NCBI RefSeq assembly: GCF_964242715.1
Contig: NZ_CAXTAZ010000011.1
Span: 24,593 to 88,592, forward strand
Direction of reading: 5' to 3'
Source: an uncultured Enterovirga sp.
Lineage (GTDB): Bacteria > Pseudomonadota > Alphaproteobacteria > Rhizobiales > Beijerinckiaceae
DNA: 64,000 nucleotides
Part shown: piece by piece, positions 1 through 64,000 of the stretch
How positions within the stretch are numbered: position 1 is the first letter of the stretch
Layout of the letters: the number at the start of each line of letters is the position of its first letter
Made by a program: the position numbers and the translations under genes
The notes under the pieces: generated by a model
Seen by the model: the letters and a program-made list of their open reading frames with translations, nothing else
Told to the model about the DNA's origin: nothing
Databases searched by the model: none

Positions 1-888
1 GTCGCGGCCGATCTTCTCAAGATTGCCGAGCGCCTTCTCCTCGATCGTCGTCAGGCCGCCGGCGATGTTGCCCTTGGTCGGCTGGGAATCGGAGAGGTCG
101 TCGGTCTTGTGGGCCTCGATCACGTCGTCCTGATAGGCCTTCCACATGGCGTACCATTTCTCGGCGATCTCGGGGCTGGCCGCGCGCTCCTTGGCCAGGT
201 GCTCGGCGCCGGTGATCTCGGAGGTCTCGCCGAAACAGCCATAGATGCCGTGGGGGATCAGCTTGTCGTACATGTTGCCGACGGTCGGGCAGGAGGCGAG
301 GCCGGTGGTCGTGTCGGATTCCCCGCACTTGGTGGACACCCAGAGGTCCGAGATCGGGCATTCCTCGCGCTGGAGCTCGGTTGCCCATTGCAGGAAGCGC
401 TTCGCCGAATAGCTCGCCTTCGCGACCGTCGCGATGTCGCCGTGACCCTCGATACCGTAGCCGACGACGGGTTTGCCGGTCTTCGCGATGCCCTCGACCA
501 CCCGGCTCGTCCACTGGTCCTCGATCCCGATCACGACGACGGCCGCGACATTCGGGTTCGAGCCGGTGCCGATCAGGGTCCGGAAATGGATCTCCAAATC
601 CTCGCCGAACTGCAGCCGGCCATAGGCATGCGGGATGGCGAGCGTGCCCTTCACGTTGTTCGCCACCGCCTCGCAGGCGGCATTCGACAGGTCATCCAGC
701 GGCAGGATGAGGACGTGGTTGCGCACCCCGACCCGGCCATTCTCGCGGCGCCAGCCCATGAAGGTCGCGTTGCTGTAATCCTGCGAGGCGCGTTCCGAGG
801 AGAGCGCGTCGGTGGTGAACTGGTCCGGCGCGCCGCCCGGGAACGGGGACGGCATGACGTGGTCGAGGGTGGCGGTGAGGCTGCTCAT
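1..888 (-). CDS. UxaA-family dehydratase (altronate/galactarate type), large C-terminal subunit. The 3' end runs off the window.
   Basis: Minus-strand ORF absent from the track because it is open to position 1. ATG at 888-886. Translation [19 protein letters not shown]...[21 protein letters not shown]...[21 protein letters not shown]...[14 protein letters not shown] resembles UxaA C-terminal domain proteins. It lies directly downstream of the SAF-domain small subunit. Confidence 0.8.
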
Positions 889-922
889 GGTCGGGGCGTC
901 CTGATCGATCGGTGTCGGGTGG

Positions 923-968
923 CCCCGGGCGGCCGGGGCACTGATCCTTCTCCCCCAAGGGGAGAAGG
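923..968. repeat. Two GC-rich hairpins in the spacer between the split UxaA subunits
   Basis: First hairpin: CCCCGG (923-928) pairs with CCGGGG (933-938). Second hairpin: CCTTCTCCCC (946-955) pairs with GGGGAGAAGG (959-968) around a 3-nt loop. The second belongs to the TCTCCC..GGGAGA palindrome family seen elsewhere in the window. Confidence 0.6.
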
Positions 969-979
969 GAGCGGCGAGC

Positions 980-1267
980 TCACCAGCGCTTGGTCTTCAC
1001 ATTCTGCGTGTGGACGTGGTGGCCCTTGCGGATGTCGGCGACGGCCTTGCCGATGTCCTGGCCGTATTTCCAGATCGTATCGCCGGACGCGATGTCCCGG
1101 AGCGCCACCTTGTGGCCGATCGGGATGTCCTCCTCCGCGGTCAGGTGGAAATCCGAATTGTCGTGGGTGACGACGCCCAGCATGTCGGTGCCGGCCCGGA
1201 GGCCCTCCACCACCACGACCCCGACGGTGTCCTTGCCGTCATGCACGAGGAGTTGCGGCTGACTCAT
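980..1267 (-). CDS. UxaA-family dehydratase small subunit (SAF N-terminal domain)
   Basis: The 980..1312 ORF trimmed to ATG at 1267. [33 protein letters not shown]...[28 protein letters not shown] is typical of the SAF/UxaA N-terminal domain. Confidence 0.85.
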
Positions 1268-1292
1268 GGGATCTCCGAATTGCATCGACGCG

Positions 1293-1310
1293 GGGTCTTC
1301 TATAAGACCC
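1293..1310. promoter_or_regulatory. Candidate GntR/HutC-type operator in the divergent promoter region
   Basis: Perfect palindrome GGGTCTT-CTAT-AAGACCC lies 6 bp upstream of the GntR start and between the divergent uxaA-like and gntR-like genes. Its core, GTCT..AGAC, resembles HutC-subfamily operators. Confidence 0.5.
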
Positions 1311-1315
1311 AAGAC

Positions 1316-2065
1316 ATGGGCGTCAACCAGCCACTAGCAGCGGATGCGACGCTCGGATCCGTCGGCTTCCGGCCGCTCTATCGGCAGGTGAAGGACATCC
1401 TGGTGGACCGCATCGCGCGCGGCACCTGGCGCGGCGGCGAGGCGATCCCGAGCGAGTTCGAGATCGCGGCCGAGCTCGCGACCAGCCAGGGCACGGTCCG
1501 CAAGGCACTGGACGAGATGGCGGCCGAGAATCTGGTCGTGCGCCGGCAGGGCCGGGGCACCTTCGTCGCCCGGCACGACGATGCCCGCATCATGTTCCAG
1601 TTCTTCAAGCTCGTGCCGGACGCGGGTGCGGCGGCCTTTCCCGAGAGCCGCGTCCTGTCGATCGGGATCGGCCCGGCGGGCGAGGAGGCCGGGCGTCAGC
1701 TCGGGCTCTCGCCTGATTCCCAGGTCGTTAAGCTGGTGCGGGAGCGCTCGCTCGGCGGCCGGACCGCCATCCTGGAGGACGTGACCCTTCCGGCCGATCC
1801 CTTCGGGCCGCTCTGCGACGGGCCGGTGCCGAACAATCTCTACGAGCTCTACGCGACCCGGTTCGGGGTCACGATCGCTCGGGCGCGGGAGCGGCTGAAG
1901 GCGGTTCCGGCCGCGCCGGCCGCTGCCCGAAGCCTCGGCGTCGCCGTCGGGGCTCCGCTCCTACTCGTCGACCGGATCGCGGCCCGGATCGACGGCCGAC
2001 CGGCCGAGTGGCGGGTCTCCCTCTGCCGCACCGACGACCTGCACTATCTCTCCGACCTGAAGTAG
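1316..2065 (+). CDS. GntR-family transcriptional regulator, HutC subfamily (wHTH plus UTRA domain)
   Basis: The 1010..2065 ORF trimmed to ATG 1316. The N-terminus PLYRQVKDILVDRIARGTWRGGEAIPSEFEIAAELATSQGTVRKALDEMAAENLVVRRQGRGTFV is a classic GntR wHTH. The C-terminal part looks UTRA-like. Confidence 0.9.
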   Translation: MGVNQPLAADATLGSVGFRPLYRQVKDILVDRIARGTWRGGEAIPSEFEIAAELATSQGTVRKALDEMAAENLVVRRQGRGTFVARHDDARIMFQFFKLVPDAGAAAFPESRVLSIGIGPAGEEAGRQLGLSPDSQVVKLVRERSLGGRTAILEDVTLPADPFGPLCDGPVPNNLYELYATRFGVTIARARERLKAVPAAPAAARSLGVAVGAPLLLVDRIAARIDGRPAEWRVSLCRTDDLHYLSDLK

Positions 2066-2126
2066 GCGCGGCCGGCTTGTGCCGGTCCGGGCAGGTGGTT
2101 ACGAGCCGAGCAAAGAAGGAGCCCTC

Positions 2127-2534
2127 ATGGACATCACCCCGGCCTCGAAACACGCCTCGCGCCGCGTCAACCCGGATTGGTTCACCGGCACCGTCTGGCA
2201 GGACCCGATCGTCGAGGCGCCGCCCCCGGCCCGCATCCGGTCGGCGCGCGTCGCCTTCGAACCCGGCGCCCGCACCGCCTGGCACACGCATCCGCTCGGC
2301 CAGACGCTGCACGTCGTGCACGGCATCGGCCACGTCCAGGCCAAGGGCGGCCCGGTCCGTGTGATCCGGGCCGGCGATACCGTCTACATCCCGCCGGACG
2401 AGAAGCATTGGCACGGCGCCTCGCCGACGAACGGCATGGTCCATATCGCCATGCATGAGTTCGACGGCGAAAAGCACGTGACCTGGATGGAGCACGTGAC
2501 GGACGAGGAATACGGGATCGCTCCCACCACGTAA
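2127..2534 (+). CDS. Cupin-domain protein
   Basis: ATG 2127 is preceded by AAGGAG. The cupin motifs are WHTHPLGQTLHV and GDTVYIPPDEKHWHGA. Confidence 0.8.
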   Translation: MDITPASKHASRRVNPDWFTGTVWQDPIVEAPPPARIRSARVAFEPGARTAWHTHPLGQTLHVVHGIGHVQAKGGPVRVIRAGDTVYIPPDEKHWHGASPTNGMVHIAMHEFDGEKHVTWMEHVTDEEYGIAPTT

Positions 2535-2536
2535 TC

Positions 2537-3142
2537 TCAGACGGCGGTGCGCTGCCGCATCGCGGCCGTGAGCGTGCCTTCGTCGAGATAGTCGAGCTCG
2601 CCGCCGACCGGGACGCCGTGGGCGAGCTTCGTCACCCGGACCGGGAGGTGGGCGACGAGGTCGGTCACGTAATGGGCCGTCGTTTGGCCGTCCACGGTGG
2701 CGTTAAGGGCGAGGATCAGCTCGCGCGTCTCGGGAAGGGCAGCCCGGGCGACGAGGCCGTCGAGTGCGAGGTGTTCGGGCCGGACGCCGTCCAGCGGCGA
2801 GAGCACGCCGCCGAGCACATGATAGCCGGCCCGGACCGCGCCCGCGCGCTCCAGCGCCCAGAGGTCCGACACGCCCTCGACGACGACCAGGATCGAGCGG
2901 TCGCGACCCATGTCGCGACAAATCGTGCAGGGATCGCTCGTATCGATATTGCCGCAGCTCTCGCAGACGACGATCCGCTCGGCCGCGACCCGCATGGCGT
3001 CGGCCAGCGGCGACAGGAGCTGCTCCCGCCGGTTGATGAGGTGAAGCGCGGCCCGCCGCGCCGATCGCGGCCCGAGGCCCGGAAGCCGGGCGAGAAGCTG
3101 GATCAGGCGCTCGATCTCGGGCCCGGCAATGGCCTGGGCCAT
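2537..3142 (-). CDS. recR: Recombination protein RecR
   Basis: 201 aa. Contains [13 protein letters not shown] (HhH), the zinc finger [16 protein letters not shown], and a Toprim region. Confidence 0.95.
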
Positions 3143-3146
3143 CGGC

Positions 3147-3467
3147 TCAGAACAGTTTTAGGCCGGGCGGCAGCGGCAGACCGGCCGTGACCTGCTGCAT
3201 GCGCTCCGCGACCAGGCGCTCGGCCTTGCCGCGCGAATCGTTCAGGGCGGCCACGATCAGGTCCTCCAGGATCTCGGCCTCGTCCGGCATGAGCAGCGAC
3301 GGGTCGATCCGGAGCGACTTCACCTGGCCCTTCGCGGTCGCCACGACCTGGACCATGCCGCCGCCCGAGGCCCCCTGTACCTCGAGCGTCTCAAGCTCGG
3401 TCTGGGCATCCTGCATCTTCTGCTGCAGGCCTTGCGCCTGCTTCATCAAGCCCATGATGTCCTTCAT
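3147..3467 (-). CDS. ybaB: Nucleoid-associated protein YbaB/EbfC
   Basis: These are the last 106 aa of the 3147..4988 ORF: [49 protein letters not shown]... The ATG at 3467 overlaps the dnaX stop (ATGA). Confidence 0.95.
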
Positions 3468-5329
3468 CGGATGTCTCCCTCGGAGGCGCCGCTCCGGTCC
3501 ATGTCGTTGTCGTCTTCGATCGGGTCGGTCGGAACCGCGGTCACCTCGGGCTCGGGCGCCCGCTCGCGCACGTCCACGATCTCGGCCCCCGGAAAACTCT
3601 TCAGCACCGCCTGGACGAGCGGGTGCCCGACGGCCCCGTGCCGGCGCTCGTCCTCGCGCCGCCGCCGTTCCTCGACGATGGTCGGCGCCGCGCCGGCCTC
3701 GGACGAGACGGTCACGATCCAGCGCCGGTCGGTCCATTGCCCGAGCGCGCGCGTCAGGTCGCCGGGCAGGTTGCGCGAGGCGCCGTCCGCGAGCGCGATC
3801 TCGAGCCGGCCCTCCTCGAACCGGACCAGCCGGACGTCGCGCTCGAGCGCCGCCTTCAGCACGATGTCGCGCCGCTCGCCCGCGAGCGCGACCACGTCCT
3901 CGAAGCGGCGCAGCACGACCGGCGCGATCTCGGGCGCGGACCGTTGGGCCGCCATCTCGGGCTCCGGCCGGGACATCGGCGCCGACCGCGCCACTGCCAG
4001 CGCCGAGCCGCCGCGGCCGCCGTCGCTGGCCCGGGGCCCGTCGCCGGACGGGATGTGCCGGGGCGCCGGCGAGCCGGCGGGTTCTGGTGGCGTCTTTCGC
4101 AGCTGTCGCAGCGCCTCGTCCGGCGTCGGCAGGTCGGCCGCATAGGCGAGCCGCACGAGCGCCATCTCGGCGGTCGCGAGCGGACGCTGCGAGCCGCCCA
4201 CCTCCGGCACGGCCTTGAGCAGGATCTGCCAGGCGCGGGACAGCGTCCGGATCGAGAGCGCGCCCGCGAAGGCGACACCCCGCACCCGCTCGGCCTCGGT
4301 CAGCCCCGGATCCTGCGCGGCTTCGGGCACGAGCTTCAGCCGGGTCACGAGGTGGGTGAAGGTCGCGAGGTCCTCCAGCATCTGGCGCGGGTCGGCGCCC
4401 GCCTCGTAACCCGCCCGGAGGGTCGCGAAGGCGCCCGGAACGTCGCCCCGCATCGTGGCTTCGAAGAGGTCGATCACCTGACCCCGGTCGGCGAGGCCCA
4501 GCATATCGCGGACGCCCGCTTCGGTGACGGTGCCGGCACCATGCGAGACGGCCTGGTCGAGGAGCGACAGTGCATCCCGGACCGAGCCCTCGGCCGCGCG
4601 CGCGATCATGGCGAGGGCGGCCGGCTCCGCCTCGACCGCCTCGGCCCGGCAGATCCGGTCGAGATGAGCGCCCAACACCGTGATCTCGACGCGGCGCAGG
4701 TCGAATCGCTGGCAGCGCGACAGGATGGTGACAGGGACCTTGCGGATCTCGGTCGTGGCGAAGACGAATTTCGCGTGCGGCGGCGGCTCCTCCAGCGTCT
4801 TCAGGAACGCGTTGAAGGCCGCCGCCGAGAGCATGTGCACCTCGTCGATGATGTAGACCTTGTAGCGGGCCTGGACCGGGGCGTAGCGGACCGCGTCCGT
4901 GATCTGGCGGATATTCTCGACGCCGGTATGCGAGGCCGCGTCGAGCTCGAGCACGTCGACATGACGCGATTCCATGATCGATCGGCAATGGAGGCCGAGT
5001 TCGGGCATCTCGATCGCCGGACCGCCGCCCTGGCCGGTGTCGTAGTTCAGCGCGCGGGCGAGAATGCGGGCGGTCGTGGTCTTGCCGACCCCGCGGACGC
5101 CCGTCAGCATCCAGGCCTGCGGGATGCGCTCCGCGGCGAAGGCGTTGCTGACGGTCCGGACCATGGCCTCCTGGCCGATCAGGTCGGCAAAGCTCTGCGG
5201 CCGGTATTTGCGGGCGAGGACGCGGTAGCCGCGATCCTTCGGGGCGGACGCCTCGGGCGCCGGCTCGAAACCCAGAAAGGCGGGCTGGTCGTCCGCGTCG
5301 GGAGCGGGCTCGCCGCGTGTCTCGCTCAT
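3464..5329 (-). CDS. dnaX: DNA polymerase III subunit tau/gamma
   Basis: The 3464..5662 ORF trimmed to ATG 5329 (MSETRGEP...). Contains YRPQSFADLIGQE, Walker A GVRGVGKTTTARILA, and IIDEVHMLS. Confidence 0.95.
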   Translation of the reverse strand: MSETRGEPAPDADDQPAFLGFEPAPEASAPKDRGYRVLARKYRPQSFADLIGQEAMVRTVSNAFAAERIPQAWMLTGVRGVGKTTTARILARALNYDTGQGGGPAIEMPELGLHCRSIMESRHVDVLELDAASHTGVENIRQITDAVRYAPVQARYKVYIIDEVHMLSAAAFNAFLKTLEEPPPHAKFVFATTEIRKVPVTILSRCQRFDLRRVEITVLGAHLDRICRAEAVEAEPAALAMIARAAEGSVRDALSLLDQAVSHGAGTVTEAGVRDMLGLADRGQVIDLFEATMRGDVPGAFATLRAGYEAGADPRQMLEDLATFTHLVTRLKLVPEAAQDPGLTEAERVRGVAFAGALSIRTLSRAWQILLKAVPEVGGSQRPLATAEMALVRLAYAADLPTPDEALRQLRKTPPEPAGSPAPRHIPSGDGPRASDGGRGGSALAVARSAPMSRPEPEMAAQRSAPEIAPVVLRRFEDVVALAGERRDIVLKAALERDVRLVRFEEGRLEIALADGASRNLPGDLTRALGQWTDRRWIVTVSSEAGAAPTIVEERRRREDERRHGAVGHPLVQAVLKSFPGAEIVDVRERAPEPEVTAVPTDPIEDDNDMDRSGASEGDIR

Positions 5330-5373
5330 GCTGGTCTGGATGGCCGGGAGCGTGGGGCGGAAGCGCCGGAGCC

Positions 5374-5476
5374 GGTTGGGAGGCTGGACAAAGACCCGCT
5401 CGGTCTCGTTAGGGCTGCTTCCTTCCGGACCTGACCCGGTTGGCGAGTGAAACGTCCCTCGCCAACCTCCCGCCCG
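5374..5476 (-). ncRNA. ffs: Signal recognition particle RNA (small bacterial 4.5S type)
   Basis: The minus strand carries the conserved helix-8 core GGUCAGGUCCGGAAGGAAGCAGCC (plus coordinates 5413-5436). It is closed by the long stem GGGAGGUUGG (5471-5462) / CCAGCCUCCC (5387-5378). It sits immediately upstream of dnaX, as in many alphaproteobacteria. The ends are approximate. Confidence 0.8.
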
Positions 5477-5538
5477 CGATATGCGGCTTCGCGGGCGCGA
5501 AGGCAAGATCGACGGCATCGGTTGGACCTGTCCCGCCT

Positions 5539-5652
5539 TCATTCCGGGGCGGCGCGAAGCGCCGAACCCGGGACCCCACGGACGTCCACGAGCCCGACCA
5601 CACGCTCGTGACGCGGGTGGGTTCCGGGTTCCGCTTGGCGGCCCCGGAATGA
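5539..5652. repeat. Imperfect REP-like palindromic element of about 114 bp
   Basis: Outer arms are TCATTCCGGGGC (5539-5550) and GCCCCGGAATGA (5641-5652). Inner arms are partially complementary: GAACCCGGGACCC versus GGGTTCCGGGTTC. The element is intergenic, between ffs and the HIT gene. Confidence 0.6.
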
Positions 5653-5701
5653 CGGCGTGCAACGCTCGCTTTCGGCTCCGGAACGGATTACCGGTCCGGC
5701 C

Positions 5702-6115
5702 ATGGACAGCTTCTCGCTCGATCCCCGTCTCGCGGCCGATACGCTGCCGGTCGGCGATCTCGCGCTCTGCTCGATCCTGCTCATGGACGACGCCCGCTTC
5801 CCCTGGCTCGTCCTCGTGCCGCGCCGGCCCGGGCTGGCCGAGATCACCGACCTGTCAAACGCCGATGCGGAGCTCATGATGCGGGAGTTGCGGATCGCGA
5901 CCCGGGTCATGCTGGCTCTGGCGAAACCCGACAAGGTCAATATCGGCGCGCTCGGCAATCTCGTGCCGCAGCTTCACGTCCATGTGGTCGGGCGCTTCCT
6001 GTCCGATCCTGCCTGGCCCGGGCCCGTCTGGGGCCGCGGCACGCGCCAGTCCTATCCCGCCCATGCCGCGGCCGCGCTCGCGGACCGGGCCGCCGCGCTC
6101 TTCGCGGCCGATTGA
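5702..6115 (+). CDS. HIT-family (histidine triad) protein
   Basis: ATG 5702. Histidine triad PQLHVHVVGR. Confidence 0.85.
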   Translation: MDSFSLDPRLAADTLPVGDLALCSILLMDDARFPWLVLVPRRPGLAEITDLSNADAELMMRELRIATRVMLALAKPDKVNIGALGNLVPQLHVHVVGRFLSDPAWPGPVWGRGTRQSYPAHAAAALADRAAALFAAD

Positions 6116-6123
6116 GGATCTCG

Positions 6124-7041
6124 ATGCCCACATCTCTCGTGCTCGGTTTCGGGCAGAACCTGCTCGACCGCGCAGGCGCCGAGCGCGAGGCGGACATCCT
6201 GGCCGGCGCTCCGGAGAGCGGGACCCGCTTTGTCGCGGTCGCGGGCGAGGTCGCGATCCTCTCGGCCGGCCCGGAAGGCGCGACGGCTCTCCTCTCGCCG
6301 GACCGGATCGCCGGGGAAGACATCCGGGAGCGCGTCTTCCTCGGTCGCCTCGACGGCGCTCCCGTGATCGCGGCCGGGCTCGATCCGGCCCGGGCCGAGG
6401 CCCTGCGCGAGGATCCGGCCTTCCTGGTCCTCGACCTCCGCACGATCGCGACGCAGGGCAGCGTTCCGGTGGGCGAGATCGGCATGCTGGCGCAGGCGAA
6501 GTCGCTGCTCCTCTGGCATAGCCGCCACCGCTTCTGCGCCAATTGCGGCGCCCCGACTGCGCCGGGCCAGGCGGGCCTGCGGCGGGATTGCGCTGCCTGC
6601 GGCGCGCAGCATTTCCCCCGCACGGATCCGGTGACGATCATGCTCGTCGCGCGCGGCGACCATTGCCTCCTCGGGCGTCAGGCCCGGTTCGTCGCGGGCA
6701 GCTATTCCTGCCTGGCGGGCTTCGTCTCACCCGGCGAGACGATCGAGGATGCGGTGCGTCGCGAGGTGCTGGAGGAGGCCTGCATCGCGGTCGGCCGCGT
6801 CCGCTACCACCTCTCGCAGCCCTGGCCCTTCCCGTCCTCGCTCATGATCGGCTGCCTCGGCGAGGCACTGGGCGACGATATCACGATCGATCGGGACGAG
6901 CTCGAGGATTGCCGCTGGTTCGCCCGGGACGAGGTCGCGTCCATGCTCGACCGCCGGCATCCCGACGGGCTCATCACGCCGCCCCCGATGGCGATCGCCC
7001 ACCACCTGATGCGGGCCTGGGTCGACGGCGCCACGCCCTGA
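6124..7041 (+). CDS. nudC: NAD+ diphosphatase (NADH pyrophosphatase), Nudix family
   Basis: ATG 6124 follows GAGGA. Contains the zinc ribbon CANCGAPT...CAACGAQHFPR, the Nudix box GFVSPGETIEDAVRREVLEEACI, and the NudC-type SQPWPFPSS motif. Confidence 0.85.
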   Translation: MPTSLVLGFGQNLLDRAGAEREADILAGAPESGTRFVAVAGEVAILSAGPEGATALLSPDRIAGEDIRERVFLGRLDGAPVIAAGLDPARAEALREDPAFLVLDLRTIATQGSVPVGEIGMLAQAKSLLLWHSRHRFCANCGAPTAPGQAGLRRDCAACGAQHFPRTDPVTIMLVARGDHCLLGRQARFVAGSYSCLAGFVSPGETIEDAVRREVLEEACIAVGRVRYHLSQPWPFPSSLMIGCLGEALGDDITIDRDELEDCRWFARDEVASMLDRRHPDGLITPPPMAIAHHLMRAWVDGATP

Positions 7042-7106
7042 CGACGCGGTCAGCGCGCCTCGACGCCAAGCCCTCGGCCGCGGGCTGGCTTAGCGGGGTT
7101 CGGCCT

Positions 7107-7838
7107 TCAATCGTAGGCGCAGCGGAACCCGATATAGACGGCGTGGAAGTCGGCGTCTTTCCACTGCATGCCGGTCGCCTCGGTCTGGCCGGATCCATAC
7201 CACCACGACCCTCCGGCCGTGAGGGCCTGCCCGTCACGACGGTCTGCGAGCCACTCCCAGACATTGCCGCCCATGTCGTGCAGGCCATTGACGCCCGGTC
7301 GACCCTGCCCGACGGGGCGATGGCGGCTCGCGCCCGCGTCCTGCGTCCACATGCCGTCCGGCCGCTGGCCACTCGGATAGCGATAGGTCCGACCGGCGAC
7401 GAGGTCGTCGGGCGGGGAAGTTCGTGCCTCGGTATAGGCCGCGCTCCGCCACTCCGAGGCTACCGGCAGCCGGCCGCCAGCCGCGGAGCAGAAGGCCGTG
7501 GCTTCGCTCCACGTGACATGCACCGCCGGCTCGTCCGCCGCGCCGGCCGAGCCGTAGGGTCGCAGGTAGGTCCAGCCGGGCCGACGTTGCCATCCTCCGG
7601 CATATTCGTGACCGCCGCCCGCCTGCTCGGCAGCGGTCCTCAGCCCGACAGCCTCGGCATGGGCGCGGAAGCGCCCGACGGATACCTCCTTCCGGTCGAG
7701 CCTAATGTTCCCGACCGAGACCACGTCGGAGCGAGGAAGGGACCCGGTCGCGAGCCCGGGCAACGGCACCAGAACGATCGCCGGCCCGACCAGCGCCGCC
7801 AAGACGGAGCGCCACGAAGCCCGGGAGGACGCCGTCAT
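7107..7838 (-). CDS. Formylglycine-generating-enzyme (SUMF1/FGE-sulfatase) domain protein with an N-terminal signal-like segment
   Basis: ATG 7838 overlaps the upstream stop (ATGA). Motifs: HVTWSEATAFCSAAGGRLPVASEW, GNVWEWLAD, GGSWW. The N-terminus is SWRSVLAALVGPAIVLVPLPGLA. Confidence 0.85.
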   Translation of the reverse strand: MTASSRASWRSVLAALVGPAIVLVPLPGLATGSLPRSDVVSVGNIRLDRKEVSVGRFRAHAEAVGLRTAAEQAGGGHEYAGGWQRRPGWTYLRPYGSAGAADEPAVHVTWSEATAFCSAAGGRLPVASEWRSAAYTEARTSPPDDLVAGRTYRYPSGQRPDGMWTQDAGASRHRPVGQGRPGVNGLHDMGGNVWEWLADRRDGQALTAGGSWWYGSGQTEATGMQWKDADFHAVYIGFRCAYD

Positions 7839-8932
7839 GAAAGCCTCTGTCGCATCCCTGCCTGCGAACGCCGGATCACGCCCTGGTACAGCGCCTGCTT
7901 GTCCGGGTACCAGGGTGCGCGACCAATGGTGTCGAAACCCGGGATGCCCTCCATGTGGCGCACCATCCGGGACCGCATCGCTTCGTCCGGCAGCGGACCG
8001 CGCAGTGCACCGACATTCTCGGCCGCATGGGCCGGGTCCGACGTGCCGCACAGCACCGTCGTCACCGCCGGGTGGCTCATGGCGAATTTGAGGAAGAACT
8101 GAGCCCAGTTCTCCGCCCCGAACTCACGCGCGAAGTCCGGAAGCGGCCGGTCGCCGACGAGCTTGTGCAGGCGCCCCTTGTCGAGCGGCATGTTGATGAA
8201 GACGCCGACCCCGCGGTCGAGCGCCGCTCGGAGCACACGCTGCTCGGCTCCCCGGTTGGCGATCGAGTAGTTGACCTGGACGAAGTCGACCGCGCCGCGC
8301 GCGACCCAGGACGCGAGCACCTCGTGGTAGTCGTTGTCGTGGTGGGTGACGCCGACGAAGCGGGTGCGGCCCTCCTTCTTCCAGGCCTGGAGCATCGGGA
8401 CGACAACGTCCACGTTCACGAGGCTGTGGACCTGGATCAGATCGAAGCGCTGCCGCCACAGGCGTAGCTGCGACTGCTCGAAGCTGCGCATCGCATGGCT
8501 CTCGTCGGCCAGGAAGTCGCCCGTCGACCAGATCTTGTTGGCCACGAACATCTGGTCCGTCGCGCCCATCGCGGAGAGGAATTGGCCCACGCTGGCCTCC
8601 CCGGTCCCGTAGAGGGGAGAGGTGTCGACGACGCGCGCACCCGCCTCGACATGGATGCGCGTCACCTCACGCAGCCGGTCACGGTTCGCACCGGGCAGGA
8701 GGTCGAAAGTGAGGTAGGTACCGAGCCCGAGCCGCGTCAGCGTCTCGCCCGTTCGGCCCGCCGGCTTCGTGGCTGCCGGCTCAGCTGAAGCCGGTCGTGC
8801 CTGCATACCGGCGGCCGGCGGCGTCTGCGCCTGGGCAAACGCTGGCCGCGAACTCGCGGCCGCGACAGCTCCCAGCGCGATGCCGCCGAGCACCTTTCGA
8901 CGGTCGGCCCCGCTGTCGTGACGATCGGTCAT
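7835..8932 (-). CDS. Aldo/keto reductase with a twin-arginine (Tat) type signal peptide
   Basis: ATG 8932 follows GGAGGA. The N-terminus MTDRHDSGADRRKVLGGIALGAVAAASSRPAFAQA has an RR motif, a hydrophobic region and an AxA site. The AKR core shows DTSPLYG, KIW and QVHS. Confidence 0.85.
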   Translation of the reverse strand: MTDRHDSGADRRKVLGGIALGAVAAASSRPAFAQAQTPPAAGMQARPASAEPAATKPAGRTGETLTRLGLGTYLTFDLLPGANRDRLREVTRIHVEAGARVVDTSPLYGTGEASVGQFLSAMGATDQMFVANKIWSTGDFLADESHAMRSFEQSQLRLWRQRFDLIQVHSLVNVDVVVPMLQAWKKEGRTRFVGVTHHDNDYHEVLASWVARGAVDFVQVNYSIANRGAEQRVLRAALDRGVGVFINMPLDKGRLHKLVGDRPLPDFAREFGAENWAQFFLKFAMSHPAVTTVLCGTSDPAHAAENVGALRGPLPDEAMRSRMVRHMEGIPGFDTIGRAPWYPDKQALYQGVIRRSQAGMRQRLS

Positions 8933-9050
8933 CAGGAAATCCTCCAAGGTCTGGGTCGATCATGGAAGATCGGTCGCCACGCATGCGCGCCCGATCCTGA
9001 CTTGTCCGGTCCGATCCTGACCTTATCTTCCCGTCGCGGAGAGGAACGAC

Positions 9051-9938
9051 GTGATGCTGGGTTCGACGAGCCATCAGGGACTGGACCCGCCCCCGCTCGG
9101 CGAGGTGACGCCGCCGCCGGAGAACCGGCGTTCTCTCAGGTTCGACGGCGGCCTCTTCCAGGCCGCCGATCGTCCGCTCACGGCCGAGGTCGAGGGCACG
9201 ATCCGGCCGACGGCGCCGCTCCTCATGGTCACCCTACGGGGCGGCGCCGAGCGCCACCAATTGACGACCGCGGAGGGGTTGCGTTTCGACGGTGCCGACC
9301 GGGCCGGAATGGCTTCATATCTTCCCGCGCATTGCGAGCGGCGGCTCAGGTTGCGGAATGTTGCGTGGGGCTGGGCATCCATATCGCTGCCGGTAGCCGA
9401 GATGAATTCCGGACTCGCTCGCGTGGGGCCGTTCTGCGGCATTCGCGATCCCGTGATCCACGGCATCCTGGCCGAGATGGAGCGCCTTCACACCGCCGAC
9501 GGCGCGCTGCAGCCTGAATATTGCGAGACCGCCGCTCGCATGCTCGCCGCCTATGTGGCCGGCCGCTTCGGCAACATGCCCCCGCGCCAGCCCGGCCACC
9601 CGACCCGCCTGACGGCGCGGCAGATCTCCAGGATCGAGGCCTATGTGGAGGCCCATCTCGACGGTCCGGTGCGGGTTTCCGCGCTCGCGGGCCTGCTCGG
9701 AATCTCCGAGGGCCATTTCCACCGGGCCTTCCGGACGACGACGGGCGAGGCGCCCCTCGCCTTTGTCGGCCGGCGACGGATCGAGCGCGCGATCGGTTTG
9801 ATGCAGAATCCTCGGCTCGGCCTGACGGAGATCGCCGCGGAGGTCGGTTTCGCGAGCCCGTCCGCCTTCGCCCGGCAATTTCGCGCCCTGACCGAGTTCT
9901 CGCCGTCGGCCTATCGTCGCCGTCTCCTCGACAGCTAG
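9051..9938 (+). CDS. AraC-family transcriptional regulator
   Basis: C-terminal double HTH: VSALAGLLGISEGHFHRAFRTTTGEAPLAFVGRRRIERAIGLM...LTEIAAEVGFASPSAFARQFRALTEFSPSAYRR. Start is GTG 9051 or ATG 9054. Confidence 0.9.
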   Translation: MMLGSTSHQGLDPPPLGEVTPPPENRRSLRFDGGLFQAADRPLTAEVEGTIRPTAPLLMVTLRGGAERHQLTTAEGLRFDGADRAGMASYLPAHCERRLRLRNVAWGWASISLPVAEMNSGLARVGPFCGIRDPVIHGILAEMERLHTADGALQPEYCETAARMLAAYVAGRFGNMPPRQPGHPTRLTARQISRIEAYVEAHLDGPVRVSALAGLLGISEGHFHRAFRTTTGEAPLAFVGRRRIERAIGLMQNPRLGLTEIAAEVGFASPSAFARQFRALTEFSPSAYRRRLLDS

Positions 9939-9990
9939 GCCCCGTTCGCCAGCGGGTGGATTTGCAGGACCCTCGAGGCCCGGCCGAAAC

Positions 9991-11073
9991 TCACCCCATC
10001 CCCTCGGCGGCAAGCAGTTCGGCCTGGTGCTCGCGCATCAGGGCGTCGACGACCTCGTCGAGCGCGGTTCCGGCCATCACCTCCTCGAGCTTGTACAAGG
10101 TGAGATTGATGCGGTGGTCGGTGAGCCGGCCTTGCGGGAAGTTGTAGGTGCGGATGCGCTCGGACCGGTCGCCCGAGCCGACCTGCGACTTGCGGTCGGC
10201 CGCCCGGGCGGCGTCCTTGCGGGTGCGCTCCTGGTCGTAGAGCCGGGCACGGAGGAGCCCCATGGCCCGGGCCCGGTTCTTGTGCTGCGAGCGCTCGTCC
10301 TGGACGAAGACCACGGTGCCGGTCGGCACGTGGGTCATCCGCACGGCGGATTCCGTCTTGTTGACATGCTGCCCGCCTGCGCCCTGGGCTCGCATCGTCT
10401 CGATCTTGAGGTCGGCCTCGTTGATCGCGATGTCGACCTCCTCGGCCTCCGGCAGCACGGCGACGGTCGCGGCGGAGGTGTGGATGCGGCCCGAGGCCTC
10501 GGTATCCGGCACGCGCTGCACGCGGTGCACGCCCGATTCGAATTTGAGCTTGGCGAAGACGCCGCGACCCTTGATCTCGGCCACGAGCTCCTTGTAGCCG
10601 CCGGCCGTTCCCTCGCTCTCCGTCATCACCTCGACGCGCCAGCCCTTCAGTTCGGCGTAGCGGGCATACATGCGGAAGAGGTCGCCCGCGAAAAGCGCGG
10701 CCTCGTCGCCGCCGGTGCCGGCCCGGATCTCCAGGATCGCACTCCGCTCGTCCGCCGCATCCTTCGGCAGAAGGAGAAGGTTCAGGGCCGAGCCTGCCTC
10801 CTCTACGGCCGCCTCGGCCGCCGGGCGCTCGTCCTCGGCCAGCGCCCGCATCTCGGCGTCGAGGCCCGCCTCCTCGATCATCGCGTCGAGACCGGCGAGT
10901 TCGTCCCGGGCGGCGCGATACGCCCGCACCGCCTCGACCACGGGGCCGAGTTCGGCGAGTTCGCGCGACAGCGCCACGAAGGCTTCGGGTTCCGGCGCCC
11001 CGTTCAGCGTCGCGGTGACGATCGCATGCCGGGCCAGGATCGCGTCGAGCTTGTCGCGCGGGGGTGCCGCCAT
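9991..11073 (-). CDS. prfA: Peptide chain release factor 1
   Basis: The 9991..11337 ORF trimmed to ATG 11073, which overlaps the ptsP stop by 1 nt. Contains [21 protein letters not shown], the GGQ motif ([15 protein letters not shown]), and [14 protein letters not shown]. Confidence 0.95.
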
Positions 11074-13358
11074 CAGAGCGGAATCCCGTGTGCGCCGGCG
11101 AAGTTCGCGAGCGCCGCCCGCAGCGTTTCCGGCCGGGCGCCGCCTGTGGCCGGATCCGTCCCGGCGAGTGCCGCATCCAAGAGGGACGCGAGCGGTCCCG
11201 TGTCGAGCGCCAGCAGCATGGCCTTCACGGGCCCGACCGCCGCCGCCGACATGGACAGGCGCCGGAAGCCGAGGCCGATCAGCGCCATGGCGGAGATCGG
11301 CCGGCCGGCCATCTCGCCGCAGACCGTGACCGGGCAATCGGCAGCGTCTGCCTCGGCCGCGATCCGGCGGAGCGCCCGCAGGGCGGGCAGGCTCAGCGGG
11401 TCGAAGCGGCCGGAGACGAGCTTGTTGTCCCGGTCGGCCGCGAACAGGAACTGCATGAGGTCGTTCGAGCCGATCGACAGGAAGTCGGCCTCCCGGGCGA
11501 TTCCGTCGAGGTCGAACAGGAGCGAGGGCACCTCGACCATGGCGCCGAGGGAGATCTCGGCCGGCAGCGGGTGGCCGGTGCGACGCAGATACCCGACCTC
11601 GCCCTCGACCAGGAGCCGCGCGCGCCGATACTCGTCCGTGGTTGCGACCATCGGGAACATGAGGCGGAGATGCCGCCCGGACGCCGCCTTTAGGAGGGCG
11701 CGGGCCTGGATGCGCAGGAGGGCCGGACGGTCGAGTGCGATGCGGATCGCCCGCCAGCCGATCGCCGGGTTCTCCTCGTCCACCCGCGGCATGTAGGGCA
11801 GCAGCTTGTCACCGCCGATATCGAGCGATCGGAAGGTGACCGGCCGGTCGTCCATCACGGCGAACACGTCGGCATAGAGCGCCTGCTGTTCCTTCGCCGA
11901 CGGCATGCGCTCGGCGATCATGAACTGGAGCTCGGTGCGGAACAGCCCGACACCGGCCGCCCCCGTCTCGGCGACATGCGGCAGGTCGACGAGGAGGCCG
12001 GCATTCAGCTGAAGCGAGATCTCGACTGCGTCTCGCGTGACCGAGGGGACGTCGCGAAGCTGACGGTACTGCTCCTGTCGCCGAGCCCGGAGCCGGGCCT
12101 TGCCGGCATAGGCGGCCTCGACATCCGGCGGCGGCCGGACCTGCACGTCGCCCGTATCGCCGTCGACGATGATGCCGTCGCCCGTCTCGACGAGCGAGCT
12201 CGCATTCTCGACCGCGCTCACGACCGGGATGTTCAGCGCCCGGGCCACGATCGCGATGTGGCTCGTCTGGCCGCCCTCCTCCAGCACGAGGCCGCGGAGG
12301 CGGGAGCGATCGTAATCGAGGAGCGCGGCCGGCCCCATCATGCGGGCGACCAGGATCGCGTTGTCCGGCAGCACGTCCCGGGAGGCGACGAGGTCGCGCC
12401 CGACGAGCCGGTGCAGGAGGCGATTTGCGAGATCGTCGAGGTCGTGCAGCCGCTCGCGCAGATAGGGGTCCGTCGAACGCATCATACGGGCGCGGCTGTC
12501 CGACTGCACCCGCTCGACCGCGGCCTCGGCCGTGATGCCCGTCCGGACGGCGTCCCGCATGCGGCGGAGCCAGCCCTGGTCGTGGGCGAACATCCGGAAG
12601 GTCTCGAGCACGTCGCGGTGGTCGCCCTGATGGGCGATGTCGCCACGCTCCAGCATCTCGTCGATCGACGACCGGACCTCGCGGATCGCCGCGTCGAGCC
12701 GGGCGATCTCGGCATCGAGGTCGGAGGCGATGATGTTGCGCACGATCACGCGCGGCTCGTGCAGCACGACGTAGCCGAGGCCGAGCCCGTCCGCGAGCGG
12801 CAGGCCCCGGCAATGGAGGGGCCGCCGGGCCGCGGTCTCGGAGCCCGGCTCGCCGAGCGCCACGAGTTCGCCCGAGGCGATCAGCTCGGCCAGCACCATC
12901 GAGGTCGTCTGGAGAGCCTCGACCTCCTCCTCGGTATAGATTCGCCGGGCGGCGTTCTGGACGACCAGGACGCCGAGCGTGTTGCCGGCGCGGAGCACCG
13001 GCACGCCGAGGAAGCCGTGATAGGCCTCCTCTCCGGTCTCGGGACGGTAGGAGAAGGCCAGATGGGTCTGGGCGTCCGAGAGCGCGAGCGGCTCGGCATT
13101 TTCCGCGATCAGCCCGACGAGACCCTCGCCGGCCCGCATCTTGGTGAGATGCACGGCCTCCCGGTTGAGGCCCTCGGTCGCGTAGAGTTCGAGCGCGTTG
13201 TCGGCCCGCATCACGTAGAGCGAGCAGACCTCGGACACCATGTTGGCCGCGATCAGGACGACGATCCGGTCGAGGCGCGTCTGTGCGGCCACCGGCTCCG
13301 CCATGACCTCGCGGAGGCGGCGCAGGAGTACGCGCGGGCCGCCCGGAGCACCTGGCAT
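11073..13358 (-). CDS. ptsP: Phosphoenolpyruvate-protein phosphotransferase PtsP (EI-Ntr) with an N-terminal GAF domain
   Basis: ATG 13358 follows AGGAAG. A GAF-like N-terminus is followed by EI motifs: [19 protein letters not shown] and [10 protein letters not shown]. Confidence 0.95.
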
Positions 13359-13428
13359 CGATCTTCCTGTGAGCGGGATGTGGCGGCTTGTCCTGTGCCG
13401 CCGCGAGTCCCCCGACTCCTGGCCCGTT

Positions 13429-14667
13429 TCAGGCCTTATCGAGGCCGTATAGCGAGTGGAGCGTCCGGACCGCAAGCTCGGTATAGGCGGCGTCGATCAG
13501 CACCGAGAACTTGATCTCGGAGGTCGTGATCGCCCGGATGTTGATGCCCTTTTCGGCGAGCGCCTTGAAGGCCCGGGAGGCGACGCCTGCATGCGAGCGC
13601 ATGCCGACGCCGATCGCCGACACCTTCACGACGTCTGTCGCACCCTGGATCACGGCCGCTCCGATCGCCTCCTTGTTCGCCTCGAGGAGCGCGCGCGAGC
13701 GGTCGTAATCGGCGGTCGGGACGGTGAAGGTGATGTCGGTCGTGGCCGCGTCGTCGGACACGACCTGGATGATCATGTCCACATTCACATTCGCGTCCGC
13801 GAGCGGACCGAAGATCGCGGCCGCGACGCCCGGCTTGTCGGCCACGCGCCGCAGCGTGATCTGGGCTTCGTCGCGCGAAAAGGCGATGCCGGTGACGACG
13901 GGGTGTTCCACGATATCCTCCTCGTCGCAGATCAGGGTGCCGGGATTGGGGTGGTCGGGATCGTCGAAGGACGAGCGCACATAGGTCGGGACCCGGTGCA
14001 CCATGGCGAGCTCGACCGAGCGGACCTGGAGCACCTTGGCCCCGAGGGATGCCATCTCCAGCATCTCCTCGAAGGCGACGCGGTCCAGGCGCTGCGCGCG
14101 CGGCACGATGCGGGGATCGGTCGTGTAGACGCCGTCCACGTCCGTATAGATGTCGCAGCGCTCCGCCTTGAGCGCGGCCGCGAGCGCGACCGCGCTCGTA
14201 TCCGATCCGCCGCGCCCGAGCGTCGCGAGCCGGCCGGTCTCGGCATGGACGCCCTGGAAGCCCGACACGACGGCGATCTCCCGCGCGGCCTCGAACCGGT
14301 CGAGGATGCCGGCGCCGTCAATCGAGACGATGCGGGCCGAGCCATGCTGGTCGGAGGTCTGGATCGGGATCTGCCAGCCCTGCCAGGACCGCGCCGGAAG
14401 GCCGGCCTGCTGCAGGACGATCGCCAGCAGCCCCGACGTCACCTGCTCGCCCGACGCCACGACCGCGTCGTATTCGGCCGGATCAGCGAGCGCGCCGGCC
14501 TCCTTGACCCAGCCGACGAGCTCGTTCGTCTTCCCGGCCATGGCCGAGACGACGACAGCGACGTCGTAGCCGGCCCGCACCTCGCGGGCGACGTGGCGGG
14601 CGACGTTGCGGAGACGCTCGACCGTCGCGACCGAGGTGCCGCCGAACTTCATCACGAGGCGGGGCAT
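13429..14667 (-). CDS. lysC: Aspartate kinase
   Basis: 412 aa. MKFGGTSVATVERL..., VVVSAMAGKTNELV, and C-terminal ACT repeats. Confidence 0.95.
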   Translation of the reverse strand: MPRLVMKFGGTSVATVERLRNVARHVAREVRAGYDVAVVVSAMAGKTNELVGWVKEAGALADPAEYDAVVASGEQVTSGLLAIVLQQAGLPARSWQGWQIPIQTSDQHGSARIVSIDGAGILDRFEAAREIAVVSGFQGVHAETGRLATLGRGGSDTSAVALAAALKAERCDIYTDVDGVYTTDPRIVPRAQRLDRVAFEEMLEMASLGAKVLQVRSVELAMVHRVPTYVRSSFDDPDHPNPGTLICDEEDIVEHPVVTGIAFSRDEAQITLRRVADKPGVAAAIFGPLADANVNVDMIIQVVSDDAATTDITFTVPTADYDRSRALLEANKEAIGAAVIQGATDVVKVSAIGVGMRSHAGVASRAFKALAEKGINIRAITTSEIKFSVLIDAAYTELAVRTLHSLYGLDKA

Positions 14668-14798
14668 CGGCTGCTGACGGGCTTTCGAAGGTTGCCGACG
14701 CGGGCGGGTGTCGATCGGCCGGCCGGTATCAAGTAAGGTCGCGGGATGTCAACGCAGCGCGAGCCACAACTCCGGAGAGCGGCCTCCCCCTCGCCCTG

Positions 14799-14821
14799 CC
14801 CTCACCCCGACGGGGAGAGGG
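14799..14821. repeat. Short REP-like hairpin (CCCTCACCCC-GAC-GGGGAGAGGG)
   Basis: 10-bp stem with one mismatch in the lysC/ubiG divergent intergenic region. Same TCNCCCC..GGGGAGA family as 946-968. Confidence 0.5.
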
Positions 14822-14864
14822 TTCTCGGTCGAGTCTCCCCGGCACATCCCGATGGTGGTGGCGC

Positions 14865-15617
14865 ATGATGACGGGAGCAGCGCGAACGTCCTCGGTCGAC
14901 CCGGCCGAAATCGCCAAGTTCGACCGCATCGCGCGGGATTGGTGGGACCCGAACGGCCCGATGCGGCCGCTGCACCGGATCAATCCGGTGCGGCTCCGTT
15001 GGCTGCGCGAGGAGGCCTGCCGGCATTTTTCGCGCGACGCGAGGGTTGCCTTCCCGTTCGAGGGCCTCGACGTGCTCGATGTCGGCTGCGGGGCCGGATT
15101 GCTGTCCGAACCGCTGGCGCGGCTCGGCGGCGCCGTCGTGGCCCTCGATCCCGCCCGGGCCAATATCGAGGCGGCGCGCCGGCATGCCGAGGCCGGCGGG
15201 CTCGCGATCGACTACCGGGCGGAGACGGTCGAGGCCGTGGCCGGACGGGGCGAGCGCTACGATCTCGTCGTCGCCATGGAGGTGGTGGAACACGTGGCCG
15301 ATGTGGACGCCTTCGTCGGCGCCTGCGCGGCGGCGTTGCGTCCGGATGGCCTTCTCCTCATGGCCACGATCAATCGGACGCTGCGATCCTTCGCGCTCGC
15401 CATCGTCGGCGCGGAATACGTGCTGCGCTGGCTTCCGCGCGGCACCCACGATTGGGAGAGATTCGTCACCCCGGACGAGCTCCGCCGCGCCACGCTCCGG
15501 GCCGGCCTTGCGGGTTTTGGCACCCGCGGCATGATGTTCAACCCGCTCGCCGACGAGTGGCGCCTCGTCTCCGACACGGCCGTGAACTATCTCGCGGCGG
15601 CCACGAAGGCGGGGTGA
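14865..15617 (+). CDS. ubiG: Bifunctional ubiquinone biosynthesis O-methyltransferase UbiG
   Basis: EIAKFDRIARDWWDPNGPMRPLHRINPVRL and the SAM motif VLDVGCGAGLLSEPLARLG. Confidence 0.9.
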   Translation: MMTGAARTSSVDPAEIAKFDRIARDWWDPNGPMRPLHRINPVRLRWLREEACRHFSRDARVAFPFEGLDVLDVGCGAGLLSEPLARLGGAVVALDPARANIEAARRHAEAGGLAIDYRAETVEAVAGRGERYDLVVAMEVVEHVADVDAFVGACAAALRPDGLLLMATINRTLRSFALAIVGAEYVLRWLPRGTHDWERFVTPDELRRATLRAGLAGFGTRGMMFNPLADEWRLVSDTAVNYLAAATKAG

Positions 15618-15651
15618 TGCCTTCCATCCACGGCCTGCGCGGAAATCGGGG

Positions 15652-16074
15652 ATGATTGCCGTCACCCCTCGCATCCAGCTCCACGACGACGAAATCGGCG
15701 AGACCTTCGTGCGGGCCTCGGGGCCCGGAGGTCAGAACGTCAACAAGGTCTCGACCGCCGTCGAGCTGCGATTCGACGCGGCCGGCTCGCCGAACCTGCC
15801 CGACGGCGTGAAGCTGCGGCTGCGCGGGCTCGCCGGACGTCGCATGACGCAGGACGGCGTCATCGTCATCGACGCCCAGCGCTTCCGCACCCGCGAGCGC
15901 AACCGCGCCGACGCGCTCGAGCGGCTGGTCGAGCTGATCCGGGCCGCGACGATCGTGCCGAAGGTCCGTCGCCCGACCCGGCCGACGCTCGGCTCGAAGG
16001 AACGTCGGCTCGTCGGCAAGGAGAAGAGGGGGCGGGTAAAAGCGCTGCGGTCAGGCCGACCGGGGGACGATTAG
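15652..16074 (+). CDS. arfB: Alternative ribosome-rescue factor ArfB (class I release-factor-like peptidyl-tRNA hydrolase)
   Basis: 140 aa. GGQ motif (ASGPGGQNVNKVSTAV) and a basic C-terminal tail (KERRLVGKEKRGRVKALR). Confidence 0.9.
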   Translation: MIAVTPRIQLHDDEIGETFVRASGPGGQNVNKVSTAVELRFDAAGSPNLPDGVKLRLRGLAGRRMTQDGVIVIDAQRFRTRERNRADALERLVELIRAATIVPKVRRPTRPTLGSKERRLVGKEKRGRVKALRSGRPGDD

Positions 16075-16178
16075 CGCGTTCGTGCTGAAACGGGCGATCC
16101 CGTCCTGGTCCACGAACGGCGTGGACGAGAAGCTCGGTCGCCATCGACCGAGTCCTCGTCTTGGCTTCTTCAGTCGAA

Positions 16179-16516
16179 TCAGCAGCGGTCGTAGGTCGTC
16201 ACCTGGCCGCGCATCCGCCTGTCGCGAAGCATGAGGCGGTTCGGACCTGCCATCCGGATGGTACCCGAAGTCGTGTAACGTCCCGTGTCGTCGCTGCACT
16301 GCGCGACATAGGTGTAGGTCGCCCCGTCCTGGCGCGAGAGGCTGGTGAAGCGGCAAATGCCATTCGCAGCAAGCTCGTTCATCTGCGTCGCGCTCAATCT
16401 CATGCCGTACTCGCAGAGGTTGTCGCCCTCGCGCCAGCTGCCCTCGAACGGTAGGTCTGGCCTACCGCCGGACCGGACATCGCGAGCAGAACGAGCAGCA
16501 GGAGATCACGACGCAC
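16179..16516 (-). pseudogene. Small Cys-containing secreted protein, apparently split by a frameshift between the signal peptide and the mature part. Alternatively a leaderless 74-aa ORF 16179..16403.
   Basis: GTG 16516, after GGAAGGAAAGG, opens VRRDLLLLVLLAMSGPAVGQ..., which stops at 16400. The other frame is open from about 16507 and reads ...LPFEGSWREGDNLCEYGMRLSATQMNELAANGICRF...VAQCSDD...TYDRC, with no start codon before ATG 16403. Confidence 0.4.
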
Positions 16517-16598
16517 GGCCTTTCCTTCCCATGAACGGCCAAGATTAACGGCGACGAATGCGGCGCGAAAGAGTGTCTTACAGACGTGGCCGGTCGCC

Positions 16599-19001
16599 TC
16601 AGCCGACGCGGCGGAGATGCCGGATCGGCCGGCCGGGCGCGATCGCCTCGGCGGCCCTCGCGATGCCCTCGGCGTCGATGCCGTAATGGCGGAACAGGTC
16701 GTCGATCGTCCCGGTCTGCCCGAAGCGCTCGACGCCGAGCGCCCGGACCCGGTGACCGGCCACCGAGCCGAGCCAGGACAGGGTCGCCGGATGGCCGTCG
16801 AGCACCGTGACGAGCCCGCAATTCCGCGGCACCTCGGCGAGAAGCCGCTCCACATGCGAGCGGGCGCCGACAAAGCCGCGCTCGCGGGCGCGGGTCGCGG
16901 CGTTCCAGCCCGCATGGAGGCGGTCCGCGGAGGTGACGGCGAGGAGCCCGACGTCGCGGCGGTCCTCGCTCATCAGGCCCACGGCAGCGATCGCCTCCGG
17001 GGCCGGCGTGCCCTGGTAGGCCACGACGACCTCGGCATTGGGGCCGGGTTTCCGCATCCAATAGGCGCCGGCGATGATGCCAACGGCGAGGTCGCCATTC
17101 ATCTCGCGCTGCGGCTGGGCGAGGCTCCGGGTCGAGAGCCGGAGATAGACGGAGCCGCCTGCCGCATCCGGATCGTCCAGCGGCCCGGCATCGGGTCCGG
17201 CCTCGCGCTGCATGTGCTGGAAGGCCCACCGCATTGCGACCGAGAGTTCGTCGACGAAGGCCGGCTCGAACGAGGCGAGCCCGTCTTGCGCCATCCCGAT
17301 CAGCGGCGTCCCGATAGACTGGTGCGCCCCGCCCTCCGGCGCCAGCGCCACGCCGGACGGGGTCGCGACGAGCAGGAAGCGGGCATCCTGGTAGCAGGCG
17401 TAGTTCAGGGCATCGAGGCCGCGCGAGATGAACGGGTCGTAGAGCGTCCCGACCGGCAGCAGGCGCGCGCCGAAGAGCGAACGCGACAGGCCAAGCGCTG
17501 ACAGCATCAGGAACAGGTTCATCTCGGCGATGCCGAGTTCCATGTGCTGGCCCTTCGGCCCGAAATCCCAGGAGAAGGTCGACGGAATGCGCTCGGACCG
17601 GAACAGGTCCTTCATCTCGGCCCGGGCGAAAAGTCCGCGCCGGTTCACGAAGGGTCCTAGATTGGTCGAGACGGTGACGTCGGGCGAGGTCGTGACGATG
17701 CGGTCGGCGAAGTCCGAATCGGCCCGGGCGAGATCGTTCAGGATCAGCCCGAAACCCTGCTGGGTGGAGATCGAGGGCTGGGTCGGGACCGGAAAGGTCT
17801 CTGGCACCGGGATGACCGGCGCGGCGAACCGGCGCGGCCCTTCGCGGAAGAACGGCACCTCGGCCAGGAACCGCTCGTAATCGGCCGGGTCGCCCGGCAG
17901 GCCCTCGAACCGGTCCCATTCGTGGCCGGGCCGGACCTTCATGCCGGCCTGGAAACCCTCGAGCTGGGTCGGGGTGAGGAGGCCCGCATGGTTGTCCTTG
18001 TGCCCGGCGAGGGGCAGCCCGAAACCCTTGATCGTGTAGGCGATGAAGACGACCGGCCGGTCGTGGTCGATGCGCTCGAAGGCCTGGATCAGGTTCGGCA
18101 GGTCGTGGCCGCCGAGATTCGACATCAGCGCCTGGAGTTCGTCGTCGCTCCTGCGCTCGATCAGGGCCGTGACAGCGCCCTGGTCGCCGAGATCGTCCAT
18201 GAGGCGACGCCGCCAAGCCGCGCCGCCCTGGAAGGTGAGGGCGGAATAGAGCTGGTTCGGGCAGGTATCGATCCAGGTCCGGAGCCGCTCGCCGCCCGGC
18301 TCGGCGAAGGCGGCGTCCTGGAGCGAGCCGTATTTCAGCACGACGACGTCCCAACCGAAGGCGGCGAAGATCGCCTCGAACCGGTCGAACAGCCCCTCGC
18401 GCACCACGGCGTCGAGGCTCTGGCGGTTGTAGTCGATGATCCACCAGGTGTTGCGGAGGCCCTGTTTCCAGCCCTCCAGCAGCGCCTCGAAGATGTTGCC
18501 CTCGTCCATCTCGGCATCGCCGACCAGCGCGATCATGCGGCCCTCGGGCCGGTCGCCGGCCCAGCCGTGGGAATGGACGTAATCCTGGACGAGGCTCGCG
18601 AAGAGCGTCTGGGCGACGCCGAGCCCGACCGAGCCGGTCGAGAAATCGACGTCGTCGGTGTCCTTGGTGCGGGACGGATAGGATTGCGCGCCCCCATAGG
18701 CCCGGAAGGCTTCCAGCTTCTCCCGGGTCTGGCGGCCGAAGAGGTATTGGATCGCGTGGAAGACCGGGCTCGCATGCGGCTTCACGGCGACCCGGTCCTG
18801 CGGCCGCAGCACCGCCAGGTAGAGCGCCGTCAGGATGGTGGAGAGCGAGGCCGAGGAGGCCTGGTGGCCGCCGACCTTGAGCCCGTCGCTCGAGGACCGG
18901 ACGTGGTTCGCGTGATGGATCGTCCAGGTCGAGAGCCAGAGGATCTTGCGCCCGAGTTCGCGCAGGATCGGGAAACGCGGATCGGCTTCGTTCTTGGACA
19001 T
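16599..19001 (-). CDS. Thiamine-diphosphate-dependent 2-oxoacid dehydrogenase E1 component, homodimeric AceE-like type
   Basis: 800 aa. GGHQASSASLSTILTALYL, the ThDP motif GDAEMDEGNIFEAL...IIDYNRQSLD, and transketolase-like central and C-terminal regions. Confidence 0.85.
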   Translation of the reverse strand: MSKNEADPRFPILRELGRKILWLSTWTIHHANHVRSSSDGLKVGGHQASSASLSTILTALYLAVLRPQDRVAVKPHASPVFHAIQYLFGRQTREKLEAFRAYGGAQSYPSRTKDTDDVDFSTGSVGLGVAQTLFASLVQDYVHSHGWAGDRPEGRMIALVGDAEMDEGNIFEALLEGWKQGLRNTWWIIDYNRQSLDAVVREGLFDRFEAIFAAFGWDVVVLKYGSLQDAAFAEPGGERLRTWIDTCPNQLYSALTFQGGAAWRRRLMDDLGDQGAVTALIERRSDDELQALMSNLGGHDLPNLIQAFERIDHDRPVVFIAYTIKGFGLPLAGHKDNHAGLLTPTQLEGFQAGMKVRPGHEWDRFEGLPGDPADYERFLAEVPFFREGPRRFAAPVIPVPETFPVPTQPSISTQQGFGLILNDLARADSDFADRIVTTSPDVTVSTNLGPFVNRRGLFARAEMKDLFRSERIPSTFSWDFGPKGQHMELGIAEMNLFLMLSALGLSRSLFGARLLPVGTLYDPFISRGLDALNYACYQDARFLLVATPSGVALAPEGGAHQSIGTPLIGMAQDGLASFEPAFVDELSVAMRWAFQHMQREAGPDAGPLDDPDAAGGSVYLRLSTRSLAQPQREMNGDLAVGIIAGAYWMRKPGPNAEVVVAYQGTPAPEAIAAVGLMSEDRRDVGLLAVTSADRLHAGWNAATRARERGFVGARSHVERLLAEVPRNCGLVTVLDGHPATLSWLGSVAGHRVRALGVERFGQTGTIDDLFRHYGIDAEGIARAAEAIAPGRPIRHLRRVG

Positions 19002-19131
19002 GGCACTGCCTCGTTGCCGTCATCGATAGCACCAGGCGCCCGGCCATGGCAGTCCAAAAGGGGGGTTGTCGCCCGCCCGGTCTGCACGACATGAAGCTTG
19101 GAGAACACGCGAACCGGGAGACCCAAGGACC

Positions 19132-20112
19132 ATGACCCAGACACGGCGCCTGTTCATGGCGGCTGCGGCCCTCGCGGCTTTCGCCCTCCCGGCATCGGCC
19201 CAGACCTATCCGGTCCGGCCGATCACGCTGATCGTACCTTTCGCGGCGGGAGGCCCGAGCGACGCCATCGCCCGTCTCGTCGGCCACTCGATGTCGGCGA
19301 CCCTCGGCCAGCAGGTGGTGATCGAGAACGTCACCGGTGCTGGCGGCACCGTCGGCGCGGCCCGGACCGCGAAGGCCGATCCCGACGGCTACACGCTCCT
19401 GATCGCCCATGTCGCGCTGCCGGCCTCGGCCTCGCTCTACAAGTCCCTGCCATATGATACGGCGACCGCCTTCGAGCCGCTCGGTCTCGTCAATTTCGGC
19501 CCGATGGCCCTCGCCACGCGCAAGGATTACCCGGCCGCCGATGCCAAGGCGCTCCTCGCCAAGCTCAAGGAAGACGGCCCGAAGACCACGATGGCGCATG
19601 CCGGGATCGGGTCGAACGCGCATCTCTGCGGGCTCCTGCTGCAGCAGGCGGTCGGCGCCAAGATCACCGAAGTCGCCTATCGGGGCACCGGCCCTGCCAT
19701 GAACGACCTCATGGGCGGGCAGGTCGACCTCCTCTGCGACCAGAGCACCAATGCCGTGCCCCAGATCGAGGCCAGGACGGTGAAGGGCTACGCGGTGACC
19801 TCCGCAAAGCGCCTCGACGTGCTGAAGGGCCTGCCGACCCTGCAGGAGGTCGGGCTGCCGGGCTTCGAATTCGTCATCTGGCACGCGATGTATGCGCCGA
19901 AGGACACGCCGGCCCCGGTCGTCGCGGCACTGAACAAGGCGCTCCGGATCGCGCTCGCGGACGTCACCATCCGGTCGCGCTTCGCGGCGGTCGGGACCGA
20001 CGTCTATCCCGAGGCCGAGCTCACGCCCGAGGCGCACCGCGCGCGCTTCCTCAAGGAGATCGCGACCTGGCGCGACGTGGTGGCCAAGAGCGGCGTGTCG
20101 GTCGGGAACTGA
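19132..20112 (+). CDS. Tripartite tricarboxylate transporter substrate-binding protein (Bug/TctC family)
   Basis: ATG 19132. Signal peptide MTQTRRLFMAAAALAAFALPASAQ, followed by YPVRPITLIVPFAAGGPSD, typical of the Bug family. Confidence 0.9.
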   Translation: MTQTRRLFMAAAALAAFALPASAQTYPVRPITLIVPFAAGGPSDAIARLVGHSMSATLGQQVVIENVTGAGGTVGAARTAKADPDGYTLLIAHVALPASASLYKSLPYDTATAFEPLGLVNFGPMALATRKDYPAADAKALLAKLKEDGPKTTMAHAGIGSNAHLCGLLLQQAVGAKITEVAYRGTGPAMNDLMGGQVDLLCDQSTNAVPQIEARTVKGYAVTSAKRLDVLKGLPTLQEVGLPGFEFVIWHAMYAPKDTPAPVVAALNKALRIALADVTIRSRFAAVGTDVYPEAELTPEAHRARFLKEIATWRDVVAKSGVSVGN

Positions 20113-20221
20113 TCCGACCCGCTCGGGATGGCGGGCGACCTTGCCGCCCTATGGGCCTCTCCCGAATTGACATTCGCCGCACCGGACTCACTTTCTGGGG
20201 TGAGCTTCAGCAGGTCTCGCG

Positions 20222-20437
20222 ATGCTCCCCCTCGTTCGCCTGATCCACAAGACGCTGCTCGATGGGCGTTACCACGTCTTCACCTCGCCTGACGTGCAAG
20301 GCCTCCATGTGGCCATGGAGACCCTGGCAGCCGCCAAGCGCGAGGCCATCTCAGTCCTCGACAAGATGGCCGAACTCGAAGGCGTGCCAAAGCCGGACTT
20401 CACCTTCGTCGACGAGATCGGACGCCAGGCCGCCTGA
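20222..20437 (+). CDS. Small DUF1902/HicB-N-terminal-like protein (possible antitoxin remnant)
   Basis: 71 aa: RYHVFTSPDVQGLHVAMETLAAAKREAISVLDKMAELEG. This resembles the HicB-like fold (SPDVPGL..EA.TLEE). The local composition is lower in GC and less Arg-biased than the shadow ORFs. Confidence 0.55.
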   Translation: MLPLVRLIHKTLLDGRYHVFTSPDVQGLHVAMETLAAAKREAISVLDKMAELEGVPKPDFTFVDEIGRQAA

Positions 20438-20440
20438 GTG

Positions 20441-20536
20441 ATGGACTGCGTCCGGTTCTCGGAGGTGCGTGAGGCTCTGGCGGATCTCGGATTCCTGAGG
20501 TCGCGCGGAACGACGCCTTCGATGCTGCCGCGCTGA
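20441..20536 (+). pseudogene. Truncated HicA-like toxin remnant (31 codons)
   Basis: The ATG lies 3 nt after the upstream stop (TGAGTGATG). MDCVRFSEVREALADLGFLRSRGTTPSMLPR resembles the N-terminal half of HicA (SE.R..L...GF....G) but stops prematurely. Confidence 0.3.
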
Positions 20537-20618
20537 CCCCGCCCTCGTGGTCGGTCTTCTGGTGCGATTGAAGCCGGTCCTAACACCTTGCCGAGGCAAC
20601 GACGCCCTCGTGGCAGCC

Positions 20619-21488
20619 CTAATCCACTCGGCCCCGCGCCCGCTCCCAGATCAGGAGGTAGAGGCCGGAGGCGATGACGATCGCGGCGCCGGCGAAGGTC
20701 CATCCGTCCGGCACGTCGCCGAAGACCAAATAGCCGAGCGCCACCATCCAGATGAGCTGGGTGTAGATGAAGGGCGACAGCACCGGCGCCGGCGCCCGTG
20801 CATGAGCCAGCGTCAAGAAACCATGGCCCACCGCCCCGAAGAGCCCGGTTGCGGCAAGCGCGAGCCAGACGAGGAGGGTCGGCGGCGTCGTCCAGAAAAA
20901 TGGCAGGACGGGTGTCAGCAGGAGCACGCCGGCGAGGCCCGAATAGGTGATGGTCGTGGCCGAGGGGTCGTGGGCGGCGAGCATCCGGGTCACGAGCGCA
21001 TAGCACGCGTAGAGGATCGTGCTGCCGAGAACGAGCCAAGCGGCCGAATTCATCGAGCCCGCCCCGGGCCGCGTCACGACGAGCACGCCGAGGAAGCCGA
21101 CCCCGATCGCGGCGAGCCGGCGCGGGCCAGCCCATTCACCGAGCAGGGGGCCAGCCAGCAGCGCGACGATGATCGGCATCGCGAATTGGATCGAGATCGA
21201 CTGCGCGAGCTGGAGGTGCGGCAAGGCGAAGAAGTTCAGGATCGTGCAGAGGAAGAGGAGGATGGATCGCAGAACCTGCAGGAAGAACCGGTTCGAATGC
21301 AGGAGCCTCGGCCGCGTCCAGGGATTCAGCACGAGCGAGACCATCGCGACGCTGGCCGCGTAGCGGAACCAGGTGGTGACGATCGGGTCCACATGTTGCG
21401 AGGCCCATTTTGACGACGCGTCCAGGCCCGCGAAGCAGAATACGGCCCCGCACATCAACAGGATCGCGGCGCGCCGCCGCCGGGCCAT
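20619..21488 (-). CDS. DMT-superfamily (EamA-like) transporter
   Basis: The 20619..22037 ORF trimmed to ATG 21488. 289 aa, about ten hydrophobic helices, duplicated EamA pattern. Confidence 0.85.
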   Translation of the reverse strand: MARRRRAAILLMCGAVFCFAGLDASSKWASQHVDPIVTTWFRYAASVAMVSLVLNPWTRPRLLHSNRFFLQVLRSILLFLCTILNFFALPHLQLAQSISIQFAMPIIVALLAGPLLGEWAGPRRLAAIGVGFLGVLVVTRPGAGSMNSAAWLVLGSTILYACYALVTRMLAAHDPSATTITYSGLAGVLLLTPVLPFFWTTPPTLLVWLALAATGLFGAVGHGFLTLAHARAPAPVLSPFIYTQLIWMVALGYLVFGDVPDGWTFAGAAIVIASGLYLLIWERARGRVD

Positions 21489-21714
21489 GGACGTGGCCGT
21501 CTCGCCCGGATTTCCTTCGTCCTCGTTCAGCGTCCCGTGTCCTTGCGCGTTCCGGCCGAAGGCGTGCTCCGAACGGAAGCCGATCTCGACGAAGCGCTTC
21601 CGTTCTGGCATGAAATCGGCCAACAGGCGGCACAAGCCGCGAAACGCTTCTTGACGCGTGGGCTCACCGCTTCGGTAACCCTGCGTTAACCATCGACGGG
21701 CGACGTCGCAGGCG

Positions 21715-23154
21715 GTGCGGCGAGGGGGCAGGTCTGGCGTGACGACAGGGCGTTCGCGTGGCCGTCTCACAACCGCTGGTCGGAGATGGTGCGTCCTTCT
21801 CGGCCTGTCGGCCGCTGCGCTGGTCCTCGTCTCGGCGATCGATACGACCCAGGACGCCGTCGCGAATGGCGACACGCGGACGATCGAGATCATCCACGAA
21901 CATACCAAGGAAAGCGCGTCGGTCACCTTCCGGCGCAACGGACAATACGATGCGGGTGGGCTGAAGCAGCTGAATTGGCTCCTGCGCGACTGGCGCCTCG
22001 ACGAGCCGACCCAGATGGATCCCCGGCTCTTCGACATCGTCTGGCAGGTCTATCGCGAAGTGGGTGCGCGCGAGCCGATCCGCGTCGTCTCGGCCTACCG
22101 GTCGCCCCAGACGAATGCGTCCCTGCGCCGCCGATCGCGCGCCGTCGCCGAGCATAGCCAACACATGCTGGGCAAGGCGATGGATTTCTACCTGCCCGAC
22201 GCATCCATGGCGCGGGTGCGCGAGATCGGCATGCGGCTCCAGAATGGCGGGGTCGGGTTCTATGCGAATGCCTACAACCCCTTCGTCCACCTCGATGCGG
22301 GCTCGGTCCGGTCCTGGCCGCGGATGCCGCGCCCGCAGCTCGCCCGCCTGTTCCCGGATGGCCGCACGGTCCATATCCCGAAGGACGGCAAACCGATGGC
22401 CGGCTACGAGGAGGCCAAGGCCACGATCCTGGCCCGGGGCGGCGCCGTGGCGGGCTACGCCTCCTATGCCGATGCGGGCGAGGAGAGCTCCGGGCCGCGC
22501 AAGAGCCTGTGGGCGACCCTGTTCGGCGGCGGCGACGACGAGGACAGCGATTTCTACCGCGGCCAGCCGTCCGGCGGACGCCAGGCAGCCGCCGCCGCCC
22601 CGGTAGCCGCCGGCGACGATGCCGGCGGCTGGAGCTTCTTCGGAAGCCGACAGCCGGCCGAGGCCCCGCGCGCCGGCGGCCGCATGCCGGTCGCCGCCGC
22701 GAGCGGGGAGGGCGCGGCCGCGCCGGAGACCGCCCCCAGGGCGCCGGCTCCGGTGCCGCCGCGACGGCCGAGCGACCTCGTTGCGCTAGCCGCCTCCGGC
22801 GCGGTCGCCCCGGCCAGGCCCGACATCGGGATGCTCGCCGGCATCTCGCCGCCAGCTGCGCCGGGACAGCGCGGCGAGATGAGGCCCGGCCCACGGCCGG
22901 GCGCGATCCCGGCCCCTGGCGACGACCGGGCCGCGCTGCGCAGCCTGTTCGAGGCTGCCGCGACCCCGACCACGCCCGGGCGACGCGCGGAGGTGCCGAC
23001 CAGCCGCAGCCGCGTGCAGCCGCTCACGACCGGCGCGGTGCTGAACGAGCCGGACCCAAAGGTTCGCACCTCCTTCTCGTCCGTCAGGCTCGATGGCCCG
23101 CCCGCCGACGCCTTCCGCGGGCCCGCCGTCGCGCCGCTTCGCACGTTCCGCTGA
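21715..23154 (+). CDS. DUF882 (YcbK-like, peptidase M15A fold) protein with a long Pro/Ala-rich C-terminal tail
   Basis: Contains DPRLFDIVWQV, SAYRSPQTNA, HSQHMLGKAMDFY and FVHLDAG, plus an N-terminal hydrophobic anchor. The start is uncertain (21715 or GTG 21739). Confidence 0.8.
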   Translation: MRRGGRSGVTTGRSRGRLTTAGRRWCVLLGLSAAALVLVSAIDTTQDAVANGDTRTIEIIHEHTKESASVTFRRNGQYDAGGLKQLNWLLRDWRLDEPTQMDPRLFDIVWQVYREVGAREPIRVVSAYRSPQTNASLRRRSRAVAEHSQHMLGKAMDFYLPDASMARVREIGMRLQNGGVGFYANAYNPFVHLDAGSVRSWPRMPRPQLARLFPDGRTVHIPKDGKPMAGYEEAKATILARGGAVAGYASYADAGEESSGPRKSLWATLFGGGDDEDSDFYRGQPSGGRQAAAAAPVAAGDDAGGWSFFGSRQPAEAPRAGGRMPVAAASGEGAAAPETAPRAPAPVPPRRPSDLVALAASGAVAPARPDIGMLAGISPPAAPGQRGEMRPGPRPGAIPAPGDDRAALRSLFEAAATPTTPGRRAEVPTSRSRVQPLTTGAVLNEPDPKVRTSFSSVRLDGPPADAFRGPAVAPLRTFR

Positions 23155-23244
23155 CGACCGATCGCGTCGGGGCTCGAAAGCCGTCGTGGGCATGTTATGC
23201 GTGGGACGTAGCAGCGCCCGACACGCGGCCGACCGGGGTTCACG

Positions 23245-26200
23245 ATGGATGGTGATGCGACGAGCCTGGCCGAGCCGGGATCTATCGAAACCGCGCCCGA
23301 GCGCCCGGCCGGCGACCTTCGCAGCTTCCTCTTCGCCCGGGTCCCGGCCGAGGATCTGAAGCCCTACCCGGACGAGGTCCTCGACGCCGTCGCCGGGACC
23401 GCCGGAGAGCTCTTGGCGCGGCCGCGCCAGGACGGCGCGCCCGCGATGGCGCTCGCCGACGTCGCCGTCGAGCAGGCCGGCCGCTCCCGCGAGCTCACGC
23501 TCCTCGACGTCGTCAACGACGACATGCCCTTCCTGCTCGATTCGACCCTGGCCGAACTGGACTCACGCGGCCTCGAACCGGTTCTCGTCGCCCACCCGAT
23601 CCTGGCGGTCGAGCGCGGCGAGGATGGCGGGCTCCTGCGTCTCCACGGCGAGGCGACGACGGGCGCTCCCTCGGGCGGCCGGCGCGAAAGCCTGATCCAC
23701 ATCCATCTCGACCGGATCGACGACCCGGAGGCCCGGGCCGGCCTCGTCGAGGCGCTCGGCCGGACCTATGCCGATGTCGCGGCGGTCGCCCGCGACGCGG
23801 AGGCGATGCGGGTTCAACTCGCGGGTCTCGCCGAGGATTACCGCAACAATCCGCCGCCGCTCCCGGAAGACGAGCGCGAGGAGACCTGCGCCTTCCTGGA
23901 CTGGCTGAACGAGCGCCACTTCACCCTGGTCGGCATGCGGGCCTCCCGCATCCCGGAGGGCGTGGGCACGCCGGAACCGTTGGATGGATCCGGCCTCGGG
24001 CTCCTCGCCGATCCCGAGATCCAGGTCCTGCGGCGCGGCGGGCAGTCTGTCTCGATCACGCCCGAGATCCGGGCCTTCATGGAGCGTCCGGAGGCGCTCA
24101 TCATCACCAAGGCCAGCGTGCGGTCGCGGGTGCTGAAACGAGCCTATCTCGACTATGTCGGCGCGAAGCTGTTCTCGCCCTCCGGCCGGCTCTGGGGAGA
24201 ACTCGCCATCGTCGGGCTGTTCACCGGCTCGGCCTATGCGAGCCCGGCACCCGAGACGCCCTATCTGCGCCGCAAGGTCGCCCGGGTCCTCGCCCGCGCC
24301 GGGTTCGATCCGGCGAGCTTCGCCGGCCGCATGCTGGTCGAGACGCTGGAGGATATTCCGCGCGACGAGCTGTTCCAGATCGACGAGGACACGCTCTACG
24401 GCTTCGCCCTCGAGCTTCTCCGACTGCGCGAGCATCCCCGGGTCCGCGCGCTGGCCCGGGTCGACCGTCACGACCGCTACGTCTCCGTGATCGTCTATCT
24501 TCGCAAGGACCGCGACGACAGCGCGACCCGCGACCGGATCGGCAAGTATCTGGCGGAGGCCTACCAGGGCCGCGTCTCGGCGGTGTATCCGGCCTATCCG
24601 GAGGGCGTGCTCGCCCGCACCCATTTCATCATCGGACGCGACGGCGGCGCGACGCCCGAGGTCAGCCGCGAGACGCTGGAGGCCGAGATCGCGGCGATCG
24701 CCCGGACCTGGGCCGACCGGCTCGGCGATGCCCTCGCCGGGACCGTCGGCGGCCCCCGGGCCCGCGCGCTGGCGACCCGCTATGCCGGCGCCTTCGGGGC
24801 CGCCTATCGCGAGGCCTTCGACACTCCGGTCGCCCTCGCCGATATCGAGCGGCTCGAGCATCTGAGCGAGGCGCGGCCGCGCGCGGTTGATATCTACCGC
24901 CGCGAGGGCGAGCCCGCGAGCCGGGTCGACCTGAAGCTGTTTTCGCGGGGCGCGCCGTTGCCGCTCTCCGAACGCGTGCCGCTGCTCGAGCGGCTCGGCT
25001 TCCGGGTCGTGAACGAGCGGACCTACCGGATCGCCGGCGAGGGCGAGAACCGAGCCTGGCTGCACGACATGGCGCTCCAACGCGCGACCGGCCAGGATCT
25101 CGACATCGCCGCAGTCGAAGGTCGTCTCGAAGCGGCGCTCCTGGCTGTGTTCCGCGGCATCGCCGAATCGGACCGTTTCAACCAGCTCGTCGTCGAGGCC
25201 GGGCTCGGTTGGCGCGAGGCGGCCCTGTTCCGCGCCTACGGCCGCTACCTCCGGCAGATCGTGATCCCCTACAGCCAGGATTACCTCGCCGATGTCCTCG
25301 CCCGGCACGGCGAGATCGTGGCCGCGATCGTGGCCCTCTTCACGGCCCGGTTCGACCCGAAGGAGGCCGATGAGGCCCGGGCCGGCCGCGAAAGCGAGGC
25401 ACGGGAGCGGATCGCCGCCCTGCTCGCGGCCGTGACGAGCCTCGACGACGATCGCATCCTGCGCCGCTTCCTGAATCTCGTCGATGCGACGCTCCGGACG
25501 AACTTCTTCCAGCTCGGCCCGGACGGGCTGCCGCCGACCATCATCGCCTTCAAGTTCGAGGCCTCGGCCGTCGACGCGATGCCGCGGCCAAAGCCGCTTT
25601 ATGAGATCTTCATGAACTCGCCGCGGGTCGAGGCCTTGCATCTCCGCTTCGGCAAGGTCGCGCGCGGGGGCCTGCGCTGGACCGACCGGCCGGAGGACTT
25701 CCGCACCGAGGTGCTGGGCCTCGTGAAGGCGCAGCAGGTCAAGAACGCCGTGATCGTGCCGGTCGGCGCCAAGGGCGGGTTCTTCCCGAAGCTCCTGCCG
25801 CCGGCCTCGGACCGGGCCGCCTGGCTCGCCGAGGGGACGGAGGCCTACCGGCTCTTCGTCCGCACCCTCCTCGACCTCACCGACAATCTCGACGGCGCAA
25901 CCGTGGTCCACCCCGCCGATACGGTGCGGCGCGACGGCGACGACCCCTATCTCGTGGTCGCCGCCGACAAGGGTACGGCCACCTTCTCCGACATCGCGAA
26001 CGCGATCTCGCTCGAGCGCGGCCACTGGCTCGGCGACGCCTTCGCGTCCGGGGGCTCGAACGGCTACGACCACAAGCAGATGGCGATCACGGCCCGGGGC
26101 GCCTGGGAGGCCGTGAAGCGGCACTTCCGCGAGATCGACGTCGACATCCAGAAGGAGCCGGTCACGGTCGTGGGCGTGGGCGACATGTCGGGCGACGTGT

Positions 26201-28050
26201 TCGGCAACGGCATGCTGCTCTCGCAGAGCGTGAAGCTCGTGGCCGCCTTCGACCACCGCGACATCTTCATCGACCCGGACCCGGACGCGGATCTCGCCTT
26301 CCTGGAACGCGAGCGTCTCTTCGCCCTCCCGCGCTCGAGCTGGCAGGATTACGACAAGGGCCTGATCTCGGCCGGCGGCGGCGTGTTTCCGCGCTCCGCG
26401 AAGTCGATCCCGCTCTCGCCCGAGGCCCAGAAGGCCCTGGGCCTCGGGCAGAGCGAGATCGCTCCGTCCGAGCTGATGAGCGCGATCCTGCGCGCACCGG
26501 TCGGCCTCCTCTTCTTCGGCGGCATCGGCACCTATGTGCGGGCCTCAGACGAGACCGATGCGGCCGCCGGCGACCGCGCCAACGACCCGATCCGGATCGC
26601 CGGCCGCGAGATCCGGGCCCAGGTCGTGGGTGAGGGCGCCAATCTCGGCATGACCCAGCGCGGCCGCGTCGAGGCGGCCCGGGCGGGGATCCGGCTGAAC
26701 ACCGACGCGATCGACAATTCGGCCGGGGTGAACACCTCGGACATCGAGGTGAATATCAAGATCGCGCTCTCCGTCCCGGAGCGCGACGGCCGTCTCGCTC
26801 CGGACGACCGGAACGCGCTCTTGCGGGAGATGACGGACGAGGTCGCGAGCCTCGTCTTGCGCAACAACTATCTGCAGACGCTGGCGCTTTCCCTGTCGCA
26901 GCGGCGCGGGACGGCTGATCTCGGCTTCATGTCCCGCCTGATGCAGGTGCTGGAAGGGGAGGGCCGGCTCGACCGCCCGATCGAATTCCTGCCGGACGAG
27001 GCCGCGCTCGCGGCCCGGCGCCAGGCCGGCGAGGGACTGACAAGGCCGGAGCTCTCGGTGCTCCTCGCCTATGCCAAGCTCGCCTTGCACGACGAACTTC
27101 TCGCCTCATCCGTGCCGGATGACCCGTATCTGTCGCGCGAGCTCGACCGCTACTTTCCGGCCGCGCTTCGGGACCGCTTCCCGGATTCGGTTTCGGATCA
27201 TCGGCTGCGCCGGGAGATCATCTCCACGCAACTCGCGAACGCCATCGTGAACCGGGGCGGCCCCGCGATCGTCACCCGCCTCGTCGACGACACGGGCGCC
27301 GACGCCACCACCATCGCGGCCGCCTATGCGGCGACGCGCGATTCTTTCGGCCTCACCGACCTCTATTGGGGAATCGACGCGCTCGACGGCAAGGTCCCGG
27401 GCGAGCAGCAGCTCGCGCTCTATGCCGCGGTCCAGGAGCTGATGCTGTCCCGCATCGTCTGGTTCATCCGCAACGTCGATTTCAAGACGCGCTCGCTCGA
27501 CGACGTCGTCGGGCAATATGGGGCCGGCATCGCCGAGGTCTCGGCGGCGCTGGACTCCGCCCTTTCAGCGGCACGACGCGAGGCCTGGACGGCCCGGTCC
27601 GAATCCGTCGCCAGCGGCGGCGTGCCGGCCGGCCTTGCCCGCCGCCTCGCCGCACTCCCGGACCTCGCGGCCGCGCCGGACATCGTGCTGGTCGCTCGTC
27701 GTACCGGCCGAGCGATCACCGACGTCGCCGCGACGCATTTCGCGGTCGGCGCCCTGTTCCGACTGGGCGAGCTCGCCGAGGCTGCCTCCACGATCCCGGT
27801 CCTCGACCATTACGACCGCCTCGCCCGCGACCGCGCCATCGATTCCGTGGCCGAAGCTCACCGCCGCCTGACCTCGGAGGTGGTGACGGGTGATGCGACC
27901 GGCCCCGACGCCCTTTCGGCCTGGCAAGCTATCCGCGGCGGCGAAGCCGACCGTATCCGGGGCGCCGTGGAAGCCATCGCGGCCTCCGGGCTTACCGTAT
28001 CGAAGATGACGGTCGCGGCGAGCCTCGTGGGGGATCTGGCCAAGGCTTGA
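23245..28050 (+). CDS. gdhB: NAD-specific glutamate dehydrogenase, large (about 180 kDa) class
   Basis: 1601 aa. The central catalytic region reads [42 protein letters not shown]. Confidence 0.95.
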   Translation: [1601 protein letters not shown]

Positions 28051-28083
28051 GGCGAGCCTCGACGCACGCACGACGGCCAATTC

Positions 28084-29142
28084 TCATCCCGCCCGCCGCC
28101 CCCCCTGCTTCGGCCTGAGCCCCGCCTGCCGCTCGATCATCCAGCCCGGATACTCCTTCGGCAATGCGCTCGCGGCATCGAGGCGGGCGAGGTCGTCGTC
28201 TGTCAGCACGACGTCGACCGCCCCGAGATTGTCGGCAAGCTGGTCCGGCCGTTTCGCGCCGACGATGACGCTCGTGACGACGGGCTGGTGCAGCAGCCAG
28301 GCGAGCGCGACCTGGGCCACGCTGCAGCCCTTCTCGCCAGCGATCTCGCGGAGCACCACGACGGCGGCGCGGGCGCGAGGCCGCTCGACGGGCGGGAAGT
28401 CGAAGCTGGCGCGCCGGCCGGTGCCTTGCGTCGTGTCGTCGGCCTCGTCGAGATCGTATTTGCCGGACAGGAGGCCGCCGGCGAGCGGGCTCCAGACCAT
28501 CAGGCCGACCTTTTCGGACAGGAGCATCGGCACGATCTCGCGCTCGAGGTCGCGGCCGGCCAGGGTGTAGTAGCTCTGCAATATGCGGGGCGGGGCGAGG
28601 TTCTTCCGCTCCGCGATGCCGAGCGCCTTCGCGACCTGCCAGGCGGCCCAGTTCGAGACCCCGACATAGCGGACGTGGCCGTGCCGAACGAGCACGTCCA
28701 GCGCCTCCAGCATCTCTTCGACCGGGGTCGCGGCGTCGAAACCGTGCAGCTGGTAGAGGTCGACATGGTCGAGCCGGAGCCGCCGCAGGCTGTTCTTGCA
28801 GGCCTGGAGGATGTGGGCCCGGGAGGCGCCGACCCGGTTCGGGCCGGGAGCGGAGCCGACCCGCCCGAACCCTTTCGTGGCCACCACGACATCCTCGCGC
28901 GCGATGCCGAGATTCTTGATGGCCTGCCCGGTAATCTCCTCCGAGCGACCCTCGGAATAGACGTCCGCCGTGTCCAGGAAGTTGATGCCGCCGTCGAGCG
29001 CGACCTTGATCAGCGCGTCGGCCTCGCTTTGGCCGAGGTCGCCGATCTTGCTCCAGACCTCGCCGGTGCCACCGAAGGTCATGGTGCCGAGGCACAGCTC
29101 GGACACCAGAAGGCCGGTCTGGCCAAGATTGTTGTACCGCAT
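28084..29142 (-). CDS. Aldo/keto reductase (cytoplasmic, Tas/YajO-like)
   Basis: MRYNNLGQTGLLVSELCLGTMTFG..., FLDTADVYS, DLYQLHGFD. An alternative start lies at 29169. Confidence 0.9.
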   Translation of the reverse strand: MRYNNLGQTGLLVSELCLGTMTFGGTGEVWSKIGDLGQSEADALIKVALDGGINFLDTADVYSEGRSEEITGQAIKNLGIAREDVVVATKGFGRVGSAPGPNRVGASRAHILQACKNSLRRLRLDHVDLYQLHGFDAATPVEEMLEALDVLVRHGHVRYVGVSNWAAWQVAKALGIAERKNLAPPRILQSYYTLAGRDLEREIVPMLLSEKVGLMVWSPLAGGLLSGKYDLDEADDTTQGTGRRASFDFPPVERPRARAAVVVLREIAGEKGCSVAQVALAWLLHQPVVTSVIVGAKRPDQLADNLGAVDVVLTDDDLARLDAASALPKEYPGWMIERQAGLRPKQGGRRAG

Positions 29143-29351
29143 GGAAGAACTTTCGTAGGGCGCGGACATGGCTGCGACGTCGGGCGAAAGCCGGAAGGCA
29201 GCTTCGGTTCCGACGGGTGATACTGGCCTTGCGGGGCGGGCGTCATTCGAGGGCTGCATCGTCTCCGGACGCCGCCGAGGCCGATGCGTTCAGGATCGTT
29301 GCCCGGCCAGCCACCTCGTCGGAAGATATCGGACAGGTCGGAGAGAAAGCC

Positions 29352-29435
29352 ATGCGAACCGGGGCTGTCGTGACGATTGGGCTTAGCCTTCTCTCGGCTG
29401 CTCCCGCCGCGGCCCAGCAACCCTACGAGGGTTAA
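29352..29435 (+). other. 27-codon mini-ORF consisting almost entirely of a signal peptide (possible gene remnant)
   Basis: GGAGAG RBS 8 nt upstream. MRTGAVVTIGLSLLSAAPAAAQQPYEG, then a stop. Confidence 0.25.
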
Positions 29436-29477
29436 CTCCGCTGCGCCGGCCCGTGATCCTGCAGCACGAGCGATCGG

Positions 29478-29684
29478 TTACGTCGCCGCCTTCGGGCAGG
29501 TGACGACCGCGCCGGCCTGGCTGCCGATCAGCTGCCGGTCGGCTTCGTCCAGGTGATGCTCGCGCACGAAGAGCGGCCACGACGGGGCTGACGTCTCGCC
29601 GGCACCCGTCCAGGCGATCGTCTCGGCATATTCCGCCATCATCTCGTCGATCTCTGCTGGGCCGATCACGCGGTGTCCTGTCAT
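29478..29684 (-). CDS. Hypothetical small acidic protein (68 aa)
   Basis: MTGHRVIGPAEIDEMMAEYAETIAWTGAGETSAPSWPLFVREHHLDEADRQLIGSQAGAVVTCPKAAT. The composition is protein-like and I recognise no motif. It is divergent from the TIR gene. Confidence 0.4.
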   Translation of the reverse strand: MTGHRVIGPAEIDEMMAEYAETIAWTGAGETSAPSWPLFVREHHLDEADRQLIGSQAGAVVTCPKAAT

Positions 29685-29846
29685 GTTGCACTGCAGCAAA
29701 GCCGCGCCGACCGCTCCGTTCCACGCCCGGTCAGCATGCCGCAGCCCCGGATGGGAGCAGCCGACCCGCAAGCTTGACCGTATCGCGGGTGCGTTCTACC
29801 CAAAAGAGGTTCCGCTCCCGGCACCGGAGAGAGGCTCCAGGCGCCC

Positions 29847-32800
29847 ATGTCGCGTCTCTTCATCAGCCATTCCAGCCAGAACAACGCCGAAGCGGCGGCT
29901 TTGCTCAAATGGCTGAGGGAGCAGGGCTGGGACGACGTCTTCCTCGACATCACGCCCGATCGGGGCATCGCGGCCGGCGAGAAATGGGAACGGTCGCTGA
30001 ACGAGGCGGCCTCGCGCTGCGAAGCGGTGCTGTTCCTCGTCTCGCGACCCTGGATCGCCTCGCGCTGGTGCCGCAAGGAATATGATCTTGCCCGCCGGCT
30101 GAACAAGCGGCTCTTCGGCGCTCTGGTCGAGGTCATCCCGGTCGCGGAGCTGCCCTCCGAGGTGACCGAGACCTTCCAGATGGTCGACCTCGCCTCCGGC
30201 CAGGATCACCGCATGATCCGGACGGAGCTCCCTCGGACGCATGAGGAGATCCATGTCACCTTCTCGAACGAGGGCCTGGCCCGCCTGAAAGACGGCCTTG
30301 CCCGGGCCGGGCTCGATCCGCGCTTCTTCGCCTGGCCGCCGGACGCCGATCCGGGCCGGTCGCCCTATCGCGGTCTGAAGGCGCTGGAAGCCGAGGATGC
30401 CGGCATCTTCTTCGGCCGCGATGCGCCGATCGTCGAGGGCCTCGACATGCTGCGGGGCCTTGCGGAGGCCGCCGCGCCGCGCCTCTTCGTGATCATCGGG
30501 GCGTCTGGGGCCGGGAAGTCGTCCTTCCTCCGGGCGGGCCTCCTGCCGCGGCTCGCGCGCGACGACCGCACCTTCCTGGCCCTGCCGGTGATCCGGCCCG
30601 AGGGCGGGGCCGTGACCGGCGAGAGCGGCCTCCTGCCGGCGCTCGAAGCGGCGCTCGCGGCCCGCGGCATCCCGCAATCCCGCGCCGCGATCCGGACCGC
30701 CCTCGCCGGCGGGGCCGCGACGCTGAAGCCTTTGCTCGCCCGGCTCGCGGGCCGGGCCCAAACCGTGATGCCCGATGCCGAGGGCGCGGCGAAGCCGCCG
30801 ATGGTCACGATCTCGATCGACCAGGCCGAGGAGCTGTTCCGGCAGGATTGCGAGGGCGAGGAGTTGCTGGCGTTCGTGCGCGACCTCGTCACCGCCGACG
30901 ACCCGGCCGTGATCGTGCTGTTCACGATCCGGTCGGATTCCTACGACCATCTCGAGACCGCGAAGCCGCTGGAAGGCCTGCGCCAGCGTACCCTACCGCT
31001 CCTGCCGATGCCGCGCGGCGCCTACCAGACCGTGATCGAGGGCCCGGCGGCCCGCCTCGCGGGGACCAACCGGCCGCTCGCGATCGAGGCGCGGCTGACC
31101 CAGCGGCTGCTCGAGGATATCGAGCGGGGGGGCGGCTCGGACGCGCTGCCGCTCCTCGCCTTCACGCTCGGCCAGCTCTATCTCGATTTCGGCGGCGGCG
31201 GCGCGCTCCGGCTAGAGGATTACGAGGAATTCGGCGGCATCCGGGGCGCGATCGAGGCCGCGGTCCGGCGAGCCATGGTGGCAGCCGACCACGATGCCCG
31301 CCTGCCGCGCGATCCCGCCTCCCGCCTCCTCCTGCTCCGGCGCGGGCTGATTCCGTGGCTCGCCAATGTCGACCCGGAGACCGCGAGCCCGCGACGGCGA
31401 CGGGTGCCGCTCTCTGACATCCCGAGGGAGGCCGAACCGCTCATCCGTCTCCTGGTCGAGCAGCGGCTCCTCTCGATCGACCGGTCGGTCCTGCGGGACA
31501 CCGCGGGGGAGCGGGTCGAGACCACGATCGAGCCGGCGCACGAAGCGCTGCTGCGGCAATGGGGCTTGCTGCGGGGCTGGCTCGAGGAGGATTTCTCCGC
31601 CCTCACCATCCTGGAGGCCGTGAAGCGCGCCGCCCGTGACTGGGTTGCGAATGCGCGAGGCCAGGACTGGCTGAACCATACCGGCACCCGCCTTGCCGAG
31701 GCCGAGACGATCGCGGCCCGCCAGGACCTCGCCGGCGACCTCGGCGAGACGGCGCGAGACTACCTCGCGGGCTGCCGCACGCGCGACGACGCTGAGGAAG
31801 AGGCCCGCCTGCAGCGGATCGAGAACGAGCGCCGGCTGGCCGAAAGCCAGCTTCGGCTCGCCGAGGCTGACCGGCTGGCCGCGGAGGAAAAGGCTGCGGC
31901 AGCGCAGGCCCGGGCCGCGGCCTCGCGCCGTTTTGCCCGGCTCACGATCGCGGCCACGGTCGCGGTCGCGATCGGCCTCGCCGCCGCCGGCGGTTTCGCG
32001 GCGCTGAACCAGATGCAGAAGCAGCGCACCGCCGACGCGCTCGCCTCGGCCGAGGCTGGGCGCTGGGTGGCGAAATCCCAGGCCGAGCTCCGCGACGACG
32101 ATCCGGTCGAGGCGATGCGCAGCGCGCTCCGGGCCTACCGGCAGCTGCCGCGGGAGGATACGCGCTCGGCGCTCCTCGCCGCCCTCCTGGATATCCCGAA
32201 CCTCGCCGGCACGGTGAAGCTCCCCGATGGTCCCGCCCAGGCCCTCGCCTGGCTCGACGGCGGCACGCTCGGCTTCGCCTCGCAGGGCGGGGTCCTGCGC
32301 CGGATCCCGGTGCCGGGCCAGCCTGGCGACCGCACATTCGACGCGGCCGCCTGGCCCTCGCCGCCGGTCGAAGACCTGAAGGCGGGCCATGCCTTCGTGC
32401 GAGCCATCCGGCGGGTCGCGCCGGACAGGGTCGTGGCCGCGCTCTCGGACGGCTCGGTCCTGGCCATCGGGCGGTCGGACCCGAAGGCGGTCGAGCTCGT
32501 CCGCCCGGGCCCGAACACGGTTGTCGACGCGGCTGCGATCGGCCGGACCGGCGCCCTCGTCGCATCCGCCGCCAACGGCGAGGGCCTGAGCCTCGCGACC
32601 TGCGACGGGCAAAGCTGCACGACACGCCGCCTGAGCGAAGGTCCAGCCCTGTCGGTCGCCATCGACGAGAGCGAGACCAAGGTCGCGATGGGCGACGAGG
32701 GCGGCAACGTCTTCGTCTTCGAGCCGTCGGGTGCGCCGCATGGCCGGACGGTCGCGCTCGGCTCGCCCGTGACCTCGATCGGCTTCGGCGAGGGCGGCGC

Positions 32801-34124
32801 CTGGCTTGCCGCCGGCACGGCGTCGGGCGAGGCCGTGATCGTCGACCCGGTTCAGGGGAGCGTGGTCTTGCGGGCGGGCATGTCGACGCGACCGGTCGGC
32901 AGCGTGGCCGCTTCGCCGGTCGGGACGAAGGCGGCGTTCAGCTGCGGCGAGACGACGGCCTGCCTCTGGTGGCTGCGCCGGTCCGAGGCGTCGGGCGTCG
33001 CGTCGGCGGGATCGACGCGCCTGCCGGGCCAGCGCGGCGTCGTGGTCGCGACGGCCTGGTCGCCCGCGGGCGACCGGCTCGCGACGGCCTTCTCCGACGG
33101 CATCGTGCGGGTCTGGCGATCCGACGCGACGGGACAGGTCGGCGCGGCTTTCCGTCCCGAGCGGATGGTGAACCTGCTTCGCGTCCAGGCGAGCCCGGAC
33201 GGCAGCCTGGTCGCGGCCGGCGGCGGCGACGGCGCCGTCAGGATCTGGGACCGGCGCACCCATGCCCTGCGACGGGTGCTGCACAGGCCGGGCGGCGAGT
33301 TCGAGACGCGCTCGGTCGCCTGGGCGCCCGACGGCCGCATCGCGGCGGTCCATGACGACGGGGCCGTCGCGATCTGGCCGGCAAGCGGCGGCGACGGCGA
33401 GCCTGTCGTGAAACGCTGGGACGCGAATGCCAACCCGGGCCTGGCCTGGACCGGTGGCGGGCGCATGCTCGCCGTCGCGCTGGGAGATGGCCGCATCGCG
33501 CTGCACGACCCCGCGACCGGACAGGACGCGTTCCTGCCGGCGATCGGTCCCGGCACGGATCCCTGGGGCCTCCTCGCGAGCCCCGACGGCGCCTCGCTCG
33601 TCGCGACCTACGTCCGGGGCGAGATCCGCCGCTGGCAGCCCGCCGCGAAAACCCACACCGTTCTACGCTCCGCGGCCGACAGGCCGGCTGGCGAGCGCGG
33701 CGGTCCCGAAAGCCTGTCGGAGAGCCCGGACGGCCGCCGGCTCGCGGTCACGGCGGACGACGAGGACGTCCGGGTGCTCGACCGCAGCGCCGGCACTTGG
33801 ACGACGCTCCGGACGGAATCGCCGCAGACGAAGGCGGTCGCCTTCAGTCCCGACGGCGCTCGGCTCGCGGCGCTCGGCGTCGATGGGCGGCTCTATCTCT
33901 GGACGGTCGCGGCGACCGGGTTCGAGCGACACCTGTCGTTGCAGCCCTCCGCCGGTCCGACGCAGCTCGGTTCGCGGCGGCCGGCGAACGGGCTCAGCTG
34001 GGCCGGTCCGGACACGCTGGTCGTCGCGACATCGGGCGGGACGCTGCAGGCGATCGGGTTTGACGAGGCGGCCTGGGTGCGGCGGGCGGAGACGCTCGAT
34101 CTCGCCGTCGCGCCGGGTCCGTGA
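29847..34124 (+). CDS. TIR domain - STAND-type P-loop NTPase - coiled coil - hydrophobic helix - WD40-like beta-propeller protein (1425 aa)
   Basis: TIR: MSRLFISHSSQNN...VLFLVSRPWIASRWCRKEY (Glu78 at 30078-30080). NTPase: SPYRGLKALEAEDAGIFFGRD, Walker A GASGAGKSS (30498-30521), Walker B ISIDQAEELF (30810-), LPLLAFTLGQLY. Coiled coil at about aa 645-695. Hydrophobic helix LTIAATVAVAIGLAAAGGFAAL (31938-32006). C-terminal repeats have the form SPDG..LA....DG.VR.W. Confidence 0.9.
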   Translation: MSRLFISHSSQNNAEAAALLKWLREQGWDDVFLDITPDRGIAAGEKWERSLNEAASRCEAVLFLVSRPWIASRWCRKEYDLARRLNKRLFGALVEVIPVAELPSEVTETFQMVDLASGQDHRMIRTELPRTHEEIHVTFSNEGLARLKDGLARAGLDPRFFAWPPDADPGRSPYRGLKALEAEDAGIFFGRDAPIVEGLDMLRGLAEAAAPRLFVIIGASGAGKSSFLRAGLLPRLARDDRTFLALPVIRPEGGAVTGESGLLPALEAALAARGIPQSRAAIRTALAGGAATLKPLLARLAGRAQTVMPDAEGAAKPPMVTISIDQAEELFRQDCEGEELLAFVRDLVTADDPAVIVLFTIRSDSYDHLETAKPLEGLRQRTLPLLPMPRGAYQTVIEGPAARLAGTNRPLAIEARLTQRLLEDIERGGGSDALPLLAFTLGQLYLDFGGGGALRLEDYEEFGGIRGAIEAAVRRAMVAADHDARLPRDPASRLLLLRRGLIPWLANVDPETASPRRRRVPLSDIPREAEPLIRLLVEQRLLSIDRSVLRDTAGERVETTIEPAHEALLRQWGLLRGWLEEDFSALTILEAVKRAARDWVANARGQDWLNHTGTRLAEAETIAARQDLAGDLGETARDYLAGCRTRDDAEEEARLQRIENERRLAESQLRLAEADRLAAEEKAAAAQARAAASRRFARLTIAATVAVAIGLAAAGGFAALNQMQKQRTADALASAEAGRWVAKSQAELRDDDPVEAMRSALRAYRQLPREDTRSALLAALLDIPNLAGTVKLPDGPAQALAWLDGGTLGFASQGGVLRRIPVPGQPGDRTFDAAAWPSPPVEDLKAGHAFVRAIRRVAPDRVVAALSDGSVLAIGRSDPKAVELVRPGPNTVVDAAAIGRTGALVASAANGEGLSLATCDGQSCTTRRLSEGPALSVAIDESETKVAMGDEGGNVFVFEPSGAPHGRTVALGSPVTSIGFGEGGAWLAAGTASGEAVIVDPVQGSVVLRAGMSTRPVGSVAASPVGTKAAFSCGETTACLWWLRRSEASGVASAGSTRLPGQRGVVVATAWSPAGDRLATAFSDGIVRVWRSDATGQVGAAFRPERMVNLLRVQASPDGSLVAAGGGDGAVRIWDRRTHALRRVLHRPGGEFETRSVAWAPDGRIAAVHDDGAVAIWPASGGDGEPVVKRWDANANPGLAWTGGGRMLAVALGDGRIALHDPATGQDAFLPAIGPGTDPWGLLASPDGASLVATYVRGEIRRWQPAAKTHTVLRSAADRPAGERGGPESLSESPDGRRLAVTADDEDVRVLDRSAGTWTTLRTESPQTKAVAFSPDGARLAALGVDGRLYLWTVAATGFERHLSLQPSAGPTQLGSRRPANGLSWAGPDTLVVATSGGTLQAIGFDEAAWVRRAETLDLAVAPGP

Positions 34125-34181
34125 TGGACCTTCCGGCCGGCCGTTTCGGGCGATAGGATTTCGAGGCGGAGGGAGCGAGCG

Positions 34182-36014
34182 ATGGCGGACCGGCATCTCG
34201 GATCAGCGGCAACCCTTCTGGCCGGCGTCTTCTTCGCCCTAGCGCTGTGCGGCTCGGCCGGGGCGGAGGAGGACGACGCCTCCCCGACGGCCCGCGTAGT
34301 CGTCGCCCTTCCGGCCGAAGCGGGAGCGTGGCGCAGCCGCAGCCAGCCGGTCTACGATCCGAAGGCCCAGGCGCTCGTCCGCAAGCTCTACACGGTTTGG
34401 GACCCCACGCCGTCGCGGGGGCTCGACTTCACCTGGCTGCCGGATCGTCCGGCGGATGGCGAGGCGGAACGCATCACCGGCCAGGGGCGGCTCGTCTGGC
34501 GGGCCGCCGGGAAGCCCTCCTACGATCCGGCCTCCTTCGTGGCCGAGTATCGCGGCCGCATGCAGGCCGGTCGTCCGGACGGCGTCGGGAGCTATCGCGA
34601 TCGGCAGGGCCTGTCCTACGAGGGTGGCTGGGTCGGCGGGCGCCCGGCCGGCACCGGCGCGATGAAGCTCGGCAACGGCGCCGAATATGCCGGTCGGTTC
34701 GAGCATGGTGGCGCGGAAGGCCTGGGCCGGTTCTACGACGTCGACGGCGAGATCTTCGAGGGCCTGTTCCGGCGCGGGCTGCGGGAGGGACGGGGCCGCA
34801 CGATCCTGCCGGGCGGCGGCGCCTACCAGTCGCGATGGGTGGCCGGCGAGGAGGTCGCGAATTCCCGCAAGCTCCGGGTCGCGCAGCTCGGCCCCGGAGT
34901 CGCTGCGAATGACGACATCCGGCTCGGCATCACGGTCGATCGCGTCGATGATCCCGACCTCCTGCAATACACGACCAGCAATGCCGAGAGCGGACTCCTG
35001 ATCCGGCCGAGCAAGGGGCGGCTGATGGATGCCTGGAAGGGCAATGGCGAGATCCAGTTGACCGAGCGCGAGGAGGGGATCACCGGGCGCGGCAGCTACG
35101 GCATCTTCGCCTTCGCGGCCGGCGACATGCCGCCTCTGTCGCTCGTCTTCGAGGTGCAGAACCGGGCGGCTGCCCCGGTCCGGGTGCGCGGGGCCTATCT
35201 CGACGTGGATGCGAGCAATACCGATCTTCAGCCCGCGATCCAGATGAGCGGCGGCTCCTCGGGCGAATGCAGCGCGCGGGCCCGTTCCGATTTCTCCCCG
35301 CGCTACGAACTCGAGAATTTCGGCTGGGGTGCGGCGGAAGGCGCCAAGCTCCGCTTCAACTTCGTGGCGCCACGCTCGAACGCCGCCTCGCCGTCTGCGA
35401 TCACGAAAGAGGTCGGCAATGTCACGACCGTCAGCAAGGTCGATTTTGAGGCCGAGCTCCGGGCCGCCGGGGTCAAGACCGATATCCTGAAGCAGCGGGC
35501 CCAGAGCGGCGGCATCGCCTGCAAGTCCAAGGGCAATCCCGGCGCCTGCCTCGCCGAGATCGTGGCGACCGGCTATTTCGGCACCCTCGGGCGTCTCGTT
35601 CGGCTCGATGAGCGGGACATCGTCCTCCACGCGGGCGGCACGCTCGATTACGGGTGGCGGACGCAAGGTGGCGAGCAGAAGACCCGGTCATCTCCCTTCA
35701 ACGCGCGGCTCCTGCTGGCCCGCACCCCGGTCGAGGCGGAATGCGGCGAGGGGGCCGAGAAGGAGGCCGTCGGCAAGAAGCCGCTCGAGTTCCGGCTCGA
35801 CCAGACGCGCTACCGGCTGCCGGTCGCCTTCGAGCGCACCGTCCGGGCAGGCGGCAGCGCGCGCTACACCGTCACCTTGCAGGCCCCGAAATCCTCCGAA
35901 CACAAATTCAAGGTCGTGCTGCAGACGGCCGATGGCCGGCAGATCGCCTCGCGGCCGATCGCGCTCACCTATTTCCGGCCGAACCGCCTGACGGACCAGT
36001 ATCTGAACCAGTGA
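34182..36014 (+). CDS. Secreted MORN-repeat protein with a large uncharacterised C-terminal domain (610 aa)
   Basis: GGAGGGAG RBS. Signal peptide MADRHLGSAATLLAGVFFALALCGSAGA. MORN-like units: YRGRMQAGRPDGVGSY, YEGGWVGGRPAGTGAM, YAGRFEHGGAEGLGRF, FEGLFRRGLREGRGRT. About 370 aa at the C-terminus carry no motif I recognise and include four Cys. Confidence 0.85.
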   Translation: MADRHLGSAATLLAGVFFALALCGSAGAEEDDASPTARVVVALPAEAGAWRSRSQPVYDPKAQALVRKLYTVWDPTPSRGLDFTWLPDRPADGEAERITGQGRLVWRAAGKPSYDPASFVAEYRGRMQAGRPDGVGSYRDRQGLSYEGGWVGGRPAGTGAMKLGNGAEYAGRFEHGGAEGLGRFYDVDGEIFEGLFRRGLREGRGRTILPGGGAYQSRWVAGEEVANSRKLRVAQLGPGVAANDDIRLGITVDRVDDPDLLQYTTSNAESGLLIRPSKGRLMDAWKGNGEIQLTEREEGITGRGSYGIFAFAAGDMPPLSLVFEVQNRAAAPVRVRGAYLDVDASNTDLQPAIQMSGGSSGECSARARSDFSPRYELENFGWGAAEGAKLRFNFVAPRSNAASPSAITKEVGNVTTVSKVDFEAELRAAGVKTDILKQRAQSGGIACKSKGNPGACLAEIVATGYFGTLGRLVRLDERDIVLHAGGTLDYGWRTQGGEQKTRSSPFNARLLLARTPVEAECGEGAEKEAVGKKPLEFRLDQTRYRLPVAFERTVRAGGSARYTVTLQAPKSSEHKFKVVLQTADGRQIASRPIALTYFRPNRLTDQYLNQ

Positions 36015-37776
36015 CGTCACCCGCCTCGCGCCCACGCAGCAGCGCGTTGCCGAGCTCGAACAGGTTCGGCAGCGGGATCAGCCGCACCGCGAAGGTGCCC
36101 TGGCGGAAGCGGCGCAGCTCGAGAAGGGCGCCTGTGCCCCGGGGCGAGGTCTGGTCGAAGAGGAAGTTTCCGAGGGACGGAAGCAGCGCGTATTCGCCGC
36201 CCTGCGGCGCCTCGATCCGGGCGGCGGCACGGTGGCTATGCGCGCCGATGATCGCGCCGACCCCGCAGCGATGCAGATTGCGGGCGGCCTCGTATTCGGC
36301 CGGGCCGATATCGGTCGCGTATTCGACGCCCCAATGCACGAAGGCGACGAGGGGCGGGCGCGCGGCCGCTCGGCAGAGCGTGTCGAGATCGCCCTCCCGC
36401 ACCACCGGGAAGCCGGAGCGGTCGTTCCGGCCGACGAAGTTGAGCGGGATGATCCGGACAGGCCCGAGATCGGCGACCCGTCCGTGCGGCATCGGCATGA
36501 TCCCGGTTCGCTCCAAATGGGCGATCGTCTCGCGGTAGCCGTCACGACCGAGATCGAAGCTGTGATTGTTGGCGAGGCCGGCGGCCTTGACGTTCATGGC
36601 CTTCAGGATGGGCAAAGCGAGCCCGGCATGGATCGCGTGGAGATGGTCGCCGATGCCTTCCGGCGGTTCGGTCAGCAGCACGCCTTCGAGGTTGAGGACG
36701 AGCGGCGCCCCGCCGGTCAGGGTCCTGACCCGCGCCGCGATCGCGTCGGCGATGGCGGGCGTGGCGAGCGCCTTGGTTAGCCAGCGCCCCGGAAAGGCGT
36801 CGCCACCGAAGACGAGGACCTCCTGGTCCGGATAGGCGTAAGGGAAGGCCTCGGTCTCGGTCGCATAGACCGAGACGAGGTAGCTCGTCGTGCGCGAGGC
36901 ATGCGGCACGTATTCGACCGAGTTCCGGCTCGCGATCACGGTCCCTCGGGACCCGCGCGACGCCTGTAAGCTCATCTGGACATACTGCGCGCCCCGCGAA
37001 TCCATGTGGTCCGACGAGACGAGTCGCTCGATCGCGGCCGGATCCTCGGCCGCGATCACGTTCAAGGTCTCCTGGTCGCGGGCGAGGCTCGCGACCACCG
37101 GGAGGTAGTGGGAATAGTCGGTCGATTGCACGACGAGCGTGCCCGGTCCGGCAAGCTTCTCCAGGAGCGCCGTCGCCCGGTCCCACTCGGCCCGGCCCGC
37201 CCGGAGCGAGATCGCGATCGGGACGATCTTCGCGTCGGGAAAGAAGTGCTTCGCGAAGGGCAGCAGGGCCGCGATGCCGTGCTCGCGGTCGAAGAGATCC
37301 GAAACCTCGAACAGCTCGCTATCCGCGACGAGCGTTCCAACCGCATCGCGATCGGTCGCGAGCCTCCCGAACACGGTGTCGAAGTCGTGCGCGCTCGTCG
37401 CAAGGGGCTTGCGGCTTCGGTTGAAATGGTCTGGCGACAGGATGACGATCCGGTCGTAGCGGTTGCCCTGGGCGGCCCAGAAGCCCCGCGCGATCAGGTC
37501 CGCCGCAAGCAGGTGGTGCGGGACGGTGATGCCGGTGACGGTCGGCGGCCGCGCCGGCGCAGGTTGCCGCTCCGCCGCGATCGCGGCCAGGAAGGGCTGC
37601 GGGTCGGTGTACAGGGAGGGGAAGGAGGCGGTTTCGGCCGGCTGGGCCTGTCTGTCAGCCGAGTCGTGTCCGGGAGCTCCTTCTCCCGCGAGAGGAGAAG
37701 GAGCCGCGCAGAGGCCGAAGCTGGTCGTCGTGAGGGCGAGGACCAGCCCGAACCGGAGCGCCGCCCAGCGCCTCAA
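35965..37776 (-). CDS. Exported fusion protein: Memo/AmmeMemoRadiSam-B-like domain plus CapA (PGA_cap) metallophosphatase-like domain
   Basis: TTG 37776 overlaps the livF stop (TTGA). Signal-like MRRWAALRFGLVLALTTTSFGLCAAP. Memo-like: ITVPHHLLAADLI...IVILSPDHF...STDYSHY. CapA-like: VLNLEGVL, LANNHSFDLGRDGYRETIAHL, VHWGVEY, IIGAHSHR, LPSLGNFLFDQ. Confidence 0.8.
   Translation of the reverse strand: MRRWAALRFGLVLALTTTSFGLCAAPSPLAGEGAPGHDSADRQAQPAETASFPSLYTDPQPFLAAIAAERQPAPARPPTVTGITVPHHLLAADLIARGFWAAQGNRYDRIVILSPDHFNRSRKPLATSAHDFDTVFGRLATDRDAVGTLVADSELFEVSDLFDREHGIAALLPFAKHFFPDAKIVPIAISLRAGRAEWDRATALLEKLAGPGTLVVQSTDYSHYLPVVASLARDQETLNVIAAEDPAAIERLVSSDHMDSRGAQYVQMSLQASRGSRGTVIASRNSVEYVPHASRTTSYLVSVYATETEAFPYAYPDQEVLVFGGDAFPGRWLTKALATPAIADAIAARVRTLTGGAPLVLNLEGVLLTEPPEGIGDHLHAIHAGLALPILKAMNVKAAGLANNHSFDLGRDGYRETIAHLERTGIMPMPHGRVADLGPVRIIPLNFVGRNDRSGFPVVREGDLDTLCRAAARPPLVAFVHWGVEYATDIGPAEYEAARNLHRCGVGAIIGAHSHRAAARIEAPQGGEYALLPSLGNFLFDQTSPRGTGALLELRRFRQGTFAVRLIPLPNLFELGNALLRGREAGDVTGSDTGPSGGSAGNR
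37676..37704. repeat. REP-like 11-bp perfect inverted repeat embedded in coding sequence
   Basis: GCTCCTTCTCC-CGCGAGA-GGAGAAGGAGC. On the minus strand it encodes APSPLAGEGAPG, just after the signal segment of the Memo/CapA protein. Confidence 0.5.
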
Positions 37777-38492
37777 TGAAAGGCCCCGACGCCGAGATGG
37801 CGCTCGATCGAGGCCTGGTCGCTCCGGAGTAACGGACTCGGGCCGGACCAGACGATGCGGCCCCGGTCCATGACCACCGTGTCCTGGGCGAAGTCGAGGG
37901 CGCGCTCGATCTGCTGCTCGACGAGGACGATCGTCATGTCGCCGCTCTCGGTCAGCCGGTGAAGCGCCGCCATGAGTTCGTCGCAGATGACCGGCGCCAG
38001 GCCCTCGAGCGGTTCGTCGAGGAGGAGGACGCGCGGCCGGCCGAGCACGGTCCGGGCGGTCGACAGCATCTGCTGCTCGCCGCCGGAGAGGAGCGAGGCG
38101 GTCTGCCGGCGCCGTTCTCCTAGCCGCGGGAACATCGCATAGGCCTCGACCAGCGCCGAGCGGGGCCGTTCCTTCAGGCCGGCGACGAGGTTTTCCTCCA
38201 CGGTGAGCGAGCGGAAGACGTCGCGGGTCTGCGGCACGTAGCCGAGACCCCGCCGGGCGCGCTCGGGCGTGGACAGCGCCGCGACATCCTGCCCGTCGAG
38301 GAGGATTTGACCCTCATGCCGGCGGGCGAGGCCCATCAGGGCGGCGAGCAGCGTCGTCTTGCCGACACCGTTCCGGCCCAGCACGGCGAGGCGCCCGCCC
38401 GCCGCCACGGCGAAGCTCGCCTCCTCGACAATCTGCGTCGCGCCGTAGCCGGCGGTGAGCCCTGTCACCTCGAGCGAGGCGGCGCCGCTCAT
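37773..38492 (-). CDS. livF: Branched-chain amino acid type ABC transporter ATP-binding protein (LivF-like)
   Basis: GRNGVGKTTLL, LSGGEQQML, LLLDEP. Confidence 0.9.
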   Translation of the reverse strand: MSGAASLEVTGLTAGYGATQIVEEASFAVAAGGRLAVLGRNGVGKTTLLAALMGLARRHEGQILLDGQDVAALSTPERARRGLGYVPQTRDVFRSLTVEENLVAGLKERPRSALVEAYAMFPRLGERRRQTASLLSGGEQQMLSTARTVLGRPRVLLLDEPLEGLAPVICDELMAALHRLTESGDMTIVLVEQQIERALDFAQDTVVMDRGRIVWSGPSPLLRSDQASIERHLGVGAFH

Positions 38493-39250
38493 GCGTGAGC
38501 CGTTCCGGCGTAATTGCCGAGATAGGCTTCGCGCACCCGGGGATCGGCGACGACCGCGGCAGGGGAGCCGTCGAAGATCGCCGCCCCGGAGGCCAGGACC
38601 ACGACCCGTCGGGCGAAGCGGAGCACCAGGTCCATGTCGTGCTCGATCATCAGGACGGCGATGTCGGAGGGCAGGCGGTCGATCGCCTCGACGATGCGGG
38701 GCGCTTCCGCGCGCGACACCCCGGCGGCCGGCTCGTCGAGGAGCAGCACCTTCGGCCGCAGCGCGACTGCGATCGCGATCTCGACCAGCCGCTGCTGCCC
38801 GTAGGCGATTTCCCGGACGAGCGCTTCGGCGACAAAGCCGAGGCCGAGTTGACCCAGGATCGCGTGGGCTTCGTCCTCCAGCACCGGATCGGCATGGGCG
38901 TTCCGCAGGAGTCGACCGGTTCGGCCATGGCGCTGCAGCAGAGCCAGAAGCACGTTCTCGACGACGCTCATGTCCTGGAACAGGCGGCTGATCTGGAAGG
39001 TGCGGACGAGCCCCCGCCGGACCCGGGCCTCGACGCCCTGGTCGGTCACATCCTCGTCGCCGAGCCGGATGCGGCCGCCATCGGGGCGGAGCTGGCCGCT
39101 GACGAGGTTCACGAAGGTGGTCTTGCCGGCCCCGTTCGGGCCGATCAGCGCGACGCGGTCGCCGGGCGACAGGGTGAGCGAGATATCCTGGCTGACCCGC
39201 AATCCGCCGAAGGATTTCCGCAGGGCTTCCACGGTGAGGAGCGCGCTCAC
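38489..39250 (-). CDS. livG: Branched-chain amino acid type ABC transporter ATP-binding protein (LivG-like)
   Basis: GTG 39250 overlaps the livM stop (GTGA). GPNGAGKTTF, YGQQRLVEIA, LLLDEPAAG. Confidence 0.9.
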   Translation of the reverse strand: MSALLTVEALRKSFGGLRVSQDISLTLSPGDRVALIGPNGAGKTTFVNLVSGQLRPDGGRIRLGDEDVTDQGVEARVRRGLVRTFQISRLFQDMSVVENVLLALLQRHGRTGRLLRNAHADPVLEDEAHAILGQLGLGFVAEALVREIAYGQQRLVEIAIAVALRPKVLLLDEPAAGVSRAEAPRIVEAIDRLPSDIAVLMIEHDMDLVLRFARRVVVLASGAAIFDGSPAAVVADPRVREAYLGNYAGTAHA

Positions 39251-40263
39251 CGCCGCCTCCACAGGCCCGGGACGGAGGCCACGATCTTCTGCAATCCGCC
39301 TGGCAGGAACAGCATCACGGCGATGAGGAGAAGGCCCATGATGGTGAGCCAGTGGAAGGGGTTCGCGGCCGAGACGATATGTTCGAAGACCTGGAAGACG
39401 ACGGTGCCGATGATGGCGCCCGACAGCGACCCCGACCCGCCGAAGACGAGCATCACGAGCGCCGTCGCGGACCGCTCGAAACTGACGCTGTCGAGCCCGA
39501 CGACGCCCGTCGTGATCGCGGACAGCGCGCCGCCCAAGCCGGCGACGAGCCCCGAGATGCCGTACATGGTGACGAGCGCCGGCTTGATGCGGGCTCCGAG
39601 CGCCCGGACGCGGATCTCGTCCTCGCGGATGCCGCGGCAGAGGAGCCCGAAGGGCGAGCGCACGAGAAGCCGCAGGAGCCCGAAGACGACGATCAGGAGC
39701 GCGATGCCGAGAACGTATCCGGTCTGGCCGTAGAGATCGAACTCGAAGGTTCCGAACAAGGGTTTCGGCGTGATTCCGGACAGCCCGTCGCTGCCGCCCG
39801 TGACGGTCGATGCCTTGTTCGCGAGCGCGCCCGCGAGCTGGACCACCGCGATCGACAGGACGAGTTGCGGCAGGCCGGAGGCCCGCAGGATGACGAGGCC
39901 GGACACGAGGCCCGAGACGCCGCCGGCCGCCATCCCGATCAGGAGCAGCGTCAACGGCTCCGTAATCCCAGCATGCACGGCCACGACCCCGGCCCCGTAG
40001 GCACCCGCCCCGAACAGCGCGGCGTGGCCGAGCGTCGCCACCCCGCAATAGCCGACGACGAGGTCGAGGGAGAGGACGAGAAGCGCCATCGCGCAGATCC
40101 GGCTCAGCAGGCCGAGATCGTAGGGGAAGAGAAAGAAGCCGACCGCCCCGGCGGCCGCGATCGCGGCCATGCCGAGGAGCGTGACCAGGCGGTCCCGACG
40201 GACGATGCGACCGTGCGACCGCGACCGGGCAGGAGCGGACACCGAAGCCGTGGGCGCGCTCAA
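39247..40263 (-). CDS. livM: Branched-chain amino acid type ABC permease (LivM-like)
   Basis: 338 aa, polytopic. GYCGVATLGHAALFGAGAY. Confidence 0.9.
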   Translation of the reverse strand: MSAPTASVSAPARSRSHGRIVRRDRLVTLLGMAAIAAAGAVGFFLFPYDLGLLSRICAMALLVLSLDLVVGYCGVATLGHAALFGAGAYGAGVVAVHAGITEPLTLLLIGMAAGGVSGLVSGLVILRASGLPQLVLSIAVVQLAGALANKASTVTGGSDGLSGITPKPLFGTFEFDLYGQTGYVLGIALLIVVFGLLRLLVRSPFGLLCRGIREDEIRVRALGARIKPALVTMYGISGLVAGLGGALSAITTGVVGLDSVSFERSATALVMLVFGGSGSLSGAIIGTVVFQVFEHIVSAANPFHWLTIMGLLLIAVMLFLPGGLQKIVASVPGLWRRR

Positions 40264-41126
40264 TGGGCCCGTCCCAGGAGGCCGCGCGGAAAGGTCCAGA
40301 CGACCGCGATCACGGCCGCATAGAAGAAGAACTCGCCGTATTCCGGCAGGAGATACTTGCTGGTCGTATCCACGAAGCCGAGGAGCAGCGCGGCCAGGAG
40401 CGCGCCCGAGATCGATCCCGCGCCGCCGACGGAGACCACGACCAGGAAGGTGACCATGTAGCGGAGTGCGTAATAGGGCTCGACGGGCAGGATCTCGGCC
40501 CCGATCACGCCGCCGAGGGCGCCGAGCCCCACGGAGAGCGCGAAGGCGAAGGCGTAGATCCGCTGCGTCCGGATCCCGAGCGCGGCCGCCATCGACGGGT
40601 TGTCGACCGCCGCCCGGAGTCGGATGCCGAAATCGGTCCGCTCGATCAGGAGCCAGAGCCCGAGCGCCACGGCGGCGCCGGTCGCGATCACGACGAGGCG
40701 ATGGGCCGGCACGGTCCGGAAGCCGAGATCGACCGGGCCCGTGAAGGCTGCGGGGAGAGGGATCGTCTTCAGCGTCGGCCCGAATGCCCAGTTCGCCGCG
40801 CCTATCACCGCGAAGGTGATGCCGATCGTCATCAGCACCTGCACCAGCGGATCGGAGGCGCCATAGATCCGTCGATAGAGTGTCATCTCGAGCGGGATCG
40901 CGAGCAAGACGGCGCCTGCCACCGCGAGAAGGATGGCGACCCCGTAGGGCAAGCCGAGCGACAGAGTCGCCCAGGAGGCCAGATAGCCTCCGATCATCGC
41001 GAAGGCGCCATGCGCGAGGTTCACGACCCGCATCAGCCCCATCGTCACCGAGAGGCCGATCGAGATGATGAACAGCACCATCCCGTAGGCGAGCGCGTCG
41101 AACAGGATCGAGACGGCCGTCTGCAC
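40260..41126 (-). CDS. livH: Branched-chain amino acid type ABC permease (LivH-like)
   Basis: 288 aa, polytopic. MGLMRVVNLAHGAFAMIGGY. Confidence 0.9.
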   Translation of the reverse strand: MQTAVSILFDALAYGMVLFIISIGLSVTMGLMRVVNLAHGAFAMIGGYLASWATLSLGLPYGVAILLAVAGAVLLAIPLEMTLYRRIYGASDPLVQVLMTIGITFAVIGAANWAFGPTLKTIPLPAAFTGPVDLGFRTVPAHRLVVIATGAAVALGLWLLIERTDFGIRLRAAVDNPSMAAALGIRTQRIYAFAFALSVGLGALGGVIGAEILPVEPYYALRYMVTFLVVVSVGGAGSISGALLAALLLGFVDTTSKYLLPEYGEFFFYAAVIAVVWTFPRGLLGRAH

Positions 41127-41169
41127 GAGGGGCCGTGTGATCCGAACCGCGGGCCCCGAAGGCCGGGCC

Positions 41170-42342
41170 TTATTGCATCAGGCCGAAATCGGGCTGATCC
41201 GGATAGGCCTTGATCTCGCGGTTGATATACTCGCCGTCCTTCTTCTCCACCACGCGCTTGTAGATGCTCTGGCGGATGTGGCGGGTCTTCGGGTCGATCG
41301 AGACCGGGCCGCGCGGGCTCTCCCAGGCATAGCCCTTGACGGCATCCATCGCCTTCGCCGGGTCCTGCTTGCCGTCGGTCGCCTCGATCATCCGGTAGAG
41401 GAGCCGGGTGCCGTCATAGGCCGCGACCGCGGTCATCACGACTTCCTTCTCGGGCAGGCCGACCTTCTTCAGCTCGGCCAGGAAGGCCTTGTTCTCGGGC
41501 GAATCGTGCGACATCGCATAGCCGTAGGTCGAGATGATGCCGAGCGCGGCATCGCCCAGCGCCGGCAGGTCGGTCTCGAGCGTCAGGTCGCCCGTGGTGA
41601 TGAGCTTGATGCCGGCGGCCTTGAGGCCGTTGTCGATGAAGGCCTTGACGAAGGCCAGGGTCGGCGGGCCGCTCGGCAGGAAGGCGAAGACGGCGTCCGC
41701 CTTGGTGTCCTTCACGCGCTGCATGATGGGGCCGAAGTCGGTCGTCCGCACCGGCATGCGGATAGAATCCGTCACCGTGCCGCCATCGGCCTCGAAGGTC
41801 TTCTTGAAGGCCGCCTCGGCGTCGAGGCCCGGCCCGTAATCGCTGACCGCGACCACGGCCCGCTTCGCGCCCTCCTCGATCGCGGCCTTCGCGGCCGGAA
41901 CGGTGATCTGCCAGAGCGTGAAGGAGGTCCGGCTGACCAGCGGGCTCTTCTCCGTGATGGAGGACGTCGCCGCGTTCATGACCACGAAGGGCGTCTTGCC
42001 CTGGTCGATGACGGTCGTGATCGCCATCGCGTCCGGAGTGAAATAGGCGCCGGCCAGATACTGCACCCGATCCTTGACAATCAGCTCCTGGGCGAGCGCC
42101 TTCGCCTTCGCGGGATCGATCGCGTCGAGGTCGCGGTAGATGAACTCGACATTGTGGCCCTTCACGGTCTTGCCGTTCTTGGACTGGTAGGCCTCGATCC
42201 CGGCCTTGAAGTTCTTGCCGAAGATGCCGAAGGGCCCCGAGAAGGGACCGATGACCCCGACCTTGACCGTATCGGCCAGGGCCGGCAGCCCTGCCAGACC
42301 AACCGCGGCGGCCGCGATTACGAAGAACCCAACGCGTCTCAT
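41170..42342 (-). CDS. ABC transporter periplasmic substrate-binding protein, Leu/Ile/Val-binding (type I PBP) family
   Basis: Signal peptide MRRVGFFVIAAAAVGLAGLPALA, followed by DTVKVGVIGPFSGPFGIFG. Confidence 0.9.
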   Translation of the reverse strand: MRRVGFFVIAAAAVGLAGLPALADTVKVGVIGPFSGPFGIFGKNFKAGIEAYQSKNGKTVKGHNVEFIYRDLDAIDPAKAKALAQELIVKDRVQYLAGAYFTPDAMAITTVIDQGKTPFVVMNAATSSITEKSPLVSRTSFTLWQITVPAAKAAIEEGAKRAVVAVSDYGPGLDAEAAFKKTFEADGGTVTDSIRMPVRTTDFGPIMQRVKDTKADAVFAFLPSGPPTLAFVKAFIDNGLKAAGIKLITTGDLTLETDLPALGDAALGIISTYGYAMSHDSPENKAFLAELKKVGLPEKEVVMTAVAAYDGTRLLYRMIEATDGKQDPAKAMDAVKGYAWESPRGPVSIDPKTRHIRQSIYKRVVEKKDGEYINREIKAYPDQPDFGLMQ

Positions 42343-42478
42343 CTTGTGCCTTCTCCGATGGCCGGCCGCATCGCGGTTGATCTAGCACGAAATAACGCCG
42401 TGGCATCGCCCACCTTCGTGGCACACGCAACAGGCCTTCGCGCCTGACGCGGCCCCGCGGCGCAGACTAGGCCTTCGC

Positions 42479-43915
42479 TCAAAAAACCTCGAAATACTCC
42501 CGGTGCTCCCAATCGCTGACCTCGGATTCGAAGCGGTCGATCTCGGCGTGTTTGATGTGGGCGAGGTAGTCGATGAAGCGCTCGCCGAGATGCTCTCGGA
42601 AGAAGCTGTCGCCTTCGAGGGCGAGCACGGCCTCCCGCAAGCTTCGGGGAAGCCGGGAGGCCTCGGCCTCGTAGGGGGTGTCGGCCGACGGCCCGGGTTC
42701 GCGTCCCCCGTCGATGCCGTCGAGCCCGGAGAGGATCTGCGACGCCATGTAGAGATACGGATTCGCGGCCGGCTCGCCGATCCGGTTCTCGAGCCGCGTC
42801 GCGGGATCGCCCGGGCTGCCGAGCACCCGGATCATCACGCCGCGATTGTCGCGCGCCCAGGTCGCCCGGTCCGGGGCGAGCGAATAGGCGCGCAGGCGCT
42901 TGTAGCCGTTGATCGTCGGCGTGGTGAACACGGCCGCCGCGCGGGCATGGTGGAGGAGGCCGGCGAGATAGCGACGGCCGGTCTCCGACAGGAGATCGTC
43001 GCTGCCCTCCGACGCGAAGGCGTTCGTGCCGGTCTCCCGACTTCGGAGCGACTGGTGCAGGTGCCAGCCCGACGAGACGAGGTTCGGCAGTTTTGGCCGG
43101 CACATGAAAGTGGCGTGGAAGCCGTGCCGGCGGCAGATCTGCTTCACGGCGCTCCGGAACTGGACCATGAGGTCGGCCGGCTCGAGCCCGACCGTCGGCG
43201 CGAAGGTGAATTCGCACTGACTCGGGCCGTATTCCACCTCGACCGACCGCAGGGGAAGCCCGAGCGCCAGCACGTCGCGGCGTATGATCTCCAGCACCGG
43301 CTCGATCAGGTCGTAGCGCTGCTCCGTCAGATACTGGTAGCCGGGCGACAGGAGCGCGACCGCGGGCGGCTCGCCCGGTTGCCCGGCATGGGCCGGGTCC
43401 ATCTTCGGATCGACGAGCCGGAAGATGTGGCATTCGACCTCGATCCCGGCCGTGAAGTCGAAGCCGCGCCCGGCGAGGTCCGAGAGCACGCGGCGATAGA
43501 TGTTGCGCGTCGCGAAGGGCACGGGCGCGCCGTCTGCGAAATGCAGGTCGCAGAGAACCCAGCCGGTCTTCTCCGCCCAGGGCAGGATTTTGAAGGTCGC
43601 CGGGGCCGGGATCATCAGGGCATCGCCGCCGCCCTGCATCTCGGCCATGCCGAAGCCGCCGCCGGCGGAGAAAACCGGGAACACGGTCCGGTGCGCCGTG
43701 TCCTTGGCCAGCAGCGTCGTCGTCACGGAGACGCCGCTCTCCAGCACCCGGATCGCCTCGCCGGCGACCAGCGTCTTGCCGCGCAGGATGCCGTGCTGGT
43801 CCGGGAAGGAGAAGCGGACGACTTCGAGACCTTCAGCCTCGATCCGCCGCACGATCTCGGCCGCCTGCCGCCTCTGGTCGTCGGACCAGAGGCCGTGCCG
43901 TTCGACGAAGGTCAT
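42479..43915 (-). CDS. Glutamine synthetase family protein (GS-like gamma-glutamyl ligase type)
   Basis: ATG 43915. EVEYGPSQCEFTF, SGWHLHQSL, NGYKRL, NRGVMIRV. Confidence 0.9.
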   Translation of the reverse strand: MTFVERHGLWSDDQRRQAAEIVRRIEAEGLEVVRFSFPDQHGILRGKTLVAGEAIRVLESGVSVTTTLLAKDTAHRTVFPVFSAGGGFGMAEMQGGGDALMIPAPATFKILPWAEKTGWVLCDLHFADGAPVPFATRNIYRRVLSDLAGRGFDFTAGIEVECHIFRLVDPKMDPAHAGQPGEPPAVALLSPGYQYLTEQRYDLIEPVLEIIRRDVLALGLPLRSVEVEYGPSQCEFTFAPTVGLEPADLMVQFRSAVKQICRRHGFHATFMCRPKLPNLVSSGWHLHQSLRSRETGTNAFASEGSDDLLSETGRRYLAGLLHHARAAAVFTTPTINGYKRLRAYSLAPDRATWARDNRGVMIRVLGSPGDPATRLENRIGEPAANPYLYMASQILSGLDGIDGGREPGPSADTPYEAEASRLPRSLREAVLALEGDSFFREHLGERFIDYLAHIKHAEIDRFESEVSDWEHREYFEVF

Positions 43916-43925
43916 CGGCGCGTTG

Positions 43926-44056
43926 CCTCTCCCGAGAGGGAGAGGTCGAGCGACCGCGGTAGCGGGCAACCGGGTGAGGGTCGATCCCTCTCCGGATACT
44001 CCGCATCCCTCACCCGGTCGGCTGCCGCCGACTCTACCTCTCCCTCTCGGGAGAGG
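43926..44056. repeat. Composite REP/BIME-like element with two terminal hairpins and an internal stem
   Basis: First terminal hairpin: CCTCTCCC-GAGA-GGGAGAGG (43926-43945). Second: CCTCTCCC-TCTC-GGGAGAGG (44037-44056). Internal stem: CGGGTGAGGG (43971-43980) pairs with CCCTCACCCG (44007-44016). The element is intergenic, between the GS-like and Rieske genes. Confidence 0.6.
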
Positions 44057-44069
44057 CAGGCGCGCCCCT

Positions 44070-45434
44070 TCACTCCGCCGCGCTCAGATGCACGATCCTC
44101 TCGTCGCCCGGGACGGCAGCCGGGACGGGCGCCATCCAGGGGGCGGCGCGGCGGCGGGCGACGTCGACCTCCATCCAATAGGTCTCCCAGCCGCGGGTCG
44201 GACCGATCCCGTCCATGGTGCCCGGACCCTGGATGGATCGTGCGCTCTTCTCGTCGAGGAACAGCATCGGCTCCCCGCCGCCCGCGACCTTCTCGATCTG
44301 CTCGCGCAAGAGGCGGCGATACTGGATGATAGCCTTGTCCGACGAGCCGAGATGCTCGCGCGTCCGGTCCTGGATCGGCCCCATCGATTCCACCGCCCAA
44401 TGGTCGTGGACGTTGATGTCGTGGCCCATGCCCGTATAGGTCTCGTGCTTCTGCTCGTGCGGGTCGAAGCCGTAATGGTTGCGCTTGTTCTTGCGCGAGC
44501 GATATTCGGGCAGCTCGTAGAGTTCGAGCCGCTGCGCCCTCATCTTGGGCTTGTCGACCGGCTTCGTGTAGCTCGTGAAGATCGCGTACCAGTAGCAGGT
44601 CTCGTCATCGACCGGGACATGCCATTGCGTGATCGTCATCTCGGTCGACATCGGGATGACGAAGGCGTGCGGGAAGAGCTGGTTCGTCACTCGGACATGG
44701 GTGCGCTCGCCGTCGATCTCGCGCAGCGCGATGAGGCGAAGGCCGTATTCGGTCCGCTCCACATTGATGATCGGCCGGTCGTATTCGCGCAGGATGCGGG
44801 TCATCGGCATCTCGGTGCCGGCCGAGGCGCCGCGGAACTGCTTGCCGTAGGATTGCGACACCTCCTCGTCCTCGAAGAAGCGGTGCAGGAAGGAGGCGTG
44901 CGCCGGGTCGATCCCGACCTCCAGCGCCTGGAGCCAGTTGCACTCGATCAGGCCCTTGAACGCGAAGGTGTGGCTGTCCGGTGCGACGAAACAGTCGATC
45001 TCGGGAAAGGCCGGCGGCGCACCCTCGCCGAGCCAGGCCCACAGGATGCCGTTCCGCTCCGTGACCGGATAGGCACGCTGGCGGATGTTGCGGCAGAGCT
45101 GCGAACCCACGGGTTCGGCCGGCGTCTCGAGGCAGGTGCCGTCGGCCGCGAAGAGCCAGCCGTGGAAGGCGCAGCGCAAGCCCTCCTCCTCAAGCCGGCC
45201 GAAGGCGAGGTCGGCGCCGCGATGCGGGCAGTCGCGGTCGACGAGGCCGTAGCGACCCTGCCCGTCGCGGAACAGCACGAAGTTCTCGCCCAGCAGCCGC
45301 ACCGGCACGACCGGCCGCTCGCCCGCGAGTTCGTCCGCGAGCGCGGCCGGCTGCCAGTAGCGCCGCATCAGCGCGCCGGCCGGGGTGCCGGCCCCGGTCC
45401 GGGTGATGAGGTCGTTCTGCTCCTGGCTCATCAT
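44070..45434 (-). CDS. Rieske [2Fe-2S] non-heme iron oxygenase alpha subunit (phthalate-dioxygenase-like family)
   Basis: Rieske motif CPHRGADLAFG...LRCAFHGW. Mononuclear iron region NWLQALEVGIDPAHASFLH. The N-terminus NDLITRTGAGTPAGALMRRYWQP is typical of the family. Confidence 0.9.
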   Translation of the reverse strand: MMSQEQNDLITRTGAGTPAGALMRRYWQPAALADELAGERPVVPVRLLGENFVLFRDGQGRYGLVDRDCPHRGADLAFGRLEEEGLRCAFHGWLFAADGTCLETPAEPVGSQLCRNIRQRAYPVTERNGILWAWLGEGAPPAFPEIDCFVAPDSHTFAFKGLIECNWLQALEVGIDPAHASFLHRFFEDEEVSQSYGKQFRGASAGTEMPMTRILREYDRPIINVERTEYGLRLIALREIDGERTHVRVTNQLFPHAFVIPMSTEMTITQWHVPVDDETCYWYAIFTSYTKPVDKPKMRAQRLELYELPEYRSRKNKRNHYGFDPHEQKHETYTGMGHDINVHDHWAVESMGPIQDRTREHLGSSDKAIIQYRRLLREQIEKVAGGGEPMLFLDEKSARSIQGPGTMDGIGPTRGWETYWMEVDVARRRAAPWMAPVPAAVPGDERIVHLSAAE

Positions 45435-45616
45435 GGCGGCAGTCTCCGGGTCACGGATAGGCTTCCTGCGACGTTACGATCCCGTGTGACGCGCCGCAAC
45501 GAGCGGGCACAGGCATGTGCCGCGCCAGCCCGGCAGGTCATGCCGTGCCTTGACGGCGGCTGCCCGGCACGGGATGGCGGGGCCTTGCCCGAGCGGGGCG
45601 CGGCGGCGGAGCAGAC

Positions 45617-46630
45617 GTGTCGGGCAATGTGCTGGTCACGGGGGCGGCCGGTTTCATCGGCTTCCATGTCTGCCGGAGGCTTTTGACCGAAGGCCGCCCG
45701 GTGGTTGGCGTCGACAATCTGGATCCCTATTACGATGTCGCCTTGAAGGAGGCGCGGCTCGCCGAACTCGCGGCAAATCCGGGCTTCCGGTTCGAGCGGA
45801 CCGACCTCGCGGACGCGGCCGACACGGCTTCGTTGTTTCGCCGGCACGACCCGTCGCTCGTGATCCATCTCGCGGCCCAGCCCGGCGTCAGGCATTCGCT
45901 GGTCGATCCCGGGGCCTATGTCGGGGCGAACGTCACGGCCTTTCTCCACGTCCTCGAAGCGTGCCGGCATGGTCGCGTCGCGCATCTCGTCTACGCGTCC
46001 TCCTCGTCCGTCTACGGCGCCAACACCGCCATGCCCTTCTCGACCCATCGGGGCGCCGACCATCAGGTCAGCCTCTACGGCGCGACCAAGAAGGCGAACG
46101 AGGCGATGGCACATAGCTACAGCCACCTCTTCGGCCTGCCCGCGACGGGCCTGCGCTTCTTCACCGTCTACGGTCCCTGGGGCCGGCCCGACATGGCCAT
46201 GGTCCTCTTCACCCGGGCGATCCTGGAGGGGCGGCCGATCGACCTCTTCAACGGCGGCCGGATGAGCCGCGACTTCACCTATATCGACGACGTGGTGGAG
46301 GGGGTTGTCCGGGTCGCGGCCGCGCCGCCCGGGCCCGACCCCAACTGGTCGTCTGCCGCGCCCGATCCCGCGACCAGCGCCGCGCCGCACCGGCTCTTCA
46401 ACCTTGGCGGTGATGCCCCGGTCGAACTCGGCCGGGTCGTCGCGCTCCTGGAGGCCGAACTCGGGCGTCCGGCACTCACCCATCTCATGCCGATGCAGCC
46501 GGGCGACGTCATGGCCTCCTGGGCGGATGTCGAGGACCTTGCCCGGCTGACGGGCTTCCGGCCGCAGGTCCCGATCGCAGAGGGGATCCAGCGCTTCGTT
46601 GCCTGGTACCGGGGCTTCTACGGCGCGTGA
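45617..46630 (+). CDS. NAD-dependent epimerase/dehydratase (UDP-glucuronate 4-epimerase-like SDR)
   Basis: GTG start. VLVTGAAGFIG, the YxxxK motif (SLYGATKKANE), RFFTVYGPWGRPDMA. Confidence 0.9.
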   Translation: MSGNVLVTGAAGFIGFHVCRRLLTEGRPVVGVDNLDPYYDVALKEARLAELAANPGFRFERTDLADAADTASLFRRHDPSLVIHLAAQPGVRHSLVDPGAYVGANVTAFLHVLEACRHGRVAHLVYASSSSVYGANTAMPFSTHRGADHQVSLYGATKKANEAMAHSYSHLFGLPATGLRFFTVYGPWGRPDMAMVLFTRAILEGRPIDLFNGGRMSRDFTYIDDVVEGVVRVAAAPPGPDPNWSSAAPDPATSAAPHRLFNLGGDAPVELGRVVALLEAELGRPALTHLMPMQPGDVMASWADVEDLARLTGFRPQVPIAEGIQRFVAWYRGFYGA

Positions 46631-46713
46631 GCGGCGTGGACGCGGCGACCCTTCGCCGATAAGGCCGTCTCGCGCACGGGCCGGGGCAACGTGCTCGAGA
46701 CAGGGAGGGCGTC

Positions 46714-47478
46714 ATGGAGTTGCAGCGGAACGCGTTCAAGGCGGGGCTCGCGGAGGGCCGCACGCAGATCGGTCTCTGGAGCAGCCTCTGCAGCAACATC
46801 GTGGCCGAGATCCTGGGCGATTGCGGCTTCGACTGGATCCTGCTCGACACCGAGCATTCTCCGAACGAACTGCCCGGTCTCGTGTCGCAGATGCAGGCGC
46901 TCGCGCGCGGCACCGCGACCCCGATCGTCCGGCCGGCCTGGAACGACGCCGTCCTGATCAAGCGCATCCTGGATGCGGGCGCCCAGTCGCTGCTGATCCC
47001 CTTCGTCCAGAACGAGGCGGAAGCCCGGGCGGCGGTGGCCGCCACGCGCTACCCGCCGGAAGGCATCCGGGGCATCACGACGAGCGGCCGCGCCGCCCGT
47101 TTCGGGCGCGTGCCGAACTACCTGAAGACGGCCGCGAGCCAGATCTGCCTCCTCGTCCAGGTCGAGACCGAGGCGGCCTTGAACGACATCGAGGCGATCG
47201 CGTCGGTCGAGGGCATCGACGGCGTCTTCATCGGCCCGTCCGACCTTTCGGCCTCGCTCGGCCATCTCGGCAACTCGGCTCATCCGGTGGTGCAGGACGC
47301 CATGCGGGACGCCGTCACGCGGTTGACCAAGCTCGGCAAGCCGGCCGGCATCCTGACCTCGAACGAGGCGGAGGCGCGACGCTATCTCGAATGGGGCTAT
47401 CGCTTCGTCGCGGTCGGGTCGGATCTCGGCGTGCTGACGCGGAATGCCGACGCGCTCGCGAAGGCCTTCAAGAGCTAG
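46714..47478 (+). CDS. HpcH/HpaI-family 2-keto-3-deoxy-acid aldolase
   Basis: GLWSSLCSNIVAEILGDCGFDWILLDTEH, VRPAWND, LVQVET, FIGPSDLS. Confidence 0.9.
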   Translation: MELQRNAFKAGLAEGRTQIGLWSSLCSNIVAEILGDCGFDWILLDTEHSPNELPGLVSQMQALARGTATPIVRPAWNDAVLIKRILDAGAQSLLIPFVQNEAEARAAVAATRYPPEGIRGITTSGRAARFGRVPNYLKTAASQICLLVQVETEAALNDIEAIASVEGIDGVFIGPSDLSASLGHLGNSAHPVVQDAMRDAVTRLTKLGKPAGILTSNEAEARRYLEWGYRFVAVGSDLGVLTRNADALAKAFKS

Positions 47479-48197
47479 CGGGGCGCGCCGACCCGGATCG
47501 GACCGAACCGGCAGGACCGGCGGTCCACCTCCGGGCAGGGCCTGAAGCTGCGCAGGTCGCGCGTGAAGCAGATCCGGACCTCCTGCAGGGCGCCGCGCCC
47601 GCATTGCACCGACATCATGTCGGACCGCAATCCCGGATTGGCCTCGCTGAAGGCGCGCTCGATCGCCTGCGGCGAGGTCCGGCCGTCCTCCCCGAGATCG
47701 GCCAGCGCCTCGGGGACCCGTATCTTGGCGCGGGTCTCGCGCACCGCCCGCATGTACTCGGACGGGCCTAGCCCGGAGCAGGTGCCGTGCTGGCGCCATT
47801 CGTAGCGGGCGAGGGATTCCTCCGGAAACACGTCGCCCGCCTCGTCGAGCGCGGGGCGCGGCAGAGCCCGTTCCGGGCCGCATCGCGACGGGAAGCCGCG
47901 CTCGTATTGCGGCCAAAGCCCGTGCACCACGAAACCGAGCCGGCGTCCGGCCTCGCATTGCCGGGAGCCGCGCCGGTCGCCTGTCGTCTCGCAGAAGCCC
48001 GGCGACCAGGAGAGGGCGAGGACGTAGAAGTCGAATTCGCCGGGCGTCCCACCGCTCCGGCCCTGCGCGCCGGCCGGGCTTGCGGCCCCGACGAGCGACG
48101 CGGCGAGGGCGAGGGCGAGCGCCGGAGCGATCAAGGGCGCGCCATGCGGCAGGCGGGCGAATAGGCGAGATTGCGGTCGAGGCCGGTCACGCACCAT
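47475..48197 (-). CDS. Ribonuclease T2 family protein (secreted)
   Basis: FYVLALSWSPGFC, the CAS I motif VVHGLWPQ, and EWRQHGTCSG. The start is uncertain. ATG 48197 overlaps the upstream gene by 67 nt. Alternatively, TTG 48134 overlaps its stop (TTGA). Confidence 0.8.
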   Translation of the reverse strand: MVRDRPRPQSRLFARLPHGAPLIAPALALALAASLVGAASPAGAQGRSGGTPGEFDFYVLALSWSPGFCETTGDRRGSRQCEAGRRLGFVVHGLWPQYERGFPSRCGPERALPRPALDEAGDVFPEESLARYEWRQHGTCSGLGPSEYMRAVRETRAKIRVPEALADLGEDGRTSPQAIERAFSEANPGLRSDMMSVQCGRGALQEVRICFTRDLRSFRPCPEVDRRSCRFGPIRVGAPR

Positions 48198-48565
48198 TCG
48201 ACACCCCAGCCGGCGCCGATGAAATTCGTGTCCTCGCGAACCGAATAGTCGACCCGGTGGTGGCGACCGCTCGAGACGTAGGCAGAGGCGGTGCAATAGC
48301 GGCGCGGGATCAGGTCGAGGCCCCAGGGACGCCAGGCGAGGGGCTTGATCTTGGAATATTCGACGATGGTGAGGTTCGAATTCCAGAATTTCGCCTCCTT
48401 TTCGGCGAAGGCGGTCGAGATCTCGGCCAAAACGGACGGGTCACCGCAGGTCGGCAGCTCGGCCACATACGGGATGATGCGCTTTTCGGCCGGCACGACC
48501 TCATAGGCCGAAGCCGTCGAGCAGGAGAGAAAGGCGCAGCCGAGAAGAAGGAGGATGCGGCGCAT
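48131..48565 (-). CDS. Conserved-looking hypothetical secreted protein (144 aa)
   Basis: ATG 48565. Signal peptide MRRILLLLGCAFLSCSTASA. The mature part has protein-like composition and four further Cys. I recognise no motif. Confidence 0.6.
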   Translation of the reverse strand: MRRILLLLGCAFLSCSTASAYEVVPAEKRIIPYVAELPTCGDPSVLAEISTAFAEKEAKFWNSNLTIVEYSKIKPLAWRPWGLDLIPRRYCTASAYVSSGRHHRVDYSVREDTNFIGAGWGVEWCVTGLDRNLAYSPACRMARP

Positions 48566-48682
48566 GCGGATTGGTCCACGGGGGCGGGCCCCGACCATGC
48601 CGGGCCGTCGTCCGGCCGGCAATGGCGGGCGTGCAACACCCTCTGCCTTAAGCGGGTTGCTCGTCCCGACCTGAAGCTCGGT

Positions 48683-49615
48683 TCAGTACAGGCGGCCGGC
48701 CCCGGCCAGGTGGGGCTGGAGCGGCATCGGAGTGCCGGCCGAGGCGGGCGAGCGAGGTGCGACGGGCAAGGACGTGCGCTCCTGCCCCGTGCGGAGCGGC
48801 GCGGCGTGAACGCGCGACCCTTCGGACACGGTCTCGGAATCCTCGTCCTCCTCCATCCCGGGCCGCATGGCCGGTTCCGGTCGCGTGCGAGCCGGAAACA
48901 GTGGAGGCGCGCCGGCGACGCGATCCGGGCCGAGCCTCGGTTCATATTTGATCAGGGGCTTGCAGACCCGCCGTCGCCCGGCCGTATCGTGCCGCGCGAG
49001 GTCGAGGTGGAAGTGGTTGTAGTGGAACACGTCGGAGCCGGGGGCCAGCACCGTCGTGAAATGCCGGCACGCGCCCACGAAGACCTCGCGCAGAAAGTCC
49101 TGCTCGTCGGCCGCGCCCCGCCAGCCCTTCTCGACGGTGATCTCCCGCCCGTCCGCGAGACGGAAGGCAAAGACGTCGAGGGCATTGCCGTAGGCGTGTT
49201 CGGAGACCTTGGCGCCGCTCTGGTTATTGCGCGGCCGGCAGGAATAGGAGCCGGCCCGGATCCCGGTCACGGCCTGGCCGAGATAGAGTTCGGCCGCGGG
49301 CTGCACCGTCCCGGCGAGCCAGCGGTCGATTTCCGGGATGATTGGGCAGGCGAGGGTCACGGCGCTGGTGAGACGGATGTCGCCCCCGGCCAAGGCCTGT
49401 GCCCGGTACGGATAGGTGATGCCGCAACTGCCCGGGCCGTCGATCTCGGCGGCGCGCGACATGTAGGCCGAGGGGGCGACGAGTTTCGCCGCGAGGCACG
49501 CCTCCTCCGCCTGGACGCGCCAGGCTTCGCGGGTCTCGAACGAGAACCGCCCGCACCCGACGAGACCCGCGCCCAGGAGCACGAGGGCCGACAACGCAAC
49601 ACGACCACGACGCAT
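48683..49615 (-). CDS. Extensin-like C-terminal domain family lipoprotein
   Basis: Lipobox LVGC. Contains SCGITYPY, SEHAYGNALDVF and HYNHFHLDL. Pro-rich tail. Confidence 0.85.
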   Translation of the reverse strand: MRRGRVALSALVLLGAGLVGCGRFSFETREAWRVQAEEACLAAKLVAPSAYMSRAAEIDGPGSCGITYPYRAQALAGGDIRLTSAVTLACPIIPEIDRWLAGTVQPAAELYLGQAVTGIRAGSYSCRPRNNQSGAKVSEHAYGNALDVFAFRLADGREITVEKGWRGAADEQDFLREVFVGACRHFTTVLAPGSDVFHYNHFHLDLARHDTAGRRRVCKPLIKYEPRLGPDRVAGAPPLFPARTRPEPAMRPGMEEDEDSETVSEGSRVHAAPLRTGQERTSLPVAPRSPASAGTPMPLQPHLAGAGRLY

Positions 49616-49770
49616 GGTCGGGACAATGCGAGCGATCCCGTTAACGCTGGTTCAACCTCCGACCGAGGGGGCTGACCCATATCGATGCAGCATGGGCGGC
49701 CCAAATGCCGCCGGGCGGCCTTTTCACATCGGGCCGGAGAGGCCACGATTGCCGGATGCAAGGATCCGCC

Positions 49771-51015
49771 ATGCTCTCTCTCGTCGACATCACCGGCCGC
49801 ATCCGCTCGGGCCGGCTCACGCCCGATGCCGCCCTGGCTCTCTCCGCCGACGCCATCCGGGACCGCGAGGCAGAGGTGGGCGCTTTCGTCCGCCTTGCCC
49901 CCGAACCGACGCGAGCGGGCCAGGGCCGGCTTGCCGGGATCGCGGTCGCCGTGAAGGACATCATCGACACGGCCGACATGCCGACCGAAATGGGCGCACC
50001 CGCCATCCATGGGGGCTGGCAGCCCCGTGCCGACGCCCCGGTTGTCGCCGCGCTCCGGCGAGCGGGCGCCACGATCATCGGCAAGTCGACCACCACCGCC
50101 TTCGCGACGACCGACCCGACCGAGACGCGGAATCCGCATGACCTCGGTCATACGCCGGGCGGCTCCTCGGCCGGATCGGCGGCGGCGGTCGGGGCCGGGA
50201 TGGTGCCGCTGGCGCTCGGCACGCAGACCGGCGGCTCTGTGATCCGGCCGGCCTCCTTCTGCGGCGCCGCCGCGATCAAGCCCTCCTTCCGCCTCCTGCC
50301 CACCGTGGGCGTGAAATGCCTCGCCTGGACGCTGGACACGGTCGGGCTGTTCGCGGCCGGAACCGCCGACCTCGCGGCCGCGCTCGCGATCCTGAGCGGG
50401 CGGTCGATGGAGGGCACCGGGCTGCGCACCCCCCGGCTCGGCCTCGTGCGCCAGCGTTTCGCCGGCGCAGCCGAGCCGGACGGGGAGCGGGCGCTGGAGG
50501 AGGCCGCCGACATCCTCGGCCAGGCCGGGGCCACGATCGTCGAGCCCGGGGAACCGGCCGCGATCGCGGAGGGATGGCACGTCCATCCGGCGATCCAGGA
50601 TTTCGAGGCGGCGACCTCGCTCGCCTGGGAATATGACAATGCCCGAGACAGGCTGCCCCCGCATATCCGGGACAGCCTGGACCGGGGCCGGGGGATCGCG
50701 GCTTCGGAATACGACGAGGCCCGGCGGGTCGCGAACCGAGCTCGACGTGATGCGAAGCTCCTCTTCCGCGACGTCGATGCCGTGCTGACCTATTCGGCCA
50801 CGGGCGCCGCCCCGCGCGGTCTCGCCTCCACCGGCGATCCGAAATTCAACCGGCTTTGGACGATGCTGGGGACCCCCTGCGTCACAGTGCCCGGCCTCCG
50901 CAACGCGGCCGCCCTGCCGATCGGGATCCAGGTCGTCGCACCATTCGCCCGGGACCATGTCGCGCTCGAAGTGGCTGAGTTCGTTGAGGCCGCCCTTGCC
51001 GGCACACATGACTGA
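49771..51015 (+). CDS. Amidase (amidase-signature family)
   Basis: ATG 49771 follows AAGGA. VAVKDIIDTADMPT and GGSSAGSAAAVGAG. An alternative start lies at 49756. Confidence 0.85.
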   Translation: MLSLVDITGRIRSGRLTPDAALALSADAIRDREAEVGAFVRLAPEPTRAGQGRLAGIAVAVKDIIDTADMPTEMGAPAIHGGWQPRADAPVVAALRRAGATIIGKSTTTAFATTDPTETRNPHDLGHTPGGSSAGSAAAVGAGMVPLALGTQTGGSVIRPASFCGAAAIKPSFRLLPTVGVKCLAWTLDTVGLFAAGTADLAAALAILSGRSMEGTGLRTPRLGLVRQRFAGAAEPDGERALEEAADILGQAGATIVEPGEPAAIAEGWHVHPAIQDFEAATSLAWEYDNARDRLPPHIRDSLDRGRGIAASEYDEARRVANRARRDAKLLFRDVDAVLTYSATGAAPRGLASTGDPKFNRLWTMLGTPCVTVPGLRNAAALPIGIQVVAPFARDHVALEVAEFVEAALAGTHD

Positions 51016-51157
51016 GCGGCGGACGCCGCAACTCGAAGCGAGGCATCCCTCATGGCGGGATGTGGTCGCTCTCGCGGCTGCAATATGGAAAGCGCCTATC
51101 CGGTTGAAACCGGCCCTGGTAGCATTGCGTTAAGGACCAGAGCGGGAGGCGGCGGCA

Positions 51158-51259
51158 ATGGACCTGATCGTAAGGCGGGACTGGTGGTCGACGATGCAGA
51201 TCGGCGCCTTTTGTGCGGCGCTCGGTCTTCTCGGGGCGATCGTGGTAGGCGTTTTCTGA
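51158..51259 (+). CDS. 33-aa hydrophobic small protein (single predicted membrane helix)
   Basis: GGGAGG lies 7 nt upstream of the ATG. MDLIVRRDWWSTMQIGAFCAALGLLGAIVVGVF. A strong intrinsic terminator follows 28 nt downstream. Too short to appear in the ORF track. Confidence 0.4.
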   Translation: MDLIVRRDWWSTMQIGAFCAALGLLGAIVVGVF

Positions 51260-51286
51260 GGGGTTCAACCTCTCACTCGCGAATGG

Positions 51287-51311
51287 AAAACCGCCGAAGG
51301 GCGGTTTTTTT
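51287..51311 (+). terminator. Rho-independent terminator
   Basis: AAAA-CCGCC-GAAG-GGCGG-TTTTTTT. The flanking A and T runs would allow bidirectional function. Confidence 0.7.
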
Positions 51312-51368
51312 GTGCCCTGCCTCGAAAACAGGCGTGTGCTTCAGGCCTGTCGAGCTTAGGGCCTTGGC

Positions 51369-52487
51369 ATGGCGAGAGGGCTGATCGGGAGAGCAGGCGT
51401 CGAATGGAGCGGACTGGCAATCCTCTCCTTCGCCCTTTCCTACCTTTTCGTCGCGGCTTCGCTCCCGGGCTCCATCCTGATCGGACCGATGCTGGCTGCG
51501 ATCGCCTTTGGCCTGGCCGGGTCAGAGCGCCGGGTGGCCCGGCCTGTCTTCACGGTCGCGCAAGGCGTCGTCGGATGCCTCATCGCCGGATCGATCACCT
51601 CCGAGATCCTGCGGGAGGTGGTGCGGGACTGGCCGATCCTCCTGTTCGGCGTCACCGTCACGATCGCGGCCTCCAGCGCGGTGGGCTGGGTCCTGGCGCG
51701 GTTCGGAACGCTTCCGGGCTCGACCGCCGCCTGGGGCTCGTCGCCGGGCGCCGCCTCGGCCATGGTCGCGATGGCGGGCGAGTTCGGCGCCGACGTCCGG
51801 CTGGTCGCCACCATGCAATATGTGCGGGTGATCTGCGTGGTGCTGGCGGCCTCGCTCGTGTCGCGCGTGCTTCTGGGCGGGATCGCGCCGGTCCAGATCC
51901 CACAGGCGGCAGCGGCCCCAGCCTCTCTCGACCTCCTGGGTCTCGGGGCCACGCTTGCGGTCGCGGTCGCGGGTTCCTGGCTCGGACGGCGCCTGCGGGT
52001 GCCGGCCGGCGGCATCCTCGTCCCGCTCGGGATCGCGGCCGCGATCAACGCTGCAGGCGCGGTGCATCTGGCGCCTCCTGCCTGGCTCCTCGCCTTCGCC
52101 TATTACGTCATCGGCTGGACCATCGGGCTTCAGTTCGAGCGCGTCTCGCTTGGCCGTTCGGTGAGGGCGCTCCCGGAAATCCTCGCCGCCTCCTTCGCCC
52201 TCATGGCTCTGTGCGGCGCCGCGGCCTGGATCATGGTGCGGCTGACGGGGCTCACGCCGCTCACGGCCTTCCTGGCGACGAGCCCCGGCGGCATCGACAC
52301 GGTCGCGATCATCGCCCTGTCGGGCGGAGCCGACACGCCCTTCGTCATGGCCATGCAGACCTTGCGGCTTCTGACCGTCGTGGCGGCCGGCCCGGCGATC
52401 GCCCGGCTCCTGACCCGGACCACGAAGCGGGACGGTCAGTCCGGCGGGAAACGCGACGACGACGGCGGGAACACGACGCCGTCATAA
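51369..52487 (+). CDS. AbrB-family membrane protein (AbrB duplication, putative transporter)
   Basis: 372 aa, polytopic. GPMLAAIAFGL, LPGSTAAWGSSPGAASAMVAMA, and the repeated TSPGGIDTVAIIAL. Confidence 0.85.
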   Translation: MARGLIGRAGVEWSGLAILSFALSYLFVAASLPGSILIGPMLAAIAFGLAGSERRVARPVFTVAQGVVGCLIAGSITSEILREVVRDWPILLFGVTVTIAASSAVGWVLARFGTLPGSTAAWGSSPGAASAMVAMAGEFGADVRLVATMQYVRVICVVLAASLVSRVLLGGIAPVQIPQAAAAPASLDLLGLGATLAVAVAGSWLGRRLRVPAGGILVPLGIAAAINAAGAVHLAPPAWLLAFAYYVIGWTIGLQFERVSLGRSVRALPEILAASFALMALCGAAAWIMVRLTGLTPLTAFLATSPGGIDTVAIIALSGGADTPFVMAMQTLRLLTVVAAGPAIARLLTRTTKRDGQSGGKRDDDGGNTTPS

Positions 52488-53044
52488 ATCTCGGCCAGCG
52501 GTAGCTCGATCCCGAGCGCCGGCAGCGGAACCGACCCGTCCAAGACTTCGATCCGCGCCCGCGTCCAATTGCGCTCGGCCCCCCGCGAATAGGCCAGCAC
52601 CTCCGGGTGGTTAGGCTCCACGTAGAGGATATGCTCCAGGCCTTCGATCGCCTTGTACTCGGTCAGCTTGCCGATGGCGTCGAAATCTCGCGTCGACGGC
52701 GACATCACCTCGACAACCAGCCGCGGATCGGCGGCCCGGTACCCGTTCGGGTCGCGCCGGCCGCAATCCACGCCGGCGTCGGGCCGGCGGATCTGGCCGG
52801 GATAGGTCTCGACCGCTCCGTCGCCCGTGAAGGGGCGGCAGCCGCTGCCGCGAAGGCGATTACCAAGCGCAATGATGATGTTCGCCACGACGTCGTCATG
52901 GCGATTGCTCGCGCCCGCCAACATCCGGAGAGGGAGGCCACCGACAAGTTCGTAGCGCTCGTCCTGGCGTTCCTGCCAGGCGAAGAAATCGTCGACCGTC
53001 CAGGCTCGCAAGACCGAGGAAGCCACGTCCACCTCCGTGTCCAT
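52436..53044 (-). CDS. Uma2-family (DUF820) restriction-endonuclease-like protein
   Basis: The 52436..53956 ORF trimmed to ATG 53044. YELVGG, PDAGV, PRLVVEVMSPSTRDFDAIGKLTEYKAIEGLEHILYVEP. Confidence 0.85.
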   Translation of the reverse strand: MDTEVDVASSVLRAWTVDDFFAWQERQDERYELVGGLPLRMLAGASNRHDDVVANIIIALGNRLRGSGCRPFTGDGAVETYPGQIRRPDAGVDCGRRDPNGYRAADPRLVVEVMSPSTRDFDAIGKLTEYKAIEGLEHILYVEPNHPEVLAYSRGAERNWTRARIEVLDGSVPLPALGIELPLAEIYDGVVFPPSSSRFPPD

Positions 53045-53086
53045 CCTACACCGGAACTGGGGCGAGCGTCGCGCTTCCGAAACGAA

Positions 53087-53112
53087 AATGGCCGGGCATC
53101 GACTGGGCCATT
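53087..53112 (-). terminator. Candidate intrinsic terminator downstream of the catalase gene
   Basis: On the minus strand, AATGGCC-N12-GGCCATT is followed by TTTCGTTTCGG. It lies 28 nt after the catalase stop. Confidence 0.45.
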
Positions 53113-53139
53113 CATGCCATGTCGGTCCGTCTGAGGTCT

Positions 53140-54738
53140 CTACTCGGCGGCCTGAAGCTGCGGCATGCCCTCTTCGGCCTTGCCGTCGGTATAGGTCGAC
53201 CCGGTCCGGTTCTGGCCCGGAGCCGGCTTGCCCGGCAGCGGAGGCAGCGCCTTTGCCTTCGCGAGGTCGATCCCGGCGCCTTCGGCGACGCGGCGGCCGT
53301 AATCCTCGTCGCAATGGGAGAAGTGATAGACCATGCGGAGCTGGATCGGCTCCGGGCAGGCCTTCATGTCGCCGACGAGGTTGGCGATCAGGTCGTCGCG
53401 CTCCCAATCTTGGAAGGAACGGTAGCGAACGCCCGCCTGGGTGTAGTCGTCCTGCACGCGAGTCGGCTGGTAGCGGCCGAGATGGCCCTCGACCAGCTGG
53501 TGATACTCCTTCGCCGGCTTCGGCGCCTCGAGCAGGCCCTGGTTGAGCGTGGAGGGCTCGTAGTTGATGTGCTTGTTCGCGCCGGTGCCGTCGACCGCAT
53601 AGGTCATCTGGCCGTCGCGCTGGTTCGAATAGACCTTTACGCCGGGCTGCGGCGCGTTGATCGGCAGTTGAAGGTAGTTGGCGCCGACGCGGTAGCGCTG
53701 CGTGTCCGAATAGGACAGCGTCCGGCCCTGCAGCATCTTGTCGTCCGAAAAGTCGATCCCGTCGACGAGCACGCCCGTGCCGAAGGCCGATTGCTCGACC
53801 TCGGCGAAGAAGTTGTCCGGTACCCGGTCCAGCACCATCCTGCCGCACGGCAGGAGCGGAAACTGGTCGACGGGCCACAGCTTCGTGTCGTCGAGCGGAT
53901 CGAAGGTGAGGTGCTCGTTCGGGCCGTCCGGCATGATCTGGACGCAGAATTCCCATTCCGGGAAGTTGCCGGCCGAGATATTGTCGTAGAGGTCGCGCGT
54001 TGCGTGGCCAACGTCACGACCCTGGATCTCGGCTGCCTGGGCCGAGGTCAGGTTACGGACGCCCTGCTTCGGCTCCCAATGGAACTTGCAGAGGACCGCC
54101 TCGCCCTGGTCGTTGACGAGCTTGTAGGTGTTGACGCCCGAGCCCTCCATCTCACGGTAATTGGCCGGGATGCCCCAGGGCGACTTCAAATGCGTCACCA
54201 TGTGGAGCGACTCGGGGTGGCTCGCGATGAAGTCGAAGAATCGCCAGGCTTCCTGGCGGTTCGTCACCGGGTCCGGCTTGAAGGCATGGATCATGTCCGG
54301 GAACTTGATCGCGTCCCGGATGAAGAACACCTTGAGGTTGTTGCCGACGAGGTCCCAATTGCCGTCCACCGTCTTGAACTTGACGGCGAAGCCGCGCGGG
54401 TCGCGCTCGGTTTCCGGGCTCTCCTTTGCGCCGGCCACCGTGGAGAAGCGCACGAACATCGGCGTCTTGACGCCGGTCTCGTTCAGGACGCGGGCACGGG
54501 TGTATTTCGAGGCCGGCTCGTCGCCGATGGTGCCATAGGCCTCGAAATAGCCATGCGCGCCGGCGCCGCGGGCATGAACCACGCGCTCCGGAATGCGCTC
54601 ACGATCGAAATGGGTGATCTTCTCGATGAACTGGTAATTCTCGAGCGTCGCCGGGCCGCGCTCGCCGACCGTTCGCATGGACTGGTTGTCGCGAACGGGA
54701 TGACCCTGTCGGGTCGTGAGAATGCGGTCGTCGGCCAT
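53140..54738 (-). CDS. katA: Monofunctional heme catalase
   Basis: [53 protein letters not shown]. Confidence 0.95.
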
Positions 54739-54843
54739 CGGGAGGCTCCTGCCTGCGTTTTTTTGGTCGACGCGCGCCGAAGGGCCAATGCGAATACGAC
54801 CAATCCGGAACAGCCTGGACCAGCCGGACGATCAATGCCAATG

Positions 54844-54867
54844 CCTATACACGAAGGAAGCCATAGG
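54844..54867. promoter_or_regulatory. Inverted repeat in the katA-oxyR divergent region (possible LysR/OxyR site)
   Basis: CCTAT-N14-ATAGG lies just upstream of the oxyR start. The spacing does not match the textbook ATAG-N7-CTAT pattern, so this is tentative. Confidence 0.25.
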
Positions 54868-54875
54868 CGTGGGTT

Positions 54876-55835
54876 ATGAATACGGCCGGGCTGTCGCTGC
54901 GCGACCTCGAATATGTCGTCGCCATCGAGGAAGAGCGTCACTTCGGGCGCGCTGCCACCCGCTGCAACGTCAGCCAGCCGGCTCTCTCGGCGCAGATCCG
55001 GAAGCTGGAAGGCTCGCTTGGCCTTGCCCTCTTCGAACGGACGAGCCGGCGCGTGCTGGCGACCGCCGGGGGCGAGGCGGTCGCACGGCAGGCCCGGCGC
55101 GTTCTGGCCGAGGCGCATCGGCTCCTCGAGATCGCGCGGGCAGGGCAGGGCAGCGGCTTCGCCGGTCGCCTCGCCCTGGCCGCGATCCAGACGCTCGGCC
55201 CCTATCTGTTTCCGCTCGTGCTCCGGCGATTGCGGGCCACCTTCCCGGATCTCGCCTTGAACCTGAGCGAAGGCCGAACCGCCGAACTCCTCGAGAGCCT
55301 GCGCGAGGGTCGGCTCGACGCCGCGCTCCTGTCCTTGCCGATCGAGGCGGGAGGGCTCGCGGTCGCTCCCCTCTTCCTCGAACCCTTCTGGCTCGCCTGC
55401 CCGGCCGACCATGCGCTCGCCCGGGCGGACCGCCTTGAGCCGGCACAACTCGCCGGACCAGGCCTCCTCCTCCTCGACGAAGGCAATTGCCTGCGCGACC
55501 AAGCCCTCGCAGCCTGCGGTGCGGCGCAGGCCGGCCGGCACGCGACAAGCCTCGAGACGCTTCGGTCCATGGTGGCGGCGGGCGCTGGCTACACGTTGCT
55601 GCCTCGCTTGGCTGCTCGCGACGGCGCCGATCCGTCCGGCCTCCTCGTCTGCCGCCCTTTCCCGGAGCGGGAGCCGGGCCGCGTCGTGGCGCTGGTCTGG
55701 CGCGCCTCCGACCCGCGCCAGGAGGGTTTTGGCGCGCTCGCCGCCTTCTTTCGCCGGGAGACGCCGGAGGGAACGCAGGCGCTCGACCAGGATGGCAGGC
55801 CGTCCGCTGAGGCCACGACCTCGCGGACGGCATGA
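54876..55835 (+). CDS. oxyR: LysR-family hydrogen-peroxide-sensing regulator OxyR
   Basis: LRDLEYVVAIEEERHFGRAATRCNVSQPALSAQIRKLE. Redox cysteines are in LLLLDEGNCLRDQALAAC. The gene is divergent from the catalase. Confidence 0.9.
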   Translation: MNTAGLSLRDLEYVVAIEEERHFGRAATRCNVSQPALSAQIRKLEGSLGLALFERTSRRVLATAGGEAVARQARRVLAEAHRLLEIARAGQGSGFAGRLALAAIQTLGPYLFPLVLRRLRATFPDLALNLSEGRTAELLESLREGRLDAALLSLPIEAGGLAVAPLFLEPFWLACPADHALARADRLEPAQLAGPGLLLLDEGNCLRDQALAACGAAQAGRHATSLETLRSMVAAGAGYTLLPRLAARDGADPSGLLVCRPFPEREPGRVVALVWRASDPRQEGFGALAAFFRRETPEGTQALDQDGRPSAEATTSRTA

Positions 55836-55874
55836 TGTAAGCCGGCATGTAGGCCCGGACGGCCGGACAGGGAG

Positions 55875-56543
55875 GTGACGATGGCGAAGCGGAAAACGGC
55901 TGCCCAGGCCCAAGACGCTGGCCCTGCCGGGGCAGCAAAGCCGAAGAAGCCCGACATCGGCCTGAAGCCTGCGCCGCAGCTGGATCGTGAGGCGACGGCG
56001 CTCGGTCTGCCGCCCGGCGAGTTGTCGCCGGAGATGGCGGCCTATCTTGCGAAATGCGACGAGAAAATCGGTTTCGTGCCGAACGTGCTCACGGCCTACG
56101 CTCACGACACCGCCAAGCTCGGCGCCTTCGCCGCGATGTATAACGACCTCATGCTGGCGCCGTCCGGCCTGTCCAAACTCGAGCGCGAGATGATCGCGGT
56201 CGCGGTCTCCAGCCAGAACCGCTGCTACTATTGCCTTGTCGCCCACGGCGCCGCTGTCCGGCAGCTCTCGGACGATCCCTTGCTCGGCGAGTTGATGGCG
56301 ATGAACTACCGCGCGGCCCGGCTCGAACCCCGGCACCGTGCGATGCTCGACTTTGCCGTGAAGCTCACGAACCAGCCCTGGACGATCGAGGAGGAGGATC
56401 GCGCCGCGCTGCGGGCGGCCGGCTTTACGGACCGCGACATCTGGGACGTCAGTGCCGTCGCATCGTTCTTCAACATGACCAACCGGATGGCCTCGGCCGT
56501 CGACATGCGGCCGAACCCGGAATACCACGCCCAGGCCCGCTGA
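55875..56543 (+). CDS. AhpD-like / carboxymuconolactone decarboxylase family peroxidase-related protein
   Basis: EREMIAVAVSSQNRCYYCLVAHG (CxxC..H motif). Basic, Ala/Lys-rich N-terminal extension. Confidence 0.85.
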   Translation: MTMAKRKTAAQAQDAGPAGAAKPKKPDIGLKPAPQLDREATALGLPPGELSPEMAAYLAKCDEKIGFVPNVLTAYAHDTAKLGAFAAMYNDLMLAPSGLSKLEREMIAVAVSSQNRCYYCLVAHGAAVRQLSDDPLLGELMAMNYRAARLEPRHRAMLDFAVKLTNQPWTIEEEDRAALRAAGFTDRDIWDVSAVASFFNMTNRMASAVDMRPNPEYHAQAR

Positions 56544-56622
56544 CCTCCGCAGGAACTTTGTAGTTTCGCCGGCTATTACAGCCCTGATAGGGGTTTCTCG
56601 ACCCCTTCAGGATATTCCTTCC

Positions 56623-57645
56623 ATGTTGTCCAGGCTCCTAGCAGCCGGCGCACTCGCCGCCGCTTCGCTCCTCCCGTCTGCCCCGGCCTCGGCGCAGGTC
56701 GCCATGCGGGTCGGCGTGATCCCGATCGTGGGTGCGGCGCCGATCTTCGTCGCGAACGGGGCCGGCTGGCTCAAGGCGGCGGGAATCGACACGCGGGTCA
56801 CGACATTCGAATCCGGTCCGAACATGATCCAGGCCCTCGCCTCGGGCACGATCGACGTCTACGTGGCCGGGGTGATGCCGCTCGCGGTCGCGCGATCGAA
56901 GGGCATCGAATCGAAGGTCCTCACCGCGACGGCGATCGAGGAAATGGTCTTCGTCGCCGGCCCGAAGCTCGCGGCCTATTTCACCGACGGAGTCTCGGCC
57001 GCGGATGCCCTCAAAGCGTTCCGGGCGAAGGAGGGCAAGGCGGCCAAGCTGGCTGCCCAACCGCCGGGCTCGGTGCCGAACACGACCCTCCAACACTGGC
57101 TCTACGCCGTGTCGAAGGCCGACAAGGGCGATACCGAGATCATCTCGATGGGGATCGATGCGACCCAGCAGGCGGTGCTGGTCGGCGCGGTCGACGGCGC
57201 GGCGATCCGGGAGCCCGCGCTCACGATCGTGCAAGGCCGCAATCCCAACATCAAGCTGGTCGCGACGGGAGGCCAGATGTTCCCGTCCCAGCCCGGCACG
57301 GTGGTGGCCGTGACGCCCGCCTTCCTGGCCGCGCAGCCGGCCGCCGTGCAGTCGTTGGTCGACGGCCTCGTCCGGGCCGACGCGCTGCTCAAGGAGAAGC
57401 CGGCCGAGGCCGCGCCCTTCGTCGAGGCGGCGCTCGGCAAGGGCATCGTCGACGCGGCGACCATCACCAAGGCCCTGACCTCGCCCGCCTCCCGCTTCGT
57501 CGCCGACCCTCGCGTGATCATCGAGGCGACGGCGAAGATGCAGGCCTACCAGGTTTCGATCGGCACCCTCGACAAGGAAGCGCCGCTCGAGGGCCTGTTC
57601 GAGCCGCGGTTCTACGAGCAGGCGGTTCGGGCGGCGAAGAAGTGA
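56623..57645 (+). CDS. NitT/TauT-family ABC transporter substrate-binding protein (NMT1/SsuA-like)
   Basis: Signal peptide MLSRLLAAGALAAASLLPSAPASA. VGVIPIVGAAPIFVANGAGWLKAAGID..ESGPNMIQALASGTIDV. Confidence 0.85.
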   Translation: MLSRLLAAGALAAASLLPSAPASAQVAMRVGVIPIVGAAPIFVANGAGWLKAAGIDTRVTTFESGPNMIQALASGTIDVYVAGVMPLAVARSKGIESKVLTATAIEEMVFVAGPKLAAYFTDGVSAADALKAFRAKEGKAAKLAAQPPGSVPNTTLQHWLYAVSKADKGDTEIISMGIDATQQAVLVGAVDGAAIREPALTIVQGRNPNIKLVATGGQMFPSQPGTVVAVTPAFLAAQPAAVQSLVDGLVRADALLKEKPAEAAPFVEAALGKGIVDAATITKALTSPASRFVADPRVIIEATAKMQAYQVSIGTLDKEAPLEGLFEPRFYEQAVRAAKK

Positions 57646-57668
57646 GCTTTGGCTTCTGCCCAACCGTT

Positions 57669-57793
57669 GTTCCACACAGAGCGTCATGCTGAGGAGTGCC
57701 GCGAAGCGGCGCGTCTCGAAGCACGCACAACGGCCAAGCGTGCTTCGAGACGCAGGCTGCGCCTGCTCCTCAGCATGACGCCGGAGGTGGAAC
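57669..57793. repeat. Nested REP-like palindromic element of about 125 bp
   Basis: Three nested arm pairs. GTTCCAC (57669-57675) pairs with GTGGAAC (57787-57793). GTCATGCTGAGGAG (57683-57696) pairs with CTCCTCAGCATGAC (57766-57779). GCGTCTCGAAGCACGC (57711-57726) pairs with GCGTGCTTCGAGACGC (57738-57753). Confidence 0.65.
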
Positions 57794-57818
57794 ACTTTTC
57801 GCTGTGGCGGGTCCTGTC

Positions 57819-58571
57819 GTGACCCGTCTCACCCGCACCGCCCTCGCGGCGCTCGGGCTCGCGCTGTTCCTCGCGGTTTGGGAGGCGCTGCCCCGGCTCG
57901 GCCTCCTGAACGCGACCCTGGTGCCGCCGCCATCCGCCATCCCTGCCGCATTCGCGAGCGAGGTTCGCTCCGGCATTTGGATCGCCGCCGTCCTGTCCAG
58001 CCTGTCGCATTACACGACCGGTCTCGTGGTGGGCGCCGGCTTGGGCGTGGCGCTCGGGATCGCGAGCGGCATGTTCCGCCTCGTCGAGGACCTGACCGCC
58101 TGGATCGTCCGCCTGATCCGCCCCATCCCGGGTCTTGCCTGGGTACCCTTCGCGATCATCTGGTTCGGGGTCGAGCCCTCGGCCGCCGTCTTCATCATCG
58201 CGATCGGAGTGTTCTGGATCGTGTTCTTCGCCACCCAGGGCGCGATCCGGGGCGTCGACCGCGACCTCGTCGAGGTGGCCCAGGCCTTCGGCTTCCGGTC
58301 GGCGGGCGCGCGGCTGGTCAAGGTGCTGCTGCCATCCGCGACGCCCGGGATCATGGTCGGGCTCCGGACCGCCCTCGGCCAGGCTTGGATGGCGGTGGTC
58401 GCGGCCGAAATATTCGGCGTGCCGGGTGTCGGTCAGCGCATGATGCAGGCGTCCAGCCTCCTCGCGACCGACATCGTGCTCGTCTACATGCTCACCATGG
58501 CCGGCCTCTACGGCCTTATCGACACCGCCTTCGTGGCGGCTCAATCCTGGCTGCTCCGATGGCGAGCGTGA
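57819..58571 (+). CDS. NitT/TauT-family ABC transporter permease
   Basis: The 57696..58571 ORF trimmed past the palindrome to GTG 57819 (GTG 57804 is also possible). PIPGLAWVPFAIIWFG and the EAA-like loop DLVEVAQAFGFRSAGARLVKVLLPSATPGI. Confidence 0.85.
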   Translation: MTRLTRTALAALGLALFLAVWEALPRLGLLNATLVPPPSAIPAAFASEVRSGIWIAAVLSSLSHYTTGLVVGAGLGVALGIASGMFRLVEDLTAWIVRLIRPIPGLAWVPFAIIWFGVEPSAAVFIIAIGVFWIVFFATQGAIRGVDRDLVEVAQAFGFRSAGARLVKVLLPSATPGIMVGLRTALGQAWMAVVAAEIFGVPGVGQRMMQASSLLATDIVLVYMLTMAGLYGLIDTAFVAAQSWLLRWRA

Positions 58572-59326
58572 TCGACATCCGCGGCCTCGCGCTCACCTAC
58601 GAGCGCGACGGCCGCCGGACCGAAGTGCTGCGCGGCCTCGATCTTTCGATCGAGCCGGGCGAGTTCGTGGCGATCGTCGGCGAATCCGGCGTCGGCAAGT
58701 CGACCTTGCTCCGGGTGCTGATCGGCCTCGCCGAGCCCAGCGCAGGCACGGTCACGGTCCGGCCCTCGCCCGGGCGCGAAGCGGGCCGCCTGCCGCCGAT
58801 GGCGCTCGTCTTCCAGGATTCGCGGCTCCTGCCCTGGCGTCGGGTGATCGCGAATGTCGGTTTCGGGCTCGAATGGCACGGCGTCGCGGCGGCCGAGCGA
58901 AAGCGGCGTGCCCAGGCCATGCTCGACCTCGTCCGGCTCGGCGACCTCGCCGGGCGCTGGCCGCACCAGCTCTCGGGTGGGCAGCGCCAACGCGTGTCGC
59001 TCGCCCGGGCCCTCGCGGTCGAGCCGGACGTGCTCCTGATGGACGAGCCCTTCTCGGCGCTGGACAGCATGACCCGCGAGGGCCTGCAGGACGAACTCCT
59101 GCGCATCCGGCGCGAGACCGGGCGCACGATCCTGTTCGTGACCCATGACATCGATGAAGCCGTCTACCTCACCGACAGGGTCATCGTCCTCACGGGCCGG
59201 CCTGCCGGGATCGGGGCTGACGTCCGGGTCGGCATCCCGCAACCGCGACGGCGACGCGACCCGGCCCTCGCCGAGATCGGCCGGGCCCTCCGGGCCGAAC
59301 TCTCCCAGCTCTCGTCGGAACTCTGA
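58559..59326 (+). CDS. NitT/TauT-family ABC transporter ATP-binding protein
   Basis: ATG 58559 overlaps the permease 3' end by 13 nt. GESGVGKSTLL, LSGGQRQRVSLARAL, LLMDEPFSALD. Confidence 0.9.
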   Translation: MASVIDIRGLALTYERDGRRTEVLRGLDLSIEPGEFVAIVGESGVGKSTLLRVLIGLAEPSAGTVTVRPSPGREAGRLPPMALVFQDSRLLPWRRVIANVGFGLEWHGVAAAERKRRAQAMLDLVRLGDLAGRWPHQLSGGQRQRVSLARALAVEPDVLLMDEPFSALDSMTREGLQDELLRIRRETGRTILFVTHDIDEAVYLTDRVIVLTGRPAGIGADVRVGIPQPRRRRDPALAEIGRALRAELSQLSSEL

Positions 59327-59328
59327 CG

Positions 59329-59616
59329 TTATTGCGCCGCCCGGCGCGAGCCGTCGAGGATCGCTTGCGGCTCGAAGGTCGCGCCGGCCTCGCCGGTCCT
59401 GTTCCCGCAATGACGGCAGATGTGACGGAAGAGGAACTCGCTTTCGCGGGTGCGGCGCTCCAGCTTCTGCTCAAGCGTCTCAGGTGCAGGCGCGAAGCCT
59501 TGCGGGTTGACCGTGACGGCGAGCGGCCCGGACGTGGTCTGGGCCAACGCCGCGCCGGCCGTCAGGGCGAGTGCGCAGGCAGCGATCAGCCACGCCGCCA
59601 GCGTCGTGTGTTTCAG
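59329..59616 (-). CDS. Hypothetical secreted protein (about 95 aa) with no canonical start codon; a CTG start is proposed
   Basis: (L/M)KHTTLAAWLIAACALALTAGAALA-QTTSG... is a clear signal peptide. No in-frame ATG, GTG or TTG lies nearby. CTG 59616-59614 overlaps the TGA of the upstream small ORF. Confidence 0.35.
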   Translation of the reverse strand: MKHTTLAAWLIAACALALTAGAALAQTTSGPLAVTVNPQGFAPAPETLEQKLERRTRESEFLFRHICRHCGNRTGEAGATFEPQAILDGSRRAAQ

Positions 59617-59825
59617 GCCCGGTTCCGCAGCTGGTCCGGCTCGGAGCCGCTTCGCTCTTCCGGGCGAGCGCCGTAGACCTGCACGGCGCGGCTGGAGAGC
59701 GATCCCGCACCGGTCTCGCCCATCGCCGAGGAGGCTGCCGCGAAGGGCATCACCTGACGGGCGAGATCGCCGAAAGCCCGGGCGAGCCGGATCCGGCTTG
59801 TCCGTTGATCGGTCGTGCTGGTCAT
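59613..59825 (-). CDS. Hypothetical small protein (70 aa)
   Basis: GGAGG lies 9 nt upstream of ATG 59825. MTSTTDQRTSRIRLARAFGDLARQVMPFAAASSAMGETGAGSL... I recognise no motif. Confidence 0.4.
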   Translation of the reverse strand: MTSTTDQRTSRIRLARAFGDLARQVMPFAAASSAMGETGAGSLSSRAVQVYGARPEERSGSEPDQLRNRA

Positions 59826-59905
59826 GACGTCCATCCTCCGACCCGCGGAGACTACGGTCCGGCGCTTGGCCCCGTCCTGACGAAGGCGTGCAGCCGCCGT
59901 TCATC

Positions 59906-61309
59906 TCAGGAACGCGGCCACGCCGGGAGTGGTTCGCGCATGGTTTCGTACGCGGCCGCGAGCGCGAGCACCCCCTCGTCGTCGAAACGGCGGCCCGCGA
60001 TCTGCAGCCCGATGGGAAGGCCGCCGGACGTCATTCCACAGGGCAAGGAGGCTGCCGGCTGTTCCGAGAAATTATAGGGCACCGTGAAGCCAATATGCTC
60101 GAAGGGCCGGGACGGGTCGTCGAGGGGAGACGCCATCTCGGCCGGAAAGGCCGCGACGGGCGCGACCGGTGAGAGGACCGCGTCGTAGCTGCCGGTGGCC
60201 GCGAGCGTGGCATCCCGGATGGCGCCGATCTGGCTGAGGCCGCGGTAGACGTCAGCCCCCGTGAGGCTGCGTCCCGGTTCGGCCCATTGCAGGATGTAGG
60301 GCAGGATGCGGGCGCGCTCCGCCTCGGAGAGGAGCACGATGTCGGCCCAGGCGCGCTGGCGCCAGAAGGCGTCGAGCCCGTCCAGCATGGCCCGCGTCAT
60401 GAACGGCCGGACCGGTTCGACGATCGCGCCGGCGGTCTCGAAGAGCCGAGCTGCCGAGACCACGGCCTGGTCGATCTCGGGATCGACGGCCATACCGATG
60501 CCGGGATCGCGCCAGAGGCCGATCCGTATCCCCTTGAGGTCGCGGTCCAGCCGATCGAAGCGGAGGTCGGCCGGCGGCAGGCTCATGCCGTCCCGCGCAT
60601 CGGAGCGGGACAGCTCACGCATCATCAAGGCCGAATCCGCGACCGTGCGGGTCATCGGTCCGGCCACTCGCCCCCAATAGGGCGGGTCGACCGGCACGCG
60701 GCCGAAGCTCGGCTTGAGCGCCACGATCCCGCACCAGCCGGCCGGCAGCCGCACCGAGCCGCCGATGTCGGTGCCGAGATGAAGAGGGCCGTAACCGGCC
60801 GCCGCCGCTGCCCCCGCTCCGGCGGACGACCCGCCGGGCGTCTTCGAGAGGTCCCACGGATTGCGGGTCAGGGGATGGAAGCTCGACAGCCCCGAGGACA
60901 GCATGCCGTAATCCGGCATGGTGGTCTTGGCGAAGATGACGGCCCCCGCCTCGCGGAGGCGTGCCGCCGGCGGCGCGTCGGTGGCGGCGGCGGCGAGTTC
61001 GCGGGCTGCGGTGCCGAGGGGCATCTTCGCGCCCTTCGTCGCGATATTCTCCTTGATCGAGACCGGCACGCCTTCCAGCGCCCGCGCCTCGCCCCGCATC
61101 CAGCGCGCCTCCGCATCGCGGGCGGTCCCAAGGGCTTCTTCCGGCCGGAAGTCATAAAGAGCGCAGAGTTTCGGCTCCCAGGCCTCGATCCGGCGGAACA
61201 CGGCCTGGATAACGTCGACGGGTGACGCTTCGCGCGACCGGAAGGCAGCCAGGAGGTCGACGGCGGAGAGGTCGGCGAGGTCGCCAGACGGGGATGGGGC
61301 TTCGGTCAT
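59906..61309 (-). CDS. Amidase (amidase-signature family)
   Basis: The 59906..62626 ORF trimmed to ATG 61309. VPVSIKENIATKG, GGSSAGAGAAAAAGYGPLHLGTDIGGSVRLPA. Confidence 0.9.
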   Translation of the reverse strand: MTEAPSPSGDLADLSAVDLLAAFRSREASPVDVIQAVFRRIEAWEPKLCALYDFRPEEALGTARDAEARWMRGEARALEGVPVSIKENIATKGAKMPLGTAARELAAAATDAPPAARLREAGAVIFAKTTMPDYGMLSSGLSSFHPLTRNPWDLSKTPGGSSAGAGAAAAAGYGPLHLGTDIGGSVRLPAGWCGIVALKPSFGRVPVDPPYWGRVAGPMTRTVADSALMMRELSRSDARDGMSLPPADLRFDRLDRDLKGIRIGLWRDPGIGMAVDPEIDQAVVSAARLFETAGAIVEPVRPFMTRAMLDGLDAFWRQRAWADIVLLSEAERARILPYILQWAEPGRSLTGADVYRGLSQIGAIRDATLAATGSYDAVLSPVAPVAAFPAEMASPLDDPSRPFEHIGFTVPYNFSEQPAASLPCGMTSGGLPIGLQIAGRRFDDEGVLALAAAYETMREPLPAWPRS

Positions 61310-61341
61310 GCTTCTGGATACGCCGCCGGACCTCATTCGCG

Positions 61342-62481
61342 CTACCGCCCCGGCGAGGGCGGCGGAACGAACATACCGGGCGCGGAGGTGATGATCGTGT
61401 CCCTCGCAGCGGGCGACCGGAGCGGTTCCGATGGGTCCGGGGCACCGGCGAGGCTCGGGCCGGCGACCATCCCGGCCTCGCTCGTGTCGACCGCATCCGG
61501 CACAGGGGGAACTCGACCGCCCGCGAAACGGCCGAGCGCCGCGATGCGATCGTCGATCGCCGGATGCGTTGCGAAGAGGTCGGCGAAACCGGAGCGGGGA
61601 TTGTCGACGCAGAGTTCCATGACCCCGGAGGGAACGCCGACGAGCTCGCCTCGGCCGCGGATCTTCACGAGCGCGTTGATCATCGCATCCGGGTTCTTGG
61701 TGAGTTCGGCCGCGCCGGCATCGGCCAGGTATTCGCGCGACCGCGAGAGCGCGAACTTGATCACCTGCGAGAGCAGCCAGACGACCAGCATGATCACGAC
61801 CGCGATCAGGATAGCCGCCGCCGCCCCGCCCTTCTTCTTGCCGGAGCCACCTCCGAAGCTGATGCTCCGCGGCCCGCGGGCCATCATCTCGCCCGCGAAG
61901 GACAGGATGCCGGCGACGACGACCGCGATCATCATCGTGCGGACGTCGTCGTTTCGGATGTGGGTCAGCTCGTGCGCCAGCACCGCTTCGAGCTCCGCCT
62001 CGTCGAGCGCGGCGAGGAGGCCGGTGGTGACCGTGATCGCATATTGCTCGGGCTTGAGCCCCGTCGCGAAGGCGTTCAGCGCCTCGCTCTCCATTGCGCG
62101 GAGCCGCGGGACCGTCATGCCGCGGGCGATGCAGAGATTCTCCACGAGCTCGTAGAGCCTGGGATGGGTGTCCCGCGACGCCTCGTCGGAGCCCGTGACC
62201 CTGTCGATGAGGGCTTGGTGGACACGGTAGGCGACCGCGATCCAGATCCCGGCGCCCGCGATCGCGAGGGGGCCGAGCCATACGAGGTCGTGCCAGGCGG
62301 CCCGGACGTAGCTCCCGACGCCGTCCGGGTAGCCGGCCGGGAGCTCGCCGCTCCAGCCCCGCATGAGGAGTGCGATGCCGAAGGCCAGTACGAGCACCAG
62401 CACGAAGAGCCCGGCCAGGAGGACACGCGAGCGGACCCGGTTCGCCCGGATATGCGTGTAGAGTCCGAAGGCGGGCAGCAT
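61342..62481 (-). CDS. M48-family (HtpX-like) zinc metallopeptidase, membrane bound
   Basis: HELTHIRNDD (HExxH) and several hydrophobic helices. Lies downstream of lemA. Confidence 0.9.
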   Translation of the reverse strand: MLPAFGLYTHIRANRVRSRVLLAGLFVLVLVLAFGIALLMRGWSGELPAGYPDGVGSYVRAAWHDLVWLGPLAIAGAGIWIAVAYRVHQALIDRVTGSDEASRDTHPRLYELVENLCIARGMTVPRLRAMESEALNAFATGLKPEQYAITVTTGLLAALDEAELEAVLAHELTHIRNDDVRTMMIAVVVAGILSFAGEMMARGPRSISFGGGSGKKKGGAAAAILIAVVIMLVVWLLSQVIKFALSRSREYLADAGAAELTKNPDAMINALVKIRGRGELVGVPSGVMELCVDNPRSGFADLFATHPAIDDRIAALGRFAGGRVPPVPDAVDTSEAGMVAGPSLAGAPDPSEPLRSPAARDTIITSAPGMFVPPPSPGR

Positions 62482-62498
62482 GGCGATGCCCCGCCGGG

Positions 62499-63056
62499 CT
62501 AGAACTTGACCGCGGGCGGCGCGTCCAGCGTCTTCCGCTCGGTCTCTCCGAGGTCGAAGAACGGGCGCGGCTGGAAGCCGAGCGAGCGGGCGAAGAGCGA
62601 GGCCGGCAGGGCTTCGATCCCCGCATTATATTCGGCGGTCGCGTTGTTGAGGAAGCGCCGCGAGGCCGCGAGCTTGTTCTCGACGGAGGACAGCTCGGTC
62701 TGGAGCTGCTGGAAATTCGTGTTGGCCTTCAGGTCGGGATAGGCTTCGCTCAGGGCGAGGAGGCGGCCGATGGCGCCGCCGAGTGCCTGCTCGCTGGCGG
62801 CCTGCTGAGCCGGGCCCTGTGCGGTCATGGCCGCGTTTCGAGCCTGCACCACCGCCTCGAGCGTCCCGCGCTCGTGGCCGGCATAGCCCTTCACCGTCTC
62901 GACAAGGTTCGGGATGAGATCGTGACGCTGCTTCAGCTGGACGTCGACATCGCCAAAAGCCTGGGACACGCGCTGCCGCAGCGTGACGAGCCCGTTATAG
63001 GTGACGACCAGATAGAGGAGCAGCAGGACCACCGCCCCGAGCAGAACCCATTCCAT
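62499..63056 (-). CDS. lemA: LemA-family protein
   Basis: ATG 63056. N-terminal TM segment, then YNGLVTLRQRVSQAFGDVDVQLKQRHDLIPNLVETVKGYAGHE. Confidence 0.9.
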   Translation of the reverse strand: MEWVLLGAVVLLLLYLVVTYNGLVTLRQRVSQAFGDVDVQLKQRHDLIPNLVETVKGYAGHERGTLEAVVQARNAAMTAQGPAQQAASEQALGGAIGRLLALSEAYPDLKANTNFQQLQTELSSVENKLAASRRFLNNATAEYNAGIEALPASLFARSLGFQPRPFFDLGETERKTLDAPPAVKF

Positions 63057-63200
63057 TGCCGATACCCCTTCGCCCAACCCGACGAGCGGCCGCAGGCCGG
63101 CTGCCGTGACGCATTATGCGGAATATCGAGGTTCGGCCGCAATCAGGAACGAGGGATTGAGCCTTCGAGTAGGCAACATTGCGGAGCGCCGGCCGAGCCC

Positions 63201-63277
63201 TGGCGACCGCGGAGGGACTCGAACCCCCAACCTTCGCGTTCGAAGCGCGACGCTCTATCCGATTGAGCTACGCAGTC
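63201..63277 (-). tRNA. tRNA-Arg (anticodon UCG)
   Basis: The reverse complement GACTGCGTAGCTCAATCGGATAGAGCGTCGCGCTTCGAACGCGAAGGTTGGGGGTTCGAGTCCCTCCGCGGTCGCCA folds as a cloverleaf. Acceptor stem of 7 bp, anticodon loop CUUCGAA, T loop TTCGAGT, and an encoded CCA. Confidence 0.9.
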
Positions 63278-63348
63278 CTGCCGTTGGTGACGGCCTCTTT
63301 AGGTTTCGGCGAGCGCCCACGCAACCAATTTAGGGCCAATCCGGTCGG

Positions 63349-64000
63349 CTAGCGGGGCTGGACGTAGATGTTCACGAGGAGACCGACATCCGCCTGGTCG
63401 GACACGTCGTTCATGTATTCCTCGATGAACTGATCCTTGGCGACGATGTCCTTCACCTCGAGATAGGTCGTGATCGTCTCGTAGGTGGTGTCGATCTCGT
63501 CATAGGCGCCCTGGTGGACGAAGCGGAAGGCCTTGCCGGCGGGGCTGAGGCCAAACCGCATTCCGGCCGGCAGGTCGGGCGCGGGTGGCGGTGCGGAGGT
63601 GACCGGCACCATCGCCTCGAAACGGAAGGCGTCGTCCGACGTCTGCGTGAAGACGGCCAGCGGCCGCCCGATCGGCGCCAGGTTGCGGCGGGCGAGTTCG
63701 GCCTCGATGAGAGCGAAGGCCTCGCGCAGGGATTTCAGCCCGGTATTCCAGTCCCCTGTTCCCGGCAAAATCAGCACCGCCTTTTCGGGGAGGATCACCT
63801 CGTCGACATTGCCCGGATCCCCGGGCTGGGGGACGAGCGCCGGGCGAGCATCCCGCGCTCCAGCGCTCGTATTCGGGGCGGAAGTGGCGGGCGCCGCGCC
63901 CGAAGGCAGCGCGCCTGCAGGCGGCGGCTGGGTGATGGTCGCGGGCGGAGGCGAAGCCGGGCCGGCAGGCTGCGTCGAGCCCTGGGACGACACCAAGGTC
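63349..64000 (-). CDS. GyrI-like (effector-binding, SRPBCC-related) domain protein with a Pro/Ala-rich N-terminal region. The 5' end is probably outside the window.
   Basis: AFRFEAMVPV, FRFVHQGAYDEIDTTYETITTYLE, QFIEEYMND. The ORF is open to the window edge. Confidence 0.75.
   Translation of the reverse strand, partial: TLVSSQGSTQPAGPASPPPATITQPPPAGALPSGAAPATSAPNTSAGARDARPALVPQPGDPGNVDEVILPEKAVLILPGTGDWNTGLKSLREAFALIEAELARRNLAPIGRPLAVFTQTSDDAFRFEAMVPVTSAPPPAPDLPAGMRFGLSPAGKAFRFVHQGAYDEIDTTYETITTYLEVKDIVAKDQFIEEYMNDVSDQADVGLLVNIYVQPR

Follow-up and report, generated by a model that had tools for sequence, protein, structure and literature searches.

Does the 1425-residue NLR-like protein encoded in this stretch of Enterovirga DNA (64,000 nucleotides, hereafter the window) work as a lone cytoplasmic phage sensor, or as one component of a larger system? 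Our analysis points toward the second answer. With a probability of roughly 0.55, we propose that this gene (gene 1) and its neighbours, genes 2 and 3, form a three-gene, envelope-spanning NLR-like module in which a periplasmic cue would trigger a TIR NADase and thereby a growth stop (Table 1).

Table 1. Positions of the three genes and of their features in the window.
Feature	Position	Strand	Basis
Gene 1, TIR-nSTAND1-TM-double WD40 protein, 1425 aa	29847..34124	+	ORF, GC3, Pfam, identical NCBI protein
TIR domain, aa 1-~140, predicted cytoplasmic	29847..30266	+	TIR_2 6.9e-16; family profile; AF2 fold
GAA codon of E78, putative catalytic Glu in W74-x-x-x-E78	30078..30080	+	Alignment to RPP1, TLRs
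nSTAND1 NTPase module, aa 173-605: P-loop NTPase + helical + winged-helix domains	30363..31661	+	PF20703 9.3e-67
Walker A GASGAGKSS (K224)	30498..30524	+	Invariant in A5
Walker B region TISIDQAEE (D325, E328, E329)	30807..30833	+	
Continuous 116-residue stalk helix, aa 634-749, containing TM segment	31746..32093	+	AF2 models + DSSP
Predicted TM helix LTIAATVAVAIGLAAAGGFAAL, aa ~699-720, RRFAR just before	31941..32006	+	KD 2.02; homologue conservation
Tandem WD40 beta-propellers, aa ~786-1404, predicted periplasmic sensor	32202..34058	+	AF2, Foldseek, Pfam WD40
Gene 2, MORN-repeat partner protein	34182..36014	+	Pfam MORN; orthologues adjoin STAND genes
Gene 2 signal peptide	34182-34265	+	
Gene 2 MORN repeats	34515-34859	+	Pfam
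Gene 2 uncharacterised C-terminal domain, ~375 aa	34884-36011	+	
Gene 3, exported Memo + PGA_cap/CapA-like fusion, 603 aa	35965..37776	-	Pfam, NCBIfam, conserved neighbour
Gene 3 Memo domain	36880-37536	-	Pfam 1.8e-21
Gene 3 PGA_cap/CapA-like domain	36037-36816	-	Pfam 2.3e-24

Identity and domains of gene 1

The single open reading frame claimed for gene 1 was confirmed: it runs from an ATG start to a terminal stop codon, and its codon-position GC (0.75/0.56/0.89) identifies it as a genuine high-GC gene. A 100%-identical protein is held by NCBI as 'TIR domain-containing protein [uncultured Enterovirga sp.]' and named 'nSTAND1 domain-containing NTPase' in UniRef. In agreement with the host-like GC described earlier, the gene (0.735) lies slightly above the window (0.697), and its composition is not foreign in look. 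All motifs and coordinates quoted in the sequence-only reading were exact when re-checked against the sequence, among them the strings SPYRGLKALEAEDAGIFFGRD, GASGAGKSS, ISIDQAEELF and LPLLAFTLGQLY, and the quoted motif residues are invariant in an alignment of 41 homologues (A5). Pfam matched TIR_2, nSTAND1 and WD40, as had been expected, bearing out the effector-STAND-repeat (NLR-like) layout.

The N-terminal domain had been rightly called a TIR domain. TIR_2 matches aa 5-118 with 59.3 bits (cutoff 28), the family profile finds SpbK (6e-6), TLR1/2/6, Cat1 and RPP1, and the AF2 model adopts a flavodoxin-like beta-alpha fold. E78 does occupy the canonical catalytic-Glu position of TIR NADases: in alignments its counterparts are the Glu of the RPP1 motif SSWCLDE and that of SEWCxYE in TLRs, it is invariant in A3 and A5, and 117 of 120 homologues have W-x-x-x-E. 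By motif, the domain may well be NADase-competent. Having the motif is required but not enough, however, because that Glu is also found in the TIR domains of TLRs, which are not NADases. NAD+ depletion and an anti-phage role are putative for gene 1.

The P-loop STAND NTPase call was equally sound. PF20703 scores 226.7 bits, and the AF2 model of the module has Foldseek matches to Orc1/Cdc6, PAB2304, SSO1545 and RPP1. K224 is encoded by AAG at 30516-30518, and D325, Q326, E328 and E329 of the Walker B region are invariant in A5. The ~650 aa of C-terminal blades were also correctly recognised, since AlphaFold2 builds a tandem propeller over ~aa 786-1404 (model of aa 600-1425: pLDDT 87, pTM 0.80; propeller region mostly >90). 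Pfam places WD40 and many beta-propeller models at aa ~940-1360, and Foldseek matches the propellers to 2ymu, Aip1 (1nr0), Gemin5 and the Apaf-1 WD region.

Gene 1 is a genuine TIR-nSTAND1-WD40 "NLR-like" protein from an already catalogued family. The suggestion that it may match no catalogued system holds for defence-system HMM sets only: PADLOC is without a model for gene 1, 2 or 3, and none of its system models fires on gene 1, which shows weak ThsB-like TIR matches (best 3e-5) and no Avs HMM match. The suggestion fails for the NTPase family, which is Pfam PF20703, and for the architecture, which Kaur, Burroughs, Iyer & Aravind (eLife 2021) list in their source data as 'TIR+nSTAND1+TM+BetaPropeller', with HAA13664.1 (1414 aa) as an example.

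A predicted membrane helix and two exported partners

Neither the hydrophobic helix at aa ~699-720 nor the two downstream partner genes had figured in the sequence-only reading. In the AF2 models the helix is part of a stalk that sits between the NTPase and the propellers (DSSP: H35-150 in the C-terminal model, H634-699 in the N-terminal one). A comparable helix (Kyte-Doolittle at least 1.6, located at aa 600-800) is found in 114 of 120 homologues, with hydrophobicity up to 2.9, regardless of the C-terminal domain (WD40, TPR, FGE-sulfatase, CHAT), and also in distant DUF4062- and TIR-nSTAND1-WD40 proteins (loci L011, L012, L028, L029, L030). The combination 'nSTAND1+TM' likewise has an entry in the Kaur et al. 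source data. Across the 120 homologues examined, mean K+R is 4.7 before the helix versus 2.4 after it. This positive charge on the N-terminal side argues that, going solely by hydropathy and the positive-inside rule, TIR and NTPase should lie in the cytoplasm and the propellers in the periplasm. As the conserved helix separates the TIR and NTPase from the WD40 sensor, the ligand would be expected in the periplasm.

Gene 1 is not a stand-alone gene: two exported proteins are its conserved neighbours. The gene 2 profile matches MORN1 in the PDB (1e-35), a match confined to aa 112-226, and the C-terminal domain contains three invariant Cys. Gene 2 homologues carry Sec-type signal peptides in the window and in L003, L004, L009, L010, L011, L012, L028 and L030, and a twin-arginine motif in L029; those of L005 and L006 have no signal peptide. 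Gene 3 matches NCBIfam AmmeMemoSam_B (9e-27) and is predicted to encode a metallophosphoesterase-like exported enzyme; its homologues bear Tat-like, Sec or lipobox signals, with Tat-like TRRAxLQ N-termini in alignment A2. In the window, gene 3 lies immediately next to an operon for an amino-acid ABC transporter.

In some 20 of the 23 informative loci, the MORN and Memo+PGA_cap partners adjoin a (TIR or DUF4062)-nSTAND1-TM-WD40 gene; gene 2 accompanies a STAND gene in the window, L003-L006, L009-L012, L016-L019, L023, L024 and L026-L030. Gene orders among linked loci are both co-directional and divergent, and percent identity drops in parallel across the three genes from locus to locus. In two Enterovirga genomes (L007, L008), genes 2 and 3 lie apart from the STAND gene.

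The sensor diverges faster than the effector: identity among orthologues is 84-86% in the TIR, 68-77% in nSTAND1 and 50-51% in the WD40 region. Proteins bearing other sensors match the N-terminal module at up to 70% identity, and in the related modules L011 and L012 the TIR is swapped for DUF4062. This exchange preserves the chemistry, because DUF4062 is a proven TIR-like NADase, a plain NAD+ hydrolase (bioRxiv 10.64898/2026.05.01.722283).

With regard to genomic context, the housekeeping surroundings described earlier were borne out, with no defence island in the window, and the lack of mobile elements nearby was matched by the absence of mobile-element genes among ~26 window ORFs scanned with Pfam. 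The description of a resident locus applies here but not to homologous modules, which occur on a conjugative Rhizobium megaplasmid and between IS elements. Elsewhere, gene 1 relatives neighbour patatin (adjacent to the module in L011, L015 and L030), TPR-S, CHAT and other TIR genes, IS elements and toxin-antitoxin genes.

Proposed mechanism and alternatives

The membrane helix and the two exported partners give the locus the look of a three-gene trans-envelope alarm and not of a lone cytoplasmic phage sensor. In our model, gene 1 would be a single-pass inner-membrane protein with TIR and nSTAND1 in the cytoplasm, a long helical stalk crossing the membrane once, and the tandem WD40 propeller in the periplasm. 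A periplasmic cue would bind the propellers directly or via genes 2 and 3 (as co-receptor, ligand-maker or guarded target), clustering or releasing the stalks; the nSTAND1 modules would then oligomerise with NTP, and the TIR domains assemble into an active NADase. NAD+ would be depleted, or an ADPR-type signal made, and growth would stop in an abortive or conflict response. The searched literature yielded no experiments on any TM-containing nSTAND1 protein.

The canonical alternative, an Avs-like anti-phage sensor whose WD40 region binds an intracellular phage protein and whose TIR depletes NAD+, the helix being a mere tether or oligomerisation element and the neighbours irrelevant, appears quite improbable. 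Its effector-STAND-repeat layout is that of characterised Avs, which sense phage proteins in the cytoplasm, and defence-associated STAND clades, nSTAND included, have WD40 and FGE-sulfatase sensors (PMC13581612); the gene 2 homologues without signal peptides would also fit. However, one membrane-spanning helix cannot keep both flanks cytoplasmic, and the strength, conservation and positive-inside bias of this helix, the export signals on both partners in most loci and the PADLOC result on Avs all speak against a simple cytoplasmic sensor. Unlikely, too, is that the TIR makes a signal, as in Thoeris or type II CBASS, or serves as a scaffold needing a separate effector, with no bulk NAD+ depletion. 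The TIR weakly resembles the ThsB and type III Thoeris ThcB4 models, its W-x-x-x-E is, we presume, similar to that of cyclising bacterial TIRs such as AbTir, and the patatins adjoining the module in three loci could be signal-activated effectors. Within the window, however, neither the module nor its immediate flanks contain a ThsA, SLOG, SAVED, Macro or patatin gene, the Thoeris matches fall far under curated cutoffs (28 bits vs 220), and the DUF4062 that substitutes for the TIR is a plain hydrolase.

A possible, if tentative, reading is that of a physiological envelope-signalling or regulated-cell-death module, distinct from anti-phage immunity, in which the TIR would control NAD+ or an NAD-derived messenger while propellers and partners would monitor cell-wall or capsule-polymer turnover, kin or competitor contact, or stress. 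This is consistent with the housekeeping window, with vertical inheritance of the module in Enterovirga-like genomes at 61-89% identity, with the transporter operon next to gene 3, and with partner families (Memo; CapA/PGA_cap) tied to redox or polymer metabolism and not known as defence genes; Kaur et al. tie such systems to multicellular or social bacteria. Modular sensor swaps, fast sensor divergence, TIR/DUF4062 exchange, and the patatin, CHAT, TPR-S and TIR neighbours and mobile contexts elsewhere are, in contrast, hallmarks of conflict systems.

Comparison with known systems

The closest relatives are the nSTAND1 conflict systems of Kaur et al. (2021), which have in common with gene 1 the NTPase family and the architecture class, and in which N-terminal effectors and C-terminal sensors are interchangeable, as among gene 1 relatives. 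That study focuses on FGS-containing and EAD-coupled versions, unlike gene 1, and the passages of its main text that were examined make no mention of the TM helix or of a sensor in the periplasm. Its neighbourhood tables contain neither MORN nor Memo, PGA_cap or CapA. The architecture and the exact protein are already on record; neither those data nor the literature searched showed the association with the two partners.

Avs1-21 (Gao et al. 2022; Lee et al., Nature 2026, PMC13581612) have the same effector-STAND NTPase-repeat sensor order, activation by oligomerisation, and a sensor repertoire including WD40 and FGE-sulfatase. These soluble proteins recognise their phage protein ligands inside the cytoplasm, whereas gene 1 has a TM helix between sensor and NTPase, a different NTPase clade and two exported partner genes. 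Thoeris (ThsB TIR + ThsA) is similar at the TIR, weakly and far under cutoffs; gene 1 is without a ThsA-type effector and carries its TIR and its STAND sensor in one polypeptide.

Among eukaryotic proteins, the plant TIR-NLRs RPP1 and ROQ1 have the same TIR-NTPase-repeat order, the catalytic Glu of RPP1 aligns with E78, and the RPP1 resistosome chain 7crc_B matches gene 1 over 637 columns in Foldseek; they combine NB-ARC with LRR, in place of nSTAND1 and WD40, and are cytosolic, with neither TM helix nor periplasmic partners. Apaf-1 and TEP1/NWD1 place a tandem propeller after a STAND NTPase (Foldseek 3shf; Pfam Beta-prop_TEP1_2nd), and TEP1 carries the DUF4062 TIR-like NADase that replaces the TIR in L011 and L012. 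Unlike gene 1, all of these eukaryotic proteins are soluble, belong to the NB-ARC or NACHT clade and have no membrane helix. Finally, the TIR domains of TLR1, TLR2 and TLR6 are among the best profile matches of the gene 1 TIR, to which homology with Toll-like receptors is limited. TLR TIRs are scaffolds and not NADases, and in gene 1 the TIR is N-terminal (reversed order), a STAND NTPase is interposed and WD40 stands instead of LRR. Gene 1 would, by analogy only, share with these receptors a topological logic in which one TM helix joins an external repeat ectodomain to an internal TIR domain.

Architecture and predicted topology of the TIR-nSTAND1-propeller protein

The open frame that an earlier sequence-only reading had put forward as an NLR-like anti-phage candidate (gene 1 in the table) was recovered with the same limits, length and start, and every string and coordinate quoted there proved exact, including E78 (GAA, 30078-30080) and K224 (AAG, 30516-30518). 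We count gene 1 as real, since its codon-position GC (0.75/0.56/0.89) is that of true genes. In DNA of 70% GC long ORFs are expected by chance, and an antisense ORF of 814 aa overlaps gene 1. An identical protein is present in databases as 'TIR domain-containing protein [uncultured Enterovirga sp.]' or 'nSTAND1 domain-containing NTPase'. Record look-ups for the window's own protein and for P0194 gave no entry.

Locations of the genes and neighbouring features discussed in the text
Feature	Sequence	Positions	Strand	Remarks
Gene 1	window	29847-34124	+	1425 codons, ATG start
Gene 2	window	34182-36014	+	610 aa; 58 nt downstream of gene 1
Gene 3	window	35965-37776	-	603-aa Memo+PGA_cap fusion; convergent with gene 2
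Overlap of gene 2 and gene 3 3' ends	window	35965-36014		about 50 nt
Region of gene 3 start and LivF-like ABC ATPase	window	37773-42381	-	
NAD-specific glutamate dehydrogenase	window	23212-28050	+	1613 aa; just upstream of gene 1
Opposite-strand, high-GC3 overlap region	window	20619-23154		
EamA transporter	window	20619-22049	-	
Peptidase_M15/DUF882	window	21679-23154	+	
ORF without Pfam match	window	38459-39733	+	425 codons; GC3 0.84
ABC permease/ATPase gene	window	38489-40048	-	
Upstream region in orthologous locus	L001	2888-4948		
Upstream region in orthologous locus	L003	5670-7736		
Upstream region in orthologous locus	L004	4735-6810		
Gene-2 homologue	L005	12311-14095		
Gene-2 homologue	L006	12381-14216		
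Gamma-glutamyltranspeptidase locus	L008	7802-9598		E. rhinocerotis
Extended locus	L011	4686-18253		
Extended locus	L012	6186-17950		
Extended locus	L030	1571-13513		
Conflict island	L013	949-19400		Caballeronia novacaledonica
Short form of gene 1	L015	7001-12107		

Pfam recovered the three kinds of domain foreseen from sequence alone: TIR_2 (PF13676; aa 5-118, 59.3 bits against a cutoff of 28, E 6.9e-16), nSTAND1 (PF20703) and WD40/beta-propeller models. When the PDB was searched with the single TIR sequence, weak matches to plant RPP1 TIR domains alone were returned, and the same alignment placed S-R-W-C-R-K-E78 on RPP1 SSWCLDE. A profile built from 16 family TIR domains (alignment A3) matched the abortive-infection TIR protein SpbK (6.4e-6) and a TIR-TPR protein (8.4e-5), as well as TLR1/2/6, SIGIRR, Cat1 and plant TIRs, and the Glu column was identical across all printed alignments of this profile. 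W74, C75 and E78 are invariant in the family alignments, E78 both in A3 and in A5 (an alignment of 41 diverse gene-1 homologues), and 117 of 120 homologues share the S-x-W-C-x-x-E motif. The AlphaFold2 (AF2) model of aa 1-700 (pLDDT 85) shows a flavodoxin-like TIR fold (bA 4-7, aA 10-25, bB 31-33, aB 45-57, bC 60-65, aC 73-84, bD 88-93, bE 111-114) in which the BB-loop region is disordered or flexible (low pLDDT at aa 37-43) and E78 lies on helix aC, after strand C. Alignments, invariance and model placement therefore agree in setting E78 at the catalytic position of TIR relatives, where the sequence-only reading had put it. TLR TIR domains carry the same Glu without NADase activity, so that the motif is insufficient by itself; judging from its sequence, we consider the TIR domain of gene 1 likely to be NADase-competent.

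The nSTAND1 match covers aa 173-605 and nearly the entire model (positions 1-377 of 379; 226.7 bits against 27.1, E 9.3e-67). Invariant in A5 are Walker A G218-S226 with K224, the Walker B residues D325, E328 and E329, the N-terminal prelude 'PYRGL...FFGR' and the helix 'ALPLLAFTL'. As expected for a STAND NTPase, the top structural matches of the modelled domain are Orc1/Cdc6 (AAA+ with winged helix), the archaeal ATPases PAB2304/SSO1545 and the TIR-NLR RPP1; by sequence, this region found an FtsE P-loop fragment only and no solved nSTAND1 structure in the PDB. Towards the C-terminus, Pfam propeller models span about aa 940-1360, and the AF2 model of aa 600-1425 (pLDDT 87, pTM 0.80) extends the beta-propeller to ~620 residues (aa ~786-1404), with tandem seven-bladed propellers (2ymu, Aip1, Gemin5, Apaf-1) as best matches.

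The domain layout read from sequence thus stands, but that reading had overlooked a membrane helix and two partner genes. The outstanding hydrophobic segment of gene 1, LTIAATVAVAIGLAAAGGFAAL (aa ~699-720, KD 2.02), is directly preceded by RRFAR and, in the AF2 model, lies within one 116-residue helix (aa 634-749) that joins the NTPase to the propellers. By the hydropathy heuristics on which all TM and signal-peptide calls rest, a comparable helix is present at aa 600-800 in 114 of the 120 best homologues, and in 98 of 120 a single segment reaches a KD of 1.8 or more. The helix is found whatever the C-terminus (WD40, TPR, FGE-sulfatase, CHAT+TPR or a truncated end), and also in distant DUF4062-nSTAND1-WD40 proteins and in the plasmid, Methylovirgula and Tepidamorphus versions. 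The 15 residues flanking it contain on average 4.7 K+R before and 2.4 after. From the positive-inside rule, together with the need of the TIR domain and the NTPase for NAD+ and NTP, the N-terminal half is predicted to be cytoplasmic and the propeller sensor should be periplasmic. We consider this architecture and predicted topology highly likely.

Forms of 816-837 aa (P0022 and similar) were considered as natural splits with a separate propeller, which was not borne out in L015. There, the 823-aa TIR-nSTAND1-TM form ends in a low-complexity tail beyond the TM helix, and the next, overlapping ORF carries on the WD40 repeats without start or signal. The short form in L015 is probably a frameshift or assembly artefact, and the same may apply to P0022, P0023 and P0051.

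Two putatively exported partners and their linkage to gene 1

Gene 2 encodes a protein with a Sec-type signal peptide, MORN repeats (aa ~112-226; MORN1 matched at 1e-35 in a profile search of the PDB) and a C-terminal domain of ~375 aa that contains three invariant cysteines and has no relative in Pfam, NCBIfam, PADLOC or PDB. The family is small (~100 clusters), always annotated as hypothetical, and its named matches are restricted to Alphaproteobacteria. Signal peptides are found on the homologues in at least ten loci other than the IS-flanked L005 and L006, where the homologues have none and no upstream room for one.

The homologues of gene 3 begin with a Tat-like TRRAxLQ motif, a Sec signal or a lipobox, and metal-site motifs are invariant in both the Memo and the PGA_cap halves. 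The 3' ends of genes 2 and 3 overlap. Gene 3 starts with a TTG (37776) that shares bases with the stop codon of a LivF-like ABC ATPase gene, and further upstream on the same strand are a fused permease/ATPase, a permease and a periplasmic binding protein; given this overlap and gene order, gene 3 may be co-transcribed here with the amino-acid ABC transporter operon. In L003 and L004 a TctC gene sits between genes 2 and 3. In L008, a gamma-glutamyltranspeptidase (GGT) gene adjoins an isolated MORN/Memo+PGA_cap pair. Proteins of the GGT and CapA families both act on poly-gamma-glutamate in Bacillus and, by analogy, this neighbour is a possible hint at the substrate of the partners.

A gene-2 homologue is paired with a (TIR or DUF4062)-nSTAND1/WD40 gene in about 20 of 23 informative loci, across Enterovirga, Rhizobium (chromosome and plasmid), Bauldia, Methylovirgula, Tepidamorphus, Paracoccaceae and metagenomes. 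A first genome scan with narrow peptide patterns yielded 6 loci, and an enlarged alignment (A6) was used for the metagenome scan. The trio occurs with gene-1 orthologues of 61-64% identity and differing flanking contexts in L003 and L004; with homologues of 41-43%, flanked by transposases, integrase and toxin-antitoxin genes, in L005 (Rhizobium johnstonii) and L006; on the R. leguminosarum conjugative megaplasmid pRL31b3 in L028; and in L009, L010, L016-L020, L029 (Methylovirgula) and L030 (Tepidamorphus). Its orientation is divergent in L023, L024, L026 and L027, and in L011 and L012 a DUF4062-nSTAND1-TM-WD40 gene is accompanied by duplicated MORN and Memo-PGA_cap genes, each present twice. 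Among the exceptions is E. rhinocerotis, whose STAND gene (L001) is on one contig and whose partner pair (L008) is on another; a divergent 528-aa gene beside its orthologue was considered as a relocated MORN partner and rejected, having no BLASTP similarity. From locus to locus the percent identities of the three proteins drop in step, as expected for a co-inherited unit. A functional link among the three genes is, in our judgement, quite likely.

Genomic surroundings and signatures of conflict

TIR and nSTAND1 of gene 1 are up to 70% identical to those of proteins with quite different C-termini, and among orthologues identity is 84-86% in TIR, 68-77% in nSTAND1 and about 50% in the propellers. 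In related modules TIR is replaced by DUF4062, which in Swarozyc defence and in TEP1 was recently shown to be a TIR-like NADase (bioRxiv 10.64898/2026.05.01.722283). Extended loci add a secreted WG-repeat protein, patatin, TPR-S, CHAT and further TIR proteins, and the patatin matches a CBASS-type phospholipase effector HMM at 2e-46. In L011, L012 and L030 the additions are a secreted WG_beta_rep protein, a patatin phospholipase and TPR-S. L013 holds a 1799-aa TIR-nSTAND1-WD40 paralogue within a dense conflict island (patatin, TPR-S, ThsB_TIR-WD40, CHAT, CAP12-PCTIR_TIR and another giant WD40 protein), and contains no MORN or Memo partners.

Defence-island or mobile-element context is seen at the homologues in L005, L006, L013, L028 and L030, but not in the window, whose neighbouring genes are housekeeping ones (DnaX, PtsP, aspartokinase, NAD-GDH, aldo-keto reductases, a Liv-type ABC transporter, a GS-like enzyme, catalase) with a single tRNA. 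No integrase or transposase was found among the window ORFs scanned, which agrees with the earlier remark that mobile-element genes are missing nearby. A phage collection gave two weak matches, both at the NTPase level, and we therefore regard gene 1 as not phage-borne. In a scan for promoters and terminators, 29-38 kb was no richer in sites than shuffled sequence. We consider a conflict or immunity role for the module somewhat more likely than not.

Several features of the surroundings merit a brief description. A large NAD-specific glutamate dehydrogenase gene precedes gene 1; in orthologous loci the TIR gene is closely preceded by genes for a porin and for NadE, a glutamine-dependent NAD synthase. 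A functional link through NAD was considered for NadE and NAD-GDH, but their adjacency to a putative NADase gene is probably plain synteny. The overlap of the EamA transporter and Peptidase_M15/DUF882 frames implies that the true starts are shorter than the open frames. We read the ORF with gene-like GC3, which runs antisense to the ABC permease/ATPase gene, as most likely a shadow ORF.

Proposed mechanism, alternatives and relation to known systems

Our best-supported reading, to which we assign a probability of roughly 0.55 as a whole chain, is that the propellers would sense a periplasmic cue, together with the two partners or by way of them; nSTAND1 would then oligomerise, this would activate the TIR NADase, and growth would halt. 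In a more specific and so far tentative version, the module would be a trans-envelope NLR, in which the periplasmic tandem WD40 domain, the secreted MORN protein and the secreted Memo+PGA_cap protein might detect an extracytoplasmic danger signal (phage adsorption or ejection, an envelope-attacking toxin or a modified envelope polymer) and relay it via the single helix to the nSTAND1 oligomerisation switch and the TIR NADase. If true, the module would correspond in function to an NLR with a Toll-like receptor fused to it, and would be the first of its class of innate sensors to look beyond the cytoplasm.

Less likely than the best-supported reading is a physiological envelope-signalling module. 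That the TIR domain makes a signal instead of depleting NAD seems improbable to us; this alternative overlaps the other readings, since only the output step is concerned. Least likely of all is a purely cytoplasmic, Avs-like sensor, against which the conserved TM helix between NTPase and sensor speaks.

To our knowledge, every bacterial STAND/NLR-like immune protein characterised so far (Avs, bNACHT) detects its trigger within the cell. A large, uncharacterised nSTAND1 branch appears instead to place its sensor across the inner membrane, and one sub-branch appears to recruit two exported proteins of unknown function. If confirmed, the periplasm, the compartment at which phage genomes, bacteriocins and secreted toxins first arrive, would also be surveyed by bacterial NLR-like receptors. 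The trio would further offer a tractable three-gene system for the relay from ligand to NTPase-TIR switch across a membrane, and a first function for a MORN-containing family and for periplasmic Memo-CapA fusions. Should gene 1 prove an ordinary member of a catalogued family, the gain would be a clean annotation and a warning that a reading as a stand-alone cytoplasmic sensor overlooks topology.

PADLOC and NCBIfam returned no system-level model for any of the three proteins; on gene 1, PADLOC gave weak ThsB-like TIR matches (best 3e-5) and P-loop fragments, and no Avs or bNACHT model. Open-access literature yielded nothing relevant on Memo, CapA, MORN and STAND together, and nothing specific on membrane-anchored or periplasmic NLR-like TIR proteins. 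Exposure to the periplasm is noted by Doré et al. (PNAS 2024) as possible for some DGR-diversified NACHT/CLec targets. Lee et al. (Nature 2026, PMC13581612) include nSTAND among 589 STAND clades with WD40 and FGE sensors, and frame and test sensing 'inside cells'. Kaur, Burroughs, Iyer and Aravind (eLife 2021), who defined the nSTAND1 clade, present effector/EAD-nSTAND1-FGS proteins as counter-invader systems. Their source data list 'nSTAND1+TM' 412 times, 'nSTAND1+TM+BetaPropeller' 278 times and also 'TIR+nSTAND1+TM+BetaPropeller', for example in a 1414-aa protein; MORN, Memo, PGA_cap and CapA are absent from them. The earlier suggestion that gene 1 may match no catalogued system model therefore holds for PADLOC, but its architecture is in these source data, and gene 1 is accordingly a member of a catalogued, uncharacterised family.

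Among known systems, Thoeris pairs a ThsB TIR protein with ThsA (SIR2/TM-SLOG or Macro), whereas the gene 1 neighbourhood has no ThsA-type gene, and the Thoeris model ThcB4 scores 28.3 bits on the gene 1 TIR domain against a cutoff of 220. Avs is a soluble cytoplasmic sensor for a phage protein, whereas in gene 1 a conserved TM helix separates NTPase and sensor. With respect to these systems and to the catalogued family, what our analysis would add is a family-wide, correctly oriented predicted TM segment and a conserved set of putatively exported partners.

Follow-up and report, generated by a model that had tools for sequence, protein, structure and literature searches.

A conserved hydrophobic helix between NTPase and sensor suggests a membrane-spanning, receptor-like layout for a TIR-nSTAND1 protein

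Introduction

To our knowledge, all prokaryotic STAND/NLR-like immune sensors that have been characterised mechanistically detect their triggers intracellularly. The most recent systematic survey likewise frames these proteins as detecting triggers inside the cell (PMC13581612). A gene in a 64,000-nucleotide stretch of DNA from an uncultured Enterovirga sp. (the whole stretch is called the window below) raises the question of whether a STAND sensor could instead lie outside the cytoplasm. The gene encodes a protein with an N-terminal TIR domain, a STAND NTPase and a C-terminal propeller region, and a first-pass annotation had proposed that one hydrophobic helix splits it into a cytoplasmic half and a possibly periplasmic sensor. 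Is this segment a transmembrane (TM) helix, and what would that imply for the compartment in which the protein senses?

Results

Domain layout of the TIR-nSTAND1-WD40 protein

The main features of the gene are:
29847..34124, plus strand: gene for the TIR_2-nSTAND1-TM-tandem WD40 protein, 1425 aa (open reading frame, translation and Pfam; TM predicted)
29859..30200, plus strand: TIR_2 domain, aa 5-118 (Pfam PF13676, 59.3 bits against a cut-off of 28)
30363..31661, plus strand: nSTAND1 NTPase module, aa 173-605 (Pfam PF20703, E 9.3e-67)
31746..31934, plus strand: long charged helix, aa 634-696 (AF2 model helix H35-97), predicted to be cytoplasmic
32007..32189, plus strand: juxtamembrane helix (to aa 749) and two-helix cap (aa 753-781) (AF2 H103-150, H154-167 and H171-182), predicted to be periplasmic
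32202..34058, plus strand: about 56 β-strands, aa 786-1404 (AF2 mean pLDDT 86.8), predicted periplasmic sensor

A match of 100% identity to the 1425-aa protein (P0001) carries the NCBI name 'TIR domain-containing protein [uncultured Enterovirga sp.]'. The translation starts with the TIR domain and has no N-terminal signal peptide. Within the TIR_2 domain, the motif WCRKE (aa 74-78, window 30066-30080) has nearly invariant W, C and E residues in a 39-sequence alignment (A1), and Glu78 pairs with the catalytic-Glu position (WCLDE) of the plant RPP1 TIR (5teb), in an alignment that is weak (E 0.71). Judged by sequence, the domain is predicted to be a cytoplasmic NADase effector.

The match to nSTAND1 reaches 226.7 bits against a cut-off of 27.1 and covers profile positions 1-377 of 379. 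Both its Walker A motif (GASGAGKSS, aa 218-226, window 30498-30524) and its Walker B-like motif (SIDQAEELF, aa 323-331, window 30813-30839) are nearly invariant in A1. The first-pass annotation had compared the protein with Avs/bNACHT-type sensors; the NTPase is of another type: the region is nSTAND1, with AAA_16 a weak second, and NACHT (PF05729) is absent among the best 25 of 37 Pfam families. The NTPase is followed by a charged helix of 63 residues; a charged stretch (DDAEEE...) begins in it at aa 647, and the basic cluster RRFAR (aa 694-698, window 31926-31940) forms its end, both as first described. On inspection of the sequence its heptad pattern is irregular, and the helix may form a coiled coil or stand as a single α-helix stalk.

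Beyond the hydrophobic segment, the AF2 model (in which model residue i is aa 599+i) shows a juxtamembrane helix and cap at pLDDT 91-96. The juxtamembrane helix is continuous with the putative TM helix, and the cap leads into the first propeller; juxtamembrane helix and cap dock on the propellers. The propeller had initially been placed from aa ~760; its β-strands start only at about aa 786, and residues 721-781 form the helical cap. We read the strand region of the model as two tandem, approximately seven-bladed WD40-type propellers. Pfam WD40/β-propeller matches fall at aa 939-1360 (PF00400, 73.6 bits against a cut-off of 27), and the top Foldseek matches are 2ymu, Aip1 (1nr0), which is itself a tandem seven-bladed propeller, and Apaf-1 (3shf), with E-values down to 2e-31 (2ymu).

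A single hydrophobic segment

31941..32006, plus strand: predicted transmembrane helix, L699-L720, LTIAATVAVAIGLAAAGGFAAL (hydropathy, AF2 helix and family-wide conservation)

Window positions 31938-32006 on the plus strand translate to RLTIAATVAVAIGLAAAGGFAAL, in frame with the open reading frame 29847..34124, and the 22-residue uncharged run reported there is indeed present as L699-L720, directly after the charged helix and RRFAR. The best Kyte-Doolittle (KD) 19-mer of the protein lies in this segment, at 2.02; the runner-up scores 1.44 and contains charged residues. A TopPred-style trapezoid scan with the GES scale and a cut-off of 1.0 gave 1.89 for the segment and 1.02 for the runner-up, which is a β-blade in the AF2 model. 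Neither the KD nor the GES scan found a second candidate TM helix, in agreement with the claim that there is only one. The segment is not amphipathic, with a hydrophobic moment of 0.36 against a mean hydropathy of 2.05. It is flanked by four K/R residues on its N side and two on its C side. AF2 models it as a helix at pLDDT ~50, packing against nothing and running straight into the confident juxtamembrane helix.

Two properties of this copy count against a TM helix. The segment is Ala/Gly-rich, and its best 19-mer has a position-independent Hessa sum of about +1.0 kcal/mol. The segment is also weak evidence when this sequence is taken alone, because the protein is rich in Ala, Leu and Val and 28% of residue shuffles reach a KD19 of at least 2.02; a run of at least 22 residues free of D/E/K/R/Q/N/H/P appeared in 3% of shuffles. 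At a shuffle rate of 28%, we dropped single-sequence hydropathy as an argument for significance.

The segment is conserved across a large family

Homologs were scanned for one 19-mer of KD >= 1.6 downstream of nSTAND1, within aa 600-800. Such a segment was present in 114 of the 120 best homologs, so the conservation in orthologs on which the proposal had been made to depend was found. A set chosen without bias, with the NTPase domain alone as query and representatives at 50% identity, had it in 112 of 141, its median distance from the end of the NTPase domain being 40 residues. All nine STANDs found inside the conserved gene cassette described below have it as well. The uncharged runs are 19-28 residues long, and their sequences are unrelated. 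Since position and physical character are kept across hundreds of homologs whose segment sequences are unrelated, the segment is more than a product of chance. Many homologs have segments far more hydrophobic than this copy, with KD up to 2.9 and Hessa sums down to -3. According to Pfam lists and the scan, the segment precedes WD40, TPR, FGE-sulfatase and CHAT sensors and short tails alike.

The family comprises 1,483 clusters of 50% identity at E <= 1e-30, and about 80% of those sampled have the helix. The feature is not confined to a single protein: most members of a very large TIR-nSTAND1 clade have it. The segment is missing from about 15-20% of close relatives, which means that the NTPase does not need it to work, and this counts against the TM reading.

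The flanks of the segment are strongly asymmetric. The first-pass annotation had invoked the positive-inside rule for an N-in orientation, and the homologs agree: among the best homologs the 15-residue flanks hold a mean of 5.07 K+R on the N side vs. 2.49 on the C side. The N side leads in 108 of 114 of these, and the unbiased set shows the same in 102 of 112. Across 195 members, position -1 is K or R in 95%, D/E make up at most 4% at each of the last seven residues of the N flank, W/Y account for 15-31% at each of the last four segment positions, and Q/N occupy +1 in 62%. Such asymmetry is typical of a bitopic protein of the N-in type. In the family, Gly is enriched at positions 5 to 8 residues ahead of the helix's outer end. 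GxxxG motifs are depleted in the helices (16 observed vs. 37 expected), a point against the TM reading, and the motif was rejected as evidence for TM-driven oligomerisation.

Two cysteine pairs in the propellers

32601..32618, plus strand: Cys pair 1, C919/C924 (CDGQSC), a four-residue hairpin turn between the cysteines; candidate disulfide
32943..32963, plus strand: Cys pair 2, C1033/C1039 (CGETTAC), in the equivalent c-d hairpin of another blade; candidate disulfide

The two closely spaced pairs that had been pointed out as possible disulfides (TCDGQSC, aa 918-924, and SCGETTAC, aa 1032-1039) occur in the protein and are conserved. They are invariant in 16 orthologs and in four more distant cassette STANDs (L012 and L015-L017) at ~30% identity, in which the loop of pair 1 differs in length (4 to 12 residues) while the cysteines stay. 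Two orthologs have gained four extra Cys, in two pairs. In the AF2 model the two cysteines of each pair lie on the paired strands of a single β-hairpin: C919 closes strand E314-320 and C924 opens E325-331. We infer that the pairs behave like disulfides. A four-Cys metal site built from both pairs is unlikely, as they are separated by ~110 residues (2-3 blades) and the loop within pair 1 is so variable in length.

The disulfide argument is limited to the cassette subgroup, because the C-terminal part shows no Cys parity bias across the broad family (62 even vs. 52 odd) and Cys frequency is ~0.5% on both sides of the segment. Cys parity was accordingly dropped as a family-wide disulfide signature.

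A recurrent cassette with two putative exported proteins

34182..36014, plus strand: gene for a putative exported MORN-repeat protein, 610 aa (translation, Pfam MORN), starting 58 bp after the STAND stop codon
35965..37776, minus strand: gene for a fusion of Memo (AmmeMemoRadiSam-B-like) and PGA_cap (Pfam, NCBIfam TIGR04336), convergent with the MORN gene

The MORN protein has a predicted signal peptide, MADRHLGSAATLLAGVFFALALCGSAGA, with cleavage before EEDD, and an N-terminus resembling a signal peptide was found in 54 of 71 homologs, some of which also carry PAN/Apple domains. In fold searches only the MORN array was recognised (Foldseek match MORN1); its N-terminal β domain and C-terminal β-sandwich domains had no informative PDB match. 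The terminator scan found no plus-strand terminator between the STAND and MORN genes. Co-transcription of the two is compatible with this arrangement, though the evidence is weak. The 3' end of the Memo-PGA_cap gene overlaps the MORN gene by 50 bp, and the N-terminus of the encoded protein is Sec- or Tat-signal-like, RRWAALRFGLVLALTTTSFGLCAA. In the 12 copies examined, all N-termini are hydrophobic, and several have a twin-arginine TRRxxL motif. The Memo-PGA_cap gene adjoins the MORN gene in every case examined. This linkage of the STAND gene to two proteins with predicted export signals adds a line of support that the first-pass annotation did not have.

The same three-gene order (STAND, then MORN protein, then Memo-PGA_cap facing them) stands between unrelated flanks in the window and in seven other loci (L003, L004, L005, L010, L015, L016 and L017). 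L004 is from Rhizobium johnstonii, where the cassette lies among IS elements, and L015 is from Methylovirgula. L011 holds a cut-off copy, and L012 and L014 a rearranged version with a DUF4062-like N-terminus. The cassette is recurrent and previously undescribed; a literature search for the combination of MORN, Memo and PGA_cap returned nothing relevant. Two findings count the other way. The MORN protein has no signal peptide in two cassettes (L004 and L005), and in three loci (L008, L009 and L013) no STAND adjoins the MORN/Memo pair. The context gives no support for or against an anti-phage role, because the other neighbours in the window are an NAD-glutamate dehydrogenase (GDH) and an aldo-keto reductase, and the stand-alone STAND relatives in L006 and L007 lie amid housekeeping genes.

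Discussion

A probable bitopic STAND with a periplasmic sensor

The protein is probably a bitopic STAND, N-in and C-out, with a periplasmic tandem-propeller sensor. A single segment of membrane-spanning length as judged by hydropathy scales, no cleavable N-terminal signal and a positive-inside asymmetry match a bitopic type II protein, and the N-terminus would be inside because the N-terminal part carries the ATPase and an NAD+-using TIR. The segment would act as a signal-anchor and single-pass TM helix, with the TIR NADase, the nSTAND1 ATPase and a charged stalk helix of ~60 residues on the cytoplasmic side, and the helical cap and two tandem WD40-type propellers (~700 aa) on the periplasmic side, where two hairpin-stapling disulfides would form.

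Such a layout suggests a possible mode of activation. The periplasmic propellers would bind an envelope ligand. This could be a foreign protein, or it could involve the exported MORN-repeat and Memo-PGA_cap proteins encoded alongside, either through an alteration of these or through a complex with them. Binding would cluster receptors in the plane of the membrane, and the rigid cap-TM-stalk helix could relay this proximity into ATP-dependent oligomerisation of nSTAND1. The TIR domains would then be brought together, and NAD+ cleavage or production of a signal nucleotide might lead to growth arrest or death. One point counts against the TM reading: canonical STANDs are regulated by direct contact between sensor and NOD, which a membrane between the two rules out. 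We know of no demonstrated case of transmembrane activation of a STAND.

Three other explanations were weighed. The helix might be a mere membrane tether, or a monotopic or interfacial anchor, with cytoplasmic propellers sensing intracellular ligands near the membrane, for example injecting phage. Every characterised Avs and bNACHT sensor does work in the cytoplasm, relatives without a TM segment bear the same sensor types, and both the missing Cys parity bias of the broad family and the signal-less MORN partners of L004 and L005 fit such a tether. However, an uncharged run of 19-25 residues with so low a moment for its hydropathy fits a spanning helix and not one lying in the plane of the membrane, the same is true of positive charge at one side and an aromatic belt with Q/N at the other, and a single spanning helix necessarily separates the two halves of the protein to opposite sides. 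A tether also gives no account of the Cys pairs at the hairpins or of the gene's link to exported proteins, and we consider it unlikely.

We give slightly less credence to the possibility that the helix spans the membrane mainly as an effector. Upon oligomerisation the gathered helices would then breach the inner membrane or collapse its potential, with or without TIR activity, and the propellers would be secondary. Defence systems often use short transmembrane effector modules, some members have only ~115-aa tails after the helix (P0022, P0023 and P0051), and the Gly enrichment before its outer end could be read in the same way. Against this, the helix sits between NTPase and sensor while the N-terminal effector end is taken by a TIR whose catalytic motif appears intact, helix-packing GxxxG motifs are rarer than expected, and the large conserved sensor domains behind the helix suggest that its job is to place them. 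An effector role is compatible with the bitopic topology and does not exclude it.

Least probable of all, and in our judgement very unlikely, is that the segment never enters the membrane and is a buried or self-associating hinge or oligomerisation helix of a soluble protein, its hydrophobicity partly an Ala/Gly/Val-rich by-product of a ~70% G+C genome: the shuffle rate, the slightly positive Hessa sum of this copy and the lack of a confident AF2 placement speak for it, but composition explains neither exactly one segment at the same place in >200 homologs, many of them much more hydrophobic, nor the boundary pattern of K/R at -1 and W/Y at the other end, and a core helix should be conserved, amphipathic and packed in the AF2 model, none of which the segment shows.

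If the bitopic topology with a periplasmic sensor is correct, bacteria would possess NLR-type receptors that sample the envelope compartment, where phage tail tips and ejected proteins, T6SS and contact-dependent toxins, bacteriocins, lytic enzymes and periplasmic predators arrive before they reach the cytoplasm. STAND activation would then be independent of a sensor contacting and inhibiting the NOD, pointing to a model of proximity and clustering across the membrane, and NLR and TLR signalling logic would be joined in one molecule. Where the helix is overlooked, by annotation pipelines or by sensor classifications built on structure, many 'intracellular' sensors may then be assigned to the wrong compartment. 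The cassette, with its two predicted exported proteins, supplies concrete candidate ligands or partners that are genetically testable.

A bolder extension is possible, though we regard it as doubtful. The STAND and the exported MORN and Memo-PGA_cap proteins might make up an undescribed system of three genes for envelope surveillance that travels between genomes. Its periplasmic propellers would guard the secreted partners or act jointly with them, and would signal invasion of, or damage to, the envelope to the cytoplasmic TIR NADase. More broadly, most of the >1,000 TIR-nSTAND1 clusters might be extracytoplasmic pattern-recognition receptors, a bacterial counterpart of Toll-like receptors on an NLR chassis.

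Comparison with known systems

Among the closest described systems is the nSTAND1 clade (PF20703), delineated by Kaur, Burroughs, Iyer and Aravind (eLife 2021, PMC8195603). The present protein shares with it a full-length NTPase match (E 9e-67) and a three-part plan of N-terminal effector (TIR), NTPase and C-terminal repeat-superstructure or FGE sensors. The available part of that paper mentions no lone TM helix separating NTPase from sensor; here most members of the TIR-nSTAND1 subclade have one.

With Avs and bNACHT proteins (Gao 2022; Kibby 2023; PMC13581612) the protein has a common logic, in that one polypeptide holds effector, STAND and sensor and is presumed to be activated by oligomerisation, and WD40 and FGE sensors have also been recorded for defence STANDs (PMC13581612). 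Those proteins belong to another NTPase clade, however, and their characterised members sense phage proteins in the cytoplasm, whereas the present gene lies outside any defence island. Neither PADLOC nor NCBIfam gave a named system for the protein. The PADLOC search matched no Avs model, returning only weak TIR-like ThsB and SAVED-TIR matches and one P-loop fragment. For Thoeris there were only weak, partial ThsB-like and ThcB4 matches, far below cut-offs, and the neighbours are GDH, an aldo-keto reductase, the MORN protein and Memo-PGA_cap. Apaf-1, seen above among the Foldseek matches, also follows a STAND ATPase with two tandem WD40 propellers as sensor, but it is wholly cytosolic, has a CARD effector and belongs to the AP-ATPase clade.

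Bitopic bacterial Ser/Thr kinases whose WD40, TPR, FGE or β-propeller sensors lie outside the cytoplasm, Mycobacterium tuberculosis PknD among them, offer a parallel in topology. In Planctomycetota, Ser/Thr kinases have a single TM helix followed by WD40, TPR or FGE domains for which DeepTMHMM predicts a periplasmic location (PMC11032199). They share with the present family a cytoplasmic N-terminal catalytic domain, one TM helix and the same trio of C-terminal sensors, and provide a precedent for this sensor set outside the membrane, although their output is a kinase and not TIR plus STAND.

The idea of a periplasmic-sensing STAND has already been voiced in passing in the literature. Thiohalocapsa PB-PSB1 has DGR-diversified STAND targets (NACHT or nSTAND1), some with TIR, that have TM segments (Dore et al., PNAS 2024, PMC10907252). 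In the second target of DGR 3, both the NACHT and the C-type-lectin domains are predicted to be periplasmic and were explicitly proposed to sense periplasmic threats, whereas the nSTAND1 targets of DGR 6 are predicted to be cytoplasmic (PMC10907252). These targets differ from the present protein in having retroelement-diversified CLec/FGE sensors, no WD40 and no MORN/Memo-PGA_cap cassette.

Animal Toll-like receptors resemble the predicted topology in outline, with sensor repeats on the outside, a TIR domain on the inside, one TM helix between them and ligand-induced association. The likeness is one of analogy and not of membership: the polarity is opposite, with the TIR N-terminal here, the sensor is WD40 and not LRR, a STAND ATPase is inserted, and only the TIR is homologous. 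In that analogical sense, the protein may be regarded as an NLR that is receptor-like in its logic, with the layout of a Toll-like receptor into which a STAND switch has been inserted.

Domain organization of the STAND protein

The hydrophobic segment that gave rise to this analysis is encoded within a single long ORF, shown here with its neighbours:

23245-29259, upstream: a 1601-aa NAD-specific glutamate dehydrogenase (Bac_GDH), and an aldo-keto reductase on the opposite strand
29847..34124 (+): STAND protein, 1425 aa
31938-32006 (+): hydrophobic segment, in frame with the STAND ORF, encoding RLTIAATVAVAIGLAAAGGFAAL
34182-37776: MORN-repeat protein and convergent Memo-PGA_cap genes
35965-36014: 50 bp overlap of the 3' ends of these two genes

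The STAND protein has a 100% identical database counterpart, 'TIR domain-containing protein [uncultured Enterovirga sp.]', which is also listed as an nSTAND1 domain-containing NTPase. Enterovirga is placed in the Methylobacteriaceae (Alphaproteobacteria), which are diderm bacteria, so 'periplasm' is the correct word here. The P-loop and Walker B motifs are intact, and the WCxxE motif of the TIR domain is conserved. By Pfam, PADLOC and NCBIfam profiles the protein is not an Avs, bNACHT or Thoeris component; it belongs to the nSTAND1 group (Kaur et al., 2021, PMC8195603). An AF2 model of aa 600-1425, built with 39 aligned homologs, had a mean pLDDT of 86.8.

Domains and structural elements of the STAND protein, from Pfam matches and the AF2 model
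aa 5-118: TIR_2 (Pfam)
aa 173-605: nSTAND1 (Pfam, E 9e-67)
aa 634-696: single long helix (AF2)
aa 690-709: low-confidence break, pLDDT ~50 (AF2)
aa 702-749: helix holding the hydrophobic segment and running unbroken into a confident juxtamembrane helix (AF2)
up to aa 781: two-helix cap (AF2)
aa 786-1404: ~56 strands (AF2)
aa 939-1360: many WD40/beta-propeller matches (Pfam)

Using Foldseek, the strand region was matched to tandem seven-bladed WD40 propellers (2ymu; Aip1, 1nr0; Apaf-1, 3shf). The hydrophobic segment has no packing partner in the model, which speaks against a buried core helix.

A hydrophobic helix shared by TIR-nSTAND1 proteins

The first-pass annotation had proposed that one membrane-spanning helix separates a cytoplasmic TIR-NTPase half from a possibly periplasmic propeller. 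The sequence details behind this proposal were all recovered: the uncharged run is L699-L720, the basic cluster RRFAR occupies aa 694-698, and the charged coiled-coil stretch is an acidic/basic helix whose first residue is D647. Hydropathy and GES scans of the whole protein found no second candidate helix. The segment has a Kyte-Doolittle score (KD19) of 2.02, against 1.44 for the runner-up, and a TopPred-style GES score of 1.89. Because Ala, Leu and Val abound in the protein, 28% of residue shuffles match or exceed this KD19, and in 3% a run of the same length appears without charged or strongly polar residues. For the best 19-mer the position-independent Hessa sum, at ~ +1 kcal/mol, is borderline. 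Taken by itself, the segment is thus only weakly above chance. With single-sequence scores this weak, the case stands on comparative data.

A hydrophobic 19-mer (KD ≥ 1.6) lies in the stretch scanned after nSTAND1 (aa 600-800) in 114 of the 120 best full-length homologs; its uncharged run measures 19-28 residues, and the segment sequences are mutually unrelated. To guard against circularity, the NTPase domain alone (aa 173-640) was searched against 1.84 billion 50%-identity representatives, returning 1,483 clusters at E ≤ 1e-30. Among the matches listed, 141 representatives had at least 100 residues beyond the NTPase domain; 112 of these carry the segment, several more are borderline, and the segment starts at a median of 40 residues past the domain end. 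The sensors behind it are WD40, TPR, FGE-sulfatase or CHAT domains, and also short tails. The predicted helix is part of the TIR-nSTAND1 chassis, not of any single sensor.

The asymmetry expected from the positive-inside rule also held in the family, with more K+R on the N-terminal than on the C-terminal side in 108/114 and 102/112 members. In 195 members, the residue directly ahead of the segment is K/R in 95%, the eight positions before it hold K/R in 31-52% each, and acidic residues are nearly absent from the last seven N-flank positions. At the other end, W/Y account for 15-31% of residues per position over the last four segment positions, and the first residue after the segment is Q/N in 62%. 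Positive charge on the predicted inside together with an aromatic belt on the predicted outside is the textbook mark of a single-span, N-in helix. The N-terminus of the STAND protein is a TIR domain, not a signal peptide. What is shown is a single helix with transmembrane-like properties. A minority of ~15-20%, for example the homologs P0014 and P0027 and several representatives, lacks the helix; cytosolic and membrane-spanning versions therefore coexist.

In one TIR-nSTAND1-FGE-sulfatase homolog (P0017, 1464 aa), the sole strong hydrophobic segment spans aa 1161-1179, with another P-loop at ~aa 722-742; the protein may have a tandem or fused organization unlike the rest of the family. A word-indexed search with aa 690-850 (window 31914-32396) gave zero matches, self included, probably an effect of candidate selection or low complexity, and says nothing against the existence of relatives.

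Paired cysteines in the propellers

The two Cys pairs reported for the propeller region are C919/C924 and C1033/C1039. Neither pair varies among 16 orthologs, the most distant at 41% identity, and both are kept at ~30% identity in the STAND proteins of four loci from other genomes (L012, L015-L017), where the first loop varies from 4 to 12 residues. Two of the 16 orthologs have four extra cysteines, again as two pairs. In the AF2 model each pair flanks a c-d hairpin turn, with one Cys ending a strand and the other opening the following strand, at the place of S-x-D-G-T in canonical WD40 repeats. Given the paired gain, the tolerated variation in loop length and the cross-hairpin geometry, the pairs are predicted to be disulfide staples and would fit an oxidising compartment. 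A metal site was also considered and fits these same features poorly. The broader family has no bias towards even cysteine numbers (62 even, 52 odd), and the disulfide argument is therefore confined to this subgroup.

A conserved cassette with two exported partners

The gene for a MORN-repeat protein (610 aa, clear signal peptide) lies 58 bp downstream of the STAND gene and is followed by a convergent gene for a Memo (AmmeMemoRadiSam-B-like) and PGA_cap fusion with a Sec/Tat-like N-terminus. This three-gene block recurs with unrelated flanks in the window and at seven of the loci below.

Loci of other genomes with the cassette, a cut-off copy or a rearranged form
L003, L010: three-gene block
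L004: three-gene block, Rhizobium johnstonii, STAND 41% identical, with IS110/IS66 elements and a CHAT-TPR gene around it
L005: three-gene block among Mutator-type transposases
L015: three-gene block, Methylovirgula; 3' overlap of 44 bp (9766-9809)
L016: three-gene block with two MORN copies; no 3' overlap
L017: three-gene block; the MORN protein carries PAN domains
L011: copy cut by the contig end, in which the WD40 end of a STAND immediately precedes the MORN gene
L012: rearranged; a DUF4062-like (TIR-like) N-terminus replaces TIR_2 in the STAND protein
L014: rearranged; the nSTAND1 part alone is visible before the locus end

The L012 STAND protein keeps the TM helix, the cap, degenerate propellers and the two Cys pairs. 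In the loci examined, the MORN and Memo-PGA_cap genes were never apart. The pair occurs without an adjacent STAND gene at L008, L009 and L013, and in E. rhinocerotis the STAND gene is elsewhere in the genome (L001, L009). TIR-nSTAND1-TM members with TPR (L006) or canonical WD40 (L007) sensors stand alone amid housekeeping genes, with no cassette. No defence island was found at the STAND locus, where the upstream neighbours (window 23245-29259) are ordinary metabolic genes.

The N-terminus is hydrophobic in each of the 12 Memo-PGA_cap copies, and several contain a TRRxxL twin-arginine motif. Signal-peptide-like N-termini are present in at least 54 of 71 MORN homologs, and further ones are borderline or have miscalled starts. 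The exceptions are the MORN proteins of L004 (10311-12098) and L005 (10381-12219), which lack a signal peptide and have no upstream room for one; these may act in another compartment or use another export route. Some MORN homologs (P0320, P0321, P0322, P0326 and P0333) carry PAN/Apple domains (PF00024, PF14295, PF08276), binding modules that are typically rich in disulfides and found outside the cell. Across 46 aligned MORN homologs C447 is invariant and C456 nearly so; for C363 and C521, invariance is confined to a four-sequence alignment. The repeated linkage to two exported proteins lends independent support to an envelope-facing function in this subgroup.

Several neighbourhoods had further features. 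Upstream of the L004 cassette (473-5025) are a CHAT-TPR protein, a GH108/PG_binding_3 lysozyme-like protein, a stand-alone TIR_2 protein and IS110/IS66 transposases, a setting that resembles a mobile island with many conflict genes. In L016 (1-2107), another nSTAND1 protein, this one with TPR sensors, is encoded on the opposite strand, ~1.7 kb from the cassette STAND gene. L012 and L014 each have two MORN and two Memo-PGA_cap copies, and in L012 (10746-16256) a patatin-like phospholipase gene (15015-16256) starts 7 bp past the STAND stop codon.

Membrane topology and a possible mechanism

A membrane-spanning protein with its propeller outside agrees with all computational tests run and is supported as a predicted topology. 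The helix would serve as a signal-anchor, with the TIR, NTPase and stalk on the cytoplasmic side, while the cap and propellers would leave via Sec and become oxidised. Binding of a periplasmic ligand, in which the MORN and Memo-PGA_cap proteins may take part, would cluster receptors; the unbroken cap-TM-stalk helix would pass this proximity to the NTPase, which would oligomerise and bring TIR domains together into an active NADase. With a membrane between sensor and NOD, Apaf-1/MalT-style autoinhibition by sensor-NOD contact would be impossible, and we infer induced proximity as the simplest alternative.

The segment could instead be a tether that does not span the membrane, leaving the sensor cytoplasmic, which we consider unlikely in view of the segment's length and non-amphipathic character, its asymmetric flanks, the paired cysteines and the exported neighbours. 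That a spanning helix acts chiefly as a membrane-damaging effector is compatible with the receptor topology and a little less probable still: the helix lies behind the NTPase, the TIR domain is intact and GxxxG motifs are depleted. A soluble hydrophobic hinge, or an artefact of composition, is very improbable on the same five grounds as the tether.

Relation to known systems

The idea of a periplasmic STAND is not wholly new. Dore et al. (PMC10907252) predicted that one DGR-target STAND with a TM segment is periplasmic, and membrane-proximal conflict systems were described by Kaur et al. (2020). In the literature searched, including these studies and a 2026 STAND survey (PMC13581612), we found no description of the single-pass TIR-nSTAND1-TM-sensor architecture, of its dominance in the clade, of the hairpin Cys pairs, or of the MORN/Memo-PGA_cap combination. 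A membrane-spanning STAND would be surprising, as it would run counter to the 'intracellular sensor' paradigm; the claim is open to direct test by standard topology reporters, and the new conserved cassette points to candidate ligands. In its predicted architecture the protein is similar to those bitopic Ser/Thr kinases for which a periplasmic location of the WD40, TPR or FGE sensors has been predicted (PMC11032199). It would share its way of working with anti-phage STANDs and the placement of its sensor with a Toll-like receptor.

Follow-up and report, generated by a model that had tools for sequence, protein, structure and literature searches.

The window analyzed here, a stretch of 64,000 nucleotides from an uncultured Enterovirga sp., contains three adjoining genes that code for a STAND protein with a TIR domain, a protein with MORN repeats and a fusion of Memo and PGA_cap domains. 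The genes and the features recognized within them are the following.

29847..34124, + strand: TIR-nSTAND1-TM-WD40 gene, 1425 aa, the candidate signaling and effector component, with matches to Pfam TIR_2, nSTAND1 and many WD40/beta-propeller models
29859..30200, + strand: TIR domain (aa 5-118, Pfam TIR_2) with a WCxxE catalytic-Glu motif (SRWCRKEYDLA)
30363..31661, + strand: nSTAND1 NTPase module (aa 173-605, Pfam PF20703) with Walker A GASGAGKSS
31947..32003, + strand: single TM helix predicted from hydrophobicity (aa 701-719, IAATVAVAIGLAAAGGFAA), with an Arg-rich stretch just N-terminal to it
32214..34121 (start approximate), + strand: WD40 beta-propeller region, predicted periplasmic sensor, with Pfam WD40/beta-propeller matches at aa 939-1360
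34125..34181, + strand: intergenic gap of 57 nt, with a ribosome-binding site (GGAGGGAG) at 34168-34175, 6 nt upstream of the ATG
34182..36014, + strand: gene for the MORN and beta-sandwich protein, 610 aa, ATG start, predicted secreted
34182..34265, + strand: predicted signal peptide of the 610-aa protein (aa 1-28), with predicted cleavage after SAGA
34299..34886, + strand: extended MORN beta-hairpin array (aa ~40-235), from AF2 strands, Foldseek and Pfam MORN
34893..36011, + strand: C-terminal module (aa 238-610), modeled by AF2 as Ig-like beta-sandwiches in tandem, with C447 and C456 in a helical insert at aa 423-472
35965..37776, - strand: Memo and PGA_cap fusion gene (Pfam), predicted secreted, 603-aa ORF with a true start possibly downstream

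The ORF coordinates and the ribosome-binding site confirm what an earlier note on this DNA had described, namely that the MORN gene follows the TIR-STAND gene on the same strand after 57 nt and carries its own ribosome-binding site. The note had also seen no terminator-like hairpin between the two genes, and a scan of positions 29300-38000 agrees: on the + strand it returned no site in the gap that resembles a terminator or a sigma-70 promoter, and the RNA of the gap folds no better than shuffled sequences (z = +0.99). The Memo-PGA_cap gene is convergent with the MORN gene and overlaps it by 50 nt. The module has native GC and is flanked by housekeeping genes (GDH, an aldo-keto reductase and an ABC transporter); a horizontally acquired island in the window was considered and rejected, because GC is flat (~0.66-0.76) and no tRNA lies nearby.

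The N-terminus of the 610-aa protein (MADRHLGSAATLLAGVFFALALCGSAGA, followed by EEDD) presents a basic n-region, a hydrophobic h-region and a visible A-x-A, in keeping with the signal peptide that the earlier note had proposed. An N-terminal hydrophobic segment was clear in 54 of 65 homologs by a hydrophobicity heuristic, with the others borderline or affected by mis-called starts, and the AF2 model places a low-pLDDT helix at residues 11-22. A lipoprotein reading was dropped: the sequence LALC is not a canonical lipobox, and the N-terminus was therefore treated as a type I signal peptide. In the AF2 model of the full-length protein (pLDDT 84), a long MORN hairpin array is followed by Ig-like beta-sandwiches. 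The array is continuous, with strands at aa ~49-220 and pLDDT above 90 over aa ~40-230, so that the at least four MORN units counted previously are borne out as part of a longer array. The best Foldseek matches of the array in the PDB are the MORN arrays of MORN1 (6t6q, 6t69), radial-spoke proteins and junctophilin (E ~1e-8, probability 1.00), while the match to Pfam PF02493, at 23.6 bits, marginally exceeds the cut-off of 22.5. Both the PF02493 score and the beta-hairpin array fold assign the protein to the MORN repeat proteins. Precomputed Pfam tables likewise list PF02493 in its homologs, and a separately called MORN ORF of 220 aa in one locus (L032), with four repeats and 66.6 bits, may be a piece of a MORN-C-domain gene split by a frameshift. 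The same array fold is found in eukaryotic MORN proteins (MORN1, junctophilins, MORN4 and radial-spoke RSP1/10), with TM-scores on the target of up to 0.6-0.8. Eukaryotic MORN arrays are elongated protein- or membrane-binding platforms, whereas the array described here is bacterial, predicted to be exported, followed by a beta-sandwich module and encoded within a STAND gene cluster.

The statement that the C-terminal ~370 residues belong to no nameable family was upheld by every search made. The module at aa 238-610 has no match in Pfam (E ≤ 0.1), NCBIfam or PADLOC, and a sequence-profile search of the PDB with the C-domain returned nothing (best E = 0.87). When it was remodeled alone with AF2, Foldseek retrieved only generic Ig/FN3/MG-type sandwich matches from the PDB (best E = 5.8e-4, probability 0.33), none of them significant, and nothing from BFVD at E ≤ 1e-3; Foldseek with the full-length model matched through the MORN array only. 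No enzyme fold was seen in the AF2 models. The cysteine motifs noted before (GECSAR, GIACKSKGNPGACLAE and EAECGEG) are present in the protein, and C447 and C456 are invariant or near-invariant across its family. The last of these motifs led us to consider a thioester protein of the complement C3/alpha-2-macroglobulin type (CGEQ), an idea that was rejected because the motif here is CGEG, lacking the Gln, and because its Cys is not invariant, being Q or E in two homologs (P0059 and P0060); Foldseek matched the module weakly to MG domains of C3 (probability 0.16-0.44).

Homologs of the 610-aa protein fall into 71 clusters in a word-indexed search, and a profile search with the C-domain extends the domain family to 723 clusters at 50% identity. 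The C-terminal module is also found by itself, in proteins of ~385-430 aa consisting of a signal peptide and the C-domain. A tblastn search of phage genomes yielded no homolog, leaving a phage-derived decoy origin unsupported, and PADLOC has no model matching either the MORN or the Memo-PGA_cap protein. MORN/C-domain genes are present in one to four tandem paralogous copies with 44-51% identity, and fusions to PAN/Apple domains occur among their homologs. The lack of a catalytic fold, the expansion of paralogs and the PAN/Apple fusions fit a diversifying binding component. On the modeled structures, the 610-aa product is best read as a non-enzymatic exported binding protein that would be a dedicated component of a three-part, envelope-spanning module.

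The adjoining 1425-aa protein has the architecture of nSTAND1 conflict systems, with an N-terminal effector (TIR_2, E = 6.9e-16, 59.3 bits), an nSTAND1 NTPase (PF20703, E = 9.3e-67, 226.7 bits) and a C-terminal repeat sensor. The Glu of the TIR WCxxE motif is conserved among aligned TIR-bearing homologs, and the P-loop of nSTAND1 is conserved in the same alignment; the WCxxE motif suggests that the TIR domain may act as an NADase. In some loci TIR_2 is swapped for DUF4062 or an unassigned domain and the core stays constant, a variable effector on a constant core being a usual trait of STAND conflict systems. A TM-like helix (Kyte-Doolittle 19-mer mean of 2.02) separates the NTPase from the propellers, and one such helix with an Arg/Lys-rich N-flank was found in 14/14 STAND homologs despite their sequence divergence. 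By hydrophobicity and the positive-inside rule, this arrangement would leave the N-terminus in the cytoplasm and make the WD40 sensor periplasmic, like the secreted partners. The conserved helix and its flank thus lend backing to the premise from which the earlier note had argued, that a periplasmic propeller would share its compartment with the exported MORN protein.

The third gene codes for a protein matching Pfam Memo (77 bits) and PGA_cap (86.7 bits), with a signal-like N-terminus (LRRWAALRFGLVLALTTTSFGLCAAPS). His/Asp/Asn motif residues are invariant in both domains, forming putative metal sites, and the Memo domain remotely matches human MEMO1 (E = 3e-4). This gene is the most constant neighbor of the MORN/C-domain gene, which it adjoins in 34/34 loci, usually tail-to-tail. 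The earlier note had proposed a two-gene composition and overlooked the Memo-PGA_cap gene; the link between STAND and MORN genes stands, but the unit has three components. In databases the gene is named as AmrB of the AmmeMemoRadiSam set, with which it shares a Memo domain (PF01875) with conserved His/Asp. It differs from AmrB in its predicted export, in its fusion to PGA_cap and in its constant MORN/C-domain and STAND neighbors, and Pfam tables for ~30 neighborhoods list neither AMMECR1 (AmrA) nor a radical-SAM (AmrS) gene; on these grounds we regard the database name as misleading here. With CapA/PgsA (PGA_cap, PF09587) it has in common the metallophosphoesterase-type motifs (GD, NH, H, HxH) and an extracytoplasmic location, predicted in this case, but it is fused to Memo and lies in a STAND module rather than in a capsule operon, and no CapB/CapC (PgsB/PgsC) gene was found in any neighborhood examined.

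Linkage of the STAND and MORN genes in other genomes, on which the earlier note had staked the partnership, was found in 24 of the 27 informative loci, those with enough flanking sequence, where a (TIR/DUF4062)-nSTAND1-TM-WD40 gene adjoins a MORN/C-domain homolog. Scans of genomes and metagenomes with a single peptide pattern returned only 9 and 14 loci, respectively, and wider sampling was obtained through exact-protein look-ups. The loci span Alpha- and Gammaproteobacteria, including Enterovirga, Methylovirgula, Rhizobium, Xanthobacteraceae, Paracoccaceae and the gammaproteobacterium Ca. Kentron, and the linkage is recovered whether the starting protein is Memo-PGA_cap, the C-domain or STAND. 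Flanking genes differ among loci and gene order is at times rearranged, being divergent in three loci (L032, L034, L039) and downstream in two (L014, L015). All four genes of one locus (L031) are co-directional, and in another (L036) the STAND stop overlaps the start of the first MORN gene. In Rhizobium, the module lies on plasmid-type replicons amid IS elements, toxin-antitoxin genes, an integrase, and CHAT and other TIR-STAND genes. Together with the shared compartment predicted from sequence, this adjacency supports the MORN-repeat protein, put forward previously as a candidate, as a real and conserved partner of the adjoining TIR-STAND gene.

The arrangement is not universal. Enterovirga rhinocerotis has all three genes intact, with an orthologous STAND (63% identity) on a different contig from the MORN/Memo-PGA_cap pair, and in two further loci (L007, L027) no STAND gene adjoins the pair. 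Co-transcription of the TIR-STAND and MORN genes, which the earlier note had thought plausible, therefore agrees with the gap observed in the window but is not obligatory.

Comparison of the STAND proteins revealed that the type of propeller, and not the TIR-STAND chassis, tracks the MORN and Memo partners. Among partner-bearing STANDs the propeller is alignable end to end (130-275 bits) although the chassis is only 29-38% identical, whereas two proteins read without gene context (P0356, P0359) have a chassis 67-68% identical and a propeller that matches only at the level of repeats (70-76 bits). In two relatives whose examined flanks contain neither a MORN/C-domain nor a Memo gene, the propeller gave either no match or one of 45 bits. 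Across the same genomes, Memo-PGA_cap is 53-59% identical, MORN ~45% and the STAND parts 28-38%.

The nSTAND1 clade has been named in work on nSTAND1 conflict systems by Kaur, Burroughs, Iyer and Aravind (PMC8195603; also PMC7159879). Like Avs, bNACHT and nSTAND1 conflict systems, the protein described here combines an N-terminal effector (TIR), a central STAND NTPase and a C-terminal repeat sensor, with a variable effector on a conserved core. It departs from Avs/bNACHT in that a TM helix parts the sensor, predicted to be periplasmic, from the NTPase, and in that two dedicated secreted partners are conserved, whereas characterized Avs/bNACHT proteins work singly in the cytosol, where they bind phage proteins directly. 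An identity as Avs was rejected on the grounds of this helix and the lack of a PADLOC Avs model match. The possibility that NACHT proteins bearing TM helices sense periplasmic signals has been raised in passing only, in the supplementary discussion of 10.1101/2022.07.19.500537. The TIR domain weakly resembles that of Thoeris, matching ThsB models in PADLOC (E = 3e-5) and NCBIfam ThcB4 at 28 bits against a cut-off of 220, but these scores fall far below the cut-offs, the TIR domain is here fused to STAND, and no ThsA-like gene (SIR2/SLOG or Macro) was found among the neighbors examined; assignment to Thoeris was accordingly rejected.

In Toll and Toll-like receptor complexes the ligand is prepared or presented by secreted co-receptors (Spaetzle, MD-2, CD14), joined in Drosophila by enzymes that are likewise secreted. 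The layout of the module is analogous, with a predicted extracytoplasmic repeat sensor, a single TM helix, a cytoplasmic TIR domain and secreted accessory proteins. The polarity is nonetheless opposite, the TIR domain being N-terminal in a type II orientation, a STAND NTPase stands between TIR and membrane, and the sensor is formed by WD40 rather than LRR repeats. There is no sequence relationship beyond TIR, and the likeness is one of layout and not system homology. No description of the three-gene module was found in the literature searched, although an earlier mention is possible in the work on the PCAD-Memo superfamily (Burroughs et al. 2019 J Biol Chem).

Taken as a whole, the sequence data somewhat favor an envelope-spanning, NLR/TLR-like surveillance module made up of a secreted MORN co-receptor, a Memo-PGA_cap enzyme and a transmembrane STAND protein. 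Its first component would be a protein of the inner membrane, with nSTAND1 and an effector (TIR in this case, DUF4062 or another domain in relatives) on the cytoplasmic side, one TM helix, and WD40 propellers in the periplasm; the second, one to four secreted MORN/beta-sandwich paralogs; and the third, a secreted Memo and PGA_cap (metallophosphoesterase-like) enzyme. Both secreted proteins would work in the periplasm alongside the propellers and may contact them physically, the MORN/sandwich protein as a ligand- or target-binding adaptor, or co-receptor, and Memo-PGA_cap by making, processing or removing the cue. Signaling would then run inward, with a change in the periplasmic complex relayed via the TM helix, nSTAND1 oligomerizing as a result, and the activated TIR domain consuming NAD+ or making a signal nucleotide. 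A more specific proposal, for which we would claim somewhat less than even chances, is that diversifying MORN/Ig-like co-receptors and a Memo-phosphoesterase sense an extracytoplasmic threat or cue and that the transmembrane NLR/TLR-like receptor complex triggers NAD+-based signaling or cell death, which would give the module a role in defense or conflict.

A different division of labor is also conceivable, if rather unlikely, in which MORN and Memo-PGA_cap act by themselves as a periplasmic pair of adaptor and enzyme that serves the envelope, for example by altering or breaking down a surface polymer or a lipid head group, and the transmembrane STAND protein does no more than monitor the pair. 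In that case the MORN protein, instead of capturing a ligand as a co-receptor, would be guarded as a target or would act as a negative regulator, and its loss or modification would free TIR activity. The constancy of the pair in 34/34 loci and its integrity where STAND is not adjacent (E. rhinocerotis, L007, L027) suggest that the pair may have its own role, and such a role agrees with the invariant catalytic motifs of Memo-PGA_cap and with its standing as the most conserved of the components. Yet E. rhinocerotis retains its orthologous STAND, so that no genome has so far been shown to carry the pair without it, and all contexts that were sampled with distant homologs of the C-domain or of Memo contained an nSTAND1-WD40 gene again. 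The tandem diversification of MORN/C-domain genes next to a single Memo gene, moreover, fits recognition better than housekeeping.

We consider it improbable that the module is an outside-in regulatory receptor unrelated to defense against phages or competitors, in which a cue processed by Memo-PGA_cap would lead to NAD+-derived signaling or growth control. Its chromosomal, native-GC site among housekeeping genes in the window, the lack of PADLOC matches for the partners, its presence in a symbiont (Ca. Kentron) and the proximity of NadE to STAND in two loci (L005, L037) are in line with such a function. Against it stand the swapping of effectors among TIR, DUF4062 and other domains, the rapid divergence of the sensor region, the expansion of secreted-protein paralogs and the mobile surroundings of the Rhizobium copies, which are the usual hallmarks of conflict systems. 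That the MORN gene lies beside TIR-STAND by chance, with no functional relation, is very hard to credit: its own ribosome-binding site and the separate locus in E. rhinocerotis would suit mere neighbors, but 24 independent loci, which represent at least six named lineages and have differing flanks and rearranged orders, show the same adjacency, and it emerges from any of three query proteins and is accompanied by the tracking of partners by propeller type. Identities of 26-60% and the differing flanks also disfavor a single recently transferred element.

The envelope-spanning surveillance module proposed here is present in cultured hosts that are genetically tractable, including Rhizobium leguminosarum bv. 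trifolii 31B (plasmid pRL31b3, HA464_32395-32405), R. johnstonii and Enterovirga rhinocerotis DSM 25903. Its recognition provides a first functional context for an unnamed beta-sandwich domain family of 723 clusters and for bacterial exported MORN proteins, and a new setting for the Memo domain that is distinct from the AmmeMemoRadiSam annotation of the Memo-PGA_cap gene. To our knowledge, characterized bacterial STAND/NLR-like and TIR defense proteins detect their triggers in the cytoplasm. If the reading holds, a periplasm-facing sensor with secreted partners would extend bacterial NLR biology to envelope surveillance, adding a new layer of bacterial innate immunity that acts before cytoplasmic entry and that would parallel Toll-type receptor complexes, through convergence or ancestry.

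The gene for the 610-aa MORN protein lies between a STAND gene, whose product joins a TIR-nSTAND1 half (the chassis) to a WD40 half (the propeller), and a gene for a predicted secreted enzyme in which Memo and PGA_cap domains are fused (Memo-PGA_cap).

23245-28050, NAD-specific glutamate dehydrogenase gene, 1601 aa, PF05088 plus ACT and helical domains
29847-34124, plus strand, STAND gene, 1425 aa, with TIR_2 (aa 5-118), nSTAND1 (aa 173-605, 226.7 bits) and WD40/beta-propeller matches (Pfam)
34182-36014, plus strand, MORN gene, 610 aa
35965-36014, plus/minus strands, tail-to-tail overlap of the MORN and Memo-PGA_cap genes, 50 nt
35965-37776, minus strand, Memo-PGA_cap gene

The ORFs and the intervening sequence confirm the claim of the earlier note that the MORN gene starts 57 nt past the STAND stop codon, on the same strand and with its own ribosome-binding site (GGAGGGAG at 34168-34175, with the ATG 6 nt further on). 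Neither terminator-like nor promoter-like sites were found on the plus strand of this gap, in agreement with the reported lack of a terminator, and its RNA is predicted to fold no more stably than shuffled versions of it. The N-terminus of the MORN protein resembles a type I signal peptide, in line with the cleavable-looking one described previously, and the Cys-containing motifs listed for the protein are all found in its translation; the earlier observation on this ORF is right in all the details open to checking.

MORN is the sole Pfam match of the protein, marginally over threshold (23.6 versus 22.5 bits), and NCBIfam and PADLOC searches gave no match. In an AF2 model built from 65 family members (mean pLDDT 84.5), aa ~40-235 form a single unbroken beta-hairpin array that exceeds the four MORN-type units first noticed and resembles the arrays of MORN1, junctophilin, MORN4 and radial-spoke MORN proteins (Foldseek, E about 1e-8). 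The remainder (aa ~246-600) consists of all-beta sandwiches with a helical insert at 423-472, in which C447 and C456 are invariant or nearly so in the family. Modelled separately (pLDDT 79), this C-terminal module, described at the outset as unassignable, yielded no significant Foldseek match in PDB or BFVD, its best matches showing a weak likeness to tandem Ig/FN3/MG-type sandwiches, and a sequence profile search of PDB found nothing. A thioester reading of the CGEG loop was rejected, because it lacks the Gln and some homologues have another residue in place of the Cys. No catalytic fold is evident in the models, and we read the protein as a putative exported binding scaffold.

A word-indexed search returned 71 clusters, almost all of ~600 aa, from Enterovirga, Methylovirgula and soil metagenomes, including a protein of "uncultured Enterovirga sp." 100% identical to that of the window. 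When the C-terminal domain (C-domain, aa 238-610) alone served as the profile, an exhaustive search returned 723 clusters (50% identity), of which 203 had E<=1e-30. They fall into two architectures, MORN plus C-domain (~600 aa) and signal peptide plus C-domain (~385-430 aa), which makes the 370-aa region an autonomous, widespread and unnamed module. Some members (P0057-P0059, P0063, P0070, L030 11109-13454 and L031 6555-8882) carry C-terminal PAN/Apple domains (PF00024, PF14295, PF08276), a second extracellular binding module on the scaffold. The genes often occur in tandem (two copies in L021 and L031, four in L033 and L036, the latter sharing 44-51% identity), and some are accompanied by genes for predicted secreted WG-repeat proteins.

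We gathered 41 loci (L001-L041) through exact-protein look-ups, pattern scans of genomes and metagenomes, a plasmid search and tblastn of the window's three proteins against loci; counts are given after removal of duplicates. Linkage across genera, which the earlier note had proposed to examine, was evident: an nSTAND1-TM-WD40 gene adjoins the MORN/C-domain gene in 24 of the 27 loci with sufficient flank, in most cases as the directly preceding co-directional gene (spacing 0-170 nt), and its stop codon overlaps the MORN start in L036. The two-gene unit first envisaged thus stands as regards this linkage, but it missed a third member, as the Memo-PGA_cap fusion gene adjoins the MORN/C-domain gene in all loci having any downstream flank (34/34), nearly always convergently and frequently overlapping its 3' end. 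The trio was recovered starting from any one of the three proteins: from Memo proteins not among the MORN matches (L030, L031), from distant C-domain-only proteins (L032, L033, L034) and from a Rhizobium johnstonii STAND homologue with 41% identity (L038). It is also present in the gammaproteobacterial symbiont Ca. Kentron (L035). Gene order varies: L032, L034 and L039 have a divergent STAND gene, L031 has every gene of the module on one strand, and in L014 and L015 the convergent MORN/Memo-PGA_cap pair is duplicated with the STAND downstream. Since the linkage recurs in these varied orders, and the genes flanking the module are unrelated from lineage to lineage, neither coincidence nor one recent transfer event can account for it.

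The tail-to-tail overlap of the window recurs in other lineages at 7-95 nt (44 nt in L003, 49 nt in L034 and 95 nt in L036; also in L033), no terminator-like site was found between the two ORFs, and this arrangement could provide antisense or transcriptional coupling. L014 and L015, the two most divergent loci, one of them from a Paracoccaceae MAG, hold their duplicated pairs back-to-back, and in both the second MORN gene is separated from a DUF4062-type nSTAND1-WD40 gene by one for a predicted secreted WG_beta_rep protein (PF14903; 11913-12818 and 13197-14264, respectively). In L036, an ABC transporter and a LanC-like/DUF4135 (lanthipeptide synthetase-type) gene (14494-16633) directly adjoin the four-paralogue module. 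The L030 STAND (13514-17160) has no TIR and its NTPase is split over 202-aa and 1014-aa ORFs, probably through a frameshift or decay of this copy; phage-type integrase genes lie on both sides of this locus (n=2).

No STAND adjoins the pair in the short contigs L007 and L027. In Enterovirga rhinocerotis, MORN, TctC and Memo-PGA_cap genes share a locus without STAND (L001, SNZR01000011), and a full-length orthologous STAND (63% identity) lies on a separate contig (L037, SNZR01000013), preceded by NadE and Porin_2, the gene set also found before the STAND in L005. The cluster was evidently split by rearrangement, with all three genes intact; co-transcription of STAND and MORN, which the terminator-free 57-nt gap had made plausible, is therefore not required. 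With this ortholog located, no genome is so far known to have the pair without a STAND, L007 and L027 being seen as short contigs only. The NAD+ synthetase gene beside the TIR protein gene in L005 and L037 may be coincidental or relevant.

Comparison of the two STAND halves indicates that it is the propeller type, rather than the chassis, that tracks the MORN and Memo-PGA_cap partners. The window chassis is 67-68% identical to those of P0356 and P0359, homologues known here from sequence alone, whose C-termini give only repeat-level WD40 matches to the window propeller (70-76 bits). Partner-bearing STANDs have a chassis just 29-56% identical to that of the window, with a propeller region alignable end-to-end.

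Propeller scores of partner-bearing STANDs against the window
Methylovirgula, 275 bits
R. johnstonii, 196 bits
L036, 159 bits
R. leguminosarum HA464_32405, 130 bits

The STANDs of Sinorhizobium pK101b and HA464_32450, the latter on the plasmid of HA464_32405, give no propeller match or 45 bits, and no MORN/C-domain or Memo gene was found in the flanks examined. The chassis is also fused to TPR or FGE-sulfatase sensors, always with a TM-like helix before the sensor. Such modularity would be expected of secreted partners that act together with the propeller.

All 14 STAND homologues inspected have exactly one strongly hydrophobic segment of ~19-23 residues between NTPase and propellers, preceded in each by an Arg/Lys-rich stretch; the helix sequence is not conserved. 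The positive-inside rule, together with the requirement of TIR and STAND domains for NAD+ and ATP, predicts a cytoplasmic N-terminal half and a periplasmic WD40 half. N-termini resembling signal peptides occur in both partner families. RR is common in the n-regions of Memo-PGA_cap proteins (window 37690-37776, P0088, L007, L014, L027; such as MTTRRALLAGG in P0088 or the window's LRRWAAL), which tentatively suggests that a folded metalloenzyme is exported by the Tat route. Ten further TIR-nSTAND1 relatives (P0356, P0359, P0363, P0365, P0379, P0415, P0420, P0433, P0436, P0461) have an Arg-rich stretch and one TM-like helix (31947-32003 in the window) before a WD40, TPR or FGE-sulfatase sensor; anchoring in the membrane, with the sensor outside the cytoplasm, may be a general trait of the TIR-nSTAND1 clade, beyond the MORN-associated subgroup.

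The WCxxE catalytic-Glu motif is kept among TIR-bearing homologues, and the place of the TIR is taken by a DUF4062-type domain in L014 and L036 and by an unassigned domain in L022; such exchange of effectors around an unchanging core is a typical trait of STAND conflict systems (PMC8195603). Memo-PGA_cap, the most conserved component (the propeller is the least), retains invariant His/Asp residues in its Memo half (VPHH, DH, EHG, STDxSH, H..D) and a metallophosphoesterase-type set in its PGA_cap half (GD, N.E, NNH, HWG, GAHSH), and is probably an active enzyme. Its database names, "AmmeMemoRadiSam system protein B" and "poly-gamma-glutamate synthesis protein", misfit this context, because AMMECR1, radical-SAM and CapB/C genes are never nearby.

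The window module is chromosomal and of native GC, with a large NAD-specific glutamate dehydrogenase, an aldo-keto reductase and an ABC transporter as neighbours; the dehydrogenase gene, about 1.8 kb upstream, is an ordinary housekeeping context. The Rhizobium module lies on plasmid-type replicons amid IS elements, toxin-antitoxin pairs, an integrase, CHAT proteins and two more TIR-STAND genes. On R. leguminosarum bv. trifolii 31B pRL31b3 (CP050083.1, L039/L041, about 25.9-51.3 kb), a cluster of ~25 kb holds the TIR-STAND genes HA464_32405, 32430 and 32450 and a CHAT-domain gene; of the three TIR-STAND genes, 32405 alone has a C-domain gene (32400) and a Memo-PGA_cap gene ("amrB", 32395) as partners. 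CHAT and GH108/PG-binding genes form a similar set beside the R. johnstonii module (L038) and beside a TIR-STAND without partners in Sinorhizobium (L040).

The best-supported reading is that STAND, MORN and Memo-PGA_cap constitute a three-component, envelope-spanning STAND module. The MORN protein would be an exported binding adaptor that acts together with the Memo-phosphoesterase, likewise secreted, and with the TM-STAND propellers, in a periplasmic complex that would control TIR output in the cytoplasm. We consider the functional partnership of the MORN protein with the module very likely, and the full outside-in mechanism somewhat probable. Its main rival is a guard arrangement, in which the pair has an envelope function of its own and is itself monitored by the STAND; a non-immune signalling role of the module is also possible.

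The STAND gene belongs to the nSTAND1 clade. No described defence or conflict system with MORN/Memo-PGA_cap partners was found in PADLOC or the searchable literature (the earlier note, too, named none with the two-gene composition), although an earlier mention among Memo-context work is possible. Periplasm-sensing TM-NACHT proteins have been raised as a possibility in passing only (10.1101/2022.07.19.500537). The module would thus represent a STAND/TIR system with a new predicted topology and new dedicated partners.
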